A stretch of 64,000 bases of DNA. It comes from Candidatus Aminicenantes bacterium (lineage in GTDB: Bacteria; Acidobacteriota; Aminicenantia; Aminicenantales; CAVYOD01). Positions 1-64,000 of the stretch are shown here, one piece after another. Below the pieces are notes generated by a model. That model ran no database searches, was not told the origin of the DNA, and saw only the letters and a list, made by a program, of their open reading frames with translations. The stretch spans positions 41,173 to 105,172 of the forward strand of contig CAVYOD010000022.1 in the NCBI GenBank assembly GCA_963770045.1. Direction: 5' to 3'. Within the stretch, counting starts at the first letter, position 1. Each line of letters starts with the position of its first letter. The position numbers and the translations under genes were made by a program.

Positions 1-590
1 TCGTGCGCCGGCTTCGCCTTCGGTCGCGGCTGGTCGACATCTCCCCCATGGTCGATGCCTATTTTGCTGAATTCCCCACGCCCAACAAGGTATTGAGGGG
101 AAATAAAATGGCGCGGGAGAGGATGTCGATCCTGTACGATTTTTCGGCCCGGGAGAAAGCTCTGATTCTGGGAACGAGCAACAAGACCGAGCTCCTGATC
201 GGCTATGGAACCATCCACGGTGACATGGCCTCGGCGATTAACCCCCTGGGAGATCTCTATAAAACCCAAGTCCGTCAGGTCGGCAAGCACCTCGGGATTC
301 CGGACAGGATCCTCCGCAAAGTGCCGACCGCCGGCCTCTGGCCAGGCCAAACCGACGAGGGTGAGCTCGGCCTCAGTTATGGGGAGATCGACGCCATTCT
401 GTATCGCCTTGTTGATATGAGGCTGCCCCAAAAAGAGGTCGTCGCGGCCGGATTCGAGAAGACCAAAGTCGAGAAGATTGCCGGGATGATAAAGAACTCC
501 GAATTCAAGCGCAAGCTCCCGCCCATAGCCAAGCTGTCAGCCCGGACCGTCGGCCACGACTTTCTCTATCCCTACGATTGGGGCAGATAG
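1..590 (+). CDS. nadE: NAD+ synthetase, C-terminal part (5' end lies off-window)
   Basis: ORF open to the window edge. Translation carries ILGTSNKTELLIGYGTIHGDMASAINPLGDLYKTQV and LSYGEIDAIL stretches typical of NadE. Confidence 0.85.
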   Translation, partial: VRRLRLRSRLVDISPMVDAYFAEFPTPNKVLRGNKMARERMSILYDFSAREKALILGTSNKTELLIGYGTIHGDMASAINPLGDLYKTQVRQVGKHLGIPDRILRKVPTAGLWPGQTDEGELGLSYGEIDAILYRLVDMRLPQKEVVAAGFEKTKVEKIAGMIKNSEFKRKLPPIAKLSARTVGHDFLYPYDWGR

Positions 591-610
591 GGCTGAAAGA
601 GGTATAGTCG

Positions 611-1294
611 ATGGAGAACAAGACGGGAACTCTGTACGTTATCGCGACGCCCATTGGTAACCTCGAAGACATAAGCCTCAGGGCCCTGAGGATCCTCAAG
701 GAGGTCGACGCGGTCGCCTGTGAGGACACGCGCCGGACACTGAAACTTCTGAACGCTTACAAGATCCAAAAAAGGCTGATCAGCTATTATCAACCCAAAG
801 AGGGCCGGAAGTCGCCTCTGATCCTGGCGCTTCTCAAAGGAGGAAAAGACATCGCCCTCGTTTCTGATTCCGGGACTCCGGGCCTTTCCGACCCCGGGTT
901 CCGGCTCATCCGGGAAGCCGTCCAGGAAGGGATGACCGTGGTTCCCATCCCCGGAGCCTCAGCCGTCGCCGCGGCTCTGTCGGCGGCCGGGCTTCCCACG
1001 GACAGATTCCTGTTTCTGGGCTTCCCTCCGCCGAAAAGGGAAGCGACCAGAAAACTCCTGGTCTCGCTCAAGGAAGAGAGATCGACACTCGTTTTCTATC
1101 TCCCGACCCGAAAAATCGCCGAATTTCTTCTCCTTCTCGAGGAAGCGCTGGGAACCCGACAAGTGGTCATCGCCAGGGAGCTGACCAAGATCCATGAAGA
1201 GTTCATCAGGGGAGAGGCCAGGGAGTTGCTCTCTCGAATAGGCGAAAAAAAATTGAAGGGTGAGGCCACCGTGCTCGTTCAAGGGCGAAGATGA
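611..1294 (+). CDS. rsmI: 16S rRNA (cytidine1402-2'-O)-methyltransferase
   Basis: 227-aa ORF. N-terminus GTLYVIATPIGNLEDISLRALRILKEVDAVACEDTR is the RsmI/tetrapyrrole-methylase-fold signature. Confidence 0.9.
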   Translation: MENKTGTLYVIATPIGNLEDISLRALRILKEVDAVACEDTRRTLKLLNAYKIQKRLISYYQPKEGRKSPLILALLKGGKDIALVSDSGTPGLSDPGFRLIREAVQEGMTVVPIPGASAVAAALSAAGLPTDRFLFLGFPPPKREATRKLLVSLKEERSTLVFYLPTRKIAEFLLLLEEALGTRQVVIARELTKIHEEFIRGEARELLSRIGEKKLKGEATVLVQGRR

Positions 1295-1439
1295 AGACGA
1301 CGTCCCGGGGGTCAGGAGTCTTCGAGGGGAAACAAAGGGGACATAAGTTGCTCGAGAAGGAATCCTTCCGGCAATCGACAAATAGATACAGGGATAGTAT
1401 AGTAATATTGGCAGCAGATTCACCCTCAGGAGGTTACCG

Positions 1440-1913
1440 ATGGCGATCATAAGATGGGATCCCTTCAGGGACTTGCTCACCCTCCGGGAAAAGATGAACC
1501 GCCTGTTTGAGGACGTCGTCACCGCCCGAGGCCAAGAAAAAGAGTTTATCTCCAGCACCTGGAACCCGGCCGTGGACATCTATGAGAGCGAGAATCAGCT
1601 GGTCCTGACAGCCGAGATTCCTGGAGTCGACGAAAAGGACGTCGAGATCAAAATCGAAGACAACACCCTCTCGATCAAGGGGGAGCGCAGGTTCGAGACG
1701 GAGACGAAGGAAGAAAACTATCACCGCCTGGAAAGGTCCTATGGATCTTTTTATCGGACGTTCACCTTGCCGAACTACGTCGACCAGGACAAGATCCACG
1801 CCGAACACGAGAACGGCGTCTTGAAGATCACAATGCCGAAGCGAACCGACCTTAAGCCCCGGAAAGTGAAGATCCTCAAGCCGACGCTGCCCTCAGAAAA
1901 ACCAAAAAAATAA
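1440..1913 (+). CDS. Hsp20/alpha-crystallin family small heat-shock protein
   Basis: 157-aa ORF with AGGAGG 6 nt upstream. Alpha-crystallin core PAVDIYESENQLVLTAEIPGV...ENGVLKITMPK. Confidence 0.9.
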   Translation: MAIIRWDPFRDLLTLREKMNRLFEDVVTARGQEKEFISSTWNPAVDIYESENQLVLTAEIPGVDEKDVEIKIEDNTLSIKGERRFETETKEENYHRLERSYGSFYRTFTLPNYVDQDKIHAEHENGVLKITMPKRTDLKPRKVKILKPTLPSEKPKK

Positions 1914-1945
1914 ACGGACCAAGCGGGCCGGGTGAAGCTTCGCTC

Positions 1946-2728
1946 TCAAGCCTGAGCGATGGTCAGCGCCCGGACGTCTTTGACTCCCGACTTTTTGAGG
2001 GCCAGAGCACATTCCCTCAGGGTTGAGCCGGTCGTATAGACATCGTCCAGCAGAAGAACAGTTTTCCCCTCGATCTCTTCCGTTTTTTTTATCTTAAATG
2101 CGCCGCGAATGTTGTGGGCCCTCTCCCTGGCTTGGAGAGAAGTCTGGGGAGGCACATTTTTGACTTTCACCAGAGCGTCATCCACCAGGTCGATCCCTTT
2201 GAGCCTGGCGAGCTCCGCGGCGATGACCTGGGCCTGATTGAATCCCCGTTCTCTCCGCCGGCGAGGATGGAGGGGCACCGGGACGATGGCCTCCACGCCC
2301 CACCACAGGCCCTCGTCCCCGCCCAAAGCGCGTTCGGCAAACCTGGCCAGGTCGATGCCGAGGACTCTGAAATGCCGATATTTATAAAGAAGGATGACGT
2401 CCTTCACCTTCCCGCCATAAGAGGAGCAGGAGCGGTGACGGGAGAATGGCGGCATCTCCCGAAGGCAGTCCAGACACAGATGAGCCGGACCTCCGTCCTC
2501 AAAAAAGCGTCCGCAGCTGACGCAGCAGGGCGAGGAGGCGGGCGCCATTTTCCCCAGGCAGGATCGGCAAACGACGCGTTCTCCGTCCTCCTCCAGAAGC
2601 GTCGAGCACACCTTGCAGAAGGAAGGAAAGACGATAAGCTCTCCGAGTTTCCTTGATGAAGAGAAGAGCCTGGAGAGAGGGAGGATCACTGGGATTCTTG
2701 TTCTTGTTTCTCCTGGCAATTGATGCAC
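1946..2728 (-). CDS. comF: ComF family protein (amidophosphoribosyltransferase-like)
   Basis: 260-aa ORF. N-terminal paired CxxC zinc-finger motifs (CKVC..CRSC, CVSC..CLDC) and C-terminal PRTase motif LLLDDVYTTGSTL. Start uncertain because it overlaps the upstream gene by 43 nt. Confidence 0.75.
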   Translation of the reverse strand: MHQLPGETRTRIPVILPLSRLFSSSRKLGELIVFPSFCKVCSTLLEEDGERVVCRSCLGKMAPASSPCCVSCGRFFEDGGPAHLCLDCLREMPPFSRHRSCSSYGGKVKDVILLYKYRHFRVLGIDLARFAERALGGDEGLWWGVEAIVPVPLHPRRRRERGFNQAQVIAAELARLKGIDLVDDALVKVKNVPPQTSLQARERAHNIRGAFKIKKTEEIEGKTVLLLDDVYTTGSTLRECALALKKSGVKDVRALTIAQA

Positions 2729-3051
2729 AGGGCGGTCCAGGGGATCGCCTCCAGGCGCTTTTTCCCGATCTCTTGATGACAGACTTGGCAGATACCGAAT
2801 TCATCGGTGGCGAGTCGTTTCAGGGCCGCGTCGATCCGCATCAACTGGACTCGCTCCGCATCCGAGAGACTCAGAAGGAATTCTTTGGTGTACGAGCTTT
2901 CGGCCTTGTCCACGACGTCCTGGGCGATATCGGTTTCCACTTCCTTGCTTTCGTGGTAGAACTGGCTCAGCTTTTTGAGGATATTATCTTTTTGTTCCAG
3001 GAGTTTCTTCCGATAAACATCTTTTTCTTTCTTGGTCATTTTCTTACTCAA
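2686..3051 (-). CDS. DksA/TraR family C4-type zinc-finger protein
   Basis: 121-aa ORF with a coiled-coil-like N-part and CQVC-x17-CINC zinc finger at the C-terminus. Confidence 0.75.
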   Translation of the reverse strand: MSKKMTKKEKDVYRKKLLEQKDNILKKLSQFYHESKEVETDIAQDVVDKAESSYTKEFLLSLSDAERVQLMRIDAALKRLATDEFGICQVCHQEIGKKRLEAIPWTALCINCQEKQEQESQ

Positions 3052-3062
3052 TTCAGTCTCCC

Positions 3063-3530
3063 CTACTTTGCATAGTGTTGCCCTTTGATCATGGTCAGTG
3101 AGCGGTACAACTGTTCGAGCAGGATGACACGGCTCAATTCGTGCGAGAAGGTCATCCTGGACAGGGACAAAAGGAAATCGGACCTCTTTAAGATCCGCCC
3201 GGCCAGTCCCACGAACCCTCCGACAACAAAAGTCAGAGGCCGGCTCGAGCCTGTGCTGTGCCCTTCCAGAAACCTGGCCAGGTCGAGAGAGGTCATCTCC
3301 TTCCCCTTGTCAAAGAGGCAAATAATATAGTCATCTTTAAAATGCTTTTCAAGGCCTTCCGCCTCGACCGCCAAAATCCGGTCCTTATCTTTATCCTCAA
3401 TTCCTTTGGCCTCTCGGGTCTCAATGATCTCGCACCGGCCAATCCTGCGGATCCTGCCCAAATAATGCTCCTGCAACCTTCTCAGGTTCTCGTCCCTTGT
3501 CTTGCCGGGCCAGATGATCCTGAGGTTCAT
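3063..3530 (-). CDS. rlmH: 23S rRNA (pseudouridine1915-N3)-methyltransferase
   Basis: 155-aa ORF. SPOUT/RlmH pattern LTFVVGGFVGL...SLSRMTFSHELSRVILLEQLYRS. Conserved neighbourhood with rsfS and nadD. Confidence 0.9.
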   Translation of the reverse strand: MNLRIIWPGKTRDENLRRLQEHYLGRIRRIGRCEIIETREAKGIEDKDKDRILAVEAEGLEKHFKDDYIICLFDKGKEMTSLDLARFLEGHSTGSSRPLTFVVGGFVGLAGRILKRSDFLLSLSRMTFSHELSRVILLEQLYRSLTMIKGQHYAK

Positions 3531-3637
3531 GAGTGCCTGTCCATCCGGGCTGGCGCGTGACCGTTCAGCTTCCGAGCCTCAAAAATGGTCAATAAAAAAT
3601 AATGATTTGGGGGAAAAAAGTCAATAGATTTTTTAAA

Positions 3638-4021
3638 TTATTGATATTCCAGCTTCGGGGCGTCCCCCCACAATTTTTCTAAAGAATAATAGTCACGGGT
3701 CTGCTTCGAAAAAACATGGACGATAAAACTGCCGTAGTCCAGCAGGATCCATTCTCCGTGCTCTCTGCCTTCGATGCTGTGGGGGCGGACGCTCACCTTC
3801 CGGAGCTCGTGTTCGATATTTTCATAGAGGGCGACATTCTGCCGGGTCGAATTTCCATTCATGATGATAAAATAGTCCGTAAAGGAGGACACTTCCCTCA
3901 TATCCAGAACCAGGACGCCTTCCCCTTTTTTGGCCAGACCTGCCTTGACCGAGATCCTGACTTCCTCAGGCAAGCCCCTCTTGGTCAACTTTTTTGTCCG
4001 CTGTTCTTCTGTTTCCTTCAT
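3638..4021 (-). CDS. rsfS: ribosome silencing factor
   Basis: 127-aa ORF. Iojap/RsfS motifs DYFIIMNGNSTRQ and WILLDYGSFIVHVF. Confidence 0.9.
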   Translation of the reverse strand: MKETEEQRTKKLTKRGLPEEVRISVKAGLAKKGEGVLVLDMREVSSFTDYFIIMNGNSTRQNVALYENIEHELRKVSVRPHSIEGREHGEWILLDYGSFIVHVFSKQTRDYYSLEKLWGDAPKLEYQ

Positions 4022-4677
4022 CGATATAACCCTTTTTCCTTAATGTAAGCCTCAACCTCTCGGGGGATGAATCCTTCAAGAGAATCTCCGTTTTTGATCC
4101 GTCTCCGGACTTCGGTCGAGGAAACATCGAGAGCGTCGATCCTCAGCAGGAGGATCTTGAAAGTTTGCAAAAGCCCCTCTTCTAAAGGCTTATCGGAGGG
4201 CACGAGGTACATTTCTCTCTGGAATCTTCCACCCAGGATGTCCCTGGCTCTGTCCAGTTCATACCCCGGCCTCGAAATAACGACGAATGAACACTGAGAT
4301 AGGACCCGTTCATACTCCCGCCACGTTTCGATCTCCAAGAAAGAATCGACCCCAAGAATAAAGTAGATCGAAGACCCGCGGTAGATTCTCTTTATTTTTT
4401 CCAGGGTCAGGATCGAATAGGATTTCTCTCTGGCCTCGACTTCGATAGCGCAGGGCTTGAAGAGGGCGTTTCCTGCCAGGGCGAGCTCGACCATCATCAG
4501 ACGGTCTTGCGGGGAAGCGATCTCCTGGGTGACTTTGTGGGGCGGGATATAGGACGGAATGAAGAGGACCTGGCTGAGCGAAAACGTCTCCTGAACTATC
4601 TCCGCCGCCCGCAGGTGCCCCGAGTGGATCGGGTTGAAGGTGCCGCCGAAAAGCCCTATTCTTTCCTTATCCGCCAT
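4018..4677 (-). CDS. nadD: nicotinate-nucleotide adenylyltransferase
   Basis: 219-aa ORF. IGLFGGTFNPIHSGH nucleotidyltransferase motif. 4-nt overlap with rsfS. Confidence 0.9.
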   Translation of the reverse strand: MADKERIGLFGGTFNPIHSGHLRAAEIVQETFSLSQVLFIPSYIPPHKVTQEIASPQDRLMMVELALAGNALFKPCAIEVEAREKSYSILTLEKIKRIYRGSSIYFILGVDSFLEIETWREYERVLSQCSFVVISRPGYELDRARDILGGRFQREMYLVPSDKPLEEGLLQTFKILLLRIDALDVSSTEVRRRIKNGDSLEGFIPREVEAYIKEKGLYR

Positions 4678-5710
4678 GGCTTTCCTCAGCCGGCCTCGCC
4701 GCCTCCTTCGACATCCGCTCCAGGGTCCTCGCGATGGCCGAAACGAGCGGCCTCAGCCCCTGTGAATGGAGCGCGGAAATGGCGAAAAACGGGATCTTTT
4801 CCCTTTTCGCCAGGCGCTCGATTTTTTCTAACCGAGTCCCGCTCTCTCCGAGAAGGTCGATTTTGTTCGCGACCAAAATCTGCCTTCTCCTAGCAAGCTC
4901 GGGATTAAAAGCTTTCAACTCAGACATGACGACCGAAAAATCCTGCTCCGGATCCCTTCCCGTAGAGGGTGAGACGTCGACCAGGTGGACCAGGATCTTG
5001 GTCCTCTCGATGTGCTTGAGAAAGCGCGTGCCCAGTCCGGCCCCCTGATGAGCGCCCTTGATCAGCCCCGGGATATCTGCGACCACAAAACTCTTTCTCG
5101 TTCCCGGCTCTACGACCCCCAAGGTGGGCAGCAACGTCGTAAAGGGATAATCGGCGATAACCGGCCGGGCGGCTGAGATCTTGGAGATCAGGCTGGACTT
5201 CCCGACGTTGGGAAAACCGATCAGTCCGACATCCGCGATGAGCTTCAGCTCGAGGAGGAGCTCTTTTTCTTCTCCCGGTTTGCCGGTTTCCGACTGACGC
5301 GGGGCCTGGTTGGTCGAAGTGGCAAAAGACGCGTTTCCTCGCCCGCCCTTGCCCCCTTTGACGGCAAGGTAGCGTTGGCCCGGCTCCGTGAAATCAAATA
5401 AAATCGCGGTTTGTCCCTTTTCTCGAACGATTGTTCCAACAGGGACTTTCAAAAAGAGGTCTGTCCCCTTCTTCCCCTGCCGGTTGCTGCCTTCGCCGTG
5501 GGAGCCGTTCCTGGCCCTGTTGAGTGGATGGAACCGAAAATACCCCAGCGAGTTGAGGTCCGTATCTGAATCCAGATAGACGTTGCCCCCGTCACCTCCC
5601 CGGCCTCCGTCCGGTCCCCCCTTGGGGACGCGGTATTCCCTCCGGAAACTCACGCAGCCATTTCCTCCCTTGCCGGCCCGGAGGATGACACTGACCTGAT
5701 CAATAAACAT
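4667..5710 (-). CDS. obg: GTPase Obg
   Basis: 347-aa ORF. Obg-fold N-terminus (MFIDQV..GGNGCVSFRRE..GGPDGGRGGDGGNV) plus GTPase boxes GFPNVGKSS, DIPGL, NKID. Confidence 0.95.
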   Translation of the reverse strand: MFIDQVSVILRAGKGGNGCVSFRREYRVPKGGPDGGRGGDGGNVYLDSDTDLNSLGYFRFHPLNRARNGSHGEGSNRQGKKGTDLFLKVPVGTIVREKGQTAILFDFTEPGQRYLAVKGGKGGRGNASFATSTNQAPRQSETGKPGEEKELLLELKLIADVGLIGFPNVGKSSLISKISAARPVIADYPFTTLLPTLGVVEPGTRKSFVVADIPGLIKGAHQGAGLGTRFLKHIERTKILVHLVDVSPSTGRDPEQDFSVVMSELKAFNPELARRRQILVANKIDLLGESGTRLEKIERLAKREKIPFFAISALHSQGLRPLVSAIARTLERMSKEAARPAEESHGG

Positions 5711-5785
5711 CCTGGGAGATGCCTGGACTCTTAGCCCCTTCCGCTTTTTTAAGGTGAGAGTTGATAATTCTTAGGCCGCCCACAG

Positions 5786-6040
5786 TCATGCAGGGAGCAC
5801 CGAAACGATCTTGTGTCCCTTGCCTTTATTTTCGAAATGAACAATCCCCGTGATCTTGGCAAAGAGGGTGTCGTCCTTCCCTCTCCCGACGTTGAAACCG
5901 GGCTTGAAAGGTGTGCCTCGCTGACGGACAAGAATACTCCCGGCGTTTACTTTCTGTCCGCCGAAGCGTTTAACGCCGAGCCTTTGGCCCTGGCTGTCCC
6001 GTCCATTCTTCGCGCTCCCGCCGGCTTTTTTGTGAGCCAT
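5786..6040 (-). CDS. rpmA: 50S ribosomal protein L27
   Basis: 84-aa ORF starting [24 protein letters not shown]. Confidence 0.95.
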
Positions 6041-6044
6041 CGTC

Positions 6045-6584
6045 TTACTCCTTCGTTTTGGTCGCCTGCTTTCTGGGTTTGGCCGCCGGCTTGGCGACCG
6101 CTTTCTTCCTGGAGACCGGCTTCCCTTTGGCGGCTTCCGCCGGGCCGACTTTGATCTCTTTTTTAGCCTTGGGTTCCTTCCTGGCGACTTTTTTCTCCTC
6201 GGCTCCCGGCACTTCCGTTGTCATCACCCTGCTCTCGAGCTTGACCTTCTCTTCCTCGGACAAACCGCTCCAATCGGGAACTATCTTTTCGATCCTGACA
6301 CGGGTGAGCTCCTGGCGGTGGCCCCTCGTCCGCCGGTATTGTTTTCTTCTCTTTTTCTTGAAAATGAGCACCTTTTCATCCTTAAAATTCTCAAGGACTT
6401 CTGCCTGAACTCGAGCATTCTCAAGGACCGGGGTGCCGACAAACGTGGCTTCGCCGTCGTCGATCAGGAGAATCCGATCAAACCCGACTTTTTCTCCTTT
6501 TTCCGCGCCGAGCTTCTCCACCGAGAGGACATCTCCTTCCTGGACCTTGTACTGTTTTCCGCCAGTCTTAATCACTGCGAACAT
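6045..6584 (-). CDS. rplU: 50S ribosomal protein L21 with Lys/Ala/Glu-rich C-terminal extension
   Basis: 179-aa ORF. The first ~100 aa are L21 ([18 protein letters not shown]...). The last ~75 aa are a low-complexity K/A/E/P tail. Confidence 0.9.
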
Positions 6585-6620
6585 GGTTTTTCCTTTTGTA
6601 AATATAGAAACCGGATGCTA

Positions 6621-6649
6621 AATTTAGCACAGGGAAGCTTTTATGTCAA
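6621..6649 (-). promoter_or_regulatory. sigma-70-type promoter candidate for rplU-rpmA-obg
   Basis: Minus strand reads TTGACA-17 nt-TAAATT, about 35 nt upstream of the rplU ATG. Confidence 0.4.
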
Positions 6650-6871
6650 ATTGGTTACGTACCCCGCACCCCGTACCGCGTTCCCCGTTTTGTAGTCAGG
6701 AAAACATTCAAAGAAGAAAGAATACTTCAAACGCCCATCGTGCCCGTTCCCCGCGCATGGAAAACGACGAGATAGAGGTATGAGCTGTAAGCCGTTAGAA
6801 CAAATATGACTTTAAAAAATAAGAATGACGACTTCTCACGCCTCAGTGCTCACGGCTCACTTCTTGAGGGG

Positions 6872-6900
6872 TTGACAAAGCCTTTTCTTTTCCTTACTTT
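6872..6900 (+). promoter_or_regulatory. sigma-70-type promoter candidate for tRNA-Val
   Basis: TTGACA-17 nt-TACTTT, ending about 35 nt before the tRNA 5' end. Confidence 0.4.
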
Positions 6901-6934
6901 AGGGGGGATCTGAGGGGCAAATCCCGAGAAACAC

Positions 6935-7006
6935 GGGCGGTTAGCTCAGCGGTAGAGTACCGGTCTTACAAACCGGGGGTCACTGGTTCGAACCCAGTAC
7001 CGCCCA
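6935..7006 (+). tRNA. tRNA-Val (anticodon TAC)
   Basis: Hand-folded cloverleaf. Acceptor GGGCGGT/ACCGCCC, D-stem GCTC/GAGT, anticodon arm CCGGT-CTTACAA-ACCGG, variable GGGTC, T-arm ACTGG-TTCGAAC-CCAGT, discriminator A. CCA not encoded. Confidence 0.95.
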
Positions 7007-7013
7007 TCCTGCT

Positions 7014-7109
7014 ACCCGAAACGCCTTCATGCCACAAATCCCCCTTGATTTCTCAAGGGGGATAAGGGGGATTAATATTGCTAGGTGAATTCTGAGAGGC
7101 GTTTCGGGT
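7014..7109. repeat. structured ~90-nt repeat element, copy A
   Basis: 12-bp terminal inverted repeat ACCCGAAACGCC / GGCGTTTCGGGT encloses an inner hairpin CCCCCTTGA-TTTC-TCAAGGGGG and a core GGGGGATTAATATTGCTAGGTGAATTCTGAGAGGC. The core recurs at 7133-7208 and 46436-46522. Confidence 0.6.
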
Positions 7110-7132
7110 TCAAAAATAATTTGGAGGCCAAC

Positions 7133-7208
7133 CTTCTTCCCCGTCCAATTCCTAGGAGGGGAAGGGGAGGTTAATTTCCAAAATTAGAAGTCTTAGAGGC
7201 GTTTGCGG
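7133..7208. repeat. structured repeat element, copy B (partial)
   Basis: Inner hairpin CTTCCCC...GGGGAAG followed by GGGGAGGTTAATTTCCAAAATTAGAAGTCTTAGAGGCG. Alignable by eye with copies A and C. Confidence 0.55.
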
Positions 7209-7547
7209 ATTCTAGGTTTCCCAAAACACCCACCAGCCCTGATAAGATGTCGGGCCGCGGCCTCGTTTATCACACACGTCTCTCACCAGCACGCTGGGTT
7301 GGGATCTCCTGCCCACGAAAAAAAAGCTCGTCTATCTCGCGATCCGGTAGGGAGCGGGCAATCGGAGGCGGCCTGGAAGGGAGGCCGGGATGATAAGTCG
7401 CTGTTTAAGCTGTTTAATCGGATTTCAAGATGAGCTGAAGGCCCTAAGAATCTTCCTTCAGCTTCACCGCACAGCGCATATAACCGGGGACATGTACCTC
7501 TAGTCCTTGTCCCGCATCTTGATCTGCTGATCCGCGGATCCCGCTTC

Positions 7548-9080
7548 CTATGACGTCACCGTGGCCACGTGCTTGTGGCATTTCGGGCAGGAATATTCAG
7601 CAACGTAGAGCTCGGTCGATTTGTCGTCGAGGGCCGGATTGATCGGCCCTACGCTCCCGTCGCTGTAGCGAATCCGCGTCGGGTAGCCGCATTCGCAGTA
7701 CAGGACGGAAGCCCCTTGACTGAGCCAACCCGCGGCACGGAGGATCCCTTGGATCTTTTCCCGTTTTTCCGCTTCGCTCCCCGGCTCGCTGATGATGGAC
7801 GACAAAATCGAACTCAACGGCCGCTCGCCGTACACGAATTTGAATATCTTTTCATTTATCTGGGGATCAGAAGCCAAGCGGCCGGCGTCGAGATGGCGTT
7901 TCAGCTCAGGGATCGCCTCCCGGGCGCCGATCCCGACGAGCAGGGCCGCCAGGGCATAGATGCCCACCTCGTCCCGGTTCATCGCCTCCACGATTGCCGG
8001 GACGGCATCCTGGCCCGCGTTAACCAGAATTTCGCGGGCCGCCGGCCGTCGACTTCCGAGCTGGAACGCGGCGCTGTAGTCCCTGCTGTTGAAAATCGCG
8101 GCCAGAGCCGCATAGTCTCTCTTTGCGCCCAGATCCTGGGCCCAGGGGCGCACGTCGCCGTAGATGAAGCGCGCGACTTCGGCGGCGACATTCTGCCGCA
8201 ACCGGCCGTTTTCAATCCATTGGCGAAGGAATGGCCCCGCTTCGGAAAAACCGGTCTGGGCCAGGATCAGGGCCAGGACGTGGGCGATGTTTTCCATGGA
8301 CTTGACTTTGGCAAACCTCTCCATGATCAGCCGCGCGGAGGCGTCGGCCGGGAAGTGTTTGACCAGCCCCTCTGCGGACTCTCTCATCTCGGAGGAGTTC
8401 CAATCCGAGGACCGCACGAAGAGTTCCTTCCAAGCCTCGCCGACCGCCTCCGCGTTCTGCGTGTCGACGGGCATGGTCGTGATTCCCCGGGCTTTGAGCT
8501 CCTCCGCCCTGAGGCTTTGCCCGTCGGCCCAGCGCGGGTCGGGGTGCGATATATAGCGCAGATAATCGAATAGCAGGGTCCAGGTACTGCTCTTTTTGAT
8601 TTCCTGGCGCATCTTCTCCAGCTTTTCCTCTTTTTCTTGTTTGGTGCGCTCTGTCTCTATGCCCAGGCGTTCCTTCAGGAGTTCCTTCATCGAGGCCTTG
8701 GCCGCGGCGGCGACCTCCGGGTCCTGATCTTTCGCCGCATGTCCCAAGGCCGAGATCGCCCGAGTGTCCCTCATTTTCCCCAGGGCAGTCGCGGCCATCA
8801 ACCGGGCTCCTCGATCGGGGTGCCTGAGATGATTGATCAACGGCTGAACCGCTTGCGGCCCGAGGGAGATCATCTTCGTGAGCGATTCTTCCCGCAAACC
8901 TGCATCGGGCGAATTCAACTTGAACAACAGGGCCTCCACCTCTTTTTTCACGTCCCCTTTATGGGGAGCATCTCTGCGGGTGGACTGGGGGACAGCCGCA
9001 GGTCTATGAGGGCTCCCCCCAAGGTTGGCCTCTGTGAGTTCCGCCTTCTCTTTGCCCCAGAGTCTCTTTAAAAGCCCCAT
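7548..9080 (-). CDS. HEAT-repeat protein with C-terminal zinc-ribbon-like motif, function unknown
   Basis: 510-aa ORF. N-terminal HEAT/PBS-lyase-type repeats (AVQPLINHLRHPDRGARLMAATALGKMRDTRAISALGHAAKDQDPEVAAAA). C-terminal CEC...CPKC. Confidence 0.6.
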   Translation of the reverse strand: MGLLKRLWGKEKAELTEANLGGSPHRPAAVPQSTRRDAPHKGDVKKEVEALLFKLNSPDAGLREESLTKMISLGPQAVQPLINHLRHPDRGARLMAATALGKMRDTRAISALGHAAKDQDPEVAAAAKASMKELLKERLGIETERTKQEKEEKLEKMRQEIKKSSTWTLLFDYLRYISHPDPRWADGQSLRAEELKARGITTMPVDTQNAEAVGEAWKELFVRSSDWNSSEMRESAEGLVKHFPADASARLIMERFAKVKSMENIAHVLALILAQTGFSEAGPFLRQWIENGRLRQNVAAEVARFIYGDVRPWAQDLGAKRDYAALAAIFNSRDYSAAFQLGSRRPAAREILVNAGQDAVPAIVEAMNRDEVGIYALAALLVGIGAREAIPELKRHLDAGRLASDPQINEKIFKFVYGERPLSSILSSIISEPGSEAEKREKIQGILRAAGWLSQGASVLYCECGYPTRIRYSDGSVGPINPALDDKSTELYVAEYSCPKCHKHVATVTS

Positions 9081-9538
9081 ATCGCTCTCCTTTTCCCCAT
9101 GTCCGGGCTCATGCCTCGGTCCGGTTGCGCGACTTTATCATTCCTGGGTTAGATATTCAAGAAAAACAAGAGGCAATTGGGGATAGGAAATTCCTTTTTC
9201 GCACCGTATGGTTACCCCGCCTATCAGGCTCGGAACCGATGTCTCCCATCACGAAATAATGATATCCAGGGCTGGTGATCGGATTCAAAAAGGAGGTTTT
9301 TGTCACGAAACGGGAAGGAGTCTATCAGAAAAATGCGCCCTGGACTCAAAATCCTCCAGGAAGAAAAATTGGCTTATACCGTTAAGCCCAGCATTGTCAG
9401 CAACTTGCTAGGGAATTAACAACTTATAAGAAAAAGTGGCGGGTCATACCGTTCCCACCGTTTGCATTGTTTGCGTGGAATAATGCAAATAGGTAACACA
9501 TAAGTGACACAGTGGGAATATGCCTTTTATTCAAACCT

Positions 9539-9585
9539 CTGGCCTGTCACGCCCGAGGTCGCGAGTTCAAGCCTCGCTTCCCCTG
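9539..9585 (+). pseudogene. 3' remnant of a tRNA-Asp(GTC) gene
   Basis: Reads anticodon arm CTGGC-CTGTCAC-GCCCG, variable AGGTC, T-arm GCGAG-TTCAAGC-CTCGC, 3' acceptor strand TTCCCCT, discriminator G. The 27 nt upstream (9512-9538) cannot form a D-arm, so the gene is not intact. Confidence 0.55.
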
Positions 9586-9650
9586 CCGGTAAACTCGTAC
9601 ACTCCGCCCGCTTGTCCGCCTAACTGACACTTACCCGCCGCACATTCGCC

Positions 9651-10784
9651 TCACATCTTCACGAACTCGACCCTGCGGTTGTTGGCCTTCCCGGCAGCGG
9701 TATCGTTTGTGTCCGCGGGCTGCGTCTCGCCCAAACCATCGGTCGCCATCCGAGCCGCATCGATCCCGAATTCGGCAGCGAGCGTGCTCTTCACGGCTGC
9801 CGCCCGCCGCTTGGAGAGATCCAGATTGGCCGTGGCGTCACCGTCCGAATCCGTGTGGCCGATGATCTTCACCTTGAGTCCCGGGTTCTCATTCAACACG
9901 GACGCGATCTCCTTGAGCGTGCCGTAGGACTCGCCCCGGATCCTGTCGCTATTCACGTCGAACAGAATTCCGTGCGTGACCCACTTGCCTTCGGTCATGA
10001 GTTTATTGCGGGTGTCGGGCGCGCCGACGGCGAGCCGCACGTTGCTCATGTAATACAGAAAGTCTGGCCCCGCATCGTGGATGTAGAAGATAATACTGTT
10101 GTACTTACCTCCGGGCACCATCGCCTTGGGCACGTCCCAGACTTTCTGTTCGTTGAAGTACACGCGCACACGCTCTTTCTGCCGCCAGATGGCGACGTGC
10201 GCCACACCGTCGTTCTTTGCCTCGAATGGCTCTATCTGCACCTGAACCGCGGCTTCGCCCACGCCATCCTGCCTTCGATCGGAGCTCGACGCCCCCTTTG
10301 GATGCGCGGTGAACGTGAACCGGTTGTTGGCGCCATGCCAGCCGGCTGGTTGCTTCACATTCGACAGTTCGGCGATGCTCGTGGAAATCACGGTTCCATA
10401 CTTGAATGGCTTGCTGGCCAACAAGTCAAACTCGAAGGTGAAATTCTCTGGCAACGCGGGTCCGACATCCGGCACGAACACACCGCCTTTGGTGAACATC
10501 AGCCAGCGCCCCGGCTTCCCTTCGATCGTCACCACTTCGGCCGCCGCATTGGTATCCCAACCGCTGGGGAAGTCTCCGATGGCATCCCCCATGAAGTCGT
10601 AGAAGGCGACGACTTTCGCGCCTGGAACGAAATCGTACTTGCTGAAGGCTTTAATGTCCGTGGCGTTCTGGGCATGCGCCGCGAACGTGCTCGACAGGAA
10701 CGCCGCTACGAAAATGGCCCGGGTTATGATTCTTCCCCTGGCCGCGGGACGACGTGACGTCGGCCTGCTGGTGCGTGTGCTCAT
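9651..10784 (-). CDS. OmpA family protein (secreted, peptidoglycan-binding C-terminal domain)
   Basis: Start moved to ATG at 10784 (AGGAG 6 nt upstream), giving a signal-peptide-like N-terminus ...AIFVAAFLSSTFAAHA. C-terminal OmpA motif IIGHTDSDGDATANLDLSKRRAAAVKSTL...NRRVEFV. Confidence 0.85.
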   Translation of the reverse strand: MSTRTSRPTSRRPAARGRIITRAIFVAAFLSSTFAAHAQNATDIKAFSKYDFVPGAKVVAFYDFMGDAIGDFPSGWDTNAAAEVVTIEGKPGRWLMFTKGGVFVPDVGPALPENFTFEFDLLASKPFKYGTVISTSIAELSNVKQPAGWHGANNRFTFTAHPKGASSSDRRQDGVGEAAVQVQIEPFEAKNDGVAHVAIWRQKERVRVYFNEQKVWDVPKAMVPGGKYNSIIFYIHDAGPDFLYYMSNVRLAVGAPDTRNKLMTEGKWVTHGILFDVNSDRIRGESYGTLKEIASVLNENPGLKVKIIGHTDSDGDATANLDLSKRRAAAVKSTLAAEFGIDAARMATDGLGETQPADTNDTAAGKANNRRVEFVKM

Positions 10785-11168
10785 GGGTATCTCCTCTTGA
10801 TTGTGGTCGCGAAGTATCGGAATTTGGGTTTTCGCTGCGCTGGGGGAATGGGAAATCTGATCGTTATCTTCCCATCCAAGCATCGTGAAAAAGTTTAGAA
10901 CACTGCCCAAAAGATGTCAAGGACGGCTTGAGTGCGCGAGGCCCGCAATCATAAGATTCTTGCCTGTGGCGAGGCCATCACCCCGTCTCTGCTTTTTCTC
11001 CCCCCTTGGGGTTATGAAAACATCTCAAAAATCACCCCCCGAATCCTTCTAAATGGCTATTCCCCTCGGCTCGCGAAGGCCTGTAAACTGAGTCGAGCTC
11101 TGACGGGTCTGTCCGCCGGAATCCGAGGACACGGGCCCAAAAAAAGCATTCTATCGAGGTATCTGAGC

Positions 11169-14100
11169 ATGGCCAACAAAAAAACGCGCCCTGGGAAGTA
11201 TCTTAAGAGATCATCAAATCGGAATAAGAAAGAGTCTTCCCATCTCCGCTCAGCATTCCCTCGGAAAGAACAGGATTCTCCGGTTCCTCCGCAAGGGAGC
11301 GACCGCGAGCTTTTCAGGATGGTCCGGCTGATGTGCGATAACGTCCCCGATATGATCTGGGCAAAGGACCTCAAGAAAAGGTTCATCTTCGCCAACAAAG
11401 CCATCTGCCAAAAGCTTCTCAACGCCAAGAGCACGGACGAGCCGGTCGGAAAAACCGATATGTTCTTTGCCCAACGCGAGCGGGCTTCACACGCCAGAAA
11501 CTTGAGCTACCATACATTCGGCGAGATCTGCAGGGATTCCGACGCCATCGTGATGAAGGAGAGAAAACCTCAAAGGTTTGAGGAATTCGGCAATGTCCAA
11601 GGCAAATTCCTTTATCTGGATGTCTACAAAGCGCCTTTTCTGGACGAACGCGGCAGGATGATCGGGACCGTCGGCAGCGGCCGGGATGTGACCAAAGAAA
11701 AGCAGATGCAAAAGGAGCACCTCAAGATCCTGGAAGAACTGAAGAAAAGCGAATCGAAATACCGGATCCTGTTTGAAACATGCACCGATGCGATCTTCCT
11801 TCAGCCATCCGAGGGGCCTATCATCGACTGCAACAAGGCAGCTTGTGAGATGTTCGGATACAGTAAGAAAGAAATGCTCAAATTTTCCGCCGTCGACCTG
11901 GTCCCCAAGAAGAATCAAACCCGATTCCGCCAGGGCTTTAAAAAAATGCGGGAAGCCGGCGAGATCCTGGCTGCAACCTATGGCCAAAAAAAGACAGGGG
12001 AAATCTTCCCTTGCGTGGTCAATGCGCGGCACGCGGAAATTGAGGGCGAACTCATGACCGTCGCCTTTGTCAGCGACATCAGCCAGAGCAAGAAGGCCGA
12101 AGAAGCGCTCCAGGAAAGCAAGCGCTTTCTATCCAGCATCTTCAGCAGCATTCAGGATGGGATCAGCATCCTGGACAAAGAGTTCCGCATCATCCAGGTC
12201 AACCCGGCCATGGAGAAATGGTATGCGGACGCCATGCCCCTGGTGGGGAAAAAATGCTATGCGGCCTTCCACGACAGGAGCCGAACCTGCAAAGTTTGTC
12301 CTTCGCGTCAGACCATGAAGACGGGCAAACCGGCCATGAAATTGTCCCCTTGAAAGTGCAGGGGAACGAGCGTTCCGGGATGGCTGGAAGTCTTTTCCTT
12401 CCCTCTTAAAGACGAACTGACAGGAAGAACCCGGGGAGTCATTGAATACGTCCGTAATATTACCGAGCGTAAACTCACAGAGCAGAAACTCCAGGAAAGC
12501 GAAGAAAAATATTCGCTTGTCACCAAGGAAACCGGACAAGTGATCTATGACTACAATATCGAGACGGGAGACATTGCCTGGAGTGGAGCTATCAGGGAAG
12601 TGACAGGGTATGCGCCCCAAGAATTTGTTTTCAACATCGATGAATGGGAGAAAAGAATTCACCCCGAGGACCGGGGGTTGGCCATGAGGCTTCTTGCCGA
12701 GGCCAGGAGAAAAGGCCAGAGATACCTGGCTGAATACCGTTTTCAGGTGAAAGACGGGCGGTACCGGGAGATGAGAGACACCGGTATCTTCCTCAAAGAC
12801 AAAAGAGGAAGGCCCTTTAGGATGATCGGCACGATGACCGATGTCACCCAGCACAAGCGGGCGGACCGGGTCAAAGACGCCGTCTACAAAATATCTGAGG
12901 CCGTGAATTCGGTGGAGAACCTCGAAGAACTTTTCCATTCCATCCACAATATCATCGTCGAGTTGATGCCGGCCAAGAACTTTTATATAGCCCTCTATGA
13001 CCGCGCTTCAGAAACCCTCAGTTTCCCTTACTTTATTGACGAATTCGATCCCATGCCCGCTCCTCACAAGCTCGGGCGAGGTCTGACCGAATATGTTCTC
13101 CGGACCGGAGAGCCCCTGCTCGCCCTGCCCGAAAAATTCGAGGAGCTCGTCCAGAGCGGGCAGGTCGAATCTATCGGCGCCCCCTCGATCGATTGGCTGG
13201 GAGTCCCCCTGAAGACGAAGGACCGGACGATCGGTGTCCTCGTCGTCCAGACCTACACGGAAGGCGTCCGGTATCGCGAAGAAGACAAGGACATGCTCAT
13301 GTTCGTGTCCACCCAGGCGGCCATGGCCATCGAGCGGAAACGGGCCGAAGAGGACCTTCGCCGGAGCGAAGAAACGGCCAGGGCCATCCTCAATGCTTCG
13401 CCGGATTTGGCCTTCTTGATCGACACCAGGGGGACGATTCTGGCTTTGAACGATTCCTTTGCCCAAACTCTCGGCAGGAGCAAGGAAGAGCTCCTCGGGA
13501 CGACCGCCTATGGGCATATCCCCCCCGATCTCGGCTCAGCCCGGAAAGAGCACATTGAGGAGGTCGTTCGGACGGGAGTCCCGGTCCGCTTCGAGGACGA
13601 GAGGGGCGGGAAATTCTTTGATAACGCCGTCTATCCTATTCTGAATCTTCAGGGAAGGGCCGAAAGGGTCGCAATATTCGCGAAAGATATCACCGCGCGG
13701 AAGCTCTTCGAGAAAGCCCTCCTCGACTCCCTGAAAGAAAAAGAAGTCCTCCTCAAGGAAATCCATCACCGGGTGAAGAACAACATGCAGGTCATCTCGA
13801 GCCTCCTCAACCTTCAATCCAAATACCTCAAAGATCCAACCGCGCTGGAGATGTTCAAGGAGAGCCAGAACCGCATCCGGTCCATGGCCCTCGTCCACGA
13901 AAAGCTCTACCAATCCAAGGATCTGTCCCGGATCAATTTTGCCGAATATCTCCAGAGTGTCGTCAGCTACCTCTTTCGCTCCTATCAAGTCGACTCGAAC
14001 CTTGTCCAACTCAAACTGAATCTGGAGGAAACGTTTATGAACATAAACGTCGCCATCCCCTGCGGACTGATCGTCAATGAGCTCGTCTCGAACTGTCTGA

Positions 14101-14361
14101 AGCATGCTTTCCCCGAGGGCCGGTCGGGCCGTGTGGCGATCGAGTTCAAGCGAAAAGAAGACCACGAGATACGGGCTGATCATCCAGGACGACGGCGTCG
14201 GGTTTCCACAGAATTTGGACTTTGAGAAGACCGAGACCTTTGGAATGCAGGTCGTCAAAACGCTGGTCGATCAGATCGACGGGGCTGTCAAGTTAGACCG
14301 GCGAGGAGGCACGACCTTCACCATCGAATTCGGAGAGCCTCCCGATAAACCCAGGCTGTAG
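11169..14361 (+). pseudogene. multi-PAS/GAF sensor histidine kinase (HisKA_2-type H-box), interrupted by three frameshifts or sequencing indels
   Basis: Three ORF pieces (10932-12353, 12540-14225, 14104-14361) join into one protein. It has PAS modules, a GAF-like region, H-box EIHHRVKNNMQVISSLL and an ATPase G-box IIQDDGVGFP...GGTTFTIEF. Frame changes occur near 12330-12337, 12380 and 14169. Likely start is the ATG at 11169. Confidence 0.8.
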
Positions 14362-14365
14362 AAGA

Positions 14366-15670
14366 GTGTCTAAGATCAAGATCTTGGCCGTGGAGGACGA
14401 GAGTCTCGTCGCCTGGAATGTCAAAAATATGCTCATCAGTCTGGGCTATGAGGTCGCGGGCGTGGTCTCGACCGGAGAGAAGGCTCTTCAGAAAGCGGAG
14501 GAGACGCGGCCCAACCTCGTGCTTATGGACATCGTCTTGAAGGGAACCGTCGATGGGATAACGACGGCCGGGAAGATCATGACCGACTTCGGCATTCCCG
14601 TCGTCTACCTGACGGCTTATGCAGATGAGACCACCCTCCAGCGGGCCAAGGTGACGAAACCTTTCGGCTATCTTCTCAAGCCCTTTGATGAAAAAGAGCT
14701 GCAATCGACGATCGAAATGGCTCTCTACAAATCCCAGATGGAAAAGGTCCTGAGCGAGCGGGAACGCTGGCTATCGACCGTCCTCCGAAGCATCGGAGAC
14801 GCGGTCATGGCCACGGACAACGAAGGCCGCGTCACCTTCATGAACCCCGTGGCCGAGGAATTGACCGGGCGGAGTCAGGAGGAGAGCATCCAAGAGCCGC
14901 TCAACGCCGTTCTCGCCCTTCGCAGCGAAGGCTCCAATACGCCGATCAAGATCCGGGTCAAGGAGATCATAAGGCTGGGGCACTGGCCGCTTCCCCAGCA
15001 GAGCTATCTGAGGGCGAAGAATGGTGGCGAGGTCCCGATCGATCTCAACGCGGCCTTCATCAGGGACGAGAAGGAAGAGCCGACCGGGATCGTCCTGGTC
15101 TTTCGCGACATCACCGAGCGCAAGCAGCACGAAGAGAAGCTCAACTTCCTGGCCATCCATGACTCTCTGACCGGCTTGCCCAATCGCGCCCTCTTCAACG
15201 ACCACCTGGCCCTGGCCATTGCCAATGCCAGGAGGACCCGACACAGGGTGGTCTTGATGATGCTTGACTTGGATAGGTTCAAAAAGGTCAACGATTCGAT
15301 GGGGCATGATGTCGGAGACCGATTGCTGAGAGCCGTCGGGGAACGCCTGCTCTTGCTCCGGCGTCAGGGGGATACGGTCGCCAGATTGAGCGGAGATGAG
15401 TTCATGCTGCTCTGTCCGGACGTCCCCGAGCCGGAGGCGGCAACGGAGATCGCCCTCAGGATGCTGGCTTCATTCCAGGAAGGCTTCTCTCTCGGCGGAA
15501 GCAGGATCCACATCACGGCGAGCATTGGAATCTCCTTGTATCCCGATGACGGCCGTGATCCGGAGGATTTGATCAAGAAGGCCGACATGGCCATGTACGG
15601 GGCGAAGGAGGCCGGGCGGAACACCTGCCAGCGCTACGCTCCGGGGATGAGACCTCTTGTTCTCGAGTAG
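14366..15670 (+). CDS. response regulator receiver-PAS-GGDEF protein (diguanylate cyclase, SGDEF variant)
   Basis: 434-aa ORF. REC (ILAVEDE..LVLMDIVL..LKP), PAS (WLSTVLRSIGDAVMATDNEGRVTFMNPVAEELTG), GGDEF domain with RLSGDEFMLL. Confidence 0.9.
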   Translation: MSKIKILAVEDESLVAWNVKNMLISLGYEVAGVVSTGEKALQKAEETRPNLVLMDIVLKGTVDGITTAGKIMTDFGIPVVYLTAYADETTLQRAKVTKPFGYLLKPFDEKELQSTIEMALYKSQMEKVLSERERWLSTVLRSIGDAVMATDNEGRVTFMNPVAEELTGRSQEESIQEPLNAVLALRSEGSNTPIKIRVKEIIRLGHWPLPQQSYLRAKNGGEVPIDLNAAFIRDEKEEPTGIVLVFRDITERKQHEEKLNFLAIHDSLTGLPNRALFNDHLALAIANARRTRHRVVLMMLDLDRFKKVNDSMGHDVGDRLLRAVGERLLLLRRQGDTVARLSGDEFMLLCPDVPEPEAATEIALRMLASFQEGFSLGGSRIHITASIGISLYPDDGRDPEDLIKKADMAMYGAKEAGRNTCQRYAPGMRPLVLE

Positions 15671-15735
15671 GTCGTGAAGAAAGTGACTTTCGAAATTCAA
15701 CCGGTGGAGTTAAAATACGTTTTCGGAGTCTGATC

Positions 15736-17109
15736 ATGTCCAAGGTCAAAGTCCTGGTTGTCGAAGACGAGGGCCTCGTCGCCCGTGACGTCGAGAACAT
15801 GCTCAAGAGCCTGGGATATGAAGTGCCGGCCGTGGTCTCGACGGGCGAGATGGCGATTCGGAGCGCCCAAGAGTTGCTGCCCGACCTGGTTTTGATGGAT
15901 ATCGTCTTGAAGGGAGATGTGAGCGGCATCGCCGCCGCCGAAAAGATCTGGGAGAACCTGAAGATCCCGGTTATCTACCTGACCGCCTACGCAGATGAAA
16001 AGACTTTGCAGGAGGCCAAAAAGACCGACCCCTTCGGCTACATCCTCAAGCCGTTCGAGGAGCGGGAATTGCAGACCGCGATTGAGATGGCCCTCTACAA
16101 GTCCGGCATGGAGAAAAAGCTGAGGGAACGGGAGCGCTGGCTCTCCACGGTACTCCAGAGCATCGGAGACGGCGTCATCGCCACGAGCGAAGAGGGAAGG
16201 GTGACCTTCATGAACCCGCTCGCCGAGAGGATCTCCGGCCTGAGACAGGTCGAAGCCCTGGGAAAGCCTCTGGAAAAAGTGTTCAAGACGAGTCCCGAAA
16301 CACAGCATCCTCTCTTCCCGGCCACAGGCACGGACGCGAGCGGAGGTGATGGCCGAGGCACGACCACGGAGAGCCTCCTCATCACCCGGGATGGCCGCAG
16401 GGTCCCCCTGGAGGAGAGCTTTGCGCCGATCATAGACGACAAGCGGAACGTCATCGGCAAGGTCCTTGTGTTCCGCGACATCGAGGAGAGAAAGAACGCC
16501 GAGGCCGAGCTCAAGCGGAGCTGGGAGAAACTCAAAAAAGCCCTGGAGGGCACAATCCAGGCCATGGCTCTGACGGTCGAGACAAGAGATCCCTACACGG
16601 CCGGCCATCAGCGGAGAGTGAGCCGGCTCTCTTATGCGATGGCCCAGGAGATGGGTCTCGACGAAGTCCAATGCGAAGGAATTCGGTTGGCCGGAGAGAT
16701 CCATGATATCGGCAAGATCTACGTGCCGGCCGAGATCCTGAGCAAGCCGGGCCAAATCACCGAGATCGAGTACACCATCATCAAAACTCATCCCCAGGTA
16801 GGTTATGATATCCTCAAGACGATCGAATTTCCCTGGCCCATCGCCGAGATTATCTATCAACATCATGAATGGATAGACGGCTCCGGATACCCTCGGGGGC
16901 TCAAGGGGGACCAGATCATTCTCGAGGCTCGGATTATCTCGGTCGCGGATATTGTCGAGGCGATGTCCTCGCACCGTCCTTACAGGCCGGCCTACGGGAT
17001 TGACAGGGCACTCGAAGAAATCATCCAACGGAAAGGAATCCTCTACGACGCCGACGCGGTCGAGGCCTGCCTCAGGATGTTCCTGAACAAGGGATTTCGT
17101 TTTGAATAG
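15736..17109 (+). CDS. response regulator receiver-PAS-HD-GYP protein (c-di-GMP phosphodiesterase type)
   Basis: 457-aa ORF. REC and PAS closely parallel the upstream gene. C-terminal HD-GYP motifs HQRRVS, IHDIGK, HHEWIDGSGYPRGL. Confidence 0.9.
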   Translation: MSKVKVLVVEDEGLVARDVENMLKSLGYEVPAVVSTGEMAIRSAQELLPDLVLMDIVLKGDVSGIAAAEKIWENLKIPVIYLTAYADEKTLQEAKKTDPFGYILKPFEERELQTAIEMALYKSGMEKKLRERERWLSTVLQSIGDGVIATSEEGRVTFMNPLAERISGLRQVEALGKPLEKVFKTSPETQHPLFPATGTDASGGDGRGTTTESLLITRDGRRVPLEESFAPIIDDKRNVIGKVLVFRDIEERKNAEAELKRSWEKLKKALEGTIQAMALTVETRDPYTAGHQRRVSRLSYAMAQEMGLDEVQCEGIRLAGEIHDIGKIYVPAEILSKPGQITEIEYTIIKTHPQVGYDILKTIEFPWPIAEIIYQHHEWIDGSGYPRGLKGDQIILEARIISVADIVEAMSSHRPYRPAYGIDRALEEIIQRKGILYDADAVEACLRMFLNKGFRFE

Positions 17110-17386
17110 GACTGTCTCTTCTCTCCTTCTCGCCGCGAGCATTCTTTTGTCCTTGGGAGGCATCGCCGCTTTTGTCGTCCTTTTCGTCCTGGAATTTAAC
17201 GTCTATTGGCTTATTCTTTCCCCCGTCATCTTCGCCGTCTACCAGATACCCGCGGTGTTTGTCTACTGGATCTGGAAAAGAAGGAAGACCCCCATCGCCG
17301 AAGAAGAGCCTTCCGAAGGCGGCCCGCCGAGCTCGGACGATCCCGGACCCGAAAACAACGGTGAACATCCTCCTCTCGGCCATTAA
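17102..17386 (+). CDS. small hypothetical membrane protein (two predicted TM helices)
   Basis: 94-aa ORF with a TTG start overlapping the upstream stop. Two hydrophobic stretches, then an acidic/Pro-rich tail. No homology recognised. Confidence 0.4.
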   Translation: MNRTVSSLLLAASILLSLGGIAAFVVLFVLEFNVYWLILSPVIFAVYQIPAVFVYWIWKRRKTPIAEEEPSEGGPPSSDDPGPENNGEHPPLGH

Positions 17387-17535
17387 GAAAGCCGAAGACG
17401 GACGACGAGAGAGGTCTTTTGTTGAGGACATATTCCGAAGACGCTTTTCAGATCCTGTTTAGCAATCTTCCACCCCCCTTCCCCGCTTCTAAGATATGGG
17501 GGCAAGAAGCAAGTCAGCATCTTCGGTAGAGGGAG

Positions 17536-17609
17536 CGCCCCCGACGGGATTTGAACCCGTGTTGCCGCCTTGAAAGGGCGATGTCCTGACCGGGCTAGAC
17601 GACAGGGGC
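17536..17609 (-). tRNA. tRNA-Glu (anticodon TTC)
   Basis: Minus-strand cloverleaf. Acceptor GCCCCTG/CGGGGGC, 3-bp D-stem GTC/GAC, anticodon arm TCGCC-CTTTCAA-GGCGG, T-arm ACGGG-TTCAAAT-CCCGT, discriminator G. Confidence 0.95.
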
Positions 17610-17619
17610 AAAACGAAGA

Positions 17620-17691
17620 TGAGCCGTGCTGGACTCGAACCAGCGACACCCGGCTTAAAAGGCCGGTGCTCTCCCTCTGAGCTAACGGCCC
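17620..17691 (-). tRNA. tRNA-Lys (anticodon TTT)
   Basis: Minus-strand cloverleaf. Acceptor GGGCCGT/ACGGCTC, D-stem GCTC/GAGC, anticodon arm CCGGC-CTTTTAA-GCCGG, T-arm GCTGG-TTCGAGT-CCAGC, discriminator A. Confidence 0.95.
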
Positions 17692-17764
17692 ACGCGAAAT
17701 AAATTAGTATCTATAAAGGAATTAAGAAAAAGAGTCAATGCCCAATGGATGATGATTCCGAAGG

Positions 17765-18460
17765 TCAGCCCTGCGCTTCGGTTTTGACGATGACCCATCG
17801 CCCCTTCAGATTCATGTTCGATGCCGGGTCCTTCAGAGTGTACTGCCGCAAATAGAATTTGTAGCTCTTGACCGTTCCCGATTTCTCTTTGGCTCTGACC
17901 GTGACTTCTTTGGAATCAACGTCTCCGGTCAGGTCCCGAATGTTGGCCAGTGACCGGACGCCGAGAGAAAAGGCCGTTATCTCTTCTTCCCGGGCAGCGG
18001 CGGCTTTTGCTTCATTGTAGCTTCTTTGCAGTTCCTTGTGCTCGTTAAAGACCTGGTCGTACTTGGCCTGGAGGTCGTCGACCTTCTTTTTGGCGGCGGC
18101 CTTAGCTCCACCCGTCCGGGCGGTATCCCCCTCCTCCTTGGCCGCGTCCACAGCGTCCTTGGCATCAAGCGTCGGGCCCACGTGGTCTTCCAATTTTTTC
18201 TTGAATTCTAGCTCCTTCTTGTTCAACTCGGCCAGAATTGCGGGTTCGATTTTCTCGGGGGTGGAGTTCGTGATATCCCAGCTCTGGGTATCGATCGTGA
18301 TGGGTTCGAGGGCGATCGTGGACATCGTGTTGTTATCATTCAGCGAAATCGCATGAAAGTAATTTTTTAAGAGGGCCTGTTCAGGTTTGGACGAACAGCT
18401 CTGGAGAACAAACAGGAAGGCGACCAAAGACACCACCATGAAACTCTTTTTTCTCATCAT
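17765..18460 (-). CDS. hypothetical lipoprotein
   Basis: 231-aa ORF. Lipobox-type signal MMRKKSFMVVSLVAFLFVLQSC and a central charged coiled-coil-like region. No family recognised. Confidence 0.65.
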   Translation of the reverse strand: MMRKKSFMVVSLVAFLFVLQSCSSKPEQALLKNYFHAISLNDNNTMSTIALEPITIDTQSWDITNSTPEKIEPAILAELNKKELEFKKKLEDHVGPTLDAKDAVDAAKEEGDTARTGGAKAAAKKKVDDLQAKYDQVFNEHKELQRSYNEAKAAAAREEEITAFSLGVRSLANIRDLTGDVDSKEVTVRAKEKSGTVKSYKFYLRQYTLKDPASNMNLKGRWVIVKTEAQG

Positions 18461-18474
18461 TCCTCCTTTAGATC

Positions 18475-19917
18475 TCAGTTTATCTTATTATTTTCAAATT
18501 GTACTTTTTTTTCAAGCAAAAAAGCAAGCTGGAAAATGTCGGCTTCCCGGAAATGGTTCCCCATGACCTGAAGCCCCAAAGGCAAGCCCGTCTGAGACAA
18601 TCCGATGGGCAGGGAAAGGGCCGGAATCCCGGCCAAGTTGGCCGTGACGGTGAATACATCAGAGAGGTACATGGTGATCGGATCTTCCTTGGCTCCGATT
18701 TTGAAAGCTGGCTCCGGAGTTGTCGGAGTGATGATGAAATCAACCTCCTGGAAAGCCTGGGCCAATTCCCTGCAGATGAACTGCCTCGTCTGGGTGGCCT
18801 TGGCATAATAGGCATCATAATAGCCTGAGCTCAAGGCGAAAGTGCCCAGGAGGATCCGCCTTTTCACTTCCTCGCCGAAGCCCGCGGTCCGGGTGTTGAG
18901 ATACATCTCTTTCAGGCTTCCCCGGCCGGGATCGCGAAAGCCGTATCGCACTCCGTCATAACGGGCAAGATTGGAGCTCGCCTCCGAAGGCGCGATGATG
19001 TAATAACAGGCAAGCGCATATTTCCAGGCAGGAAAATCCCTTTCAACCAGCTCGATTCCCAAATCGCTCAAGGCGTGCAGTCCCCGGACGTAGGCCCGTT
19101 TCACTTCGGGATCGATGCCTTCCATGGCCTTGTCCCCAAGAAAAGCCGCTCTGGCCGACGTCAAGTCCCGGTCTAACGCCCGGGCATAATCGGGGACGGG
19201 CTCTGACGCGGAGGTCGAATCCAGGGGGTCGCGGCCGGCGATGACCTGGGTGAGGAGAGCACAATCCTCCACCGACCTGGCCAGCGGGCCGATCTGGTCG
19301 AGAGATGAGGCATAGGCGACCAGGCCGTAGCGAGAGACACGGCCGTAGGTCGGCTTCAGGCCCACCACCCCGCAGAAGGCCGCCGGCTGGCGGACCGAAC
19401 CGCCGGTGTCGGAGCCGAGCCCGGCAACCGCTTCCCCGGAGGCGACCGCGGCCGCTGAGCCCCCGCTCGATCCGCCCGGCACGCGGCTGGTATCCCAGGG
19501 ATTCTTCGTCAGAAAAAAAGCCGATTTTTCGGTGGAGGACCCCATCCCAAACTCATCCAAGTTAGTCTTCCCTATGACAACCGCCCCCTCGGCTTCGAGC
19601 TTCGTCACCGCGGTAGCGCTGTAGGGGGGGACGTAGTTGCCGAGAATTTTTGAAGCGCAGGTGGTCCGGATCTGCCCGGTCACGATGTTATCTTTGATGG
19701 CGATCGGCAGGCCGGCCAACTTCCCCGGGTCTTTTTTCCGGTCAATCTCTCTGGCCCGGGCCAGCGCTTGCTCGCCGCAAACGGTCAAAAAGGCCGAGAT
19801 GTCTTTTTCTCGATCATCGATCCTCTTCAGGTGGGCCTGGATGACCTCTTCGGCCTTGACTTCTTTCTTGTGGATGAGCGAGCGAAGCTCGGCCAACCCG
19901 AGGCTGGTAAGGTTCAT
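18475..19917 (-). CDS. gatA: Asp-tRNA(Asn)/Glu-tRNA(Gln) amidotransferase subunit A
   Basis: 480-aa ORF with amidase signature GGSSGGSAAAVA...GSDTGGSVRQPA. 4-nt overlap with gatC. Confidence 0.95.
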   Translation of the reverse strand: MNLTSLGLAELRSLIHKKEVKAEEVIQAHLKRIDDREKDISAFLTVCGEQALARAREIDRKKDPGKLAGLPIAIKDNIVTGQIRTTCASKILGNYVPPYSATAVTKLEAEGAVVIGKTNLDEFGMGSSTEKSAFFLTKNPWDTSRVPGGSSGGSAAAVASGEAVAGLGSDTGGSVRQPAAFCGVVGLKPTYGRVSRYGLVAYASSLDQIGPLARSVEDCALLTQVIAGRDPLDSTSASEPVPDYARALDRDLTSARAAFLGDKAMEGIDPEVKRAYVRGLHALSDLGIELVERDFPAWKYALACYYIIAPSEASSNLARYDGVRYGFRDPGRGSLKEMYLNTRTAGFGEEVKRRILLGTFALSSGYYDAYYAKATQTRQFICRELAQAFQEVDFIITPTTPEPAFKIGAKEDPITMYLSDVFTVTANLAGIPALSLPIGLSQTGLPLGLQVMGNHFREADIFQLAFLLEKKVQFENNKIN

Positions 19918-20207
19918 TTCTCTTCTATGACCCTCGGGACTTTGATGAAGCCACAGTTTTTTTCCGGGGAATTCGCCAGCGCCTCTTCCACGGAGAGGGA
20001 ATCTCGGGTCTCATCTTCGCGGAAAGGCAGCGGAAGGGGGACGGGGCAAAAAACTTCGGAGCCGGGGTCATTCAGCCGGAGATTGGAGAGCTGCCCGACC
20101 CATTCAATAATCTTGACCATCTGGGGGGCCAGAATCGTCCTCTCTTCGGCCGAGAGCTCGAGGCGGGCAAGGGCGCAGACATAGTCAATATCGATGGGGG
20201 GCTTCAT
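19914..20207 (-). CDS. gatC: Asp-tRNA(Asn)/Glu-tRNA(Gln) amidotransferase subunit C
   Basis: 97-aa ORF immediately upstream of gatA. Typical DIDYVCALARLELSAEE N-terminus. Confidence 0.9.
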   Translation of the reverse strand: MKPPIDIDYVCALARLELSAEERTILAPQMVKIIEWVGQLSNLRLNDPGSEVFCPVPLPLPFREDETRDSLSVEEALANSPEKNCGFIKVPRVIEEK

Positions 20208-20279
20208 GTGGCTGAATTATAAGCAAGTGGAAGCAAAAAATCAATTTTAGAATTATCTCGGAATTTTCCATCTTCATGA

Positions 20280-20308
20280 TTGACAAACCGGGACTTTCTC
20301 ACTAAAAT
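20280..20308 (+). promoter_or_regulatory. near-consensus sigma-70 promoter upstream of hdrC (locus 1)
   Basis: TTGACA-17 nt-TAAAAT. Implies a ~250-nt leader before the hdrC ATG at 20567. Confidence 0.5.
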
Positions 20309-20472
20309 CTCGTCTGGCTATAAGCTTAAGTACAGTTTTCCTATAGTTTTGATATAGTTTATTGATGCAGGAAAAACTTGGGATGTACCGGTAGGCGGAT
20401 TTTTCTCTCGGGGTCTGCCTCCAAAATCGGTGAGTTGAGGTACAATTGAACTTGAAATCGAGCCTCATCTCC

Positions 20473-20508
20473 GGCGCGCCTCAAGGGGCCGGCGCGTCTT
20501 TCTTTGCC
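20473..20508 (+). terminator. terminator-like GC hairpin plus T-rich tract inside the hdrC leader
   Basis: GGCGCGCC-10 nt loop-GGCGCGTC stem (8 bp including one G:T) followed by TTTCTTTG, about 60 nt before the hdrC start. Confidence 0.35.
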
Positions 20509-20566
20509 GACTCAAAGACCGCATTCCCTCTTTATGACAATTCCCTGATTCTCTAAAGGAGGATTT

Positions 20567-21184
20567 ATGGATATCCAGAAAAAAGTTAAGTATGAAGAAG
20601 AATTGGACAGACATTTCCTGGAAGAGATCAAGGATATGTCCGGCTGCGAAGAGATCGACCGCTGCATTCAGTGCGGCACCTGCAGCAGTTCCTGCCCCAT
20701 GTCGATCTATATGGATTATCCCCCGCGCAAGATTATCGCCATGGTCAAGAACGGCTTTAGGGAAGAGGCCCTCAAGAGTTTCACGATCTGGCTCTGCCCC
20801 TCCTGCTACACTTGCCAGGTCCGCTGTCCCGCGAAAATCAAGATCACCGACGTCATGTACGCACTCAAGCGGAAGGCCATCGAGGAAAAAGTCTACCCGT
20901 CCCGCTTCGCCATTCCTGTGCTTGATAAGGAGATGTCAAAGCTGATCGCGGCCAACGGCCGGAGTTCCGATTTGTGGCTTATCCTGAACCTTTATCTCAA
21001 ATCCTGGAACCCCATGGGCCTTCTGAAAATGGCTCCTCTCGGACTGAAGCTCATCAAGACGGGCCGGATGAGCCTGAAAAAGGATGCCATCAAAAACAAG
21101 AAACAACTGCGTACGCTCTTAAAAGCGGTTGTAAGGAGGGAGCTCGATGAACGGCTATGTTTATTTCCCAGGCTGTTCCCTTAA
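20567..21184 (+). CDS. hdrC: heterodisulfide reductase subunit C-like (2x[4Fe-4S])
   Basis: 205-aa ORF with RBS AGGAGG. Motifs CIQCGTCSSSCP and CPSCYTCQVRCP. The 3' end overlaps hdrB by 38 nt. Confidence 0.85.
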   Translation: MDIQKKVKYEEELDRHFLEEIKDMSGCEEIDRCIQCGTCSSSCPMSIYMDYPPRKIIAMVKNGFREEALKSFTIWLCPSCYTCQVRCPAKIKITDVMYALKRKAIEEKVYPSRFAIPVLDKEMSKLIAANGRSSDLWLILNLYLKSWNPMGLLKMAPLGLKLIKTGRMSLKKDAIKNKKQLRTLLKAVVRRELDERLCLFPRLFP

Positions 21185-22031
21185 GGTGAGCGCCAAGCAT
21201 TATGAGGAATCCATCCTTCCTGTTTTCAGGGAAGTCGGACTGCCTCTCGCCGAGCTCGAAGACTGGAACTGCTGCGGCGCCACGGCCTACTCATCGGTGG
21301 ACGATACGATGGCCTCGGCCATCTGTGGCCGCAACCTTTCTCTGGCCGAGAAAACAGGAAAAGACATCATTGCCCCCTGTGCGGGTTGTTATTTGACACT
21401 CAAGAAGTCAAACAAGTTTCTGACCGGAGGTCTTCCCAAAGCCGAAAAAATCCTCAATGATCTGAGAACGGTCGGCTGTGAGTATCAGGGAAATGTCAAG
21501 GTCAAACACCCACTGGAAGTCCTGACCAAGGAGATCGGCCTGGAAAAAATCCGTGAGAGGGTCACCCGGAAGCTCAGCGGGATCAAAGTCGCCTGTTATT
21601 ATGGGTGCCAGCTCGTTCGGCCCTATACCGAGTTCGATGACCCGGATTATCCCATGTCGCTCGATCATCTCATGGAGACGATCGGCGCTCAGCCGGTCGA
21701 TTTTTCGGCCAAGACGCGCTGTTGCGGAGGATCCCTCACCGGCACAATCGAAAACGTCGGCCTCCGGCTGAACTACATCCTTCTCCGGGAAGCCAAAAAA
21801 AAGGGGGCTGATCTCGTCGTCACCATCTGCCCCCTCTGCCAGTTCAATCTCGAAGTCCTCCAAGACAAAATCGTGCGCACCTATAAACAGGACGTGAAGA
21901 TGCCTATTCTCTATTTCAGTCAGCTCATGGGACTGGCTTTTGGCCTGGCCAAGGAGGACCTGGGTTTTTCTCGTTCGATCATACCTCTCAAGGCCCTCTG
22001 GACCAAGCTCGAGAATGGAGGGAAAAGATGA
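21147..22031 (+). CDS. hdrB: heterodisulfide reductase subunit B-like (two CCG domains)
   Basis: 294-aa ORF. YFPGCSL, WNCCGA, APCAGCY, YYGCQ, RCCGG, CPLCQ motifs match the duplicated CCG-domain pattern. Confidence 0.88.
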   Translation: MNGYVYFPGCSLKVSAKHYEESILPVFREVGLPLAELEDWNCCGATAYSSVDDTMASAICGRNLSLAEKTGKDIIAPCAGCYLTLKKSNKFLTGGLPKAEKILNDLRTVGCEYQGNVKVKHPLEVLTKEIGLEKIRERVTRKLSGIKVACYYGCQLVRPYTEFDDPDYPMSLDHLMETIGAQPVDFSAKTRCCGGSLTGTIENVGLRLNYILLREAKKKGADLVVTICPLCQFNLEVLQDKIVRTYKQDVKMPILYFSQLMGLAFGLAKEDLGFSRSIIPLKALWTKLENGGKR

Positions 22032-22882
22032 GCAACCAAAACGGTCAGCCGAGAATCGGAGTCTTTGTCTGCGATTGCGGCACCAATATCGCCGGAAAAG
22101 TCAATGTGCCAGAAGTGGTCGAGTTCGCTTCCCATTTGGACGACGTCATTGTGGCCAGGGAATATAAATTCATGTGCTCGGACCCAGGCCAGGAACTGAT
22201 CAAGCAGAACATCAAGGACCATAACCTGAACCGAGTGGTCGTCGCCTCGTGCTCCCCCCTGATGCACGAACAGACGTTCCGCGAGGTCACGTTTGAGGGC
22301 GGCTTGAATCCTTTTTATTTCCAGATGTCCAATGTTCGCGAGCAGGTCTCCTGGGTGACCAAAGATCCCCAGCAGGCAACCAAAAAGGCCAAGGCGCTGG
22401 TCTCAGCGGCCGTCCGGAGAGTCGCCCTTCATGATCCCCTGACGAAAAAAGAAGTTCCCGTCCGTCCGGAAGTCTTGATCGTCGGCGGCGGGATCGCCGG
22501 AATCCAAGCCGCCTTGACCTACGCCAAGTCCGGGAAAAAAGTCTATCTTGTCGAGAAACAGCCATCCATCGGCGGGCACATGTCCCTGCTCGATAAGACC
22601 TTCCCTACCCTTGATTGTTCCGCCTGCATCCTGACGCCCAAGATGAGCGAAGTCGGAAAACATCCCAACATTGAGCTCCTGACCTGGAGCGAGGTGCAGG
22701 AGATCTCCGGCTACGTCGGGAATTTCAAGGCCAGGATCAAAAAGAAGGCCCGCTTTGTGGATATCGACAAGTGCAACGGCTGCGGCGCCTGCTGGGAAAA
22801 CTGCCCCACCACGATTACCCCGTCGGAACGGATCATCAAAAAAGGCCAGATTGTCATCAAGAAGGTGGACAAAGAAAACTAG
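22028..22882 (+). CDS. hdrA: HdrA N-terminal part (Cys-cluster, FAD-binding fold, first ferredoxin motif) encoded as a separate 284-aa protein
   Basis: GVFVCDCGTNIAGKV, VASCSPLMHE, LIVGGGIAGIQAAL, FPTLDCSACILTPK. Ends with CNGCGACWENCP. ATGA overlap with hdrB. Confidence 0.8.
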   Translation: MSNQNGQPRIGVFVCDCGTNIAGKVNVPEVVEFASHLDDVIVAREYKFMCSDPGQELIKQNIKDHNLNRVVVASCSPLMHEQTFREVTFEGGLNPFYFQMSNVREQVSWVTKDPQQATKKAKALVSAAVRRVALHDPLTKKEVPVRPEVLIVGGGIAGIQAALTYAKSGKKVYLVEKQPSIGGHMSLLDKTFPTLDCSACILTPKMSEVGKHPNIELLTWSEVQEISGYVGNFKARIKKKARFVDIDKCNGCGACWENCPTTITPSERIIKKGQIVIKKVDKEN

Positions 22883-22883
22883 C

Positions 22884-23252
22884 ATGAAACTCAAGGAAGT
22901 TCAGAGCATCCTCGACGCCGAGATCATCTGGGGAAACGAAGCCCAGTTGGAGATCGACATCGACTATGCCGGGGCTTCGGACTTGATGAGCGATGTCTTG
23001 GCCTTCAGCGAGCCTGGGCTTCTCTTCCTCACCGGACTGGCCCACGCTCAGTCCGTCCGGACCGCAAATATCATCGAGGCCAAAGCCATCATTTATGTCC
23101 GCGGCAAGAAGCCGGACATGGAAGGCCTGGAACTGGCCATGGAAAAGGGGATCCCCATCCTCTCTACGAGATGCATGATGTACGAGGCTTGCGGTCTCCT
23201 CCGCAAGCACGGACTCCCTGGAATCACCGAATTCCAAGAAAAAAAGGGATGA
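22884..23252 (+). CDS. DRTGG-domain protein (copy 1)
   Basis: Start set at ATG 22884, 2 nt after the hdrA-N stop. About 122 aa, MKLKEVQSILDAEIIWG...ASDLMSDVLAF...FLTGL...IIYVRGKKP. Resembles the small DRTGG proteins that accompany HydABC-type hydrogenase operons. Confidence 0.7.
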   Translation: MKLKEVQSILDAEIIWGNEAQLEIDIDYAGASDLMSDVLAFSEPGLLFLTGLAHAQSVRTANIIEAKAIIYVRGKKPDMEGLELAMEKGIPILSTRCMMYEACGLLRKHGLPGITEFQEKKG

Positions 23253-23698
23253 TGAACGGCCGAAATGTCTTCACTCGAACTTTCGATATTACCGGCGGCG
23301 ACTTTAGCAAAGCCGGGAATGTCTCGACCCGGATCAAGGACATTCTCAAAGAAATCGGGATCGACTCCTCGATCATCCGCCGCACCGCCATCGCTTCCTA
23401 CGAGGCCGAGATGAATGCGGTCATGTACGCTCATAAGGCTGCGATCACACTGATCTTGAACCCGAAACTCATCGAGCTCAGAATCGATGACCAGGGGCCG
23501 GGGATCCCGGACATCGGATTGGCCATGAAGGAGGGCTATTCTACGGCCACTCAGGAGATGCGCGAGATGGGGTTTGGCGCCGGGATGGGTCTCCCCAATA
23601 TCAAGAAGAATGCCGATAAATTCGAGATCTCATCGACCTTGGGCAAGGGCACCCACCTCGATATCTTTTTTTATCTGGACCAGAAGGGAAAAGCATGA
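23249..23698 (+). CDS. anti-sigma-factor-type Ser/Thr kinase-like ATPase (HATPase_c)
   Basis: Start at ATG 23249 (ATGA overlap). G-box region RIDDQGPGIPD...GFGAGMGLPNIKK...GKGTHL. Confidence 0.7.
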   Translation: MMNGRNVFTRTFDITGGDFSKAGNVSTRIKDILKEIGIDSSIIRRTAIASYEAEMNAVMYAHKAAITLILNPKLIELRIDDQGPGIPDIGLAMKEGYSTATQEMREMGFGAGMGLPNIKKNADKFEISSTLGKGTHLDIFFYLDQKGKA

Positions 23699-25015
23699 TC
23701 CCGTATTTCCACTCGATCCGGGTTGATCGCGAAAAATGCGACGGGCGGATGAAGTGCATGCGGATCTGTCCGACCGAGGCCATCAGAGTCAGAAAAGGGA
23801 AGGCGACGATCATCCCAGAAAAATGCATCGACTGCGGAGAATGCATCACGGCCTGCCCGAACTCGGCTATTATCCCACTGACCAACCCCTTCGGAGAGCT
23901 GACCAAGTTCAGGCACACGATCGCCATCCCGTCTCCAGCGCTTTATGCCCAATTCGGCCGAGAAATTCTGCCCGGGAGAATCCTGGCCGGGTTGAAAAAA
24001 ATAGGCTTCGATGACGCCCACGACCTTGCTTTCACAGCGGGAGAGGTCAGTTTCGCGATCCAGGAATACGTCCGAGAATACAAAGGCCCCAAGCCCCTGA
24101 TATCGAGCACCTGCCCGGTTGTCGTCCGGCTCATCCAAGTCAAGTATCCTGACTTCATAGACCTTATCCTCCCGATTGATAATCCCAGGGAGATCGCCGC
24201 CCGGGAGATCAAAAAAAAGAAATCCAAGCAGTTCGATCTCGAGGAGAAAGAAATCGGCACGTTCTACCTGACTCCCTGTCCGAGCAAGATGATCTCCATC
24301 CGCCAGCCGGCCGAGAAAGGGTCAGTCTCACCTCGACGGGGCCATTGCTATCCAGGATATTTACGGGCCTCTCCTTGCCGCCATGGAAACTATCGAATCG
24401 GAGAGCTACAGGAAAGCGCTGGAGAGCGTTTGCATCCTCGGCATCGGCTGGGCCATGGTGGGAGGGATCTGCCGCACCCTCCGCATGAAGAATTCACTGG
24501 TCGTGTCCGGTTTGCCGGAAATCATCAGAGTTTTCGACGACATCGAGCGCGGAAAGCTGCGCAACATTGATTTTATCGAGGCCTACTCCTGCCCTCAGGG
24601 ATGCGTCGGGGGTTCGCTCACCGTCGAAAACGTCTATATCTCCTATAACAAAATCCTCAAGTTGATTGAGACTCTCGAATTCGAGAAAATCAAGGCGTGT
24701 CCAGACATCCGGGAAGTCAGGAACCTCTACCGGCAGCGGTATTTTCATCTCGAGGGCAAAATAGAACCCCGGCCTCTTAAACCCCTGGATGAGAATCTGG
24801 CCAGGGCCATTTCGAAAAGGAAAGAAAAAGAAAAGATCTATGAATCTTTGCCGCAAACAGACTGCGGAGCCTGCGGCTCCCCGAGCTGCCAGGCCTTCGC
24901 CGAGGATCTCGTCCAGGGAGAGGTCAAGCTCACCGACTGCATCTATAAACTTGCGGGCCTGGAGCGGGCCCGCCCAGAGAGCCTCCCCGGGCAAATAAAA
25001 AAGGATAAACCATGA
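23695..25015 (+). pseudogene. sensory-type [FeFe]-hydrogenase-like protein (2x[4Fe-4S] N-domain, H-domain with variant motifs, C-terminal Cys4 domain); one frameshift as sequenced
   Basis: ORFs 23695-24570 and 24383-25015 join at a GGG run (24319-24321). Motifs: CPTEAI/CIDCGECITACP, L1-like SSTCPVV, L2-like TPCPSK, L3-like EAYSCPQGCVGG, C-terminal CGACGSPSC-x16-C. Confidence 0.75.
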
Positions 25016-25354
25016 AACTCAAAGATGTCGCCGAGAAACTGGGCCTCGAAGTTTTGACCTGCAGAGACAAGACTCGATGGGGAAGTCAGCAACGGTTACG
25101 CCAGCGACCTGCTTTCGGATGTCATCGCTAATTCCCGGGAAAAGAATCTCTGGATCACGCTCCAGACCCATCAAAACATCGTCGCCGTCGCCAAACTCAG
25201 GGACCTGGCCGGGATCATCCTGGTCAATAATCGCCAGCCGGAGGAGCTGACCCTGAAAAAGGCCGAGGAAGAGAAGGTCGTCTTGTTGGCCACTCCCCGC
25301 GCGGCCTTCGAGATTTCGGCCCAACTTTACAGTCTGATGAAAGCCAGGGATTGA
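25012..25354 (+). pseudogene. DRTGG-domain protein (copy 2), frameshifted as sequenced; absent from the supplied ORF track
   Basis: ATG 25012 (ATGA overlap) gives MKLKDVAEKLGLEVLTCRDK. Skipping one base near 25069-25072 continues LDGEVSNGYASDLLSDVIANSREKNLWITLQTHQNIVAVAKLRDLAGIILVNN...LYSLMKARD, with stop at 25352-25354. Confidence 0.7.
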
Positions 25355-25357
25355 TAG

Positions 25358-26089
25358 ATGCTCAAGATTTTTAAAGCGGACCTGCACATTCATACGTGCC
25401 TTTCGCCCTGTTGCGATCTGGAGATGTCCCCGCGAAGCATCGCCGAGCAGGCCAAAAAAAAGGAGCTTCAGATTCTGGGAATTTGCGACCACAACTCGGC
25501 CGAGAATGTCCCGGCGGTTATGAAAGCGGCCAGTCGATTCCAGATCCAAGTCATCCCTGGGATTGAGGTGACATCCCAGGAAGAAGTCCATATCCTGGCC
25601 CTTTTTGCCGACCTCGATTCAGCCTTCGCCCTGCAGGACATCATCTACGGTCACCTCCCCGGAGAAAATGATGAGGCGGCCTTTGGCATGCAGGTTGTGG
25701 TTGACGAGAACGGGGATGTCCTCGGATTTAACAAAAGGCTCCTCATCGGGGCCTCGACGATTGACCTGGAAGGGGTGGTCGTGCGAATCCACACCCTGGG
25801 AGGAATCGCGATCGCATCTCATATCGACCGGGAGGGATTCAGCCTGATCGGTCAGCTCGGTTTTGTCCCCGATAATCTCGGTCTCGACGCCCTGGAAATA
25901 TCTCCGCGGGTTTCATTTCAGACGGCCCGGGAGAGATTCCGTCCCCGCGAGCCTCTGACCACGTCATCGGACGCCCACTTCCTCAGAGATATCGGCCAGA
26001 GCTACACGTCGTTTTCACTTGAGGAGGCGACCCTGGGAGAAATCAAGAAGGCTCTCCTCAACCAGGACGGAAGGAGAATCCTGAACTAG
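25358..26089 (+). CDS. PHP-domain (polymerase/histidinol phosphatase-like) metal-dependent phosphoesterase
   Basis: 243-aa ORF. ADLHIHTCLSPC...GICDHNSAEN...ASHIDR...SSDAH motifs. Confidence 0.8.
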   Translation: MLKIFKADLHIHTCLSPCCDLEMSPRSIAEQAKKKELQILGICDHNSAENVPAVMKAASRFQIQVIPGIEVTSQEEVHILALFADLDSAFALQDIIYGHLPGENDEAAFGMQVVVDENGDVLGFNKRLLIGASTIDLEGVVVRIHTLGGIAIASHIDREGFSLIGQLGFVPDNLGLDALEISPRVSFQTARERFRPREPLTTSSDAHFLRDIGQSYTSFSLEEATLGEIKKALLNQDGRRILN

Positions 26090-26096
26090 GAGAGTC

Positions 26097-26675
26097 ATGG
26101 AAGACCTTTCCCTGCACATCCTGGACATCGCCGAGAACTCCGTCGACGCCCAGGCCAAGACCGTCAGGATCCGGTTAGCGGAAGACCAGCCCAAGGACCT
26201 TCTGGTCCTGGAAATCGCGGATGATGGAAGAGGGATGGACCAAGAAATGATCGAGCGCTCCCTAGACCCCTTTGTGACGACCAAGACGACCCGTAGCGTG
26301 GGCCTGGGCCTTCCCCTTCTGGCCGAAGCCGCCAGAGCAGCTAACGGGAAGCTGCGGATTCAATCGAGGCCCGGTCAGGGAACCCGGGTCAAGGCGACCT
26401 TCCAGTTGAGCCACATCGATACCAAACCGCTGGGAGACATCGCCCAGACCCTGATCACTCTGATCGTCGGGCATCCTGAGGTGGATTTTCTTTACTCCCA
26501 CAAAATCAATAGATTCCGATTTACATTCGACACCCGAGAGCTCAAGGACAAGATCGACGGCCTTCCCCTGCAAGCGCCGCAGGTCGTGAGCTTTATCAAA
26601 AAAAACATCAACGACGGGCTAGACCGAATAAGGAGGAAAAATGAACGAAGTCAAGATCACGGGAATTCTCGGTAA
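26097..26675 (+). CDS. HATPase_c-like ATP-binding protein
   Basis: 192-aa ORF. LHILDIAENSVDA (N-box-like), LEIADDGRGMD, GLGLPLL, GQGTRV. Confidence 0.7.
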   Translation: MEDLSLHILDIAENSVDAQAKTVRIRLAEDQPKDLLVLEIADDGRGMDQEMIERSLDPFVTTKTTRSVGLGLPLLAEAARAANGKLRIQSRPGQGTRVKATFQLSHIDTKPLGDIAQTLITLIVGHPEVDFLYSHKINRFRFTFDTRELKDKIDGLPLQAPQVVSFIKKNINDGLDRIRRKNERSQDHGNSR

Positions 26676-27096
26676 GTACGAATCTGATCCGAGCGATATC
26701 ATCTCCATCCTGCAGGACATCCAGGAAGCCTACAGCTATCTTCCGAGAGAGGCCTTGAAAGAGGTCTCGAAAGAGCTCAACATCCCGCTCAGCCGGATCC
26801 TGAGTCTGGCGACGTTCTACAGGGCCTTCAGCCTGAGGCCTAAAGGCAAACACCCCGTTCACGTCTGCCTGGGAACAGCCTGCCACGTGCGTGGGGCCCA
26901 GCTCGTCTTAGAAAAATTTGAACGAGAACTAGATCTCAAGACGGGAGAAACGTCAACCGATGGCCTCTTCAGTCTAGACATGGTTCGCTGTGTCGGATGC
27001 TGCGGCCTCGCCCCTGTCGTCCAGGTTGGGGAAGAAATCCACGGCAAGATTACCCAGACCAAGGTTTCTGGGCTGGTCAAGAAATATAAAAAGTGA
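26641..27096 (+). CDS. NuoE/HydC-like [2Fe-2S] thioredoxin-fold subunit
   Basis: 151-aa ORF. ATFYRAFSLRPKGKHPVHVCLGTACHVRG...CVGCCGLAPV. Confidence 0.88.
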   Translation: MNEVKITGILGKYESDPSDIISILQDIQEAYSYLPREALKEVSKELNIPLSRILSLATFYRAFSLRPKGKHPVHVCLGTACHVRGAQLVLEKFERELDLKTGETSTDGLFSLDMVRCVGCCGLAPVVQVGEEIHGKITQTKVSGLVKKYKK

Positions 27097-27109
27097 AGAA
27101 GGGGGAGAC

Positions 27110-27499
27110 ATGCCAAAACTCAACATTAACGATCTCGTAAAACTCAGAGAGCAGGCTAAGAAAACAACCCAGATCCGAGAGGGAGGAGAATACCGGGCCA
27201 AAATCAATGTCCACATGGGCACGTGCGGAATCGCGGCCGGGGCCCGAAACATCATGAGCGCCCTCCTCAAGGAGATCGAAGCGCGTGACGTCCGGGACGT
27301 CCTGCTCACCAATTCCGGCTGCGCCGGCCTCTGCAGCCACGAGCCGATGATCACCGTCGAGATGGCCGGCCGTCCTCCCGTCAAATACATCGACCTGACG
27401 GAAAAAAAGACCAAAGAGATTTTCGAAAAGCACATCCTGGGTGGGACGATCCTAAAAGATTACGCGTTGGGGATCGGCAGCGAAAAGACGGATTATTAA
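27110..27499 (+). CDS. thioredoxin-like [2Fe-2S] ferredoxin
   Basis: Start at ATG 27110 (GGGGGAG RBS). 129 aa. INVHMGTCGIAAGA...SGCAGLCSHEPM. Confidence 0.8.
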   Translation: MPKLNINDLVKLREQAKKTTQIREGGEYRAKINVHMGTCGIAAGARNIMSALLKEIEARDVRDVLLTNSGCAGLCSHEPMITVEMAGRPPVKYIDLTEKKTKEIFEKHILGGTILKDYALGIGSEKTDY

Positions 27500-27506
27500 G
27501 AGGTGT

Positions 27507-29345
27507 TTGAAAATGGCAGAGAAAACTAAAGAGAGAAGCTACAGGCTCCATCTGATGGTCTGCGCCGGGACTGGCTGCGTCTCCAACCACTCCTTTGAAG
27601 TCAAGGGGGCCCTGGAAAAAGAAATCAAGAAGCAGGGCCTGGAGAACGAAGTCCTCGTGGTCACCACCGGCTGCAACGGTTTTTGTGAGCGTGGACCTCT
27701 CCTCGTCGTCCAGCCGGGGAATATTTTTTATCAACAGCTGACGGTCAAAGATGTCCCCCATCTCGTCGAGGAACACTTTCTCAAGGGCCGGCCCGTCGCC
27801 AAATTGATGTACACTCCCCCCGAAGAAAAAAATCCTATCCCTGTTCTCAGCGATATCGATTTTTTCAAAAAACAAGTCTTGATCGCCCTCCGGAACCGCG
27901 GCTTGATAGATCCCGAGAAAATCGAGGATTACATCGCCCGCGATGGTTACAAGGCCATGGCCAAAGCCCTGACCGAGATGATCCCGGAGAAGATCATCAT
28001 GGAGATGACCTTCTCCGGCCTTCGCGGAAGAGGGGGAGCCGGATTCCCCACCGGATTGAAATGGCAGCTCGTCCGGAGCGCCGAGAGCGCCAACGGCGGA
28101 GGCAAATACATCATCTGTAACGGTGATGAAGGAGATCCGGGAGCCTTCATGGACAGAAGCATCCTTGAAGCCGATCCTCATTCGGTCTTGGAGGGGATGG
28201 TCATAGGAGCTAAGGCCATCGGCGCCTCCGAAGGGATCATCTATGTCCGGAATGAGTATCCACTGGCCGTGAAAAGAGTAAATCGGGCAATTGAACAGGC
28301 CAGGGAATATGGCCTCCTGGGAAAAGACATTTTGGGCACAGGCTTTGACTTTGATGTCAGAGTCCACAGGGGAGCCGGAGCTTTTGTCTGCGGAGAGGAA
28401 ACAGCCTTGATCTCGTCTATTGAAGGACGGCTGGGCGAACCCCGACCCCGGCCTCCCTATCCCGCCCAGAGCGGGCTCTTTGGAAAGCCCACCTGTATCA
28501 ACAATGTGGAGACTTGGGCCAATGTCCCGGTGATCATTGACCGCGGCGCCAAATGGTATTCGCGAATTGGAACCGAAACCAGCAAAGGGACAAAAGTCTT
28601 CTCCCTGGTCGGGAAGATCAATAACACCGGTCTGGTCGAGGTTCCCATGGGAATATCCCTGAGGGAAATCATCTATGACATCGGGGGGGGAATTCCGGGA
28701 GGCAAAAAGTTCAAGGCGGTTCAAACCGGCGGGCCATCGGGGGGGTGCATTCCCAAAGAAAAAATCGATTTGCCCATCGACTACGAAAGCTTGAGCCAGG
28801 CGGGTTCGATGATGGGCTCGGGCGGCATGGTCGTCATGGACGAAGACACCTGTATGGTTGATGTGGCGAGATACTTTCTCTCCTTTACCCAGGATGAGTC
28901 TTGCGGGAAATGCACACCCTGCCGTGAAGGGACAAAGGCTATGCTGAGCATTTTGACCCGGATCACCGAGGGGAAGGGCACCGGAGACGACATCGCTCTG
29001 CTGGAAGACCTGGCCCACTCCGTGAAGGACACCGCTCTCTGCGGCTTGGGGAAGACCGCGCCTAACCCGGTCCTGACCACTCTCCAGTATTTCCGGGACG
29101 AATATGAAGCCCATATCAAGGAGAAAAGATGTCCCGCCCATGTCTGCCGTCAGCTCAACGTGTACACGATCAACGCGCAAACCTGCGTCAAGGCGGGCCA
29201 CGGCTGTGATGTCTGCCGCCGCAACTGCGCCTCGGATGCGATCGCGGGCGAAAAAGGCGCTGCCCACAAAATTGACCAGCGTAAGTGCATCAAATGCGGC
29301 GTCTGCTATGATGTCTGCAATTTCGGCGCCGTGAAGGTTGAATAG
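27507..29345 (+). CDS. NuoF/HydB-like NAD(H)-binding flavoprotein with N-terminal [2Fe-2S] and C-terminal 2x[4Fe-4S] domains
   Basis: 612-aa ORF. MVCAGTGCVS..TGCNGFC, GRGGAGFPTGLKW, NGDEGDPGAF, ESCGKCTPCREG, CIKCGVCYDVC. Confidence 0.9.
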   Translation: MKMAEKTKERSYRLHLMVCAGTGCVSNHSFEVKGALEKEIKKQGLENEVLVVTTGCNGFCERGPLLVVQPGNIFYQQLTVKDVPHLVEEHFLKGRPVAKLMYTPPEEKNPIPVLSDIDFFKKQVLIALRNRGLIDPEKIEDYIARDGYKAMAKALTEMIPEKIIMEMTFSGLRGRGGAGFPTGLKWQLVRSAESANGGGKYIICNGDEGDPGAFMDRSILEADPHSVLEGMVIGAKAIGASEGIIYVRNEYPLAVKRVNRAIEQAREYGLLGKDILGTGFDFDVRVHRGAGAFVCGEETALISSIEGRLGEPRPRPPYPAQSGLFGKPTCINNVETWANVPVIIDRGAKWYSRIGTETSKGTKVFSLVGKINNTGLVEVPMGISLREIIYDIGGGIPGGKKFKAVQTGGPSGGCIPKEKIDLPIDYESLSQAGSMMGSGGMVVMDEDTCMVDVARYFLSFTQDESCGKCTPCREGTKAMLSILTRITEGKGTGDDIALLEDLAHSVKDTALCGLGKTAPNPVLTTLQYFRDEYEAHIKEKRCPAHVCRQLNVYTINAQTCVKAGHGCDVCRRNCASDAIAGEKGAAHKIDQRKCIKCGVCYDVCNFGAVKVE

Positions 29346-29356
29346 GAGGGCCAAAA

Positions 29357-31114
29357 ATGATTAACCTGACAGTCGACGGAAAGAAGGTTCAAGTTGAAGA
29401 AGGAGCGACAATCCTCCAAGCGGCCAAGAAGGCCGAGATCCAGATTCCGACACTGTGCTACCATCCTGTCGTCGAAGCCTACGCGGCCTGCCGGGTCTGC
29501 ATGGTGGAGTCTATGGTCAAGGGGAAATCCGAGTTGGTAACAGCCTGCAACACGAAAGTCCAGGAAGGGATGGAAGTCCAGACAAGATCAGAGCGCGCCC
29601 TGCGGGCCCGCCGGCTCAACGTGGAGATGCTCATGGCCCGGGCGCCCGCGGCGGAGCCTGTCCAGAAAATCGCCAGGGAGCTAGGAATCGAAAAGACCAG
29701 GTTTGAAATCAAAGATCCGGAAGAAAAATGCATCCTCTGCGGACTGTGCGTCCGGGCCTGCGAGCAAATCGTCGGAGCCAACGCCATCAGTTTTGTCGAT
29801 CGGGGGACCGACCGGAAGGTCATGCCTCCCTTCGGGGAACAATCCGAAGCCTGCATCGGCTGCACCGCCTGCGCCTATTTCTGTCCGACCGGGGCGATCT
29901 CGGTGGAAGATAAATACGGCCGGAAGGTCATCCACGACGAGCTTCATCTCGGCCCTTCGACAGCCATCCGCGTTCCCATCCGCCAGGCTGTTCCGATGGT
30001 CCCGTTTATTGACAAGGATGCCTGTATCCACTTCAAAACCGGGGAATGCAAAGTCTGCGAGAAGGTCTGCGACCGGCTGGCCATTGACCACAAGATGGAG
30101 GACAAGGAGATCGAGATCGAGGTCGGCACCATCATCCTGGCCTCGGGTTTCAAACCTTTTGATGCCAAGAGGATTCCCGCGTACGGCTACGGGAGGTACG
30201 ATAATATCCTCACAGCGATGGACTTTGAAAGGCTGGTCAATGCCTCGAGCCCGACCGGCGGAAAAATTCTCATGACCAACGGGGAAGAACCAAAATCGGT
30301 CGGCATCATCCACTGTGTCGGCTCCCGTGACGAAAATTACAACGAATATTGTTCCCGGGTCTGCTGCATGTATTCTCTCAAGTTCGCCCATCTGCTGCGA
30401 GAAAAAACCAAGGCCGATATCTATGATTTCTATATTGATATGCGCTGTTTCGGCAAGGGCTACGAAGAGTTCTACCACCGCCTTCTCGAGGAAGGAACAA
30501 AGTTCATCAGGGGGAGGGTCTCGGAGATCTCAAGTATCGCCCTGACGGCTCGGGAGGAAGGGAAACTCATCATCCGGGTAGAGGACACTCTCCTGGGAGC
30601 AGTCAGGAGAATCCCGGTGGACATGGCCATCCTGAGTGTGGGGCTGGAGCCCGGACTGGATCACAATCAACTGGCTAGGACTTTCAACATTTCCTGCAGC
30701 CAGGACACCTTCTTCCTGGAACGGCACCCCAAGCTCGCTCCGGTCTCGACATTTTCAGACGGCATTTTCCTTGCGGGGACCTGTCAGGGACCGAAAGATA
30801 TTCCGGATAGCGTCGCTCAAGCCGGGGCAGCGGCTTCGGAGGCCATGGCCCTGGCCGATAAAGGCACGGTCGAGCTAGAACCGGTGACGGCCTCGATCGA
30901 TGAGGAGCTCTGTTCGGGCTGCCAGCTCTGCGTCGGCCTCTGCCCCTTCACGGCCATCACGTTCGACAAGGAAAAAGAGATCTCGGCTATCAACGACGTT
31001 CTCTGCAAGGGCTGTGGAACCTGTGTCGCCGCCTGCCCGAGCGGGGCTTCCGCCCAGAAGCACTTCAGAGATGAGCAAATCTTCGCCGAAATCGAGGGGA
31101 TCCTTGTCGTTTAG
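29357..31114 (+). CDS. fusion protein: NuoG/HydA-N-terminal-like [2Fe-2S] + 2x[4Fe-4S] module joined to the C-terminal two-thirds of HdrA
   Basis: 585-aa ORF. N-part LTVDGKKVQV..IPTLCYHP..CRVCMVE, CILCGLCVRAC, CIGCTACAYFCP. HdrA part AIRVPIRQAVPMVPFIDKDACIHFKTGECKVCEKVC, HCVGSRD..YCSRVCCMYSLK, LAGTCQGPKDIPDS, C-terminal CSGCQLCVGLCP/CKGCGTCVAACP. Confidence 0.8.
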   Translation: MINLTVDGKKVQVEEGATILQAAKKAEIQIPTLCYHPVVEAYAACRVCMVESMVKGKSELVTACNTKVQEGMEVQTRSERALRARRLNVEMLMARAPAAEPVQKIARELGIEKTRFEIKDPEEKCILCGLCVRACEQIVGANAISFVDRGTDRKVMPPFGEQSEACIGCTACAYFCPTGAISVEDKYGRKVIHDELHLGPSTAIRVPIRQAVPMVPFIDKDACIHFKTGECKVCEKVCDRLAIDHKMEDKEIEIEVGTIILASGFKPFDAKRIPAYGYGRYDNILTAMDFERLVNASSPTGGKILMTNGEEPKSVGIIHCVGSRDENYNEYCSRVCCMYSLKFAHLLREKTKADIYDFYIDMRCFGKGYEEFYHRLLEEGTKFIRGRVSEISSIALTAREEGKLIIRVEDTLLGAVRRIPVDMAILSVGLEPGLDHNQLARTFNISCSQDTFFLERHPKLAPVSTFSDGIFLAGTCQGPKDIPDSVAQAGAAASEAMALADKGTVELEPVTASIDEELCSGCQLCVGLCPFTAITFDKEKEISAINDVLCKGCGTCVAACPSGASAQKHFRDEQIFAEIEGILVV

Positions 31115-31124
31115 GAAGAAACGA

Positions 31125-31172
31125 GGGGACGGTTGTCTTCTGGGATGTGAGGGGAGAGCCGTCCCCTTTTTT
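31125..31172 (+). terminator. intrinsic-terminator-like hairpin after the HdrA-C fusion gene
   Basis: AGGGGACGG...CCGTCCCCT stem (9 bp, long loop) followed by TTTTTT. Confidence 0.5.
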
Positions 31173-31180
31173 GAAAAAGA

Positions 31181-31209
31181 TAGAAAATTGTCGTTGACTT
31201 GGATATAAT
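31181..31209 (+). promoter_or_regulatory. promoter candidate upstream of mvhD
   Basis: TAGAAA-17 nt-TATAAT (perfect -10), about 50 nt before the mvhD ATG. Confidence 0.4.
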
Positions 31210-31259
31210 ATGACGTTTTATGGACGATCGGCCAATTCAAATCAGGAGGGATTTATAAG

Positions 31260-31706
31260 ATGAGCAATGGACCGTTTGAACCCAAGCTTGTTGGGTTCTT
31301 ATGCAACTGGTGCTCTTATACCGGCGCCGACCTTGCCGGAACAGCGAGAATGACCTATGCCCCCAACCTCCGCATCATCCGGGTCATGTGCAGCGGGCGC
31401 GTCGATCCTCAATTCGTCTTAAAAGCGTTCGCTGAGGGTGCTGACGGGGTGCTCATCTCCGGCTGCCATCCCGGAGACTGCCACTACCAAGAAGGGAATT
31501 ATAAAGCCTTGCGAAGAGCGAAACTCCTTTCCCGGGTGCTGCAGGAATTCGGCATCGAAAAGGAAAGATTTAGGCTGGAATGGGTTTCCGCTTCGGAGGG
31601 AGTCAAGTTCCAGCATGTCGTCAACGAGTTCACTGCGCAGGTCAAGAAACTGGGGCCGTTGGGTTTCAAAGCGAACGGAGGCAAGCATGAGTCAAGCCAA
31701 GCCTAA
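31260..31706 (+). CDS. mvhD: MvhD-type hydrogenase iron-sulfur subunit
   Basis: 148-aa [18 protein letters not shown]...[10 protein letters not shown]...GCHPGDCHY. Confidence 0.88.
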
Positions 31707-32667
31707 GGTGGCCTTTTACTGGTGTTCATCCTGCGGAGGATGCGAAGAATCCATCGTCGACCTAGCCGCGGACATTTTGAAAGTCGTCGCCGCGGTCGAC
31801 ATCGTCTTCTGGCCGGTCGCGTTGGATTTCAAGAAAAAGGATGTGGAGGCCATGCCCGACGGCTCGATCGCCGTGAGCTTCATCAACGGCGCTGTCCGGA
31901 CCTCAGAGCAGGAAGAGATGGCCCATCTGATGAGGAAAAAATCGCAGCTCGTCGTCGCGCACGGCGCTTGCGCTCATCTGGGCGGAATCCCCGGACTGGC
32001 CAACTTCTGGAACAAAGAGACGATCTTCCGAAAAGTCTATCACACAACCGTCTCCACGGACAACCCCAACAAGACCGTCCCTCAAGAGAAGAGCATGGTT
32101 GACAATTACGAATTAACTCTGCCCCGATTCTGGGACACGGTTTATCCCCTGGACAAGATCATCGATGTGGATTACTACCTGCCCGGGTGCGCGCCTCACC
32201 GTGATCTCATCATCAACGCCGTCAATGCCATTCTCGAAGGAAAGCTTCCGCCCAAGGGTGCCGTTCTCGCTCCGAATAAATCCTGCTGTGATGATTGCGA
32301 GAGGAACAAAACTAAGCCGGAAAAGCTCTCGATCAAGGAAGTCAAACGCCCCTACGAAATCCAGCTCGACCCGGAAAAGTGCTTCCTGGCCCAGGGGGTC
32401 ATCTGCATGGGCCCGGCCACCCGCGGCGGATGCGGCGAACGCTGCATCGAGGGCAACATGCCGTGCCGCGGCTGCATGGGGCCGACCGACCAGGTCTATG
32501 ACCAAGGGGCGAAATTCCTCTCCGCCTTTGCTTCCATCCTGGATACCAACGATGAGAAGGAAATCGAAAAAATCGTCTCGACGATCGTCGACCCTGCCGG
32601 GACCTTTTATCGTTTCAGCCTGCCCTCATCGATTCTCAGACGCAAAAGACTGGAGGCCGTAAGATGA
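31687..32667 (+). CDS. mvhG: Mvh-type (F420-non-reducing) [NiFe]-hydrogenase small subunit
   Basis: Start at ATG 31687 (GGAGG RBS; overlaps the mvhD end). [34 protein letters not shown], medial/distal cluster Cys motifs. Confidence 0.85.
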
Positions 32668-34124
32668 CCCAAAGAATAACCATCGATCCAATCACCAGGC
32701 TTGAAGGCCATGGAAAAATCGAGATCTTCTTAAACGACAAGGGCGACGTGGACCGGGCTATTCTCCAGGTCCCCGAGCTGAGGGGCTTTGAGCAGTTCGC
32801 CGTGGGACGGCCGGTGGAAGAAATGCCCCGGATCACTCCCCGCATCTGCGGAGTTTGTCCCATGGCCCACCACATGGCCGGAACCAAGGCCGTGGACGCC
32901 GTCTTTCACGTCGAACCGACACCCACCGCCCGGAAAATCCGGGAGCTGGTCTACAATGCCTTCACCATGGAGGACCACACCCTCCACTTTTTCTTCCTCG
33001 GCGGCCCGGATTTTGTCGTCGGGCCGCAGGCTCCGGCTGCTGATCGGAATATCCTGGGCGTTATCGGCAAGGTCGGGCTTGAGATCGGAGGCCGGGTCAT
33101 CCACATCCGCGAAGCGGTCCGGGAGATCATGGTCCACCTTGGCGGCAAGGCCATCCATCCGGTCCTGGGGCTGCCGGGCGGCGTCTCCAAGGCTTTGGAC
33201 GAAGAGCACAGGGTCAAGTTCCTGGAGACGGCCAAGGATGCCGTGGAGTTCGCTGAATTCGCCCTCCAGATCTTTGACGACGTCGTCCTCAAAAACAAAA
33301 CCTACGTCGATATCGTTGTCGGCGACGCTTATAAGATCAAGACCTACTACATGGGGATGGTCACGGACAAAAACCAGGTCGAATTCTATGACGGGGACAT
33401 CAAGGTTGTCGACCCAGAGGGAAAGGACTTCGCCCGTTTCAAGGCAAGCCAGTATCTCGAGCATATCGCCGAGCACGTCGAGCCCTGGACCTATGTCAAA
33501 TTCCCCTTCCTGAAGAAAGTCGGCTGGAAGGGCTTTGTCGAGGGGAAGGACAGCGGAGTTTACCGGGTAGCTCCGCTCGCCCGTCTCAATGTCGCCGACG
33601 GAATGCAGACCCCCCGGGCGCAAAAGCACTACGAGCGGATGTACGCTACCCTGGGCGGAAAGCCCGTCCACAACACCCTGGCCTTCCACTGGGCTCGCTT
33701 GATCGAGGCCCTCCAGGCCGCTGAGAAGATGGTCCAGCTTCTGGAAGACAAGTCCATTACCGGCAAAGATATCCGCACGATCCCGACCCAGACCCCGACC
33801 GAAGGGGTGGGTATCGTCGAAGCTCCCCGCGGCCTGCTGATTCACCACTACAAGACCGATGAGAAGGGGATCGTCACCGACGCCAACTTGATCGTGGCCA
33901 CGATCGGAAACGCAGCGGCCATCAACATGTCGATCGAGAAGGCGGCCAAGACGTTCATCAAGGGCGGGATCGTGTCCGAGGGACTCCTGAACATGGCCGA
34001 AATGGCCTTCCGTCCCTATGATCCCTGCCACGGCTGCGGGACTCATTCACTGCCCGGGGAAATGCCGCTGATCATCAATATCTACGACAAAGACAGAGAG
34101 CTGGTGAAGCAGCTCAAGCGATAA
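32664..34124 (+). CDS. mvhA: Mvh-type [NiFe]-hydrogenase large subunit
   Basis: 486-aa ORF. RLEGHG, N-terminal Ni-ligand motif PRICGVCPMAHH and C-terminal DPCHGCGTH followed by a 25-aa tail. Confidence 0.9.
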   Translation: MTQRITIDPITRLEGHGKIEIFLNDKGDVDRAILQVPELRGFEQFAVGRPVEEMPRITPRICGVCPMAHHMAGTKAVDAVFHVEPTPTARKIRELVYNAFTMEDHTLHFFFLGGPDFVVGPQAPAADRNILGVIGKVGLEIGGRVIHIREAVREIMVHLGGKAIHPVLGLPGGVSKALDEEHRVKFLETAKDAVEFAEFALQIFDDVVLKNKTYVDIVVGDAYKIKTYYMGMVTDKNQVEFYDGDIKVVDPEGKDFARFKASQYLEHIAEHVEPWTYVKFPFLKKVGWKGFVEGKDSGVYRVAPLARLNVADGMQTPRAQKHYERMYATLGGKPVHNTLAFHWARLIEALQAAEKMVQLLEDKSITGKDIRTIPTQTPTEGVGIVEAPRGLLIHHYKTDEKGIVTDANLIVATIGNAAAINMSIEKAAKTFIKGGIVSEGLLNMAEMAFRPYDPCHGCGTHSLPGEMPLIINIYDKDRELVKQLKR

Positions 34125-34194
34125 GCAATACAGAAGCTATTCCGATGGTCTCCCTTTTCCGCCCCGCACAAGGCGGGCAAAAGGGAGGAGCGGT

Positions 34195-36180
34195 ATGAAA
34201 TCTCCGAGTTTGTCTTTACGAACGAAGCTCATCCTCAGTTTTCTTGTGGTCATCACGATCGGCGGACTTATTTCTCTCTTTTTCGGTTCCCGCCTGACCA
34301 GAGAGACCTTGATTTCGCAGGCCCAGATCAAAGTCAAACACGATCTCTCCTCGGCCTGGCTGGTTTTTAACGAAAAACTCAGCAGCATCAGGCAGGTCGT
34401 CAGCCTGACCGCCGCCCGGGAAAGCCTGCGGGAGTTGCTCAAGAACGGGCAGACGGAAACTCTTTATCGCTACCTCAAACGGGTCCGAGAGGAATCCGGG
34501 CTGGACATCCTGACGGTTACGGATGCCTCGGGCCGGGTTATCATGAGGACCAGAAACCCACAATCGTCCGGCGACAGCGAAGCCCGGGACGAACTGGTTC
34601 AGAAGGCACTCGGCAAAGGCCTTTACGCCGGGCCGGAAATTGTCCCCCGGGACGAGCTCCTTAAAGAGGGAGAGGCTTTGGCGGATCAGGCCCTCATGAA
34701 CATCGTCCCGACGGCCAAGGCGGCTCCACGCGGCGAAAACAGAGAAACGAGTGGACTGATGCTCAAAGCCGCTGCTTCCGTGACCGACGATGAGAACAGG
34801 TTGCTCGGAGTGCTCTATGGCGGCATTCTGGTCAACAGAAACTACGAGATCGTGGACAGGATCAAAGAGCTCGTCTTTAAGGGAGAAAAGTACAAGGGGA
34901 GGGAGACCGGGACTGCCACCATTTTCCAGAATGACCTCCGCATCTCAACGAATGTCAAAAACGAAAGAGGTGAACGGGCCGTCGGGACACTCGTTTCCAA
35001 CCTGGTCAAAAAGGCCGTTCTGGACGAGGGAATTCCCTGGATCGACCGGGCCTTTGTCGTCAACGACTGGTATATCACCGCCTACGAACCGATCAAAAAC
35101 ATCTCCGGCAAGATCATCGGCATTCTCTACGTCGGAATGCTGGAAAAGCCCTACCTGGACGCGGCCAACCGGCTGATGCTGACTTTTACCGTCCTGGCCG
35201 TTTTATGTGTCCTTTTCCTCCTTGTGATATTGTACTTTTCCACGGCACGGATCATCAAACCGCTTGAAAAAATGGCTGTCGCCACTCAGGAGATCGCCAA
35301 AGGAGACCTTTCGCACAAAGTCGAGATCGATTCCAAGGATGAGATCGGGCGGCTGGCCGATTCTTTCAATCAAATGACCGAGCATCTTCGGGAAGCAAAC
35401 AAAGAACTTATCGAATGGGGCACCACGCTGGAAAAAAAGGTCGACGAACGGACCAAAGAACTCGTGGAAATACAGGGACACTTGATCCAATCGGAAAAAC
35501 TCGCCTCTCTTGGCAAACTGGCCGCCGGCATCGCCCACGAAATCAACAATCCGCTGGGAGGCATCCTGATTTACAGCTACCTTATTCTGGAGGAGACTCC
35601 CAAAGACAACCCGCACTATGACAATCTTAAGAAGATCGTCAAAGAAACGACCCGTTGCAAAGACATCGTCAAGGGCCTGCTCGAATTCGCCCGCCCCAAG
35701 GAGCCGGAGATGTCCCTGACGGATATCAATGACGTCATCGAACGATCTCTTTCCATCGTCGAGCGCCAGGTGCTCTTCCAGAACATCACCATCAAAAAGG
35801 AATACTCCCGCGGCCTGCCCAGGACGATCGCCGATGGCGCTCAGCTCCAGCAGGTTTTTATCAACATGATCATCAACGCCGCTGAGGCCATGAAGGGAAA
35901 CGGAGCCCTCACGATCAAGTCTTCTCTCGAGCAGGACAAGCAATATTTGGCCATCGAATTCACTGACACGGGACACGGGATCAGAGAAGAAGACAAGAAG
36001 CGGCTCTTTGAGCCTTTTTTTACCACGAAGGAGGTGGGCAAAGGCACCGGTTTGGGCCTGGCGATCAGCTATGGCATCATCCAGAAACATAATGGCGCCA
36101 TCATTGTTTCCAGTCAGGTGGGAAAGGGCACGACCTTTAAGGTCAGATTGCCTGTGCGGAAAGAAGTCCAGCATGGTTGA
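34195..36180 (+). CDS. sensor histidine kinase (two TM segments, extracytoplasmic Cache-like domain, HAMP, HisKA, HATPase)
   Basis: 661-aa ORF. TM segments LILSFLVVITIGGLISLFF and LTFTVLAVLCVLFLLVILYF. H-box AAGIAHEINNPLGG. ATPase boxes INMIINAAEAM, DTGHGI, GTGLGLAIS. Confidence 0.88.
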   Translation: MKSPSLSLRTKLILSFLVVITIGGLISLFFGSRLTRETLISQAQIKVKHDLSSAWLVFNEKLSSIRQVVSLTAARESLRELLKNGQTETLYRYLKRVREESGLDILTVTDASGRVIMRTRNPQSSGDSEARDELVQKALGKGLYAGPEIVPRDELLKEGEALADQALMNIVPTAKAAPRGENRETSGLMLKAAASVTDDENRLLGVLYGGILVNRNYEIVDRIKELVFKGEKYKGRETGTATIFQNDLRISTNVKNERGERAVGTLVSNLVKKAVLDEGIPWIDRAFVVNDWYITAYEPIKNISGKIIGILYVGMLEKPYLDAANRLMLTFTVLAVLCVLFLLVILYFSTARIIKPLEKMAVATQEIAKGDLSHKVEIDSKDEIGRLADSFNQMTEHLREANKELIEWGTTLEKKVDERTKELVEIQGHLIQSEKLASLGKLAAGIAHEINNPLGGILIYSYLILEETPKDNPHYDNLKKIVKETTRCKDIVKGLLEFARPKEPEMSLTDINDVIERSLSIVERQVLFQNITIKKEYSRGLPRTIADGAQLQQVFINMIINAAEAMKGNGALTIKSSLEQDKQYLAIEFTDTGHGIREEDKKRLFEPFFTTKEVGKGTGLGLAISYGIIQKHNGAIIVSSQVGKGTTFKVRLPVRKEVQHG

Positions 36181-37528
36181 AGCGGCCAACATCCTGATCA
36201 TCGATGACGAAGAATCCATCCAGGATTCTCTCCGTCAGGTTCTGCGCAAAGAGGGCTTCCAGGTCAAGATTGCCAAGGACGGCCATGAAGGACTCGCCCT
36301 TTTCAACAGCGAGAATTATCAGGCGGTCTTCCTTGACCTGAGGCTTCCCGGGATCAAAGGCATGCAGGTGTTGAGCCAGATCAAAGAGACAAACCCCGAG
36401 ACTCCTGTGATTATCATCACCGGCTATGCTTCGATCGAATCGGCTGTCGAAGCCATCAAACGGGGAGCGTTTGATTATATGGCCAAGCCGTTTACGCCGG
36501 AGGAAGTGCGAATCATCACCAAAAAAGCCCTGGACAGCCGGAAAATGCTCATTGAGAATATCTATCTCCGGAGCGAGCTGGAAGCCAAGACCGATTCCCA
36601 GATGGTCGTGGGCAAGAGCATGGCCATGAAGAAGGTCATGGATATCATCTGCCGGGTGAGCCCGACCGAAACCACTGTCCTGATCACCGGAGAGAGCGGG
36701 ACGGGAAAAGAACTCATCGCCCAGGAGATCCATCGTCACAGCCTCAGGTTCAAAGCGCCTTTTGTCGTTGTCGACTGCGGGGCGCTCGTGGAGACCCTCT
36801 TCGAAAGCGAGCTTTTTGGCCACGTCAAAGGGTCCTTCACCGGGGCCCACGAAACAAAACACGGCCGTTTTGAAGTCGCCCACGGAGGCACGATTTTCTT
36901 CGACGAAATCAGCAATATCAGTCTCAACATCCAGGCCAAACTTCTCCGGGTCATCCAGGAGCGGGAAGTCACCCGGATCGGCAGCTCCAAGCCGATTAAG
37001 GTTGATGTCCGCATTCTCGCCGCGACGAACGAGAATCTGGCCGAGGCGGTAAGCAAAGGGAAGTTCAGGGAAGACCTTTTTTACCGTCTCAGCGTCGTCC
37101 CCGTCCATCTGCCGCCGCTCAGGGAAAGAAAAGAAGACGTCCCTTCTCTGGTGGAGCACTTTCTGCAAAAATATAACAAAAAGGCGAAAAAGAACATCAA
37201 AGGTATATCCCCGCAAGCCCTCAAAGCTCTGACGGAGTATGACTGGCCGGGAAACATCCGGGAGCTCGAAAACACGATTGAGCGAGCCGTTGTCCTTTCC
37301 AAGGGAAACGGTCTGGACATCGAAGACCTCATGTATCACGGCATTAGCGCCAGCTCCTCGATCCTCCCCCCGCTCGGTGGAAAATATAAAACCTTGGAAG
37401 AAATCGAAAAAGAATACATCAAGGGTGTCCTCAGGGCCCAATACGGAAACAAAAGCCGGTCCGCGAACATCCTCGGGATTGATCGTAAAACCCTCTGGGC
37501 CAAAATCAAAAGGTTCGGCTTCAAGTAA
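36173..37528 (+). CDS. sigma-54-dependent response regulator (NtrC family: REC-AAA+-Fis HTH)
   Basis: Start at ATG 36173 (overlaps the kinase stop). ILIIDDEESI..FLDLRLPG, GESGTGKE, ESELFGHVKGSFTGA, C-terminal NKSRSANILGIDRKTLWAKIKRFG. Confidence 0.9.
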   Translation: MVEAANILIIDDEESIQDSLRQVLRKEGFQVKIAKDGHEGLALFNSENYQAVFLDLRLPGIKGMQVLSQIKETNPETPVIIITGYASIESAVEAIKRGAFDYMAKPFTPEEVRIITKKALDSRKMLIENIYLRSELEAKTDSQMVVGKSMAMKKVMDIICRVSPTETTVLITGESGTGKELIAQEIHRHSLRFKAPFVVVDCGALVETLFESELFGHVKGSFTGAHETKHGRFEVAHGGTIFFDEISNISLNIQAKLLRVIQEREVTRIGSSKPIKVDVRILAATNENLAEAVSKGKFREDLFYRLSVVPVHLPPLRERKEDVPSLVEHFLQKYNKKAKKNIKGISPQALKALTEYDWPGNIRELENTIERAVVLSKGNGLDIEDLMYHGISASSSILPPLGGKYKTLEEIEKEYIKGVLRAQYGNKSRSANILGIDRKTLWAKIKRFGFK

Positions 37529-37556
37529 CGAGACGTCCTCTTTTTGCCCAGCGATT

Positions 37557-37569
37557 GGGGAAAAATGCC
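37557..37569 (+). promoter_or_regulatory. candidate enhancer (UAS) motif GGGGAAAAATGCC
   Basis: Identical 13-mer also at 42484-42496 and a near-copy at 53820-53832 (minus). Each lies about 110-135 bp upstream of a sigma-54 -24 element. Confidence 0.45.
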
Positions 37570-37686
37570 ACTATGCCTCGGGCCGGGCGCTTCCCTGATC
37601 GTCATGTCTAACTCCTTGATCCGTCCAATTCCTTTTTTATCAACAAAATAAGAAATCTCGGCGATTCGCCTGTCCAGGCCAGGATT

Positions 37687-37703
37687 AGGCATATAAGTTG
37701 CAT
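37687..37703 (+). promoter_or_regulatory. sigma-54 (-24/-12) promoter upstream of the group 3b-like hydrogenase operon
   Basis: TAGGCAT-ATAAG-TTGCA. GG and GC are separated by exactly 10 nt. About 85 nt before ATG 37787. Confidence 0.65.
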
Positions 37704-37786
37704 TAAAGATGAGCTTACAGGTCGTGTATTTTTATGCGCGATAACGTTTTATCTCTCAGAAAAATATGGACTAAAGGAATAATGGC

Positions 37787-38902
37787 ATGAGAGTCATCAA
37801 ACTCAAGAGGGCACAATTTTACCCTTTTCTAGAAACAATCTCCAAGGAGGCGGAGCTGTGGGCGCCCGTGGCTAAGCCGAGTCACGGCGTTTCCTATGAG
37901 GCCAAGGACGCCTACTGGGTTCCTCTCTCGAACCGAGAGAAATACTCGTTCGAACTGGTCCGGGATTTTTCTCAGATCGCTATGAATGCCACTCGCACAA
38001 TCATCCCGCCCAAAAAACTCTTCCATCCCGCCTACTTCAACACGTTTTTCTTCTCCGAAGACGGCTATAAAGAGGATTTTTCTCATATCCGCAAAAGAAT
38101 CCTCTTCGGCATCCATTCCTGCGATATCCATGGCCTCCTCTTCTTGGACAAGCTCTTTTATCAGGCCTATCTGGATCCCTATTGGCTCAAGGCAAGGGAG
38201 CAAACCCTGATCCTGGGCCTCTCTTGCTGGCCGGATGAGTACTGTTTCTGCCGGTCTACGAGAACCCACCTGATTGAAGAGGGCTACGACCTGTTCTTCA
38301 CCGACCTCGGAGATTATTTCCTGGTCTGGGTGGGTTCGAGCAAAGGTCACGATCTCATCCGGTTGGCCCCGGAGATGTTCGAAGAAAATCTCTCGGATCG
38401 AGATATTCAGGCCTACATTCACTGGCAGGACGAGCGCTCGCGCGCGTTTAAAATGGAAATCAATTTCATCACCATGCCCGACCTCATGGAGCTCAACTTT
38501 CGGGCTCCCTTCTGGGAGAAAGTGGGAAATGCCTGCCTGGCCTGCGGTTCCTGCACGATGGTCTGCCCGGACTGCAATTGCTACAATATTGTCGATAAAG
38601 TCCCCTTGGGCAACAAGCCCGGCAAGAGAATTCGCCATTGGGATTCCTGCACCCTTCACGATTACTCTCTTGTGGCCGGCGGGGAAAACTTCAGGGAGAA
38701 AAAGTCGGAGAGGCTAAAGCTCTGGTACACCCACAAGCTTCAAGCTTATGTGAGCAAGTATGGAAAACCAAGCTGTGTCGGCTGCGGGCGTTGCCTGGTC
38801 ACCTGCCCGGTCGAAATCAACGTCAAGACGGTCGCCGACGCCCTCGAAGGCAAAGAAGCGGATGCTTTTTGGAACAGATTGAAACCCGAGGTGGAAAAAT
38901 GA
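37787..38902 (+). CDS. sulfhydrogenase beta-type subunit (AsrA-like 4Fe-4S protein)
   Basis: 371-aa ORF. CLACGSCTMVCPDCNC and CVGCGRCLVTCP motifs. First gene of a four-gene beta-gamma-delta-alpha arrangement. Confidence 0.8.
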   Translation: MRVIKLKRAQFYPFLETISKEAELWAPVAKPSHGVSYEAKDAYWVPLSNREKYSFELVRDFSQIAMNATRTIIPPKKLFHPAYFNTFFFSEDGYKEDFSHIRKRILFGIHSCDIHGLLFLDKLFYQAYLDPYWLKAREQTLILGLSCWPDEYCFCRSTRTHLIEEGYDLFFTDLGDYFLVWVGSSKGHDLIRLAPEMFEENLSDRDIQAYIHWQDERSRAFKMEINFITMPDLMELNFRAPFWEKVGNACLACGSCTMVCPDCNCYNIVDKVPLGNKPGKRIRHWDSCTLHDYSLVAGGENFREKKSERLKLWYTHKLQAYVSKYGKPSCVGCGRCLVTCPVEINVKTVADALEGKEADAFWNRLKPEVEK

Positions 38903-39759
38903 ACAGAGAATCCCAGTGTTTGTCCGAGGCCAATCCCTTCACGCCTGAGCAGGCCCGCATCGTCCGGACTTACCCCTTGACCCGCGACGTCAGGTTTTTC
39001 CAGGTCCGGTTCGTCGATATGGACAAAGCATTGTCCTTTAAGTATAAAGCGGGGCAGTTCGCCATGATTTCTGTCCCCGGAGCCGGAGAGGCTCCCTTCT
39101 GCCTCTCTTCGACGCCCTCGAGACCCGGCCTGCTCGAATTCTGCATCCGGAAAGTCGGGGCCGTCACCAACGCTCTTTTCCGGATGAAGGAGAACGCCTC
39201 GATCGGAGTCCGGGGTCCTTACGGCAATGGTTTTCCTGTCGAAGCCATGACGGGGAAAGATATCATCATCGTCGTGGGGGGGATGGGTGTCGCCCCGCTC
39301 CGTTCCGTGCTCCTGTACTGTTTGGATAACCGCAATCAGTTCAGGAATGTTTCCCTCCTCTACGGGGCGAAGAGACCTTCGGAAATGATCTTCCGCGAGG
39401 AGTATTTTGCCTTGAAAGAACGAGGGGACCTCGATTGCCACCTCGCCGTCGATGCCGACGACACCGGTCAATGGACCGAGAAGATCGGCGTCGTGACGAC
39501 CCTCTTCCCTTATCTGAAAAAGGTCGACCCCGCCAAAACCTTCGCCCTGGTTTGCGGCCCTCCTGTCATGTATAAATTCGTAATCAAAGAGCTGATCAAG
39601 CTTGACATTCCCAAGGAGCAGATCCTGATGACGCTGGAAAGGCGGATGAAGTGCGGTGTCGGCAAATGCGGCCATTGTGCCATCGATTATATCTACACTT
39701 GCCTCGACGGGCCGGTCTTCAACTACTGGGATGTGATTCACATGAGGGAGCTCATCTGA
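38899..39759 (+). CDS. sulfhydrogenase gamma-type subunit (AsrB/PyrK-like FAD/NAD(P)-binding [2Fe-2S] protein)
   Basis: Start at ATG 38899 (ATGA overlap). RFFQVRF..GQFAMISVPG, VVGGMGVAP, C-terminal RMKCGVGKCGHCAI...C. Confidence 0.8.
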   Translation: MNRESQCLSEANPFTPEQARIVRTYPLTRDVRFFQVRFVDMDKALSFKYKAGQFAMISVPGAGEAPFCLSSTPSRPGLLEFCIRKVGAVTNALFRMKENASIGVRGPYGNGFPVEAMTGKDIIIVVGGMGVAPLRSVLLYCLDNRNQFRNVSLLYGAKRPSEMIFREEYFALKERGDLDCHLAVDADDTGQWTEKIGVVTTLFPYLKKVDPAKTFALVCGPPVMYKFVIKELIKLDIPKEQILMTLERRMKCGVGKCGHCAIDYIYTCLDGPVFNYWDVIHMRELI

Positions 39760-39769
39760 GGAGGAGACG

Positions 39770-40552
39770 ATGGACAAAACGAAACTCAAAATCGGAGTCT
39801 ACGAGCTCACCGGGTGTGCCGGCGATGCCCTCCTGATCCTTGACTGCGAAGAAGAGATCATTAACATTTTCAAAGCGGTCGATATCGAGGCCTTCCTTAT
39901 GGCCAAGAGCGATAATCGCGACGGCAAGCTGGACGTGGCCCTGGTCGAAGGGTCGGTCTCGAGCGAGAAGGAAATCGAAGAACTCCTCGATATCCGCAAG
40001 CGATCCAAGATCGTTGTGGCCATCGGAATCTGTTCCTGCCTCGGAGGGATTCAGGCGGCCTTCCTCGATCCGAAAGATTGGAAGGAGAACTATAAAAAAA
40101 TCTATGGCGACATGGAGATGGTCAACACCAAGGCCCTCCAGCCCAAACCCATCGACGCCTACGTCAAAGTTGACTATTATCTCCCCGGCTGCCCCATCGG
40201 CAAGGATCAATTTCTCTCGACCCTCACCAGGATCATCTCGGGGAATCCCCCGGATATCTATAACTTTCCCGTCTGTGTGGAATGCAAATGGAACGAGAAT
40301 GACTGCCTTCTCAATAAGAATATCCTCTGCCTGGGCCCCCTGACCCTCGCCGGCTGTGGATCGGTCTGTATCAATTACAACCTGCCCTGCGTCGGCTGCT
40401 GGGGTCCCACCGCAGAGGCCAACCGGACCTCCGAATACGAACTCTTGATGGCCAAAGGGTTTGATGAGCGGCACATCAAAAACAAAATGGCCAACTTTAG
40501 CGGCACGCGGGTCAAAGACTTCTTCGCCGGACTGCAAGGAGACAAGAAATGA
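39770..40552 (+). CDS. [NiFe]-hydrogenase small (delta-type) subunit
   Basis: 260-aa ORF. YELTGCAGDALLIL, AIGICSCLGGIQ, YYLPGCP, CVECK...CLGP..AGCGSVC..PCVGCWGP. Confidence 0.85.
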   Translation: MDKTKLKIGVYELTGCAGDALLILDCEEEIINIFKAVDIEAFLMAKSDNRDGKLDVALVEGSVSSEKEIEELLDIRKRSKIVVAIGICSCLGGIQAAFLDPKDWKENYKKIYGDMEMVNTKALQPKPIDAYVKVDYYLPGCPIGKDQFLSTLTRIISGNPPDIYNFPVCVECKWNENDCLLNKNILCLGPLTLAGCGSVCINYNLPCVGCWGPTAEANRTSEYELLMAKGFDERHIKNKMANFSGTRVKDFFAGLQGDKK

Positions 40553-42306
40553 AGACAATAACGATAGAGCACCTGGCCAGGGTGGAAGGGAATGGAGGAG
40601 TCACCGCGACGATCGACGGAAATAAAGTCACCGAGGTGAGATTTTTCGTCAACGAAGCCCCCCGACTCATCGAACGGCTGACCGTGGGGAAAACCCCGGA
40701 AGAAGATGTCAACCTGGTCCCCAGGATTTGTGCCATCTGCACACTCTCCCACAAATATGCGGTCCTCCGAGCCATGGAGCGAGCCCTGGCTGTCAACGTC
40801 CCTCCCAAGGTAACCCTCCTCAGAGATCTGATGCACTTGGGTGAAATGATCGAAAGCCATTCTCTCCACACCTACCTGCTCGCACTCCCTGATTACCTGG
40901 GATTCCCGAATGCCATTGCCATGGCCTCCAAGCATCCCTTCGAGGCCAAGATCGCCCTGGAGATGAAGCAATTCGGCAACCACATCATGGCCATAATGAG
41001 CGGACGGTACATCCACGGGGAAAATCCCGTCATCGGAGGATTTGGAAAATACCCCTCTCGGGAGGAGCTCCTCTGGATTAAGAACCGGGCCCTCCAATTC
41101 TTGCCGTTCGCTCTGAAGACCGCAAAAATATTCGCCGAACTCTCCTATCCGGATAGCCCCGAGGCCGAGACACAATATGCCTGCTGCAATCCCGGCGACG
41201 GGAAATACGGCTTCGTGGGAGACGAGATCATCGTCTCCGGCGGCGAGATCATCGATGCTCAGGACTATCGAACCCTCACTCATGAGTACCTTGTTTCTCA
41301 TTCCTACTGCAAAAGAAGCCTCTACAAAGACAGGCCCTATTCGGTCGGAGCTCTGGCCCGTGTCAATAACCTGGGCGAACGGCTCGATGGAGAAGCGGGC
41401 AAGGCCTTCAAAAAATACTTTGGACCCCGCTGGAAAAAGAATCCACTCTTCAATAACGCGGCTCAGGCCCTCGAACTGCTTTATTCCTTCGAGAGAGTCC
41501 CCGCCGTCATCGATCAGGCTCTTAAGCTCCCGGACCCCGGCTTGGTCAAATACACCAAAACGGCGGGGAAAGGAGCCGGCGCAGTTGAGGCCCCCAGGGG
41601 CACGCTCTTTCATTATTACGAAATCACCAAAGGGAGGGTGAGCTTCAGCGACATCATCACCCCAACGGCCCAGAACGCCGACGATATCGAACGATATTGT
41701 CTCCTGGCCGCCCAGAAACTGCTCGATGCCGGGAAGGAAGAAAGCATCAGGGACAGGATGGACTTGGTCATACGTTCCTATGACCCCTGCATCAGCTGCT
41801 CCGTTCATCTGGCCGAGGTCAGCAAAGCCCCTGAGGACAACTGGAGAGAACAACTCTCTAGGATTCCTCCTGGCCAGCTGCCCGTTTTTGTCGGCTTGGG
41901 GGTGGCGAGCCGGTCCGATGACGGCGTCGGGGCCCGACTGGCTCTGGCCCTGCGCGAGTCAGGATTCAGGGATGCCTGGCTTGAGCCGGAGCCGGCTGCG
42001 AAAGACCTCTGCCAACCAGGTTATTCATCGCGTCCGATCATTTTTATCGATGCCCTGGATTTTGGAGAGAGACCTGGACGGATCGCTTTTTTTCCGCTCC
42101 GGCAAGCTGCCTGGAATTCAGGCCTGAGCCACCGTCTTTCTCCGTTTCTTGGAGCCGGACTGACTTATGCACAGCTTGAAAATTCCTATCTTCTGGGTAT
42201 TCAGCCGGAGAGACTGGAAGAGGGTGACCGGCTTTCCGAGCCGGTCCGCAAAGCCCTGGAAAGAGTTCTTGACGAGATAAAACATCGCCCAGCCTGGCGG
42301 TCATAA
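40549..42306 (+). CDS. [NiFe]-hydrogenase large (alpha-type) subunit fused in frame to a hydrogenase maturation endopeptidase-like domain
   Basis: 585-aa ORF. RICAICTLSH and DPCISCSVH (His at about aa 420). A further 165 aa carry VFVGLGVASRSDDGVG, IIFIDALDFGERPG, SHRLS and LLGIQPE..LSEPV, the HybD/HycI-type pattern. Confidence 0.75.
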   Translation: MKTITIEHLARVEGNGGVTATIDGNKVTEVRFFVNEAPRLIERLTVGKTPEEDVNLVPRICAICTLSHKYAVLRAMERALAVNVPPKVTLLRDLMHLGEMIESHSLHTYLLALPDYLGFPNAIAMASKHPFEAKIALEMKQFGNHIMAIMSGRYIHGENPVIGGFGKYPSREELLWIKNRALQFLPFALKTAKIFAELSYPDSPEAETQYACCNPGDGKYGFVGDEIIVSGGEIIDAQDYRTLTHEYLVSHSYCKRSLYKDRPYSVGALARVNNLGERLDGEAGKAFKKYFGPRWKKNPLFNNAAQALELLYSFERVPAVIDQALKLPDPGLVKYTKTAGKGAGAVEAPRGTLFHYYEITKGRVSFSDIITPTAQNADDIERYCLLAAQKLLDAGKEESIRDRMDLVIRSYDPCISCSVHLAEVSKAPEDNWREQLSRIPPGQLPVFVGLGVASRSDDGVGARLALALRESGFRDAWLEPEPAAKDLCQPGYSSRPIIFIDALDFGERPGRIAFFPLRQAAWNSGLSHRLSPFLGAGLTYAQLENSYLLGIQPERLEEGDRLSEPVRKALERVLDEIKHRPAWRS

Positions 42307-42483
42307 ATCACAAAGTGATATCATAATCATCACTTTGCCTGCCTCATTAATCCTGCATCAATAAATCGCTGCTGGGCGATTCCTTTTCTCATACGACAAA
42401 AATTGATTGCCAGGCGGCCTTCGACATGTTAGAATGCCCGAGGCTGGGCGGTTTCGGAAGCTAGGGAATATTGGACGAGGGAA

Positions 42484-42496
42484 GGGGAAAAATGCC
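42484..42496 (+). promoter_or_regulatory. candidate enhancer (UAS) motif GGGGAAAAATGCC
   Basis: Same 13-mer as 37557-37569. 113 bp upstream of the -24 GG at 42609. Confidence 0.45.
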
Positions 42497-42607
42497 CCAG
42501 ACCCTCTCGGCGAACTCAAGACTCGAGGGCAGGCGCGCTGAATGTCTTGTTATTCGATTATTATCAACAACTTAGAGATAAGCTCTTTTTTCTTAGCAGC
42601 CCAAGGT

Positions 42608-42623
42608 TGGCACATTAATTGCT
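42608..42623 (+). promoter_or_regulatory. sigma-54 (-24/-12) promoter upstream of the REC/REC/hybrid-kinase/hyp gene string
   Basis: TGGCAC-ATTAA-TTGCT, a near-perfect consensus, about 28 nt before ATG 42650. Confidence 0.75.
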
Positions 42624-42649
42624 CTAGGCTGAATATCAGGGATCTCAAG

Positions 42650-43021
42650 ATGGCCGAGCTAGAGAAAAGAGTTTTGATCATTGACGCCGACCCGAAGGCG
42701 AGGAGAGATCTGGCTTCCTCCTTGAAAACTGAAGATTATCATGTTGAAACCGGCCGGGGGCTTTCCGAGGCCATCAAGATGATTTCCCAAGGTTGCTTCG
42801 AATGCCTGATCCTCGACGTGGACCTTCCCGAGATGAAGGGCTATGAGGCCGTCTCGATCCTGAAAAACCTCGATCCGCGCTTAAAAATCATCATGACCAC
42901 GGCGAGGAATAGCAAACGTCTCGAAGCCAAGGTCAGAGAACAGGACATCTTCTTCTATTTCATCAAGTCGTTCGGAAAAGATGAATTGAAGCTCGCAATC
43001 AATAACGCCTTTAACCAGTAA
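42650..43021 (+). CDS. single-domain response regulator (REC only)
   Basis: Start moved to ATG 42650, because the longer ORF would contain the sigma-54 promoter. VLIIDADP...LILDVDLPEMKG...IMTTA...K. Confidence 0.8.
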   Translation: MAELEKRVLIIDADPKARRDLASSLKTEDYHVETGRGLSEAIKMISQGCFECLILDVDLPEMKGYEAVSILKNLDPRLKIIMTTARNSKRLEAKVREQDIFFYFIKSFGKDELKLAINNAFNQ

Positions 43022-43041
43022 AGGAGGAAGGAGAAAACACC

Positions 43042-43449
43042 ATGGCAAAAACCGCGCCAAAGATTTTGGTCATTGATGACGACCCCGATTTCAGGGATGC
43101 CGTGACCCCGATCCTAAAATCGGCCCTGTATGAAGTCGCGACCGCCGCAAACCCCACAGAGGCAAAGGCCAAGATTCTTTCGGAAAAACCCGACCTCATT
43201 CTCCTGGATATCATGATGGACAGCCTCTTTGACGGATTTTCCCTCTGCCATGCCATCAAGACATCTAAAGAATATAAAGACTTCAAAGACACGCCGGTCA
43301 TTTTCGTCTCAGCCGTCAAAGAAATCGCGGGCACCCGATTTCAATTCAAGGGCGATGAACAGGGCATGACCGGTCCCGATGATTACATCGACAAGCCGGT
43401 CAAGCCCGACGATCTGCTGGCCAGGATCGCAAAGCTCCTCAATAAATAA
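43042..43449 (+). CDS. single-domain response regulator (REC only)
   Basis: 135-aa ORF with GGAGGAAGGAG RBS. ILVIDDDPD...LILLDIMMD...IFVSA...DYIDKP. Confidence 0.85.
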   Translation: MAKTAPKILVIDDDPDFRDAVTPILKSALYEVATAANPTEAKAKILSEKPDLILLDIMMDSLFDGFSLCHAIKTSKEYKDFKDTPVIFVSAVKEIAGTRFQFKGDEQGMTGPDDYIDKPVKPDDLLARIAKLLNK

Positions 43450-43467
43450 GGGCGTCATCTCGGCCTG

Positions 43468-43608
43468 GGGGACGTTCCCCAAGGGGCTACCCTGTTCTTC
43501 TTAACAACCGATCATCATCCCTAAGTTCCGTTCGGTCTGATTTTCTTTCTTGACAATTCTGACGCAATGATAAAAATCGCAAAGGATGTCCCCTTGGGGA
43601 ACGTCCCC
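43468..43608. repeat. 19-bp perfect inverted repeat bracketing a 103-bp spacer with a promoter-like sequence
   Basis: Left arm 43468-43486 GGGGACGTTCCCCAAGGGG. Right arm 43590-43608 is its exact reverse complement. The spacer contains TTGACA (43550-43555) followed 15-16 nt later by TAAAAAT. Confidence 0.6.
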
Positions 43609-43719
43609 TATCCACCGTGACTGCGGAAAACACAGATTTTAGCTGAAAATGAAGCTATTATTGGAGTAAAATAAAGGGCTCCCGAGGGCGGGAGGGCAAT
43701 CCCAGAGGAGGCATGTCAG

Positions 43720-44817
43720 GTGGAAGAAAAAAGGCCGGTTATTCTCGTCATCGACGACGAGGAAGCCATGCGGGACTCTTGCTCCCAGATCCTCACCAAA
43801 AGCAACTTCCAGGCTGTAACGGCTGAGGACGGCTCGATTGGCCTGCAGAAACTCAAAGACCTTAAGCCCGAAGTGGCTCTGATCGACCTCAAAATGCCCG
43901 GAATCAGCGGCTTTGACGTATTGGAGAAGCTGCCCGAAATCGACCCCCATATCATTCCCATCGTCATCACCGGTTATGCGACTGTGGACTCAGCCGTCGA
44001 AGCGATGAAAAAAGGGGCCTATGACTTCTTGCCCAAACCTTTCACCCCTGAAGAACTGCGCATCATCATCAAACGCGCCCTGGAGAGGCGAAAACTGATC
44101 CTGGAAGCAGAAACCCTGCGGCAAGAGAAAAAGCTGATGGAAGAGAATTTTATAACGCTGGTGTCCCATCAGCTGCGGTCCCCTCTCGTGGCCATCCAGC
44201 AATATTTTGAAGTGATCCTCGCCGGGATGGCCGGCCAGGTCGACGAAAAAACAAAGGATATGATCCTTCGGGCCCGAGAGAGGCTGGATGGACTTCTCAA
44301 GTTGATCACCGATTGGCTGGATCTGGCCCGGATCAGCCGCGGCCGGATCGTTGACAAGTTCAGGCTATTCGACCTGAAGAGTCTGCTGGAAAAACAAATC
44401 GAGTTCATGCGTCCGTTCGCGCAGGAAAACTCCGTTTCGTTGGAATTGGCCGCCCCTTCGGCTTCGGTCAGCATTCAGGGGGACGAGCAGACCCTGGAAC
44501 AGGTTTTCTCCAACCTGATCAATAACGCCATCAAGTTTAACCGGCCGCAAGGGGTTGTGACGGTTCGCCTGAAGGAGGAGCCGGGCCTCGTTATTATCGA
44601 GGTCGAGGATACGGGAATAGGCATTGCTAAAGAACATATCCCCAACCTCTTCGCCCAATTCTATCAAGTGAACAGGAGAGAAGGACAGAAATACAAGAGC
44701 ACGGGACTCGGCCTTTCCATTGCCAAGAAGATCGTTGAAGCCCATAACGGTTCCATTCAGGTTACGAGTGAACTGGGGAAAGGCAGCACCTTCCGAGTTC
44801 TGTTGCCCAGATCATAA
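43720..44817 (+). CDS. hybrid REC-HisKA-HATPase sensor kinase
   Basis: 365-aa ORF (GTG start). VILVIDDEE..LIDLKMPG, H-box LVSHQLRSPL, NLINNAIKF, DTGIGI, GLGLSIAKK. Confidence 0.88.
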   Translation: MEEKRPVILVIDDEEAMRDSCSQILTKSNFQAVTAEDGSIGLQKLKDLKPEVALIDLKMPGISGFDVLEKLPEIDPHIIPIVITGYATVDSAVEAMKKGAYDFLPKPFTPEELRIIIKRALERRKLILEAETLRQEKKLMEENFITLVSHQLRSPLVAIQQYFEVILAGMAGQVDEKTKDMILRARERLDGLLKLITDWLDLARISRGRIVDKFRLFDLKSLLEKQIEFMRPFAQENSVSLELAAPSASVSIQGDEQTLEQVFSNLINNAIKFNRPQGVVTVRLKEEPGLVIIEVEDTGIGIAKEHIPNLFAQFYQVNRREGQKYKSTGLGLSIAKKIVEAHNGSIQVTSELGKGSTFRVLLPRS

Positions 44818-44834
44818 ACCCTCCAGGCCCCTCG

Positions 44835-45326
44835 ATGAAAACTCTTGTCCTCGGCTTAGGAAATGACCTCTATGGAGACGACGCGGTGGGACTCCGGGTC
44901 GTCCGGACCCTCAAGGAACAATCCGCCCTCTCTCGAAACCCGGCGGCCGCAAACGAAGAGGTCGGTTTTGAAGAATGCTCTCTGACGGGCCTTGCCCTCC
45001 TCGACGTTATCATCGGCTACGATGCGCTCGTGATCATCGATACGATCAAGAAACCGGATCCCCTGACCGGCCGGATCCATGTCCTCGACGGAAAAGACCT
45101 GCGGGCCATCCCCGGACCTTCCCCCCATTATGTCTCCGTGCCCCAGATGATCGAGATCGGCCGAGCCTCGGGAGTCCATGTGCCGTCCACGATCAAGGTC
45201 GTCGCCGTCGAAGCCAAAAACATCTACAATCTGGGTGAGGGGCTGAGCCCGGAGATGCGAAAGAGCATCCCTGCGGTCATCAAAAAAGTGAAAGAAGTCC
45301 TGATCTCCCTAAAAGGTAATAACTGA
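44835..45326 (+). CDS. stand-alone hydrogenase maturation endopeptidase (HyaD/HybD/HycI family)
   Basis: 163-aa ORF. LVLGLGNDLYGDDAVG, LVIIDTIK, SPHYVS, VVAVEAK..LSPEM. Confidence 0.85.
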   Translation: MKTLVLGLGNDLYGDDAVGLRVVRTLKEQSALSRNPAAANEEVGFEECSLTGLALLDVIIGYDALVIIDTIKKPDPLTGRIHVLDGKDLRAIPGPSPHYVSVPQMIEIGRASGVHVPSTIKVVAVEAKNIYNLGEGLSPEMRKSIPAVIKKVKEVLISLKGNN

Positions 45327-45394
45327 AAATGAGGATACCCGTTCGGTGGCCCGGCCGCTCAAATCCGGCGTTTAAAAAGAATAAAGAAAAGAAG

Positions 45395-46075
45395 ATGAAT
45401 AAAGTCGTGAAGAAGGAAATCACGGTCTTGGAGGATATCCTCGGCTCGAACAAGAAGATCGCTTCGGAGATCAGGAAAAAACTGGAAGAAAGAGGCATCT
45501 TGACCATAAATCTCATGAGTTCCCCCGGTGCCGGAAAAACGACCCTGCTCGAGGCGATCGCCGAACGGCTCAAACCTCATTCCCGGATGGCCGTGGTCGA
45601 GGGCGATATCGAGACAGAACGCGACGCCGAAAGGATCCGCGCCAAGGGAATCCCGGCCTGGCAGATCACGACCGGCGGCGCCTGCCATCTGGAGGCCAAA
45701 ATGCTGGCCAAGATCTTCCCGCAAATCCCGGAAGACCTGGATTTCCTGTTCATCGAAAACGTAGGCAATCTGGTCTGTCCGGCGAGCTACGACCTAGGTG
45801 AGAACCTCCGCTGCGTCCTCCTTTCTTCTCCCGAGGGGGATGACAAGCCCAAAAAATATCCCAAGGCCTTTATCTCGTCCCATTGTCTGATCATTACAAA
45901 GGCGGATCTCGTGCCTCTCGTTCCCTTCGACCCAGAAAAAGCCATGAAAGAGGCTCTCGAGCTAAACCCCAAACTGAAAGTGTTTATCGTCTCGGCCCTG
46001 ACCGGAGCAGGTGTCGACGACCTCGTCGAGTATTTCCGATCAGAACTCTTGAAGTTGAAAAAAGCCGATGCATGA
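45395..46075 (+). CDS. hypB: hydrogenase nickel-incorporation GTPase HypB
   Basis: P-loop SSPGAGKTTLL, EGDIETERDAERI, ENVGNLVCP, ITKADL. Start could alternatively be the ATG at 45329. Confidence 0.88.
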   Translation: MNKVVKKEITVLEDILGSNKKIASEIRKKLEERGILTINLMSSPGAGKTTLLEAIAERLKPHSRMAVVEGDIETERDAERIRAKGIPAWQITTGGACHLEAKMLAKIFPQIPEDLDFLFIENVGNLVCPASYDLGENLRCVLLSSPEGDDKPKKYPKAFISSHCLIITKADLVPLVPFDPEKAMKEALELNPKLKVFIVSALTGAGVDDLVEYFRSELLKLKKADA

Positions 46076-46412
46076 ACTTTCGATCATCGCCAGCCTGTTC
46101 GACATCCTCCTCGAAAAAGCAAAGGAGCAGAACGCCAAAAAGATCGTCCGCGTCATCCTCAAAGTCGGCCGCTTGTCGGGCGCTGTTCCCGACTTCTTAG
46201 AATCGTCCTTCGACATTTATAAGAAGGATACTCTGGCCGAGGAGGCTATCCTGGAGGTTACGGCCGTCCCGCTCAAAGTCCGCTGCGCACCCTGCGGGAC
46301 GGAGACCATCAAGGATGATTATATCTTTGTCTGCCCGGCCTGCGGCTCGACAGACCTCAAGATCATTGAAGGAACCGAGCTGTTATTGGAGAAGATCGAA
46401 TTAGAGGTTTAA
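46068..46412 (+). CDS. hypA: hydrogenase nickel-insertion protein HypA
   Basis: 114-aa ORF. MHELSI N-terminus (Ni site) and CAPCG...CPACG zinc motif. Confidence 0.9.
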   Translation: MHELSIIASLFDILLEKAKEQNAKKIVRVILKVGRLSGAVPDFLESSFDIYKKDTLAEEAILEVTAVPLKVRCAPCGTETIKDDYIFVCPACGSTDLKIIEGTELLLEKIELEV

Positions 46413-46435
46413 CTGGGGGACGTTCGGCCTGCTCT

Positions 46436-46522
46436 GAAGAGGCGTGCCTGTTTCCTTCCCTGATTCCCAGGGAGGGTTGGGTAGGTTAATATCGCTAATT
46501 AAGATTCCTGAGACGCCTCTTC
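46436..46522. repeat. structured ~90-nt repeat element, copy C
   Basis: 10-bp terminal inverted repeat GAAGAGGCGT / ACGCCTCTTC. Inner hairpin CCCTGATTCCCAGGG. Core GGGTAGGTTAATATCGCTAATTAAGATTCCTGAGACGC alignable with copies at 7014-7208. Confidence 0.55.
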
Positions 46523-46573
46523 AAGCAAGAGATAATCTTCCGAAGTCGCGCTTACGGACTCTGAATAGACAGA

Positions 46574-48349
46574 CTATTTCGCGTCGCTCAGCACGCCCTC
46601 GATCTCAGAAAAGATCTGCTCGTCCTTGAAGTGCCTCTGATAGGAGGCGGAACTCGGGCAGGCCGCGACACAGGTCCCACAGCCCTTGCAGAGGGCCTCG
46701 ATCACCTTGGAAATATTCTCTTCGGCTGAAAATTCGATCGCGCTGTAGGGACAGAGGTCGTTGCAGACCCGGCAGCCGGCGCAGAGCTCAGGGTCGATGT
46801 AGGCCGTGATCGGCGCGATCTCGACCTCGCCCTTGGCGATGACGGCAAGGATCCGGGCCGCGGCAGAACTGGCCTGAGCGACCGTATCGGGAATATCCTT
46901 AGGCCCCTGGCAACAGCCGGCGATAAAGACCCCATCCGTGGCCGTGGCTGTGGGGTCAAGCTTGGGATGCTTTTCCAGGAAGAATCCATCCGGGCTCCGG
47001 CTGATCGAAAAGAGCCGCTGGATCCTGTCCGCGTCCTTCTGGGGCTCGACGGCGCCGCAGAGGATAACGGCATCTACCGGGATTTCCCGGAATTTCCTGA
47101 TCAGAGTATCTTCGCACCGAACAAGCAAGACTCCTTCATCTTTCTTCGACCAGCTCGCCTTCACGACCTCGGCCACCCGGCCGCGGATGACATTGACACC
47201 CTCGTCCAGGATCCGGCTGTAGAATTCCTCGTAGCCTTTTCCGAAGGCTCGCATGTCGATGTAGAACTGATAGACCTCGGCACCCTCCATCCGGTCCCTG
47301 ATCAGATGGGCGAACTTCAGGGCGTACATGCAGCAAATGCGCGAACAATAGGCATGGTGGTTGATATCACGTGAGCCGACGCAATGGACGATGGCCACCG
47401 CTCTGGGCTCCTTGCCGTTTTTGAGGAGGATTTTGCCTCCGGTCGGCCCAGAGGAATTGAGCATGTACTCCACCTCGAGGCTTGTATAGACGTTATCCAG
47501 CTGGCCGTAGCCGTACTCGGCCATCTTACGGGCGTCGAACAGATCATATCCGGTGGTGAGCAGGATCTGACCGACCTCGAACTCATCGAAGCGCGGCTCC
47601 TGTTTGTGGTTGATGGCCATGGGCTCGCAGACTCTCTCGCAGATTTTGCATCCGCCCGTCTTGAAATGGATACAGGCCTCCTCGTCGATCACCGGGATCT
47701 TGGGGACGGCCTGGAAAGTGGGAATGTAGATCGCACTTTCGGGCCCGAGGGTGAATTCCCTCGTCTCTCCCGGGCGCTCCCAGGACGGCTCGATCCGGAT
47801 GTGCTTGGTCGGACACACGGCGGCGCAGGCGCCACAGCCGATGCAGGCCTCGGTATCGATCTCGAAGGGAGTGCAGATCTCGCGGTGGACTCCTCGTCCT
47901 TCCCAGCCGATCGCGTTCGCCTGGACGACTTCGCTGCACATCCGGACGCAGAGGCCGCAGCCGATGCAGGTCTCGTTGAGTTTCTTGAACCTGGTTTCCT
48001 TGACTCCGTATTCTTCGGCCAGCGCCTTGATAACATCCACCTCGGGGCAACGGGCCAGGAGGAGCTCCAGAATCAGCTTCCGATTCTCGATGACCCAGTC
48101 GGTGTTCGTGAAGATCTCTTCTCCCTCCTGGGCGGGGTAATTGCAGGCCGTGACCAGCCGTTTTTTGCGCCCCTTGCGCATCTCCACCGAACAGACCCGG
48201 CAGCTCCCGTAAGGCTCGAGGAAGTCCCAGTGGCAGAGGGTCGGGATGCGGATCCCCAACTGAGCGGCCAGCTTGATCACCGGGGTTCCCCGGGGAGCTT
48301 TGACCTCGTTTCCGTCTATCTTCAGGGTGACGATCTTCTTTTCTTCCAT
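46574..48349 (-). CDS. second [2Fe-2S]/2x[4Fe-4S]::HdrA C-part fusion protein (paralogue of 29357-31114)
   Basis: 591-aa ORF, colinear with the locus-1 fusion. IPTLCHWD..CRVCSVE, CIGCGLCVRMC, CIGCGACAAVCP, AIYIPTFQAVPKIPVIDEEACIHFKTGGCKICERVC, HCVGSRD..YCSRICCMYALK, CKGCGTCVAACP. Confidence 0.8.
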   Translation of the reverse strand: MEEKKIVTLKIDGNEVKAPRGTPVIKLAAQLGIRIPTLCHWDFLEPYGSCRVCSVEMRKGRKKRLVTACNYPAQEGEEIFTNTDWVIENRKLILELLLARCPEVDVIKALAEEYGVKETRFKKLNETCIGCGLCVRMCSEVVQANAIGWEGRGVHREICTPFEIDTEACIGCGACAAVCPTKHIRIEPSWERPGETREFTLGPESAIYIPTFQAVPKIPVIDEEACIHFKTGGCKICERVCEPMAINHKQEPRFDEFEVGQILLTTGYDLFDARKMAEYGYGQLDNVYTSLEVEYMLNSSGPTGGKILLKNGKEPRAVAIVHCVGSRDINHHAYCSRICCMYALKFAHLIRDRMEGAEVYQFYIDMRAFGKGYEEFYSRILDEGVNVIRGRVAEVVKASWSKKDEGVLLVRCEDTLIRKFREIPVDAVILCGAVEPQKDADRIQRLFSISRSPDGFFLEKHPKLDPTATATDGVFIAGCCQGPKDIPDTVAQASSAAARILAVIAKGEVEIAPITAYIDPELCAGCRVCNDLCPYSAIEFSAEENISKVIEALCKGCGTCVAACPSSASYQRHFKDEQIFSEIEGVLSDAK

Positions 48350-48358
48350 GGTCTCCTC

Positions 48359-50203
48359 CTAACTCTTTTTGATGGCGTCGAACTTGCAGAGGGAATAACA
48401 GACGTCACACTTGATGCACTTGGACTGGTCGATCTTGTGGGGCTTCTGCTTTTCGCCGGAGATCGCGCTGGACGGACAGTTGCGTCCACAGATCATGCAG
48501 CCGGTGCAGAGCCCTGGATCGATCGACAGGTCATAGAGAGCCGAGCAGACGCCCGCCGGGCACTTCTTGTCGCGGATGTGGACCTCGTATTCATCGCGGA
48601 AATACTTGAGCGAGGAGAGAACCGGGTTCGGCGCGCTCTGGCCCAGGGCACAGAGAGAGGCCGCGATCATGGTCTTGGACATATCCTCCAGGGTTTTGAG
48701 GTCGGCTTCGGTGCCTTCGCCCTTGCAGATTTTTTCCAGCACATCGAGCATGTGCCTCAGCCCTTCCCGGCAGGGGATGCATTTCCCGCAGGACTCCTCC
48801 TGAAGGAAGTTGATGAAATACTTGGCCATGTCGACGATGCAGGAAGACTCGTCGCCGACGACCATGCCTCCCGAGCCCATCATCGAGCCGGCCTCGGTCA
48901 GGCTGTCAAAATCGACCGGCAAGTCGAGCAGGCTCCCGGGCAGGAATCCGCCGGAGGGCCCTCCTGTCTGGACGTACTTGAATTTCCTTCCTTTCTCCAG
49001 GCCGCCGCCGATGTTGAAGATGATCTCACGGAGGGTGATGCCCATCGGGACTTCGATCAAGCCGGTGTTGGCGACGTTGCCGGTCAGGGAGAAGACCTTG
49101 GTTCCCTTGCTTCCGCCCCAGGGATTGTTGGTGACATCGCCCGTGCCGATGGTCGTGAACCACTTGGCGCCCTTGTTGATGATGATCGGAACGTTGGCCC
49201 AGGTCTCGACATTATTGAGACAGCTGGGCTTATTCCAGACGCCGTATTCGACGGTGTGGATGTACTTGGCCCTCGGGATTCCGGCCTTGCCTTCGAGCGA
49301 GGCCATCAGGGCAGTGGATTCCCCGCAGACAAAAGCGCCGGCTCCGCGGTGGATCTCCATGTCAAAGTCGAAACCAGTGCCCAGGATGTCTTTCCCCAGA
49401 AGTCCGTACTCCCGGGCCTGTTTGATCGCGATGTTGAGCTTGTCGCAGGCCAGTGGATACTCCTTGCGGATATAAACATAACCCCGGTGGGCGCCGATGG
49501 CGAAAGCGCCTATCGTCATCCCTTCGATGACGGAATGGGGGTCGGATTCGACAACGCTCCGGTCCATGAAGGCCCCCGGGTCGCCTTCGTCGGCGTTGCA
49601 GATAACATACGGCTCTTCACCTCTCTCTTCCCCCGCATGCCGGCAGGTTTCCCATTTGACTCCGGCCGGAAATCCGCCTCCGCCCCTTCCCCGCAGCCCG
49701 GAATCCTTGATCTCCTTGATGATCTGCCGCGGAGTCATCGTGGTCAGAGCCTTGGCCAGGGCGATGTATCCGTCGCGAGCGATATAATCCTCAATCTTCT
49801 CGGGATCGATGAGCCCACGGTTCCGCAGGGCGATCAGAATCTGCTGTTTGAAGAAGGGAATGTCATTAAGGACGGGGATGGGGGTCTTTTCTTCCGGAGG
49901 CGAGTACATGAACTTTTGAACCGGACGGCCCTTGAGGAAGTGCTCCTCCACCAGGTGGGGGATATCCTTGACTGTAAGTTGCTGATAGAAAATATTGCCG
50001 GGCTGGACGACCAGGAGCGGACCACGGGCGCAGAAGCCGTTGCAGCCGGTGTTGACGACCAGAACCTCGTCCTCGAGGTGTTGTTTTTTGATCTCTTTCT
50101 CTAGGGCGGCTTTGATCTCAAAGGAATTGTTGGAGACGCAGCTTGTGCCCGCGCAAACCATGAGCTGGACTCGATAAACCTTGTCTTTTGCTTTCTCCGC
50201 CAT
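48359..50203 (-). CDS. second NuoF/HydB-like flavoprotein (paralogue of 27507-29345)
   Basis: Start at ATG 50203 (GAGGAGG RBS). About 80% identical by eye to the locus-1 protein over the first ~155 aa. Same FMN/NADH and Fe-S motifs. Confidence 0.9.
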   Translation of the reverse strand: MAEKAKDKVYRVQLMVCAGTSCVSNNSFEIKAALEKEIKKQHLEDEVLVVNTGCNGFCARGPLLVVQPGNIFYQQLTVKDIPHLVEEHFLKGRPVQKFMYSPPEEKTPIPVLNDIPFFKQQILIALRNRGLIDPEKIEDYIARDGYIALAKALTTMTPRQIIKEIKDSGLRGRGGGGFPAGVKWETCRHAGEERGEEPYVICNADEGDPGAFMDRSVVESDPHSVIEGMTIGAFAIGAHRGYVYIRKEYPLACDKLNIAIKQAREYGLLGKDILGTGFDFDMEIHRGAGAFVCGESTALMASLEGKAGIPRAKYIHTVEYGVWNKPSCLNNVETWANVPIIINKGAKWFTTIGTGDVTNNPWGGSKGTKVFSLTGNVANTGLIEVPMGITLREIIFNIGGGLEKGRKFKYVQTGGPSGGFLPGSLLDLPVDFDSLTEAGSMMGSGGMVVGDESSCIVDMAKYFINFLQEESCGKCIPCREGLRHMLDVLEKICKGEGTEADLKTLEDMSKTMIAASLCALGQSAPNPVLSSLKYFRDEYEVHIRDKKCPAGVCSALYDLSIDPGLCTGCMICGRNCPSSAISGEKQKPHKIDQSKCIKCDVCYSLCKFDAIKKS

Positions 50204-50217
50204 TGTATGGCTCCTCC

Positions 50218-50607
50218 TCAATAATCCGTTTTCTCGCTGCCCATGCCCAGGGCGTATTCCTTGACGATCGCTCCGCCCAGGACGTGCTTCTCAAAAATCT
50301 CCTTGATCTTCTTCTCATCGAGGTCGATGTACTTCACCGGGGCTTGGTCCTTGATCTCGATCGTGACCATGGGCTCATGGCTGCAGAGTCCGGCGCAGCC
50401 CGAGTTGACAAGCAGGACATCGCGCACATTCTTGGCCTCGATCTCCTTGAGCAGGACGTTCATGATCGTCCTCGCGCCCGCGGCGATCCCGCAGGTCCCC
50501 ATGTGGACGTTGACTTTGGCCCGGTATTCCCCGCCCTCGCGGAGCGAGACCGTTTTCCTCGCCGCGTCCCTTATCTTGGCCAGGTCTTCTATTTTGAGCT
50601 TAGCCAT
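50218..50607 (-). CDS. second thioredoxin-like [2Fe-2S] ferredoxin
   Basis: 129-aa ORF. VNVHMGTCGIAAGA...SGCAGLCSHEPM. Colinear with 27110-27499. Confidence 0.8.
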   Translation of the reverse strand: MAKLKIEDLAKIRDAARKTVSLREGGEYRAKVNVHMGTCGIAAGARTIMNVLLKEIEAKNVRDVLLVNSGCAGLCSHEPMVTIEIKDQAPVKYIDLDEKKIKEIFEKHVLGGAIVKEYALGMGSEKTDY

Positions 50608-50619
50608 CTTATCCCCTCC

Positions 50620-51081
50620 TCACTTTTTGTATTTTTTCAGGATCGCCGGGACTTTGGATTGGGAAACCTTGCCGAAGACGTCCTTCCCGACCGTGATCAC
50701 GGGCGCGATCCCGCAGCAGCCGAGGCAGCGGGCCACGTCCAGGCTGAACTGTTTGTCATCGCTCGTTTCCCCCTCCTTGATGTTGAGCTCTCTCACGAGC
50801 GAATCGAAGACGAGCTTGGCCCCGCGGACGTGACAGGCTGTGCCCAGGCAGACCTGGATCGGATGCTTTCCCTTCGGCTTCAGACTGAAGGCCCTGTAAT
50901 AGGTAGCGACCTCGTAAATCTGGTTCAAGGGAATAGCCAAAACCTTGGAGATCTCAACCAGGACCTCTCGCGGCAGATAGCTGTACACATCCTGGACATC
51001 CTGAAGGATCTCGATCAGAAAGTCCTTGCGGATTTCCCATTTCTTGACGATATCGTTGACGGGGCTAAAATCGATACTCAT
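50620..51081 (-). CDS. second NuoE/HydC-like [2Fe-2S] subunit
   Basis: 153-aa ORF. ATYYRAFSLKPKGKHPIQVCLGTACHVRG...CLGCCGIAPV. Confidence 0.88.
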   Translation of the reverse strand: MSIDFSPVNDIVKKWEIRKDFLIEILQDVQDVYSYLPREVLVEISKVLAIPLNQIYEVATYYRAFSLKPKGKHPIQVCLGTACHVRGAKLVFDSLVRELNIKEGETSDDKQFSLDVARCLGCCGIAPVITVGKDVFGKVSQSKVPAILKKYKK

Positions 51082-51112
51082 GATGCCTCCCTCGTAGGAT
51101 TCGTATGAAGCC

Positions 51113-51958
51113 TCATTTCAGTTCTTTGACCACCTGGTCGGCCAGTTTGATCACGCGGCGCCTGGGGATGCGAGTCGCCGGACAGCTGTTATAGCAGATA
51201 CCGCAGCCCGTGCATTTGGTCTCATCCACATAGCGCGGCTTGCGGAGAACCTTGACCTTGAAATTCCCGATCGATCCGGATACGTTGTCCACCTCGCTCC
51301 AGCTGAGGAGGTGGATGTTCTTGCGCTGTCCCACGCTCACCATCTTGGGCGTGAGGATGCAGGCCGAGCAGTCCAGAGTTGGGAAGGTCTTATCCAGCAG
51401 GGCCATCTTGCCGCCGATCGAGGGCTCTTTCTCCACGAGATAGACTTCGCTGCCGGACTCGGAGATCTCCAGGGCCGCCTGGATTCCGGCCACTCCGCCC
51501 CCGACGACGAGCGTCGCCGGGTTGATCTTCACCTTCTTCGCCTCGAGCGGCTCGTTGTAGTAAACCCGGCGCACCGCCGCGACCACCAGCAGCTTTGCCT
51601 TTTCGGTGGCCACTTTCCTGTCTTTGTGCACCCAGGAGCAGTGCTCGCGGATGTTGGACATCTGAAAGAGGTAGCGGTTCAGCCCGCCCGTCTCGCAGGT
51701 CTTCTGAAAGGTCGGCTCGTGCATCAGCGGCGAACAGGAGGCGACAACGACGCGGTTGACGCCGAGCTCCCGGATGTCCTTCCGAATCAACTCTTGTCCC
51801 GGGTCCGAGCACATGAACTTGTACTCCCGGGCGATCGCCACGTGAGGCTGCTTGGCGATATAATCCCTGACCGCGACGACGTCCACCGTCTGGGCGATGT
51901 TGGAGCCGCAGTGGCAGATATAGACTCCGATCTTTCTTTCACCGCCGTTGGTTTTCAT
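51113..51958 (-). CDS. hdrA: second HdrA N-terminal part (281 aa)
   Basis: GVYICHCGSNIAQTV, VASCSPLMHE, LVVGGGVAGIQAAL, FPTLDCSACILTPK. Ends with CTGCGICYNSCP, the same break point as locus 1. Confidence 0.8.
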   Translation of the reverse strand: MKTNGGERKIGVYICHCGSNIAQTVDVVAVRDYIAKQPHVAIAREYKFMCSDPGQELIRKDIRELGVNRVVVASCSPLMHEPTFQKTCETGGLNRYLFQMSNIREHCSWVHKDRKVATEKAKLLVVAAVRRVYYNEPLEAKKVKINPATLVVGGGVAGIQAALEISESGSEVYLVEKEPSIGGKMALLDKTFPTLDCSACILTPKMVSVGQRKNIHLLSWSEVDNVSGSIGNFKVKVLRKPRYVDETKCTGCGICYNSCPATRIPRRRVIKLADQVVKELK

Positions 51959-52825
51959 ATCTGGCCTCCTGTAATCTCCTTGCCCACGGGAACGAGATTC
52001 TGGCTGAAACCGATCTCATCCCGGTTTGCTCCCAGGGCGAAGGCTAAAAGCTGGGTAAAAAACAATATCGGCATTTTGAACTTGGTGTTGAATTTCTTGT
52101 TGATCTTGTCTTGATAGCCGTCGAGGTTGATTTGGCAGAGCGGGCAGGTCGTGACCAGGCAGTCCGCCCCGCCCTCGGTGGCGCACTCGATAATCTCCTT
52201 GTTGAGCTTGAGGGCGACCTCGGGGAACGTCGTCATCAGCATTCCTCCGCAGCAGCGGACCTTCATCGGGAAATAGACGTTCTGGGCTCCCAGGGCCTCA
52301 AACAGCCGGTCCATGGTCGTCGGGTTTTCCTTGTCATCAAAAACACCGTCGGGACGGACGATCTGACAGCCGTAGTATTGGGCGATCTTGAGTCCCTTCA
52401 AGCTCCGAGTCGTTTTGGCCAGGATCTTTTCCAGGCCGATATCATTCACCAAGACATCCAGGGGATGCCGGACCTTGACCCCGAGGTTATACTTCAGCCC
52501 GTCACGTTTCAGAGACTGGTCGACCTTGGCTTTGAGGACGAAGTTGTCTTTCAGGATCTTGTTTGTTTTGTTGAGGATCGTATAACAAGAGCTGCAGGGC
52601 GCGACCAGATCGCCCGCTCAGTTTTTCAGCCAGAGCAAGGTTTCGGGCCGAAAACACAAGAGAGATGGTTTCTTTTATGGACATATACATCGTTGCCCCG
52701 CAGCAGTTCCAGTCCTCGATCTCCTCGAGCTCCTGTCCCAGCGCTTTGAAGACATAGCGGGTTGACCAATCGTAACATTTGGATGATGATTCCAAGCTGC
52801 ATCCCGGATAATAAGCATAAGTCAT
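51955..52825 (-). pseudogene. hdrB: second HdrB-like CCG-domain protein, one frameshift as sequenced
   Basis: ORFs 52502-52825 and 51955-52452 join if one G is removed from the minus-strand GGG run at 52613-52615. Joined reading ...NLALAEKLSGDLVAPCSSCYTILNK... is colinear with HdrB of locus 1. Confidence 0.75.
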
Positions 52826-52838
52826 CAGAACCTCCTTG

Positions 52839-53523
52839 TTAGACCTCTTGACCGTTCATGCCGGAAGACGCGATTCTTCTTCGGAAGGTGAGTGAGCGGC
52901 AGGGCAACGCGGTCACAGGGACGATCATCTCCATGATCTCCGCTTCCTTCAAGATCTTGGCGAGCTGTTTTCTCCTTTTGACCATTTTTGGGAAAAAGGC
53001 CGATCCGCCCCTTTTTGAACATCCGAAGGCCAAACGGGGCCATCGCGATCAATTTGAGAGGCTTCTTGGTTTTGAGATAATAAAGCACGAGAAGCCCGAC
53101 CTCATAGCCTCGCCCAAAAAGATTGGTCATGGTCACAAAAGACTTCGACAAAGCGAAAACGGGAAGTTTCTTGGGGAAGAGGTCCTTCTCCATGGCCATC
53201 CGTTTCAAAGCATAAAGGATATCAGTGACCTTAATGCCCATCGGACAGCGGACCGTGCAAGCGTAGCAAGACGCGCAAATCCAGATCGTCCGGCTGTTGA
53301 AAATCGATTCGAGGTCGCCAGCCCGGAAAAGGGCGATAATTTCCCTTGGCGGAATGTCCATGGTATAGCTAACGGGACAGGAACCTGAACATGTTCCGCA
53401 CTGAATACATTTTTTGATCTTATCTCCGCCCGGAATATTCGAGACTTGGTAGAGGAAGGTCGCCCTGAGCTCACTTTCTTTTTTGTCCAAAGCACCGGGT
53501 TCTTTTGATGTATTAAGAGCCAT
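52839..53523 (-). pseudogene. hdrC: second HdrC-like 2x[4Fe-4S] protein, probable frameshift near its 3' end
   Basis: Start at ATG 53523 (GGAGG RBS). CIQCGTCSGSCP and CASCYACTVRCP. After ...KKGRIGLFPK the homologous continuation VKRRKQLAKILKEA (compare KNKKQLRTLLKAV in locus 1) is in another frame. The shift lies in the T5/C3/A5 tract at 52984-52999. Confidence 0.65.
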
Positions 53524-53678
53524 TACTCCTAACCTCCTGTTCCTAAACATGAAGAATGACATAGAGAAACCGAACCTCGTTTTCGGGCCAGCTTGGCTCT
53601 CTCTCTCTTCCTTCCAAACGGACCGTTGAACATGTTCGGACGATTGCGCATAGCACTTCTCTCTGAATCGAAATAACC

Positions 53679-53694
53679 TGCAATTTTAGTACCA
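53679..53694 (-). promoter_or_regulatory. sigma-54 (-24/-12) promoter upstream of hdrC of locus 2
   Basis: Minus strand reads TGGTAC-TAAAA-TTGCA, about 155 nt upstream of ATG 53523. Confidence 0.65.
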
Positions 53695-53772
53695 ACCTCC
53701 AAAATAATCAAGTATTTTCAAGGTTCTTGTAACTTATTGATTTTAAATTTATTATCGGCCTTTGCCGGGACC

Positions 53773-53832
53773 AGGAAAATGCCCATCTTAAAAATGTGAG
53801 GCGTAATTCCCCAATTTATGGCATTTTCTCCC
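53773..53832. promoter_or_regulatory. pair of inverted GGAAAATGCC-type motifs (candidate enhancer sites) upstream of the locus-2 sigma-54 promoter
   Basis: Plus strand GAAAATGCC (53775-53783) and its reverse complement GGCATTTTC (53820-53828). On the promoter strand the distal site reads GGGAGAAAATGCC. Confidence 0.45.
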
Positions 53833-54003
53833 GTTTCTTGAAGTGGAGTCGACATTCTCCCTCAACCGGAGATGGCCTGTTTTGAAGATTCCCCGTTTGT
53901 GATAAAATTAGCTTTTCAGTTTTCAGGTCGAGTCAGAATCATCGTCTTGGCGGGAGTTCTCACGTCCTGAAAAACGTCGTGCCTTTTTTTACAGGAGTTT
54001 AAT

Positions 54004-56880
54004 ATGAAAACCCTGAGAGAGATCGCCGAATCATCGGCCCTCAAAGAAAGCCAGCTCCAACAGATCGAAGAGATCATTCTCAGCCACGGCCATTACACCC
54101 AGCTCGCCGTGCGGGACGAACTCGATTGGTTTTGCGCCGGGATCGGGATGAGCGACTTTTATTTCAGAACGACTCCCCTGGAAACCATTGCCAGCCACGT
54201 CGAGGCCCTCAAAGCGGCCGAGATCATGACCACGGTCCGGAACGAGAAGATCGTCCAGGTCGACCTCGGGACGGAGCATGAAAACGAGGCTATCTACCTG
54301 GTCGACGATTTCCACTATCGGGCCCTGGCGGTCGAGCGCCGGATCGAAGATAAGTATCCGCACTACAGGCTTCAGACCTATCGCACACTCCGCAAGGCTC
54401 TGGGGCTTGAGCATCTCCGGATGTATGTCGTCTACAAGCCCTCGTTTCCCAGCGAACAGGTGCTCAAGGATGAGACCGACATCACCAAGGTTGCAGATAA
54501 GACTTTTCTCAGTACCGTCCCCAAGGAAACCCTGGCCCGCTACAGGGATCTCCTCGAGAAATCCAAAGGCTATGAAACCCCGCTGATCGATGTCTGTTTC
54601 GAGCCCAAGTCCAAAGAAGTGCGCATTACCGTGGTCACCAACCGCGAATCAAGCTTGCACTTTTTCTCCAATGTGTCCGACGTCCTTCACTCGCACGGCC
54701 TCGTCTCCAACCGGAAGTACATCGAGCATTTCAATAACGGCAAGACCGTCTACACAATCTATATCAATGAGATCCAGGACGAGCGGCTGCTTCAGGACGT
54801 GATCGAGGATATCACGCTCATCTACGTCATCCCCGAAAGCCCGCTCTCCCAGCACTTCAGGGAGGGCAAGCTCAACGCCCAGGAGATGGTCTTTGGTGTC
54901 GCGGCCTGGAGCTTCGCCCATCAATTCCTGAGCGGCTACAACGAAGAGTATCTCAAGCTGGCCGATGTGCTCAAAGACTCTCCCGAACTGCTGGGCATCC
55001 TGAGGAATCTCAAAACCAAGCTGGCCAAAGACACTTACACCGAATCCCGGGTTTGGGACGCCTTTATGGATTGCTACGAATACATCAAAAAACTGTTCCG
55101 GCTTTTCAACAAAAAATTCAGCCCGGGCCAGCAGGACCACGGCATCAAATCCGAAATGGCCGAGCTCAAAAAGGAGATCGCCAGAAAACTCACCGTCGAA
55201 ATTGACCGAGCCATCTTTCTGGCCGCCGCCACCTTCATCGAGGTCATCCTGAAGACCAATTTTTATATCAAGGAAAAGACGTCGCTCTCCTTCATGCTCG
55301 ACGGCCGCTTCCTCAACAAGATCGACTATCCCGAACCGCCCTTCGGACTCTTTTTCGTCATCGGAAGCGACTTCCGCGGCTTTCACATTCGTTTCCGCGA
55401 TATCGCCCGCGGCGGGATCAGGATTGTCCGCTCCTCCAACATCCAGAGCTACCTCAACAACAGCGATTTCATCTTCGACGAGAATTACAACCTGGCCTCC
55501 ACCCAGCAGCGCAAGAACAAGGATCTTCCCGAGGGCGGGTCCAAGGGAACGATCCTTCTCCGCTGGGGTTTCCAGGACAAATCCGAATCGGCCTTTAAAA
55601 AATACATCGACGGGCTGCTCGATCTGATGCTGCCCGAAGATAACATTGTCGATTATTACGGGCAGGAGGTTATCCTCTTCCTCGGACCGGACGAGGGGAC
55701 GGCCGACCTCATGGAATGGGCATCCCTCAGGGCGCGGAGGAGGGGTTACAAGTTCTGGAGGGCCTTCACGACCGGAAAACCGGTCAGCATGGGCGGCATC
55801 CCACACGATCTCTACGGAATGACGACCAATTCGGTTCACGAGTTCGTCCTCCAAACACTCAACCGGCTGGGCCTCAAAGAGGAGGACGTCCCCAAGGTGA
55901 TGACCGGCGGCCCGGACGGGGACCTGGGCAGCAATGAGATCTTGATCTCCAAGGACAAGATCCTGGCCATCATCGACGGCTCGGGCGTGCTCTACGACCC
56001 GGAAGGGATCAACCGCAAAGAGCTGGAGCGGCTGGCCAGGGCCAGGAAGATGATCGAACACTTCAACGCCCAGCTGCTCTCTCGGCAGGGGTTTATGGTC
56101 AATGTCAAGGACAATGACCTGCGCCTGCCCAGCGGGGAAAAGGTCGAGAGCGGCCTGGAATTCCGAAATTCCTTTCATCTCGATCCGAGGTTCAAGGCCG
56201 ACCTTTTCGTCCCCTGCGGAGGCCGGCCGGCATCGATCAACATCAACAACTGGACGACCTACCTGGATGCCCAGGGGAAGCCCCGGTTCAAGATCATCGT
56301 CGAGGGAGCCAACCTGTTCATCACCCAGCAGGCCCGTCTCAGGCTCGAGGAGCAGGGGGTTATCATTTATAAGGACGCCTCGGCCAACAAAGGCGGCGTC
56401 ACCTCCTCCTCCCTCGAAGTGCTGGCCAGCCTGGCCCTTCACGATGAAGAGTATGATCAGCTCATGTGCATCAAAAACGGAAATGTCCCCGGGTTCCGGA
56501 AAAAATACGTTGAGGAGATCATCGAGATCATCAAGACAAACGCCCGGATGGAGTTCGAGGTCATCTGGAGGGAGCACGAGAGGAAGAACATCCCCCGGGC
56601 CATTCTGACCGATATGATCAGCGAGAAGATCAACCAGATCAAGGACTCCATCCTCAACTCGGACCTGTGGACGGATCAGGTCCTTTTCCGAAAGACAATG
56701 GAGTGCTGCATCCCGCCGGTTCTTATCAGCCAGGCCGGCCTCGAGAAGATCGTCGGGCGTGTCCCTCAGACCTACCTCAAGGCGTTGTTCGCTTCGCGTC
56801 TGGCCGGCCCGTATGTCTACAAATTCGGGTTGGATGCCAACGAGATCCATTTCTATCAGTTCCTGAAAGAGCTAAAGTAA
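54004..56880 (+). CDS. gdh: large (~108 kDa) NAD-type glutamate dehydrogenase
   Basis: 958-aa ORF. FRGFHIRFRDIARGGIRIVRSS and TQQRKNKDLPEGGSKGTILL match the large NAD-GDH class best known from fungi. Rossmann region TGGPDGDLGSNE. Confidence 0.7.
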   Translation: MKTLREIAESSALKESQLQQIEEIILSHGHYTQLAVRDELDWFCAGIGMSDFYFRTTPLETIASHVEALKAAEIMTTVRNEKIVQVDLGTEHENEAIYLVDDFHYRALAVERRIEDKYPHYRLQTYRTLRKALGLEHLRMYVVYKPSFPSEQVLKDETDITKVADKTFLSTVPKETLARYRDLLEKSKGYETPLIDVCFEPKSKEVRITVVTNRESSLHFFSNVSDVLHSHGLVSNRKYIEHFNNGKTVYTIYINEIQDERLLQDVIEDITLIYVIPESPLSQHFREGKLNAQEMVFGVAAWSFAHQFLSGYNEEYLKLADVLKDSPELLGILRNLKTKLAKDTYTESRVWDAFMDCYEYIKKLFRLFNKKFSPGQQDHGIKSEMAELKKEIARKLTVEIDRAIFLAAATFIEVILKTNFYIKEKTSLSFMLDGRFLNKIDYPEPPFGLFFVIGSDFRGFHIRFRDIARGGIRIVRSSNIQSYLNNSDFIFDENYNLASTQQRKNKDLPEGGSKGTILLRWGFQDKSESAFKKYIDGLLDLMLPEDNIVDYYGQEVILFLGPDEGTADLMEWASLRARRRGYKFWRAFTTGKPVSMGGIPHDLYGMTTNSVHEFVLQTLNRLGLKEEDVPKVMTGGPDGDLGSNEILISKDKILAIIDGSGVLYDPEGINRKELERLARARKMIEHFNAQLLSRQGFMVNVKDNDLRLPSGEKVESGLEFRNSFHLDPRFKADLFVPCGGRPASININNWTTYLDAQGKPRFKIIVEGANLFITQQARLRLEEQGVIIYKDASANKGGVTSSSLEVLASLALHDEEYDQLMCIKNGNVPGFRKKYVEEIIEIIKTNARMEFEVIWREHERKNIPRAILTDMISEKINQIKDSILNSDLWTDQVLFRKTMECCIPPVLISQAGLEKIVGRVPQTYLKALFASRLAGPYVYKFGLDANEIHFYQFLKELK

Positions 56881-56884
56881 AAAC

Positions 56885-56940
56885 GGGGAAGGGCTGCTTT
56901 TTTTCTTAAATCAAGGAAAGCAGCCTGTCCCCTTTTCCTT
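56885..56940 (+). terminator. intrinsic-terminator-like hairpin after gdh
   Basis: GGGGAAGGGCTGCTTT...AAAGCAGCCTGTCCCC stem followed by TTTTCCTT. Confidence 0.5.
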
Positions 56941-57097
56941 CTTGACAAGGCGGCGCGTTTTTATAAAAATATGCGCGTTGAAACTTTTTGGAACTTGGTG
57001 GCGCGGCCCAAAAAGTGAAGTTGTTTGTTTCGCGGACGGGGGGCTCGGCTAACACTAAAAAGCCCTCTGGATCGAGCGGCTCTCACAAGATAAGCGC

Positions 57098-59827
57098 ATG
57101 AAAGAGAAGGGCGACATGATCAACCGAAATAGAGGCGCGTTTTTTATTGTCTTGCTCTCATTTCTCGTTTTGACTGTATCCGGCCGCTTTTTTGGGACCA
57201 CAGGCAAATCCGGAACGACCGTTTCTCAAAAAGCAGGACCCGGCAAAAAAGAGAAGGTCGCAGCGGCCTCAACCCGGGTCATCGTCAAGTTCAAGAAAGG
57301 CGCCTTCAAGAACTTCGGCCTCAAGAAGATCAAGCATTTTCGGCTGATCGACGCTTATGTCTACGAAGTTCCGGCTGGAGAAACGGCCAAGGGCCTGGTG
57401 AAAAAGTTATCCTCGGACGGCAGCGTTAAGTATGCCGAACTGGACTACAAACAGTCCGTCGCCCAGACGATACCCAATGATGCCCTCTTCAACCAGCTCT
57501 GGGGTCTGCACAACACCGGCCAGACGGGAGGAACCGCGGGCGCAGACATCGATGCGCCCGAGGCATGGGACCACACCACGGGAAGCGGGGATATCGTGGT
57601 CGCGGTCATCGACACCGGAGTCGATTATAAACATCCCGACCTTGTTGATAACATCTGGACCAATCCCGACGAAATCCCGGGAGACGGAATCGATAACGAC
57701 GGAAACGGCTATATCGACGATGTCCACGGGATCAATGCCATAACCGGCAGCGGCGATCCTATGGATGATAACAGCCACGGCACCCACTGCTCCGGCACGA
57801 TTGGGGCCGTGGGCAATAATGGCATCGGCGTGGCGGGGGTCTGCTGGAACGTTAAGATCATGGGCCTCAAGTTCCTGGATTCCGATGGAAGCGGCTATAC
57901 TTCTGATGCGATCAGCTGCATCGAATATGCCATCGACAAAGGGGCCAACGTCATGAGCAATAGCTGGGGGGGCGGCGGCTATTCCCAGGCCCTCAGGGAC
58001 GCCATCGAGGCGGCCAAAAATGCCGGAATCCTTTTTATCGCTGCCGCTGGCAATGCCGGCACGGACAACGACGCAATCCCGTCCTATCCGGCCAGCTATG
58101 ATAATAACAATATCATCGCTGTCGCCGCCACGGACCACAATGACCAATTGGCCGGGTTCTCCTGTTACGGCCTTAACTCCGTGGATGTGGCCGCACCCGG
58201 CGTTAATATCCTGAGCACGATCCCCGGAGGAGGATACGATTCCTATTCCGGAACGTCGATGGCTACGCCGCATGTCTCCGGACTGGCAGCGCTCTTGAAG
58301 TCCTATGACCCGACCTGGACCTGGGACAAGATCAAGTCCCGCATCCTGGCCGGCGCCGTACCGCTGGCGAGTTTGAACGGGCTCATCCTGACCGGCGGCC
58401 GGATCAACGCCTACGACTCTCTCTTTGTCAACCTCGACACCCCGCACATTTATTCTATGGATCCCTCAGCCTGCGTCGTTGGAACCCCCGTCAAGATCCT
58501 CGGCTTTTCCTTTGGGGGCTCCCAGGGCGCCGGCTACGTGGAATTCGCCGGCAACGTCCAGGCGACCATCAATTCCTGGAGCGATGGCGAGATCGACTGT
58601 GTCGTTCCCGAGGGGACCCAGACTGGGGATGTTCACGTCTACGATGCCAATTCGGTCTCCAGCAACCCTTTTCCAGTTCCGCATCCAAACGCCTTGCTAT
58701 GCCGAGTCCCTCATTTCCAATGAGTTCCAGGGCGGCGGGACCGCACTTGGTTTCAAAACCGATGACGGGATCGTGGAATACGCGCTCCCCTTCGGCTTTA
58801 ATTTTTTCGGCACGACCTACCCGGCTGGGAACGATCATCCACATCTGTTCCAACGGCTACATCGATTTTGCCAGCACGGCGGCGGATTATGCCAACGCTC
58901 CCCAAAAGCTCAAATACAACGTCCGCATCGCGCCTCTCTGGATGGACCTGTTGACCAATGGGACGGCCCAAGCCGGAGAGGACGTTTATGTAACCCAGAC
59001 GGCGACTTCTCTGAAGATCCGCTGGGTCGCCGAGACTTTTTTATATGAGGACCCGATGGATTTCGAAGTCGTCCTCTCGGCCGACGGCCGCATAAAATTC
59101 AACTACGGACCCGGGAATGCGAATTTTCATTCCTATTGGTCCACCGGACCGACGATCGGCATCTCCTGCGGACAATGCGATTATTTTTATGATCTGTCCC
59201 AGTATGACAACATCACGAATCTCAATATGGTTGAAACAGACCTTTTTATACCGGGCAACATGCCGACCATTCAAGTGACCTCACCCGATGCGGGCTCAAT
59301 CTGGCTGAAGAAGTCCGCCCAGCAGATCACCTGGGCAAAATCGGGGGCCCAGGACTCGAATGTCAAAATCCAGCTCTGGCGGAACGCGAAGAAAGGTCAG
59401 AGACATCAAGGCCATCGCCCCTAACAATGGAAGCTATCCTTGGACCGTCCCCGGCGACCTGACGGCGGCTTCGAATTATTTCATCCGCATCACAACTCAT
59501 GATAACCTGGTTACGGATGATAGCCCGCTCTTCAGAATCACCGGCCCCACTTTCATTGTGACGGCACCTGATTCGTCAAGCGTCTGGCCGAGAGGGACGA
59601 CCCAGTCCATTCTCTGGACAAGATTGGGGACCCAGGGCGCAAAGGTCAACATTATCCTCCGGCGGAATGGTGTCAAGATCAAGGATATCGCCCTCGGCAC
59701 AGCAGACGACGGGAGTTATGATTGGAATATCCCGGCGAACCTGAAGGCCCAATCCGGCTATGTGATCCGGGTGAAGACGCCTAACGGAAAATATTGGGGT
59801 GAGAGTGCGCCGTTCGCCCTCAATTGA
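57098..59827 (+). pseudogene. secreted multi-domain S8 (subtilisin-family) peptidase, three +1 frameshifts as sequenced
   Basis: Signal peptide and I9-like propeptide. Catalytic triad VAVIDTGVD / HGTHCSG / GTSMATPHV. IPT/TIG-like segment, a middle domain, then two ~85-aa Ig-like repeats (ITW..NGSYPWTVP / ILW..DGSYDWNIP). Pieces 57098-58723, 58425-59048, 58699-59424 and 59360-59827 join at about 58664-58676, 58824-58834 and 59388-59396. Confidence 0.75.
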
Positions 59828-60110
59828 AATTGAAGGGGAGTTCCGTTATTGCTTGACTAATAGGCCCTTTTTCAATATCCTTGCTGGCGTAAATTCATAA
59901 GAGTTCCTTAAGGAGGAGAAGCGCCTGGGAGCAGAGTGGCCATTTCCGAAGTCCGGATGCGTCTCCTCGGTGGTGTCCTCTTTCCTTTTTTCCATCTAAA
60001 TTCTGGACGGGATTTCTTGGCAAGAAGGGAGGTGAGAATTCAAAAAGGGAGCAGAACAATGTCCAGGCTCTTGTTCGTCTAGTCAATCTCAGCAAAGGAG
60101 GATTTTAAGA

Positions 60111-61772
60111 ATGAAAGGTTTGATGAAACCGAAGTTTTTGTTGATACTTATGGTTGTCGGGCTGATCCTTTCTTGGTCCTTTGGCGGACCCGCCCCCGAC
60201 AAAAAAATGGGCAAGCTGACAACCCCAATCAAGCGAGCGGGGCAACCATTTCTCTCCGGCAAAACGCAAGCGGAAAAAGAAGCGATCATCGCCAAGATGA
60301 GCGGACCCCTCATGCTCAAACTGGCTAAGGTCCACGGCATCACGTCGATCATGGGTAAAGCCATCACCCAGGGCCCCTCCACCAAGTCCCCGGCAAATCG
60401 ACACACGATCGCCGAAAATCCGGTGGGCGCCGATCCCAACCTCATAGAGAACGAGCCGAGTATCACCGTGCACCCGAAGAAGCCCAATATCATAGTAGCC
60501 GCCTGTCACAATTACGTCGCCGGCGGCACCGTCAACATCGGGACTTACACCAGCCTCGACAGCGGAGCGACCTGGAGTTCGCCTGTCTTATTGCCCAAGC
60601 GTTTTCCGACGGACACCCTTTCGGATCCTGTGGTGAGGTTTGCTCCGAACGGTTCGTGCGTTTATGCTTCTTACCTGTCAATCAGGTATGACGGTTCAAG
60701 CGACGACGTCATGGTGACGAAGTCCACGAATTCTGGAAAAACCTGGCTGGCGCCGAAGGTGGCCATTTCGGGTGGTATGGACCTTGACCAGGACGGCACG
60801 GCGGATATGCCCGACAAACCCTGGCTTGACGTTCACCCCTTTCCGGATTCTTCAGCCGCCAACGGCATGGTCTACGTAACCTCCACGGTTTTTGGAAGCA
60901 CAGGACGCCCCTTTATCGTTTTCACTCGCTCCACAAATTCTGTTGGTTCCAACTCCTTCAACAGTTTGTGGTATTTTTACTATACCAACAACAGGACGGT
61001 CCAGGGCGCGAGGGCCATCGGCGGCCGAGGCGGAGATGTGCTGCTTTGCTTTTACTCGGCGTCCGATGATGGCTGGGGACCCGGTTCGGGTGGAGGCGGA
61101 TACTTCGATCTCGAAGCAATCAGGTTTACAGGCTACGGAGTCACGTCTTCGACCTGGGTGGACGCCATCTACCATGTGAATTATGAACTTCCCTACTGGC
61201 TGGGCCCTTTTGCATCTGGCCAAACGGTCGGTCAGTATCATCGGTGGTGGGGCGGAATGTTTCCCTCGGTCGCGATGACACCTGCTGGAGAGGCCTATAT
61301 CTCTTTTACGGCCGACCCGGTGTCGGGGCAGTCGGAACTGAGCTCCGAAGACGGCGATGTTTACTGGGCCAAAGCTTCCAGGCCCTATACAAACTGGACC
61401 TTACCGGTTGACCTCTCTACATACAACTCTAAAGCCCAGGGATATCCGACTATCTACGCCAAAAAGGTCACCGGAGGTGCCGTTATCACGGTTGCCTGGG
61501 AAGATCACACCTGGTCGATCGTTGATAACGAGCTCTATGATATCGTTGCCAGAGATAACACCGGGCTGACTGGCGGTTATCCGACCAGAATCACCGACTT
61601 TTCTTCTTATAGTGACTCTTTGTTCATCGGCGATTATATTGACAGCAGCGGTTCGGCGAGTGTTCTGGACAAAGTCGTTCACGTCGTCTGGACTGACCGG
61701 AGCGACGAAGTGACGGCCACAGATCATGATTCCGATGTCTATGAGGACATCATCCAGCTGATCATTCTTTAA
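60111..61772 (+). CDS. secreted BNR/Asp-box repeat protein (sialidase-fold-like), paralogue 1
   Basis: 553-aa ORF with AGGAGG RBS and a signal peptide. Asp-box motifs SLDSGATW and STNSGKTW. Confidence 0.7.
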   Translation: MKGLMKPKFLLILMVVGLILSWSFGGPAPDKKMGKLTTPIKRAGQPFLSGKTQAEKEAIIAKMSGPLMLKLAKVHGITSIMGKAITQGPSTKSPANRHTIAENPVGADPNLIENEPSITVHPKKPNIIVAACHNYVAGGTVNIGTYTSLDSGATWSSPVLLPKRFPTDTLSDPVVRFAPNGSCVYASYLSIRYDGSSDDVMVTKSTNSGKTWLAPKVAISGGMDLDQDGTADMPDKPWLDVHPFPDSSAANGMVYVTSTVFGSTGRPFIVFTRSTNSVGSNSFNSLWYFYYTNNRTVQGARAIGGRGGDVLLCFYSASDDGWGPGSGGGGYFDLEAIRFTGYGVTSSTWVDAIYHVNYELPYWLGPFASGQTVGQYHRWWGGMFPSVAMTPAGEAYISFTADPVSGQSELSSEDGDVYWAKASRPYTNWTLPVDLSTYNSKAQGYPTIYAKKVTGGAVITVAWEDHTWSIVDNELYDIVARDNTGLTGGYPTRITDFSSYSDSLFIGDYIDSSGSASVLDKVVHVVWTDRSDEVTATDHDSDVYEDIIQLIIL

Positions 61773-61815
61773 ATCAGCGCGGCAGTAGCCAGAATCTGAG
61801 GCTTCGACCAAACGA

Positions 61816-61850
61816 AGAGGGGAGAGCAGTGTGCTCTTCCCTCTTTTTTT
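61816..61850 (+). terminator. intrinsic terminator after BNR paralogue 1
   Basis: AGAGGGGAGAGCA-GTG-TGCTCTTCCCTCT stem followed by TTTTTTT. Confidence 0.7.
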
Positions 61851-61967
61851 GGGGGATAGGTTCCGAATTCAGAAATCCTGGTCTATTTCGCCAGATTATT
61901 CTCCGGGCCCGACTCTTGAACATTTCCGGTAGAATGAATGTTCCTTGGGCTGACCCCATTCAGCTGA

Positions 61968-61996
61968 TTGACATTTTCTCGATTTTTTTTTATCTT
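61968..61996 (+). promoter_or_regulatory. sigma-70-type promoter candidate for BNR paralogue 2
   Basis: TTGACA-17 nt-TATCTT. Confidence 0.4.
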
Positions 61997-62162
61997 AAAC
62001 GGCGGCATTTCAGGGCACCCAAAGGCATTTTCTTGTTTCGCAGAATATCTATTCTCAATGAAAATATCTCAGGGAGAAAGGGGGTGAGAGAGCGGAGAAC
62101 AGAACAAAAAATCTCAATGGGTTTTTCCTTAAAATGCGTTTAATGAAAGGAGACTTAAAAGG

Positions 62163-63851
62163 ATGAGCAAAACAAAAGTTTTCCTATGTTTTGTGCTTGT
62201 TGTCGCGATCGCCGGGCTTGCCTTTGGGCAGCCGGCTCCCGAAAAGAAGATCATTAAAATGGCACGCGCCCCGAAACCGGGCGGACTGCCGTTTCTTTAC
62301 GGCATGACGGCGACCCAGAAAGAAGAAATCCTCTCCAAGATGAGCGGTATGGCCATGATCCAGCTAGCCAAGAAGGCTGGGCTCACGGCCATCAGAGGAA
62401 AGGATATCACTCAATATCCCAAGCTGACAAAGTCTGCCGCTAATAGAATGACTCTTACGGACAGCCCCGTGGCCACTGACCCGAGTTACTATGAAAACGA
62501 GCCGAGCATCGCGGTCAGGCCCACGAGTCTAAATATCATCGCCCTGGCCTGTCACCACTATGCTGGTTCCGGCCCCGTCGATATCGTTGTCTACACGAGC
62601 TTTAACAGCGGCAGCACCTGGAGCGGACCTCATTTCGTGCCGAAGAGATACCCGACTGACACTCTCTCTGACCCGGTCATCCGCTACGCTCCGAATGGGA
62701 AATATCTCTATGCTTCCTACATGTCAATCAGGGCTGACGCCTCAAATGCCGACATTATGGTGACGCGGTCGACCAATAATGGCTTGACCTGGCAGGCGGC
62801 AAAAGTCGCGATCCCGGGTGCCGATTACGACGGCGATGGGAAAATCGATGTCCCCGATAAGCCGTGGCTGGATGTCCATCCGTTCCCGAATTCTTCAGCC
62901 GCCAACCCGATGGTTTATGTAACCTCCACGCTGTTCTTAGGCACTGGCGCGACCAATATCGCTTTTGTCCGTTCATATAATTACGCAACCTCATTCAGCG
63001 GAGGAATCTGGAGGCTTTCTTATACCGATAACAGGCTTATGCAGGGCTCGAGGCCAATCGGAGGTCTCAACGGAGACGTTTTTGTTTCCTTTTACGATGC
63101 AGGTAGCGACGGCTGGGGTCCGGGCAATAGCCTCAATCCCCCTTACAGTGGAGGCGGAGTCTTCGACATAAACGCAGTCCGCTTCTCAAACTTTGGCGCA
63201 ACTCTTAGCAATTGGGAATTTGCTGCCAAAGACGTGTCCTACGAGCTCCCCTACTATCTGGGCCCGGCTGACCCTGTTACCGGAAATGGGAAATATCACC
63301 GCTGGTGGGGTGGGATGTTTCCGTCTGTCGCCATGCTTCCCAATGGAACGGTTTTTATCGTGTTCACAGCCGACGACGTCGACCCGAGTGTCGATCCTTT
63401 CAACCCCGAATGCGGCCAGATTTATATTACCAGGTCTTTTTCACCCTATACTCAATGGATTCCCTTTTCCGGGCCAATTTCCGGTAATAATCCTGGCCAC
63501 GGCCACGGCTATCCGACGATCGGCGTGAAGAAGATAACCGGGAACGCTATTATCACTGTCGCCTGGGAAGACCATGGCTCTTCCCTAATCGATAACGAGC
63601 TTTATGATATTAATGCCATAAAGCATATTGACAGCATCCTACCACCCATCTTTCCCCTTGTGGTCAGCGACTTTTCTTCCTATTCCGACTACCTCTTCAT
63701 TGGCGATTATATTGACTGCGGCGCTTCCGCCAAAGTGACCACAAATGTCACAGATAGAGTGATTTACATCGTCTGGACAGACAGGAGTGACCAGACGACA
63801 ACCTCCGGTGAATCCGACGTCTGGGCTGACATGATCGAGCTCTTCTACTGA
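62163..63851 (+). CDS. secreted BNR/Asp-box repeat protein, paralogue 2
   Basis: 562-aa ORF with a signal peptide. SFNSGSTW and STNNGLTW. Colinear with 60111-61772 over its whole length. Confidence 0.7.
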   Translation: MSKTKVFLCFVLVVAIAGLAFGQPAPEKKIIKMARAPKPGGLPFLYGMTATQKEEILSKMSGMAMIQLAKKAGLTAIRGKDITQYPKLTKSAANRMTLTDSPVATDPSYYENEPSIAVRPTSLNIIALACHHYAGSGPVDIVVYTSFNSGSTWSGPHFVPKRYPTDTLSDPVIRYAPNGKYLYASYMSIRADASNADIMVTRSTNNGLTWQAAKVAIPGADYDGDGKIDVPDKPWLDVHPFPNSSAANPMVYVTSTLFLGTGATNIAFVRSYNYATSFSGGIWRLSYTDNRLMQGSRPIGGLNGDVFVSFYDAGSDGWGPGNSLNPPYSGGGVFDINAVRFSNFGATLSNWEFAAKDVSYELPYYLGPADPVTGNGKYHRWWGGMFPSVAMLPNGTVFIVFTADDVDPSVDPFNPECGQIYITRSFSPYTQWIPFSGPISGNNPGHGHGYPTIGVKKITGNAIITVAWEDHGSSLIDNELYDINAIKHIDSILPPIFPLVVSDFSSYSDYLFIGDYIDCGASAKVTTNVTDRVIYIVWTDRSDQTTTSGESDVWADMIELFY

Positions 63852-64000
63852 GGTCCGTTCTGAGCACCAGACCTTTTTACTTCCGTCCCGGTCCTGCGTT
63901 TTTTAGCTCGTCGCAGCTCAGCGCTCACTTTTTTTGAACTTGGACGAGGGCCGGGACGCGGAGTATGGGGGCAGGATGCACGGGGGACAGAGAAAAGGGT

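Follow-up and report, generated by a model that had tools for sequence, protein, structure and literature searches.

The three sigma-54 promoters found in a 64-kb stretch of DNA from Candidatus Aminicenantes (hereafter the window, meaning this whole stretch) are each preceded by a copy of one 17-bp palindrome, TGGGGAA-N3-TKCCMCA, and this pairing of motif and promoter is real and not a product of chance. The palindrome is probably the enhancer of the three promoters, and its likeliest binding partner is the NtrC-type regulator whose gene lies directly in front of the first of them; both conclusions are drawn from sequence comparison. The promoters, named P1, P2 and P3, precede a group 3b-like [NiFe]-hydrogenase operon, an operon of response-regulator and hydrogenase maturation (hyp) genes, and an operon encoding an Hdr-type complex, respectively. 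Aminicenantes are abundant, uncultured fermenters of sediment and subsurface, and to our knowledge nothing is known from experiment about their gene regulation. The positions of the features are given in Table 1.

Table 1. Genes, promoters and putative regulatory sites of the three-operon system in the window.
Feature	Position	Strand	Sequence	Description
Sensor histidine kinase gene	34195..36180	+		Extracytoplasmic Cache (sCache_3_3), HAMP, HisKA and HATPase domains (Pfam, translation)
NtrC-type enhancer-binding protein gene	36173..37528	+	ILGIDRKTLWAKIKRFG (HTH)	Receiver, AAA+ sigma-54 interaction domain, Fis-type HTH
P1 enhancer site I (putative)	37555..37573	+	TTGGGGAAAAATGCCACTA	Centre 37564, 124 bp upstream of the -24 GG
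P1 IHF-like site	37638..37650	+	TATCAACAAAATA	1 mismatch to WATCAANNNNTTR; starts 50 bp upstream of GG
P1 sigma-54 promoter	37686..37703	+	TAGGCATATAAGTTGCAT	GG 37688-89, GC 37700-01; predicted start ~37713
Group 3b-like (sulfhydrogenase-type) [NiFe]-hydrogenase operon	37787..42306	+		Four genes (Pfam, NCBIfam)
P2 site II (putative)	42462..42479	+	TAGGGAATATTGGACGAG	21 bp upstream of site I; half-palindrome-like
P2 enhancer site I (putative)	42482..42500	+	AAGGGGAAAAATGCCCCAG	Centre 42491, 118 bp upstream of GG
P2 IHF consensus	42562..42574	+	TATCAACAACTTA	Exact match to WATCAANNNNTTR; starts 47 bp upstream of GG
P2 sigma-54 promoter	42607..42624	+	TTGGCACATTAATTGCTC	GG 42609-10, GC 42621-22; predicted start ~42634
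P2 operon	42650..46412	+		Two receiver-only response regulators, receiver-histidine kinase hybrid, HycI protease, HypB, HypA (Pfam)
P3 operon	46574..53562	-		HdrC-like, CCG/HdrB-like (two ORFs), HdrA N-terminal part, two NuoE-like, NuoF-like, fusion
P3 sigma-54 promoter	53678..53695	-	TTGGTACTAAAATTGCAG	GG 53693-92, GC 53681-80; predicted start ~53668
P3 IHF consensus	53730..53742	-	AATCAATAAGTTA	Exact match; starts 49 bp upstream of GG
P3 promoter-proximal partial copy	53773..53786	+	CCAGGAAAATGCCC	Inverted partner of 53820-28
P3 enhancer site I (putative)	53796..53814	-	TTGGGGAATTACGCCTCAC	Centre 53805, 112 bp upstream of GG
P3 site II (putative)	53820..53832	-	GGGAGAAAATGCC	20 bp upstream of site I; orthologous Hdr promoters have GGgaAAAATTCCC

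Results

Predicted sigma-54 promoters precede three operons

In sigma-54 promoters, which match YTGGCACG-N4-TTGCW, transcription starts about 12 nt downstream of the -12 GC. All three promoters have the GG-N10-GC arrangement of such promoters, and the element TAGGCAT-N5-TTGCA that an earlier note on this DNA had placed ahead of the hydrogenase operon was confirmed with its spacing. Compared with TGGCAC-N5-TTGCW, the core element of P2 (TGGCACATTAATTGCT, 42608-42623, + strand) is a perfect match with 0 mismatches, that of P3 (TGGTACTAAAATTGCA, 53679-53694, - strand) has 1 mismatch and that of P1 (AGGCATATAAGTTGCA, 37687-37702, + strand) has 2. Their position weight matrix (PWM) scores are 23.7, 14.1 and 19.9 bits, respectively, and these are the only promoter matches of at least 10 bits in the window, where the next best reaches 9.2. 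Among more than 100 orthologous promoters the GG, the TTGC and the flanking columns are near-invariant; P1 orthologues keep TAGGCAT or TCGGCAC followed by N5-TTGCAT, and P3 orthologues have GGTAY-N5-TTGCA. No sigma-70-like promoter was detected on the + strand ahead of the hydrogenase operon. A regular-expression search in six frames for the RpoN-box peptide gave no match, either in the window or across 2.8 Mb of sampled loci. Indirectly, several paralogous activators with sigma-54 interaction domains on Aminicenantes contigs suggest that an RpoN may be encoded. The glutamate dehydrogenase gene (54004-56880), which is divergent from P3, was rejected as a further target, because no -24/-12 element was found for it on the + strand.

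The open reading frames were annotated with Pfam and NCBIfam for the part of the window between roughly 25 and 57 kb. The genes of the hydrogenase operon are ordered as beta Fe-S subunit, gamma FAD/NAD subunit, small subunit and large subunit. The best NCBIfam matches are ShyB/HydB and HydA/ShyA (E-values of 1e-80 to 1e-102), with matches for the FAD/NAD and Oxidored_q6 subunits as well, and the subunits are thus homologous to HydB, HydG, HydD and HydA, as in group 3b; since the scores lie under the archaeal equivalog cut-offs, we use the wording "3b-like". The hydrogenases of the window are 3b-like and 3c-like (Pfam, NCBIfam). The gene order of the P2 operon is kept in its orthologues. The fusion ORF in the P3 operon joins a HoxU/NuoG N-terminal part to an HdrA C-terminal part (Pfam, NCBIfam).

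The palindrome is paired with the promoters

The earlier note had pointed to a 13-mer, GGGGAAAAATGCC, upstream of two of the promoters. Indeed, there are exactly two copies of it in the window, which occupy 37557-37569 and 42484-42496 of the + strand. The same note had cautioned that chance alone would produce identical 13-mers somewhere in 64 kb. This caution was justified: allowing up to 2 mismatches, the window contains 9 matches versus 4.1 expected, an excess that is not significant when taken alone. The evidence lies in the pairing. Exactly three palindrome matches of at least 18 bits are present in the window, and they pair one-to-one with the three promoters at distances of 124, 118 and 112 bp, against zero motif-promoter pairs when the window was simulated 100 times with a first-order Markov model. 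The matrices for motif and promoter were built from orthologous loci only, leaving out the window's own sites. Site I of P1, located at about -149 from the predicted start, has a PWM score of 23.4 (20.5 with the window sites excluded), and site I of P3 scores 19.5 (18.3 with the window sites excluded). The earlier note had also described a pair of near-copies upstream of P3. This pair is present, and takes the form of a perfect 9-nt inverted pair (53775-83 and 53820-28), but the principal site is the one located between the two copies.

The association with promoters extends beyond the window. In a sample of 718 kb of Aminicenantes DNA, consisting of the window and orthologous loci, 60 of the 61 palindromes scoring at least 18 bits are followed by a sigma-54 promoter at a distance of 100-135 bp; for the remaining one, the distance to the promoter is 177 bp. 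In the DNA sampled, the motif is therefore almost always tied to a promoter and is not a sequence that is common away from promoters.

Palindrome, spacing and the proposed regulon are conserved in Aminicenantes

The genomes of 185,579 species were scanned with the pattern GGGGAAWWWTNCCNC-N(100-118)-GGYAYN5TTGCW, which returned at least 118 stretches. Among the orthologous loci compared, de-duplication left 38 distinct promoters of the P1 (hydrogenase) type, 64 of the P2 (response-regulator/hyp) type and 10 of the P3 (Hdr) type. The palindrome is located about 112-125 bp upstream of the GG in these 112 distinct promoters, with modal distances from its centre to the GG of 123-124 bp for P1, 119-123 bp for P2 and 112-114 bp for P3; site I of P3 is kept at 109-114 bp in 8 orthologous loci. 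An idealised version of the palindrome, CTGGGGAAAAATTCCCCAG, is present in locus L005. The DNA between the activator gene and the hydrogenase operon has diverged except for the palindrome, an A/T-rich block and the -24/-12 element. Moreover, palindrome, IHF-like site and -24/-12 element recur at fixed spacing before all three operon types. A conserved site, as a rule palindromic, some 80-200 bp upstream of the promoter and specific to the orthologue group of the regulator, is what characterizes an enhancer, and the preservation of the spacing in many Aminicenantes assemblies supports the proposal of the earlier note that the motif is an enhancer site.

The Aminicenantes matches listed are all situated before a hydB-like gene, RR1/RR2 or an HdrC-like gene. 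In the complete chromosome OY969586.1 there are, among the matches listed, exactly three, and these are orthologous to P1, P2 and P3 of the window. Instead of standing behind their own promoter, the Hdr genes of several genomes directly follow RR1-RR2 under a P2-type promoter (L164, L167, L169, L246, L260 and others). That the Hdr cluster stays under the same control despite rearrangement argues for a functional regulon. The view that the three operons form one regulon, which had been proposed on the basis of the window, thus gains support, as the layout is present before all three orthologue types and survives rearrangement.

The adjacent gene pair encodes a sensor kinase and an NtrC-type activator

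The activator contains the receiver, the AAA+ domain and the C-terminal Fis-type HTH of NtrC-type response regulators, with Pfam E-values of 3.8e-31 (Response_reg), 9.6e-70 (Sigma54_activat) and 1.1e-12 (HTH_8). Its translation shows an intact receiver, with the phospho-acceptor aspartate in FLDLRLP, a Walker A motif (GESGTGKE) and a GSFTGA loop, a variant of GAFTGA. The NCBIfam scores remain under the equivalog cut-offs for AtoC (478 bits, cut-off 714), NtrC (439, cut-off 559) and ZraR (437, cut-off 760), so that the protein is a member of the NtrC-type family which belongs to none of these named orthologous groups. The best NCBIfam match of the kinase is an AtoS-like catalytic core, under its cut-off, and no CXXCH heme motif is present in the translation of its Cache sensor domain. 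Self-regulation of the pair is unsupported, because a PWM scan of the window revealed neither motif nor promoter in front of the kinase gene.

The activator gene ends 28 nt ahead of GGGGAAAAATGCC, and this adjacency is general: in 33 of the 33 hydrogenase promoters for which at least 1.5 kb of upstream sequence was available, the gene directly upstream, on the same strand, encodes a full-length orthologue that is 66-100% identical to the activator. Homologues with 50-55% identity, from Thermodesulfobacteriota and others, occur without the motif. The predicted recognition helix reads KTLWAKIKK in the motif-carrying orthologue group and KTLREKLKR in the 50-55% homologues. Adjacency and co-occurrence support the adjacent activator as the cognate regulator, in agreement with the earlier note, which had considered it the plausible binder, and the orthologue-specific helix points to the same protein.

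A different activator, or another transcription factor, might occupy a genuine enhancer while the adjacent pair regulates something else. Aminicenantes contigs do carry paralogous activators with sigma-54 interaction domains, at about 42% identity (L054, L060, L061 and L069). In addition, GGGGAA-N3-TTCCCC together with a good -24/-12 element also occurs in contigs of Nitrospirota, Desulfobacterota (before a homologous kinase), Spirochaetota and Bacteroidota, in front of unrelated genes, so that the specificity may not be that of one protein. We nevertheless consider this explanation unlikely, given that the activator gene accompanies every one of the hydrogenase promoters that could be inspected, that the motif occurs only where the orthologues with the KTLWAKIKK helix occur and is absent beside the more distant homologues, and that no further DNA-binding regulator was identified among the annotated ORFs (~25-57 kb). 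The matches outside Aminicenantes were rejected as regulon members because of their heterogeneous downstream genes (Hsp20, GdhA, receiver-like and secreted proteins).

IHF-like and putative auxiliary sites

Of 54 promoters, 20 have an exact copy of the sequence WATCAANNNNTTR at -47 to -50, P2 and P3 of the window included, where it lies inside the conserved A/T block. By sequence, the promoters thus have the layout of IHF-assisted promoters, with this consensus between enhancer and promoter.

This geometry also bears on the possibility that the palindrome binds a repressor or a redox sensor, Rex-like or similar, and that its distance to the promoter is incidental. All three operons are related to redox or H2 metabolism, Rex acts on operons of this kind in other anaerobes, and the site is a simple AT-centred palindrome. 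However, the spacing varies by no more than about +/-6 bp among over 100 distinct promoters, and an IHF-like site lies between palindrome and promoter; this is enhancer geometry and would be needless for a repressor bound 120 bp upstream. Moreover, the palindrome differs from the Rex box, TTGTGAA-N4-TTCACAA, and no Rex-like gene was identified among the ORFs in the part of the window that was annotated. A repressor or redox sensor is therefore a very improbable occupant of the site. That the repeated 13-mer is a chance event or a functionless remnant of duplicated or mobile sequence is effectively refuted by the simulations, by the promoter association in the 718-kb sample, and by the preservation of the motif where activators are 66-92% identical and the flanking intergenic DNA has diverged. 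There is also no extended repeat around the sites in the window, and Rfam identifies only three tRNAs there, none of them close to the sites.

Besides the main palindromes, weaker elements recur further upstream. The site II block of P2, AGGAAwwwTTGGAACA, is kept in 64 P2-type promoters and stays under 10 bits when the matrix of site I is applied to it; in some lineages TGTCAAAATTGAACAG is present upstream of the hydrogenase promoter, with no full-site score. By score, the site II elements of P1 and P2 are not copies of the main site, and the conserved -20/-21 blocks of these promoters are only half-similar to it. Within +/-70 bp of the main site there are no additional recurring sites of full strength, except at -20 in the Hdr promoters. 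Judging from these similarities and distances, the site II elements may be weaker auxiliary sites, two helical turns from site I.

We also considered whether the palindrome, or the T-run upstream of it, might serve as a terminator of the activator gene. This reading was rejected, because no terminator-like match overlaps the motif; in addition, the same palindrome is present at P2 and, in a divergent intergenic region, at P3. In some orthologues a short hairpin, GGGGACGTCCCC-TTTTT, follows the stop codon of the activator gene, and the copy in the window is degenerate.

Discussion

The anatomy, spacing, conservation and co-occurrence described above suggest the following mechanism, in which signal, phosphorylation, binding, DNA bending and the direction of the expression change are predicted steps. 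The membrane-bound Cache/HAMP kinase would sense an extracytoplasmic ligand and phosphorylate the receiver domain of the regulator. Dimers of the regulator would then bind TGGGGAA-N3-TKCCMCA through the C-terminal Fis-type HTH, at a palindrome centred ~137-149 bp upstream of the predicted transcription start, and assembly of a hexamer is probably aided by the weaker site, which lies two helical turns farther from the promoter. An IHF-like protein may bend the A/T-rich DNA ~48 bp upstream of the -24 element, allowing the AAA+ ring to contact the sigma-54 holoenzyme at -24/-12 through its GSFTGA loops and to drive the opening of the complex with ATP. The predicted regulon would comprise the NAD(P)-linked group 3b [NiFe]-hydrogenase, the receiver/receiver/hybrid-kinase genes with HycI-HypB-HypA, and an HdrCBA-NuoEF-type flavin/Fe-S complex. 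As the receiver/receiver/hybrid-kinase genes are themselves predicted direct targets, feedback or a branching phosphorelay may be involved.

The genetic organization resembles that of the classical systems NtrC/glnAp2, DctD/dctA and NifA with IHF at nifH. These have in common with it a response-regulator activator with receiver, AAA+ domain and Fis-type HTH, palindromes more than 100 bp from the GG-N10-GC element, tandem sites about two helical turns apart, and IHF in between. The window system differs from classical NtrC-type systems in its predicted hydrogen/redox targets, its origin in an uncultured Acidobacteriota lineage and its GSFTGA loop. Moreover, we know of no recognition sequence of NtrC, DctD or NifA that corresponds to TGGGGAA-N3-TTCCCCA.

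The closest functional analogue in the literature is DVU2394 of Desulfovibrio vulgaris, which forms the sigma-54 two-component regulator DVU2394/DVU2395, has a GSFTGA loop, and activates the adh-hdr operon, DVU2405-2397/2399, encoding heterodisulfide-reductase-type proteins (Rajeev 2011, PMC3333781; Kazakov 2015, PMC4641369). The two systems share the loop variant, also recorded for functional D. vulgaris activators, and an Hdr-type target, which in the window is a predicted one. Unlike the window system, DVU2394 has no reported hydrogenase or hyp targets. Identity of the motif with the DVU2394 site was rejected, because the validated site is reported as a direct repeat and not as a palindrome.

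Regulation of [NiFe]-hydrogenase genes by members of the NtrC family is also known from HoxA and HupR, which act with the kinases HoxJ and HupT and the H2 sensors HoxBC and HupUV. In these cascades, H2 is sensed by a group 2b regulatory hydrogenase together with a soluble PAS kinase, and the targets are group 1 and 3d uptake hydrogenases. The window system is not of this type: its kinase is a membrane protein with Cache and HAMP domains, its hydrogenases are of the two types named above, and no sensory hydrogenase is found among the ORFs of the annotated part of the window. FhlA and HyfR of E. coli are similar in that they are sigma-54 activators which control hydrogenase (hyc/hyf) and hyp operons from upstream sites, with IHF. 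They are one-component, formate-binding GAF proteins which act on membrane-bound group 4 hydrogenases, whereas the window protein is a response regulator, a type controlled by phosphorylation, and its FhlA NCBIfam score is 296 bits compared with a cut-off of 830. A neighbourhood survey from 2025 found that genes for sigma-54 activators often adjoin [NiFe]-hydrogenase genes; the general association of such activators with these hydrogenases is therefore already known.

We found no description of the palindrome motif or of the three-operon regulon in the literature. The mechanism is a textbook one applied to a regulon not described before, so that the finding is of use for annotation and physiology and brings no new concept. 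It provides a complete, testable circuit, which runs from sensor kinase and activator through DNA motif, IHF site and promoters to a regulon of three operons. This circuit would link NAD(P)-dependent H2 turnover with an Hdr-type flavin complex and with hydrogenase maturation. As co-regulation is evidence that enzymes act together, it aids the assignment of a role to the poorly understood Hdr-NuoEF cluster. A broader proposal, which we regard as possible though rather doubtful, is that the two-component system is the dedicated master switch of the cytoplasmic hydrogen and electron-bifurcation metabolism of Aminicenantes, and that the GGGGAA-N3-TTCCCC plus sigma-54 module marks a wider, hitherto undescribed specificity class of activators. 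If so, the switch would co-induce the group 3b hydrogenase, the nickel-insertion and protease genes and the Hdr-NuoEF complex, and the embedded receiver-receiver-hybrid-kinase module would act as a feedback relay that is part of the regulon itself.

In metagenome-assembled genomes, the motif could also serve to recognize and annotate this regulon. The relatives of the activator with 70-92% identity come from such genomes of Candidatus Aminicenantes, the complete chromosome mentioned above included, and the DNA runs that contain the sequence are all wetland, sediment and peat metagenomes. Several of the records with activator relatives are labelled with other taxa, for example "uncultured Eubacteriales".

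The palindrome and its promoters beyond Aminicenantes

Four Desulfobacula / Desulfobacteraceae contigs (L209, L242, L245 and L259) carry GGGGAA-N3-TTCCCC, a form of the proposed enhancer palindrome, which precedes a good sigma-54 promoter, TTGGCAC-N5-TTGCT, by about 121 bp. Downstream lie a kinase gene, whose product is 38-42% identical to the sensor kinase of the window, and then two to three receiver-only genes, an arrangement that looks like a related circuit in a different phylum. Among the matches listed for contigs outside Aminicenantes (L162-L278; Nitrospirota, Spirochaetota, Planctomycetota, Bacteroidota and others), many have a T before the GG and full TTGGCAC-type promoters. Neither feature was demanded by the scan pattern, and their presence suggests that genuine sigma-54 promoters, each with a similar enhancer, lie at these matches. 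The genes downstream of the listed matches are mixed, and include those for Hsp20, GdhA, receiver-like proteins and small secreted proteins.

Within one subgroup of activator orthologues (L025-L028 and L077), the helix KTLWAKIKKY is replaced by KTLLSKLKRY, and the sites at the hydrogenase promoter depart further from the palindrome (TAGGGAATTWTKCMWC, with right halves GCATC). This may be a weak protein-DNA co-variation.

Genes surrounding the two-component pair

The features discussed below are collected in the table.

Features of the window in and around the proposed regulon
Feature	Position	Remark
Second hydrogenase cluster	26641-34124	Immediately upstream of the kinase gene
Long imperfect hairpin (TCCCTTTTCCGCC...GGCGGGCAAAAGGGA)	34137-34185	Between the group 3c and kinase genes
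Group 3b-like hydrogenase large subunit	40549-42306	585 aa
HdrA, C-terminal part	46574-48349	Fused to a HoxU-like 2Fe-2S domain
HdrA, N-terminal part	51113-51958	
Large NAD-specific glutamate dehydrogenase	54004-56880	Divergent from the third promoter

The second hydrogenase cluster encodes NuoE/HoxE-like and NuoF-like proteins, a HoxU/HdrA-C fusion, an MvhD/VhuD-like protein and a large subunit of VhuA/MvhA-like (group 3c) type, whose C-terminus reads DPCHGCGTHS. Neither the palindrome nor a sigma-54 promoter was found for this cluster within the window, and the kinase and activator genes may share its transcript. The hairpin occupies the 70-bp gap from the end of the group 3c large-subunit gene to the start codon of the kinase gene, and overlaps the ribosome-binding site of the latter. 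Its role could be termination, attenuation or control of translation.

The glutamate dehydrogenase gene is a conserved neighbour, which in other genomes (L163, L230, L247 and L254) follows HypA on the same strand. No dedicated sigma-54 promoter was found for it within the window.

Fused and split proteins

In the group 3b-like large subunit, the C-terminal nickel-site motif DPCISCSVH is not terminal. Beyond it the protein runs on into a domain of the HycI maturation-protease type (residues about 448-578; TIGR00072, 52 bits versus a cut-off of 47), so that the protease appears to be fused to its own substrate. The majority of the full-length orthologous large subunits are likewise about 580-600 aa long. 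HdrA is present in the window as two pieces with the NuoE/NuoF genes in between; elsewhere (L164, L167, L213 and L274), the corresponding ORF encodes one protein of about 1130-1144 aa.

Follow-up and report, generated by a model that had tools for sequence, protein, structure and literature searches.

The closest characterised relatives of the enzyme considered here are the group 3b hydrogenases of Pyrococcus furiosus (soluble hydrogenase SHI) and Thermococcus kodakarensis, and what is known of their maturation sets the frame for the present locus. SHI shows no activity in the absence of FrxA or HycI, the proteases that remove -VVRL from the large subunit by cutting between H and V, after the same conserved His as that discussed below, and for the production of SHI in Escherichia coli no foreign accessory gene other than that of the protease was indispensable (PMC2865534). 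In E. coli HybC the cleavage site likewise lies between H and V (PMC6769069). Removal of the extension of a large subunit lets Cys-4 close the active site (PMC6769069). Endopeptidases of this kind are generally specific to one large subunit (PMC6769069); in T. kodakarensis one endopeptidase activates both the 3B and the 4D enzyme (PMC7654741). How they recognise the Ni-loaded large subunit and catalyse the cut is still debated (PMC6769069). The protease-substrate complex of maturation endopeptidases is transient. A full-text literature search, covering few papers from subscription journals, returned no description of a natural hydrogenase-protease fusion.

One reading frame for hydrogenase and protease

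In the window, by which we mean the whole stretch of 64,000 nucleotides of Aminicenantes DNA that was analysed, a hydB-hydG-hydD-hydA operon for a group 3b (sulfhydrogenase-type) [NiFe]-hydrogenase ends with a gene in which the large subunit runs on into a protease domain. The features of the operon and of its last gene are as follows.

37787–38902, forward strand: hydB-like subunit (4Fe-4S dicluster, Fer4_22), first gene of the operon (Pfam PF17179, 4.9e-32)
38899–39759, forward strand: hydG-like subunit, FAD/NAD(P)-binding and Fe-S (Pfam NAD_binding_1, FAD_binding_6, DHODB_Fe-S_bind; conserved synteny)
39770–40552, forward strand: hydD-like [NiFe]-hydrogenase small subunit (Pfam Oxidored_q6, 3.2e-24; conserved synteny)
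40549–42306, forward strand: fused gene for large-subunit precursor, connector and endopeptidase, 585 aa with an ATG start (ORF list, sequence)
40549–41808, forward strand: group 3b large-subunit domain, aa 1–420, up to His420 of DPCISCSVH (sulfhyd_HydA, PDB matches, Foldseek)
41806–41811, forward strand: predicted scissile bond His420–Leu421 (homology with P. furiosus SHI and E. coli HybC)
41809–41883, forward strand: connector, aa 421–445, a tail-like LAEV and then a conserved KAP..W..L helix (alignment, AF2)
41884–42303, forward strand: predicted HycI-type maturation endopeptidase domain, aa 446–585 (TIGR00072, family profile against PDB, Foldseek)

The stop of hydD overlaps the start of the fused gene, the order hydB, hydG, hydD is kept in related loci, and in all of these that have enough flank the fused gene has a hydB ortholog upstream. 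A sequence-only reading of this DNA had proposed the fusion from the ORF itself, the motifs RICAIC (aa 59–64) and DPCISCSVH (aa 412–420, with the His420 codon at 41806–41808) and several tail motifs, and each of these was found again on re-reading; among the 165 residues beyond His420 are VFVGLGVASRSDDGVG, IIFIDALDFGERPG, LSHRLS and LLGIQPE. It had also described a junction free of stops and starts, and there is indeed no stop, ATG, GTG or TTG from codon 421 (41809) to codon 449. The earliest start-like codons past His420 are TTG at 41896 and GTG at 41902, both within the first protease strand and GxG motif.

Relatives carry the fusion and not split genes, which excludes an indel artefact. More than 120 full-length homologous clusters were found, the best 120 of them all 575–602 aa long at 98–100% coverage; the best 80 of 276 GTDB species representatives are fused without exception, and the frame is uninterrupted in 76 of 79 informative species-representative loci. 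Carriers are labelled Aminicenantes almost throughout. Taken over hundreds of sequences, these data confirm that the fusion is real, truly in frame rather than two genes run together, and lineage-wide in Aminicenantes. The fusion is not confined to a single genome, a point that the sequence-only reading had missed, and a differently built version is found elsewhere in group 3b. The outcomes that would have spoken against the proposal, namely two separate genes in close relatives with this genome as the only exception, or a tail that does not score as a maturation protease, were not encountered.

That a lost stop or an indel joined two genes by a sequencing or assembly artefact was rejected as having practically no probability left, since its one support beyond prior possibility, the scattered in-frame stops in 3 of 79 related MAG loci, places stops at unrelated aa 239, 259, 391 and 451 and none at the domain boundary, the junction has neither a start codon nor an intergenic remnant, and the same continuous frame recurs in the homologous clusters (more than 120, independent) and 76 species representatives at 54% to 99% identity, from many studies. 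The hydA genes of the three exceptions (loci L050, L069 and L076) carry in-frame TAG, TGA and TAA stops at unrelated conserved positions. Selenocysteine or recoding was rejected for them because the stop codons differ and their positions are unrelated, and they are probably pseudogenes or assembly errors. As to the origin of the fusion, a joining with an adjacent downstream protease gene finds no support in P0123 (locus L081), which is the closest unfused relative and has neither a protease gene nor a remnant of one after its hydA. Annotation names of the fused proteins vary between ‘hydrogenase maturation protease’ and ‘sulfhydrogenase subunit alpha’, and may mislead metabolic reconstructions of Aminicenantes.

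The two domains, their junction and a second fusion type

Both Ni-Fe ligand motifs, RxCxxC and DPCxxCxxH, are present and are invariant in the fused family. The NCBIfam models sulfhyd_HydA (343.5 bits over aa 3–423) and sulfhyd_ShyA (339.1 bits) match without reaching their equivalog scores of 880 and 700 bits, respectively, and the large-subunit domain appears as a family-level relative, and no equivalog, of the Pyrococcus enzymes. Its closest characterised relatives are T. kodakarensis HyhL (PDB 5yxy, 1.6e-94) and P. furiosus SHI alpha (9nez, 1.8e-94), the match to MvhA in the PDB sequence search being much weaker (2.6e-48), and Foldseek placed it on 9nf0 with a TM of 0.88. By motifs, nearest sequence and fold relatives and operon partners we assign HydA to group 3b (HydA/HyhL type). 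The processed SHI alpha chain (9e15_B) has as its last residue the His aligned with H420.

The tail had been read as a maturation endopeptidase with its ligand positions intact, and profile, fold, alignment and dN/dS all bear this out. TIGR00072 gives 56.1 bits for the 164-aa tail alone and 52.1 for the whole protein (cut-off 47.45), with an alignment that spans profile positions 3–142 of 145; Pfam PF01750 gives 21.1 bits for the present sequence, slightly below the gathering score of 23, and a precomputed PF01750 match is carried by many members of the fused family. A phmmer search of PDB with the protease domain alone returned no meaningful match and a family profile was needed, with which HycI was found (5zby, 4.8e-10; 2e85, 7.6e-10) with the ligand motifs aligned. 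The AF2 model of aa 405–585 (pLDDT 77.8) has, by Foldseek, the maturation-endopeptidase fold, the 10 best PDB matches all being maturation endopeptidases (E 7e-9 to 2e-5, probability 1.00, TMt 0.52–0.68). Ligand positions fall at D458 (41920–41922), D501 (42049–42051) and H528 (42130–42132), and the motifs DDG, xDA and sH, which match their counterparts in HycI 2e85 and 5zby in the alignment, are present in 120 of the 120 homologues compared. The metal ligands of E. coli HycI/HybD we take to be Asp/Glu16, Asp62 and His90/93. Invariant in the fused-family alignment are H420, W432, G449, G451, D457, D458, G461, D501, G510 and H528; at the Asn of the usual GxGN motif there is no conservation. For pairs with unsaturated dS, dN/dS is 0.17–0.25 in the protease domain and 0.06–0.11 in the hydrogenase part, and the protease domain is under purifying selection. 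Profile, fold and ligands point to membership in the MEROPS A31 maturation endopeptidases (TIGR00072/PF01750), with a cleavage activity that is predicted. The domain is not a free-standing protein of about 150–165 aa with its own gene, there being no start codon at the boundary and one frame in 76/79 loci, and this lack of an own gene sets it apart as a variant among maturation endopeptidases.

At the junction, P1 is His in all 120 homologues compared and the P1' position is taken by Met in 107 of them and by Leu in 8. Beside the invariant W432, the connector residues A427, P428 and L436 are conserved in at least 90%, and the spacing from His to GxG is 27–28 aa in every one of the 120; judged from the alignment, the segment past His420 is a conserved sequence of fixed length and no loose linker. 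AF2 pLDDT is below 50 for aa 416–424 and about 84 for aa 431–450. The junction retains a tail-like M/L-A-E-V, predicted by AF2 as a short strand, in agreement with the strand formed by the extension of immature HyhL (PMC6769069). With 27–28 aa, the connector would in principle be long enough for self-cleavage.

A differently built fusion, with a HybD/HupD-like domain, occurs in other 3b large subunits (P0270, P0260, P0292 and related); its two source-labelled clusters are both from Actinobacteria. Like the Aminicenantes fusion it consists of a 3b large subunit, which in the second type runs to DPCISCATH, with a maturation protease domain continuing the same frame (596–621 aa in all), but its linker is longer (about 35–45 aa) and has no conserved sequence in the four members compared, P1' is Phe and the protease is of the other subtype: the HMM of the Aminicenantes domain gives P0270 12 bits, as against 85 for P0122 (annotated Ca. 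Eisenbacteria). Second-type fusions are interspersed with unfused relatives, and the two types occupy separate parts of the large-subunit NJ tree. A single origin of all fused 3b forms was rejected on the 85 versus 12 bits and on these separate positions among unfused forms, and we read the second type as an independent second origin. That a second, differently built fusion exists argues that the fused architecture is useful. Some of its protease domains look degenerate, P0257 and P0260 being without the DDG motif. The second type, too, is annotated ‘hydrogenase maturation protease’ or ‘sulfhydrogenase subunit alpha’.

Proposed maturation of the fused precursor

Three neighbouring features bear on which protease would process the precursor.

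32664–34124, forward strand: MvhA-like (group 3c-type) large subunit (RICGVC; DPCHGCGTH, then SLPGEMPLIINIYDKDRELVKQLKR)
44835–45326, forward strand: stand-alone HybD/HupD-type maturation endopeptidase (TIGR00072 97.5 bits, cut-off 47.45; hupD 55.6 bits)
45329–46412, forward strand: putative hypB and hypA, Ni-insertion accessory genes (named from ORF translations alone)

The MvhA-like subunit has an ordinary C-terminal extension of 25 aa, and its gene lies downstream of ORFs named HdrA-, MvhD- and MvhG-like from translations alone. The stand-alone protease, which the sequence-only reading had picked out and assigned to MvhA, is real by its TIGR00072 score; the hypB/hypA ORFs lie directly 3' of it, and hypA orthologs hold the same position in related loci. 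Among 35 fully flanked related loci, 16 have both this protease and mvhA, 15 neither, four the protease only and none mvhA only (Fisher p = 1.9e-6 for co-occurrence). Synteny thus agrees with the assignment, the protease being present in 16/16 loci with mvhA nearby and absent from 15/19 without it, and it probably serves the MvhA hydrogenase. In 15 of the 35 loci the fused operon stands without a stand-alone protease within 8 kb, and in many species it has no mvhA nearby. The stand-alone protease could in principle cut the fused precursor.

We consider it the most probable reading, at roughly two chances in three, that the fusion is a precursor which carries its own dedicated protease, present one to one with the substrate, and that this protease cuts after His420. 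Cleavage, its site, its dependence on Ni and the fused domain as the cutter together form what we infer to be the best-supported mechanism. The Hyp machinery would insert Fe(CN)2CO first and Ni second, with the active site kept open by the extension; the protease domain, either its own or that of a neighbouring precursor, would recognise the Ni-loaded site through D458, D501 and H528 and cut after His420; the 165-residue fragment would depart, and the 420-residue HydA would close round the cofactor and assemble with HydD, HydB and HydG. Points that weigh against this reading are the PF01750 score slightly under the gathering score, the lack of conservation at the Asn of GxGN, the free protease encoded in the genome, and the 3b large subunits that end at the His, by which processing is not a general feature of group 3b.

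Other readings were weighed against this one. It is unlikely that the protease-like domain is a permanent module, kept as a structural, regulatory or Ni-sensing part, or that the enzyme works unprocessed. Some 3b large subunits stop exactly at His and hence need no protease, the conserved sequence and length of the connector would befit a docked rather than a disposable segment, and the degenerate domains of the second lineage (P0257, P0260) would also fit; however, nothing would lead a non-catalytic module to preserve three catalytic/metal-ligand positions unchanged in 120/120, SHI, whose processed alpha chain ends at His, has no activity until the tail has been taken off (PMC2865534), and it is the removal of the extension that enables closure of the active site by Cys-4 (PMC6769069).

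We give slightly less credence to cleavage after His420 by another protease, the stand-alone one or a further one, with the fused domain as an enlarged intramolecular chaperone or decoy. A free A31 protease gene does lie 2.5 kb downstream, and the T. kodakarensis endopeptidase serves two hydrogenases (PMC7654741). Yet 15 of the 35 flanked loci have no such gene within 8 kb and elsewhere it tracks mvhA, it is of HybD/HupD type whereas the fused domain is of HycI type, and the ligand invariance of the fused domain together with its dN/dS of about 0.2 argues that this domain is itself active. Still more doubtful is the idea of a delivery vehicle, in which the main role of the fusion would be to co-express a protease that is set free and then matures hydrogenases other than its own, Mvh for instance: the released fragment would be a complete protease domain and action in trans between precursors is conceivable, but a separate protease, co-occurring with mvhA (16/16 loci), has been retained in the genome, the fused operon is often without mvhA nearby, and endopeptidases are mostly specific to one subunit (PMC6769069).

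Within the preferred reading of a self-supplied protease, a more specific version is put forward tentatively, as a possibility for which we would not claim even odds. The tethered domain may act as a built-in, single-use, Ni-gated checkpoint that docks via the connector, senses Ni, cuts in cis after His420 and leaves, blocking the docking of the small subunit until then, and such a checkpoint may have arisen on at least two occasions among the group 3b hydrogenases, from two protease subfamilies. If this holds, a ligand mutant would be a natural covalent enzyme-substrate complex in which the A31 mechanism and recognition surface could be studied.

A fusion kept lineage-wide and apparently re-invented elsewhere suggests that tethering a protease to its substrate works as a means of hydrogenase maturation and has been selected. 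To structural biologists the fusion offers a tethered complex provided by nature, for instance as a ligand-mutant precursor, and it suggests a simple heterologous route to 3b hydrogenases without supplying a matching protease.

Comparison with described systems

Group 3b membership, the same four-gene operon and the same DPCISCSVH end are common to the fused protein, P. furiosus SHI alpha (PF0894) and HyhL of T. kodakarensis. Past the His the short tails are similar, -VVRL and -VARL in the latter two and -LAEV or -MAEV in the fused family; the P. furiosus and T. kodakarensis 3b enzymes need an A31 endopeptidase to make the cut behind this His (PMC2865534), a cut that in the fused family is predicted. 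In those archaea the protease (FrxA, HycI) has a gene of its own at another place in the genome and the extension has 4 residues, in contrast to 165 including the protease here. More generally, where large subunits usually carry an extension of 4–12 residues, the Aminicenantes protein continues through a short LAEV strand and a conserved connector of 24 residues into a HycI-type domain that is complete. E. coli HycI (2e85, 2i8l) and T. kodakarensis HycI (5zby) are the best profile matches of that domain, over its whole length, at about 1e-9 to 5e-10, with the three ligand motifs aligned and the predicted fold matching. HycI is free and of about 155 aa, unlike the fused domain, in which the Asn of GxGN is not conserved and a conserved Trp-containing helix comes before strand 1, and identity is only about 20%. 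A Salmonella HyaD-type complex has reportedly been obtained, engineered or trapped, in which protease and large-subunit substrate are joined as one stable entity. That complex and similar ones are non-covalent or laboratory constructs, whereas the Aminicenantes fusion is a natural covalent tether.

A large subunit and a maturation endopeptidase in one reading frame

The fused gene stands fourth in its operon, and all the motifs that the sequence-only reading had cited were found in its ORF.

37787-38902, + strand: HydB-like gene with a Fer4_22 domain (Pfam)
38899-39759, + strand: HydG-like gene with an FAD/NAD-binding plus Fe-S domain (Pfam)
39770-40552, + strand: HydD-like small subunit gene, Oxidored_q6 (Pfam)
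40549-42306, + strand: fused large subunit-protease gene, ORF of 585 aa

RICAIC occupies aa 59-64 and DPCISCSVH aa 412-420, and the tail beyond His420 comprises 165 residues. The earlier claim that neither a start nor a stop separates this His from the first protease strand was borne out by codons 421 (41809) to 449, which are free of stops and of ATG, GTG and TTG; the earliest start-like codons past His420, at 41896 and 41902, both fall within the first strand/GxG motif of the protease domain.

Residues 3-423 match the NCBIfam models sulfhyd_HydA (343 bits) and sulfhyd_ShyA (339 bits) far under the equivalog cut-offs, which makes the hydrogenase half a family-level relative. Its top relatives of solved structure are the Thermococcus kodakarensis 3b large subunit HyhL (5yxy, 1.6e-94) and the alpha subunit of the Pyrococcus furiosus 3b hydrogenase SHI (9nez, 9e15), MvhA-type PDB chains matching much more weakly, and the AF2 model of the fused protein (pLDDT 77.9) superposes on SHI alpha with a TM of 0.88. 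Judged by these closest structures and the predicted fold, the enzyme is a group 3b (sulfhydrogenase-type) hydrogenase.

The tail, previously read as a maturation protease, covers 140 of 145 positions of the TIGR00072 profile ('hydrogenase maturation protease'), scoring 52.1 bits in the whole protein and 56.1 alone (cut-off 47.45 bits); with Pfam PF01750 it reaches 21.1 bits, slightly below the cut-off of 23. A profile of the family's C-terminal part matches HycI of T. kodakarensis (5zby, 4.8e-10) and E. coli (2e85, 7.6e-10) over the full domain length, with the DDG, xDA and sH motifs aligned, and HybD structures rank lower. The predicted fold agrees, as the ten best PDB matches of the AF2 model of aa 405-585 (pLDDT 77.8) are maturation endopeptidases only.

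Conservation of the fusion and its junction

The best 120 clusters (90% identity) from a collection of 5.8 billion proteins are all 575-602 aa long, with query coverage of 98-100% and identity of 63-99%. Among GTDB species representatives a relative is encoded in 276 loci, the best 80 of which all match through the protease domain; these are mostly labelled Candidatus Aminicenantes, many others bear non-specific labels (e.g. 'uncultured Eubacteriales'), and one is a closed 4.07-Mb chromosome (91% identity). A single stop-free frame spans both domains downstream of hydB-hydG-hydD in 76 of 79 informative loci. The three exceptions, from Aminicenantes or Acidobacteriota MAGs, carry isolated stops whose conserved positions (aa 239, 259, 391, 451) are unrelated to one another, and a clean split between the domains is absent in all three.

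L050:8001-9740, L069:8001-9740, L076:1755-3359: fused genes with stops (TAG, TGA, TAA)

Recoding was rejected as their cause on account of these isolated, unrelated positions; pseudogenes or consensus errors are the probable explanation. A sequencing or assembly artefact is excluded by the recurrence of the same frame throughout the best 120 clusters and the 76 loci; the in-frame fusion proposed from the single sequence is a lineage-wide trait.

Ten residues are invariant among 54 family members (H420, W432, G449, G451, D457, D458, G461, D501, G510, H528), including the ligand positions D458, D501 and H528. Throughout 120 homologues the residue before the presumptive scissile bond (P1) is His and the ligand motifs are present, the distance from His to GxG being 27 or 28 residues in every one; 107 have Met and 8 have Leu at P1'. 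The fixed length and conserved sequence of the connector suggest that it docks in a defined geometry instead of acting as a floppy tether. An Aminicenantes-type fusion annotated Ca. Eisenbacteria, P0122 (616 aa), has a 38-residue insert rich in Gly, Ala and Arg that separates the tail-like strand from the conserved Trp helix, so at this single point the connector accommodates a large insertion. Codon comparison of sequence pairs in which dS was not saturated gave dN/dS values of 0.17-0.25 in the protease domain and of 0.06-0.11 in the hydrogenase domain; the former is under purifying selection, less tight than that on the latter.

Fusions and tails elsewhere in group 3b

Clustering at 50% reduced the fused clade around the query to P0121, P0122 and one fragment; in P0123, its closest unfused relative, neither a protease gene nor a remnant was found downstream of hydA. 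In an NJ tree of 145 representatives the typical 3b large subunit carries 0-12 residues past the His: a big block of 3b-like subunits ends on the DPCxxCxxH histidine and most others have tails of 4-12, so that with the fused forms the extension length spans 0 to about 200 residues.

A second fused set (P0169, P0257, P0260, P0270, also P0282-P0308; 596-626 aa) lies apart from the Aminicenantes clade in that tree, which is a rough guide only, among unfused sequences, with a CATH|FL.L junction, a linker of 35-45 residues and a HybD/HupD-like protease domain, on which the Aminicenantes-domain HMM scores only 12 bits. On these grounds we read the 3b fusion as having at least two independent origins. 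The DDG motifs of P0257 and P0260 are degenerate. Among the matches listed for P0270, about 30 fused clusters of 596-621 aa (two with an organism label, both Actinobacteria) are mixed with unfused relatives of 431-435 aa, among whose labels are Acidimicrobiia, Egibacteraceae, Armatimonadota, Dormiibacterota and Dehalococcoidia.

Other 3b architectures were also seen. In P0146 (549 aa) a 134-residue C-terminal extension matches FmdE (PF02663, 26 bits, GA 22.9), not a protease. In P0159, P0181 and P0196 (583-588 aa) about 170 N-terminal residues match an N-terminal stretch of the small (delta) subunit, and the motif His is the final residue; having no extension, they presumably need no protease. 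P0312 (1006 aa), of the fused type, has an additional N-terminal acetate-kinase domain (PF00871) and may represent either one more fusion or a merger made in gene calling.

Hydrogenase large subunits and maturation proteases are both textbook proteins. No description of their conserved covalent fusion was found in the full-text-searchable literature, which covers few subscription-journal reviews. Annotation pipelines name such proteins after one or other domain, so the architecture is already visible in databases. It is not categorically new; it is of real interest to hydrogenase-maturation specialists and of practical use in heterologous expression.

Proposed maturation of the precursor, and the second hydrogenase

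Downstream and upstream of the operon lie a separate protease and a second hydrogenase.

32664-34124, + strand: MvhA-like large subunit with an ordinary 25-residue extension
44835-45326, + strand: free HybD/HupD-type protease, followed by ORFs read as putative hypB and hypA

The ORFs upstream of the MvhA-like gene were named by reading as putative NuoE/F-, HdrA-, MvhD- and MvhG-like. Farther upstream, before putative PHP-domain, ATPase-like and NuoE/NuoF-like ORFs and this HdrA-MvhDGA cluster, two overlapping same-strand ORFs (23695-24570 and 24383-25015) apparently represent one Fe-S/Cys-rich protein split by a frameshift. Histidine-kinase/response-regulator-like ORFs, named from translations alone (34195-37528 and 42542-44817, with a putative sigma-54-type activator at about 36200-37528), separate the mvh cluster, hydBGDA and the protease-hyp genes from one another. 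Many Aminicenantes loci again show the order mvhA, hydBGDA, free protease, hypA, with similar spacing.

Most likely, in a step gated by Ni, the 165-residue extension is removed by its own protease domain. In characterised enzymes Fe(CN)2CO is inserted first and Ni second, into a site held open by the extension; the endopeptidase uses Ni as its recognition template and cleaves after the His three residues past Cys-4, the site closes once the extension is removed, and SHI lacking its protease is inactive (PMC6769069, PMC2865534, PMC7654741). For the fused gene, architecture and fold, ligand positions, conservation and selection are shown; that cleavage takes place, that it falls at H420|L421 and that the fused domain carries it out, in cis or in trans, we infer. 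It would yield a mature HydA of 420 residues.

That the protease-like domain stays uncleaved as a permanent part is disfavoured by its invariant ligand positions and by the free C-terminal His that characterised relatives require. Cutting of the precursor by the free protease is likewise disfavoured, the fused domain itself being under selection and synteny being against it: of 35 fully flanked related loci, 16 have mvhA together with the free protease, 15 have neither, 4 have only the protease and none has only mvhA (Fisher p = 1.9e-6), so many species retain the fused operon in the absence of a neighbouring free protease. This co-occurrence supports the division of labour proposed earlier, in which the free protease serves MvhA. 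Since Mvh travels with its own protease, a fusion that purely delivers protease for Mvh is disfavoured too.

The first residues of the extension find counterparts in archaeal enzymes. The M/L-A-E-V that follows the His in the fused family resembles entire four-residue archaeal tails: that of P. furiosus reads -VVRL (PMC2865534) and that of T. kodakarensis VAR- (PDB comparison). These residues form a short strand in the AF2 model, and this predicted strand recalls the one by which the extension of immature HyhL holds the site open (PMC6769069).
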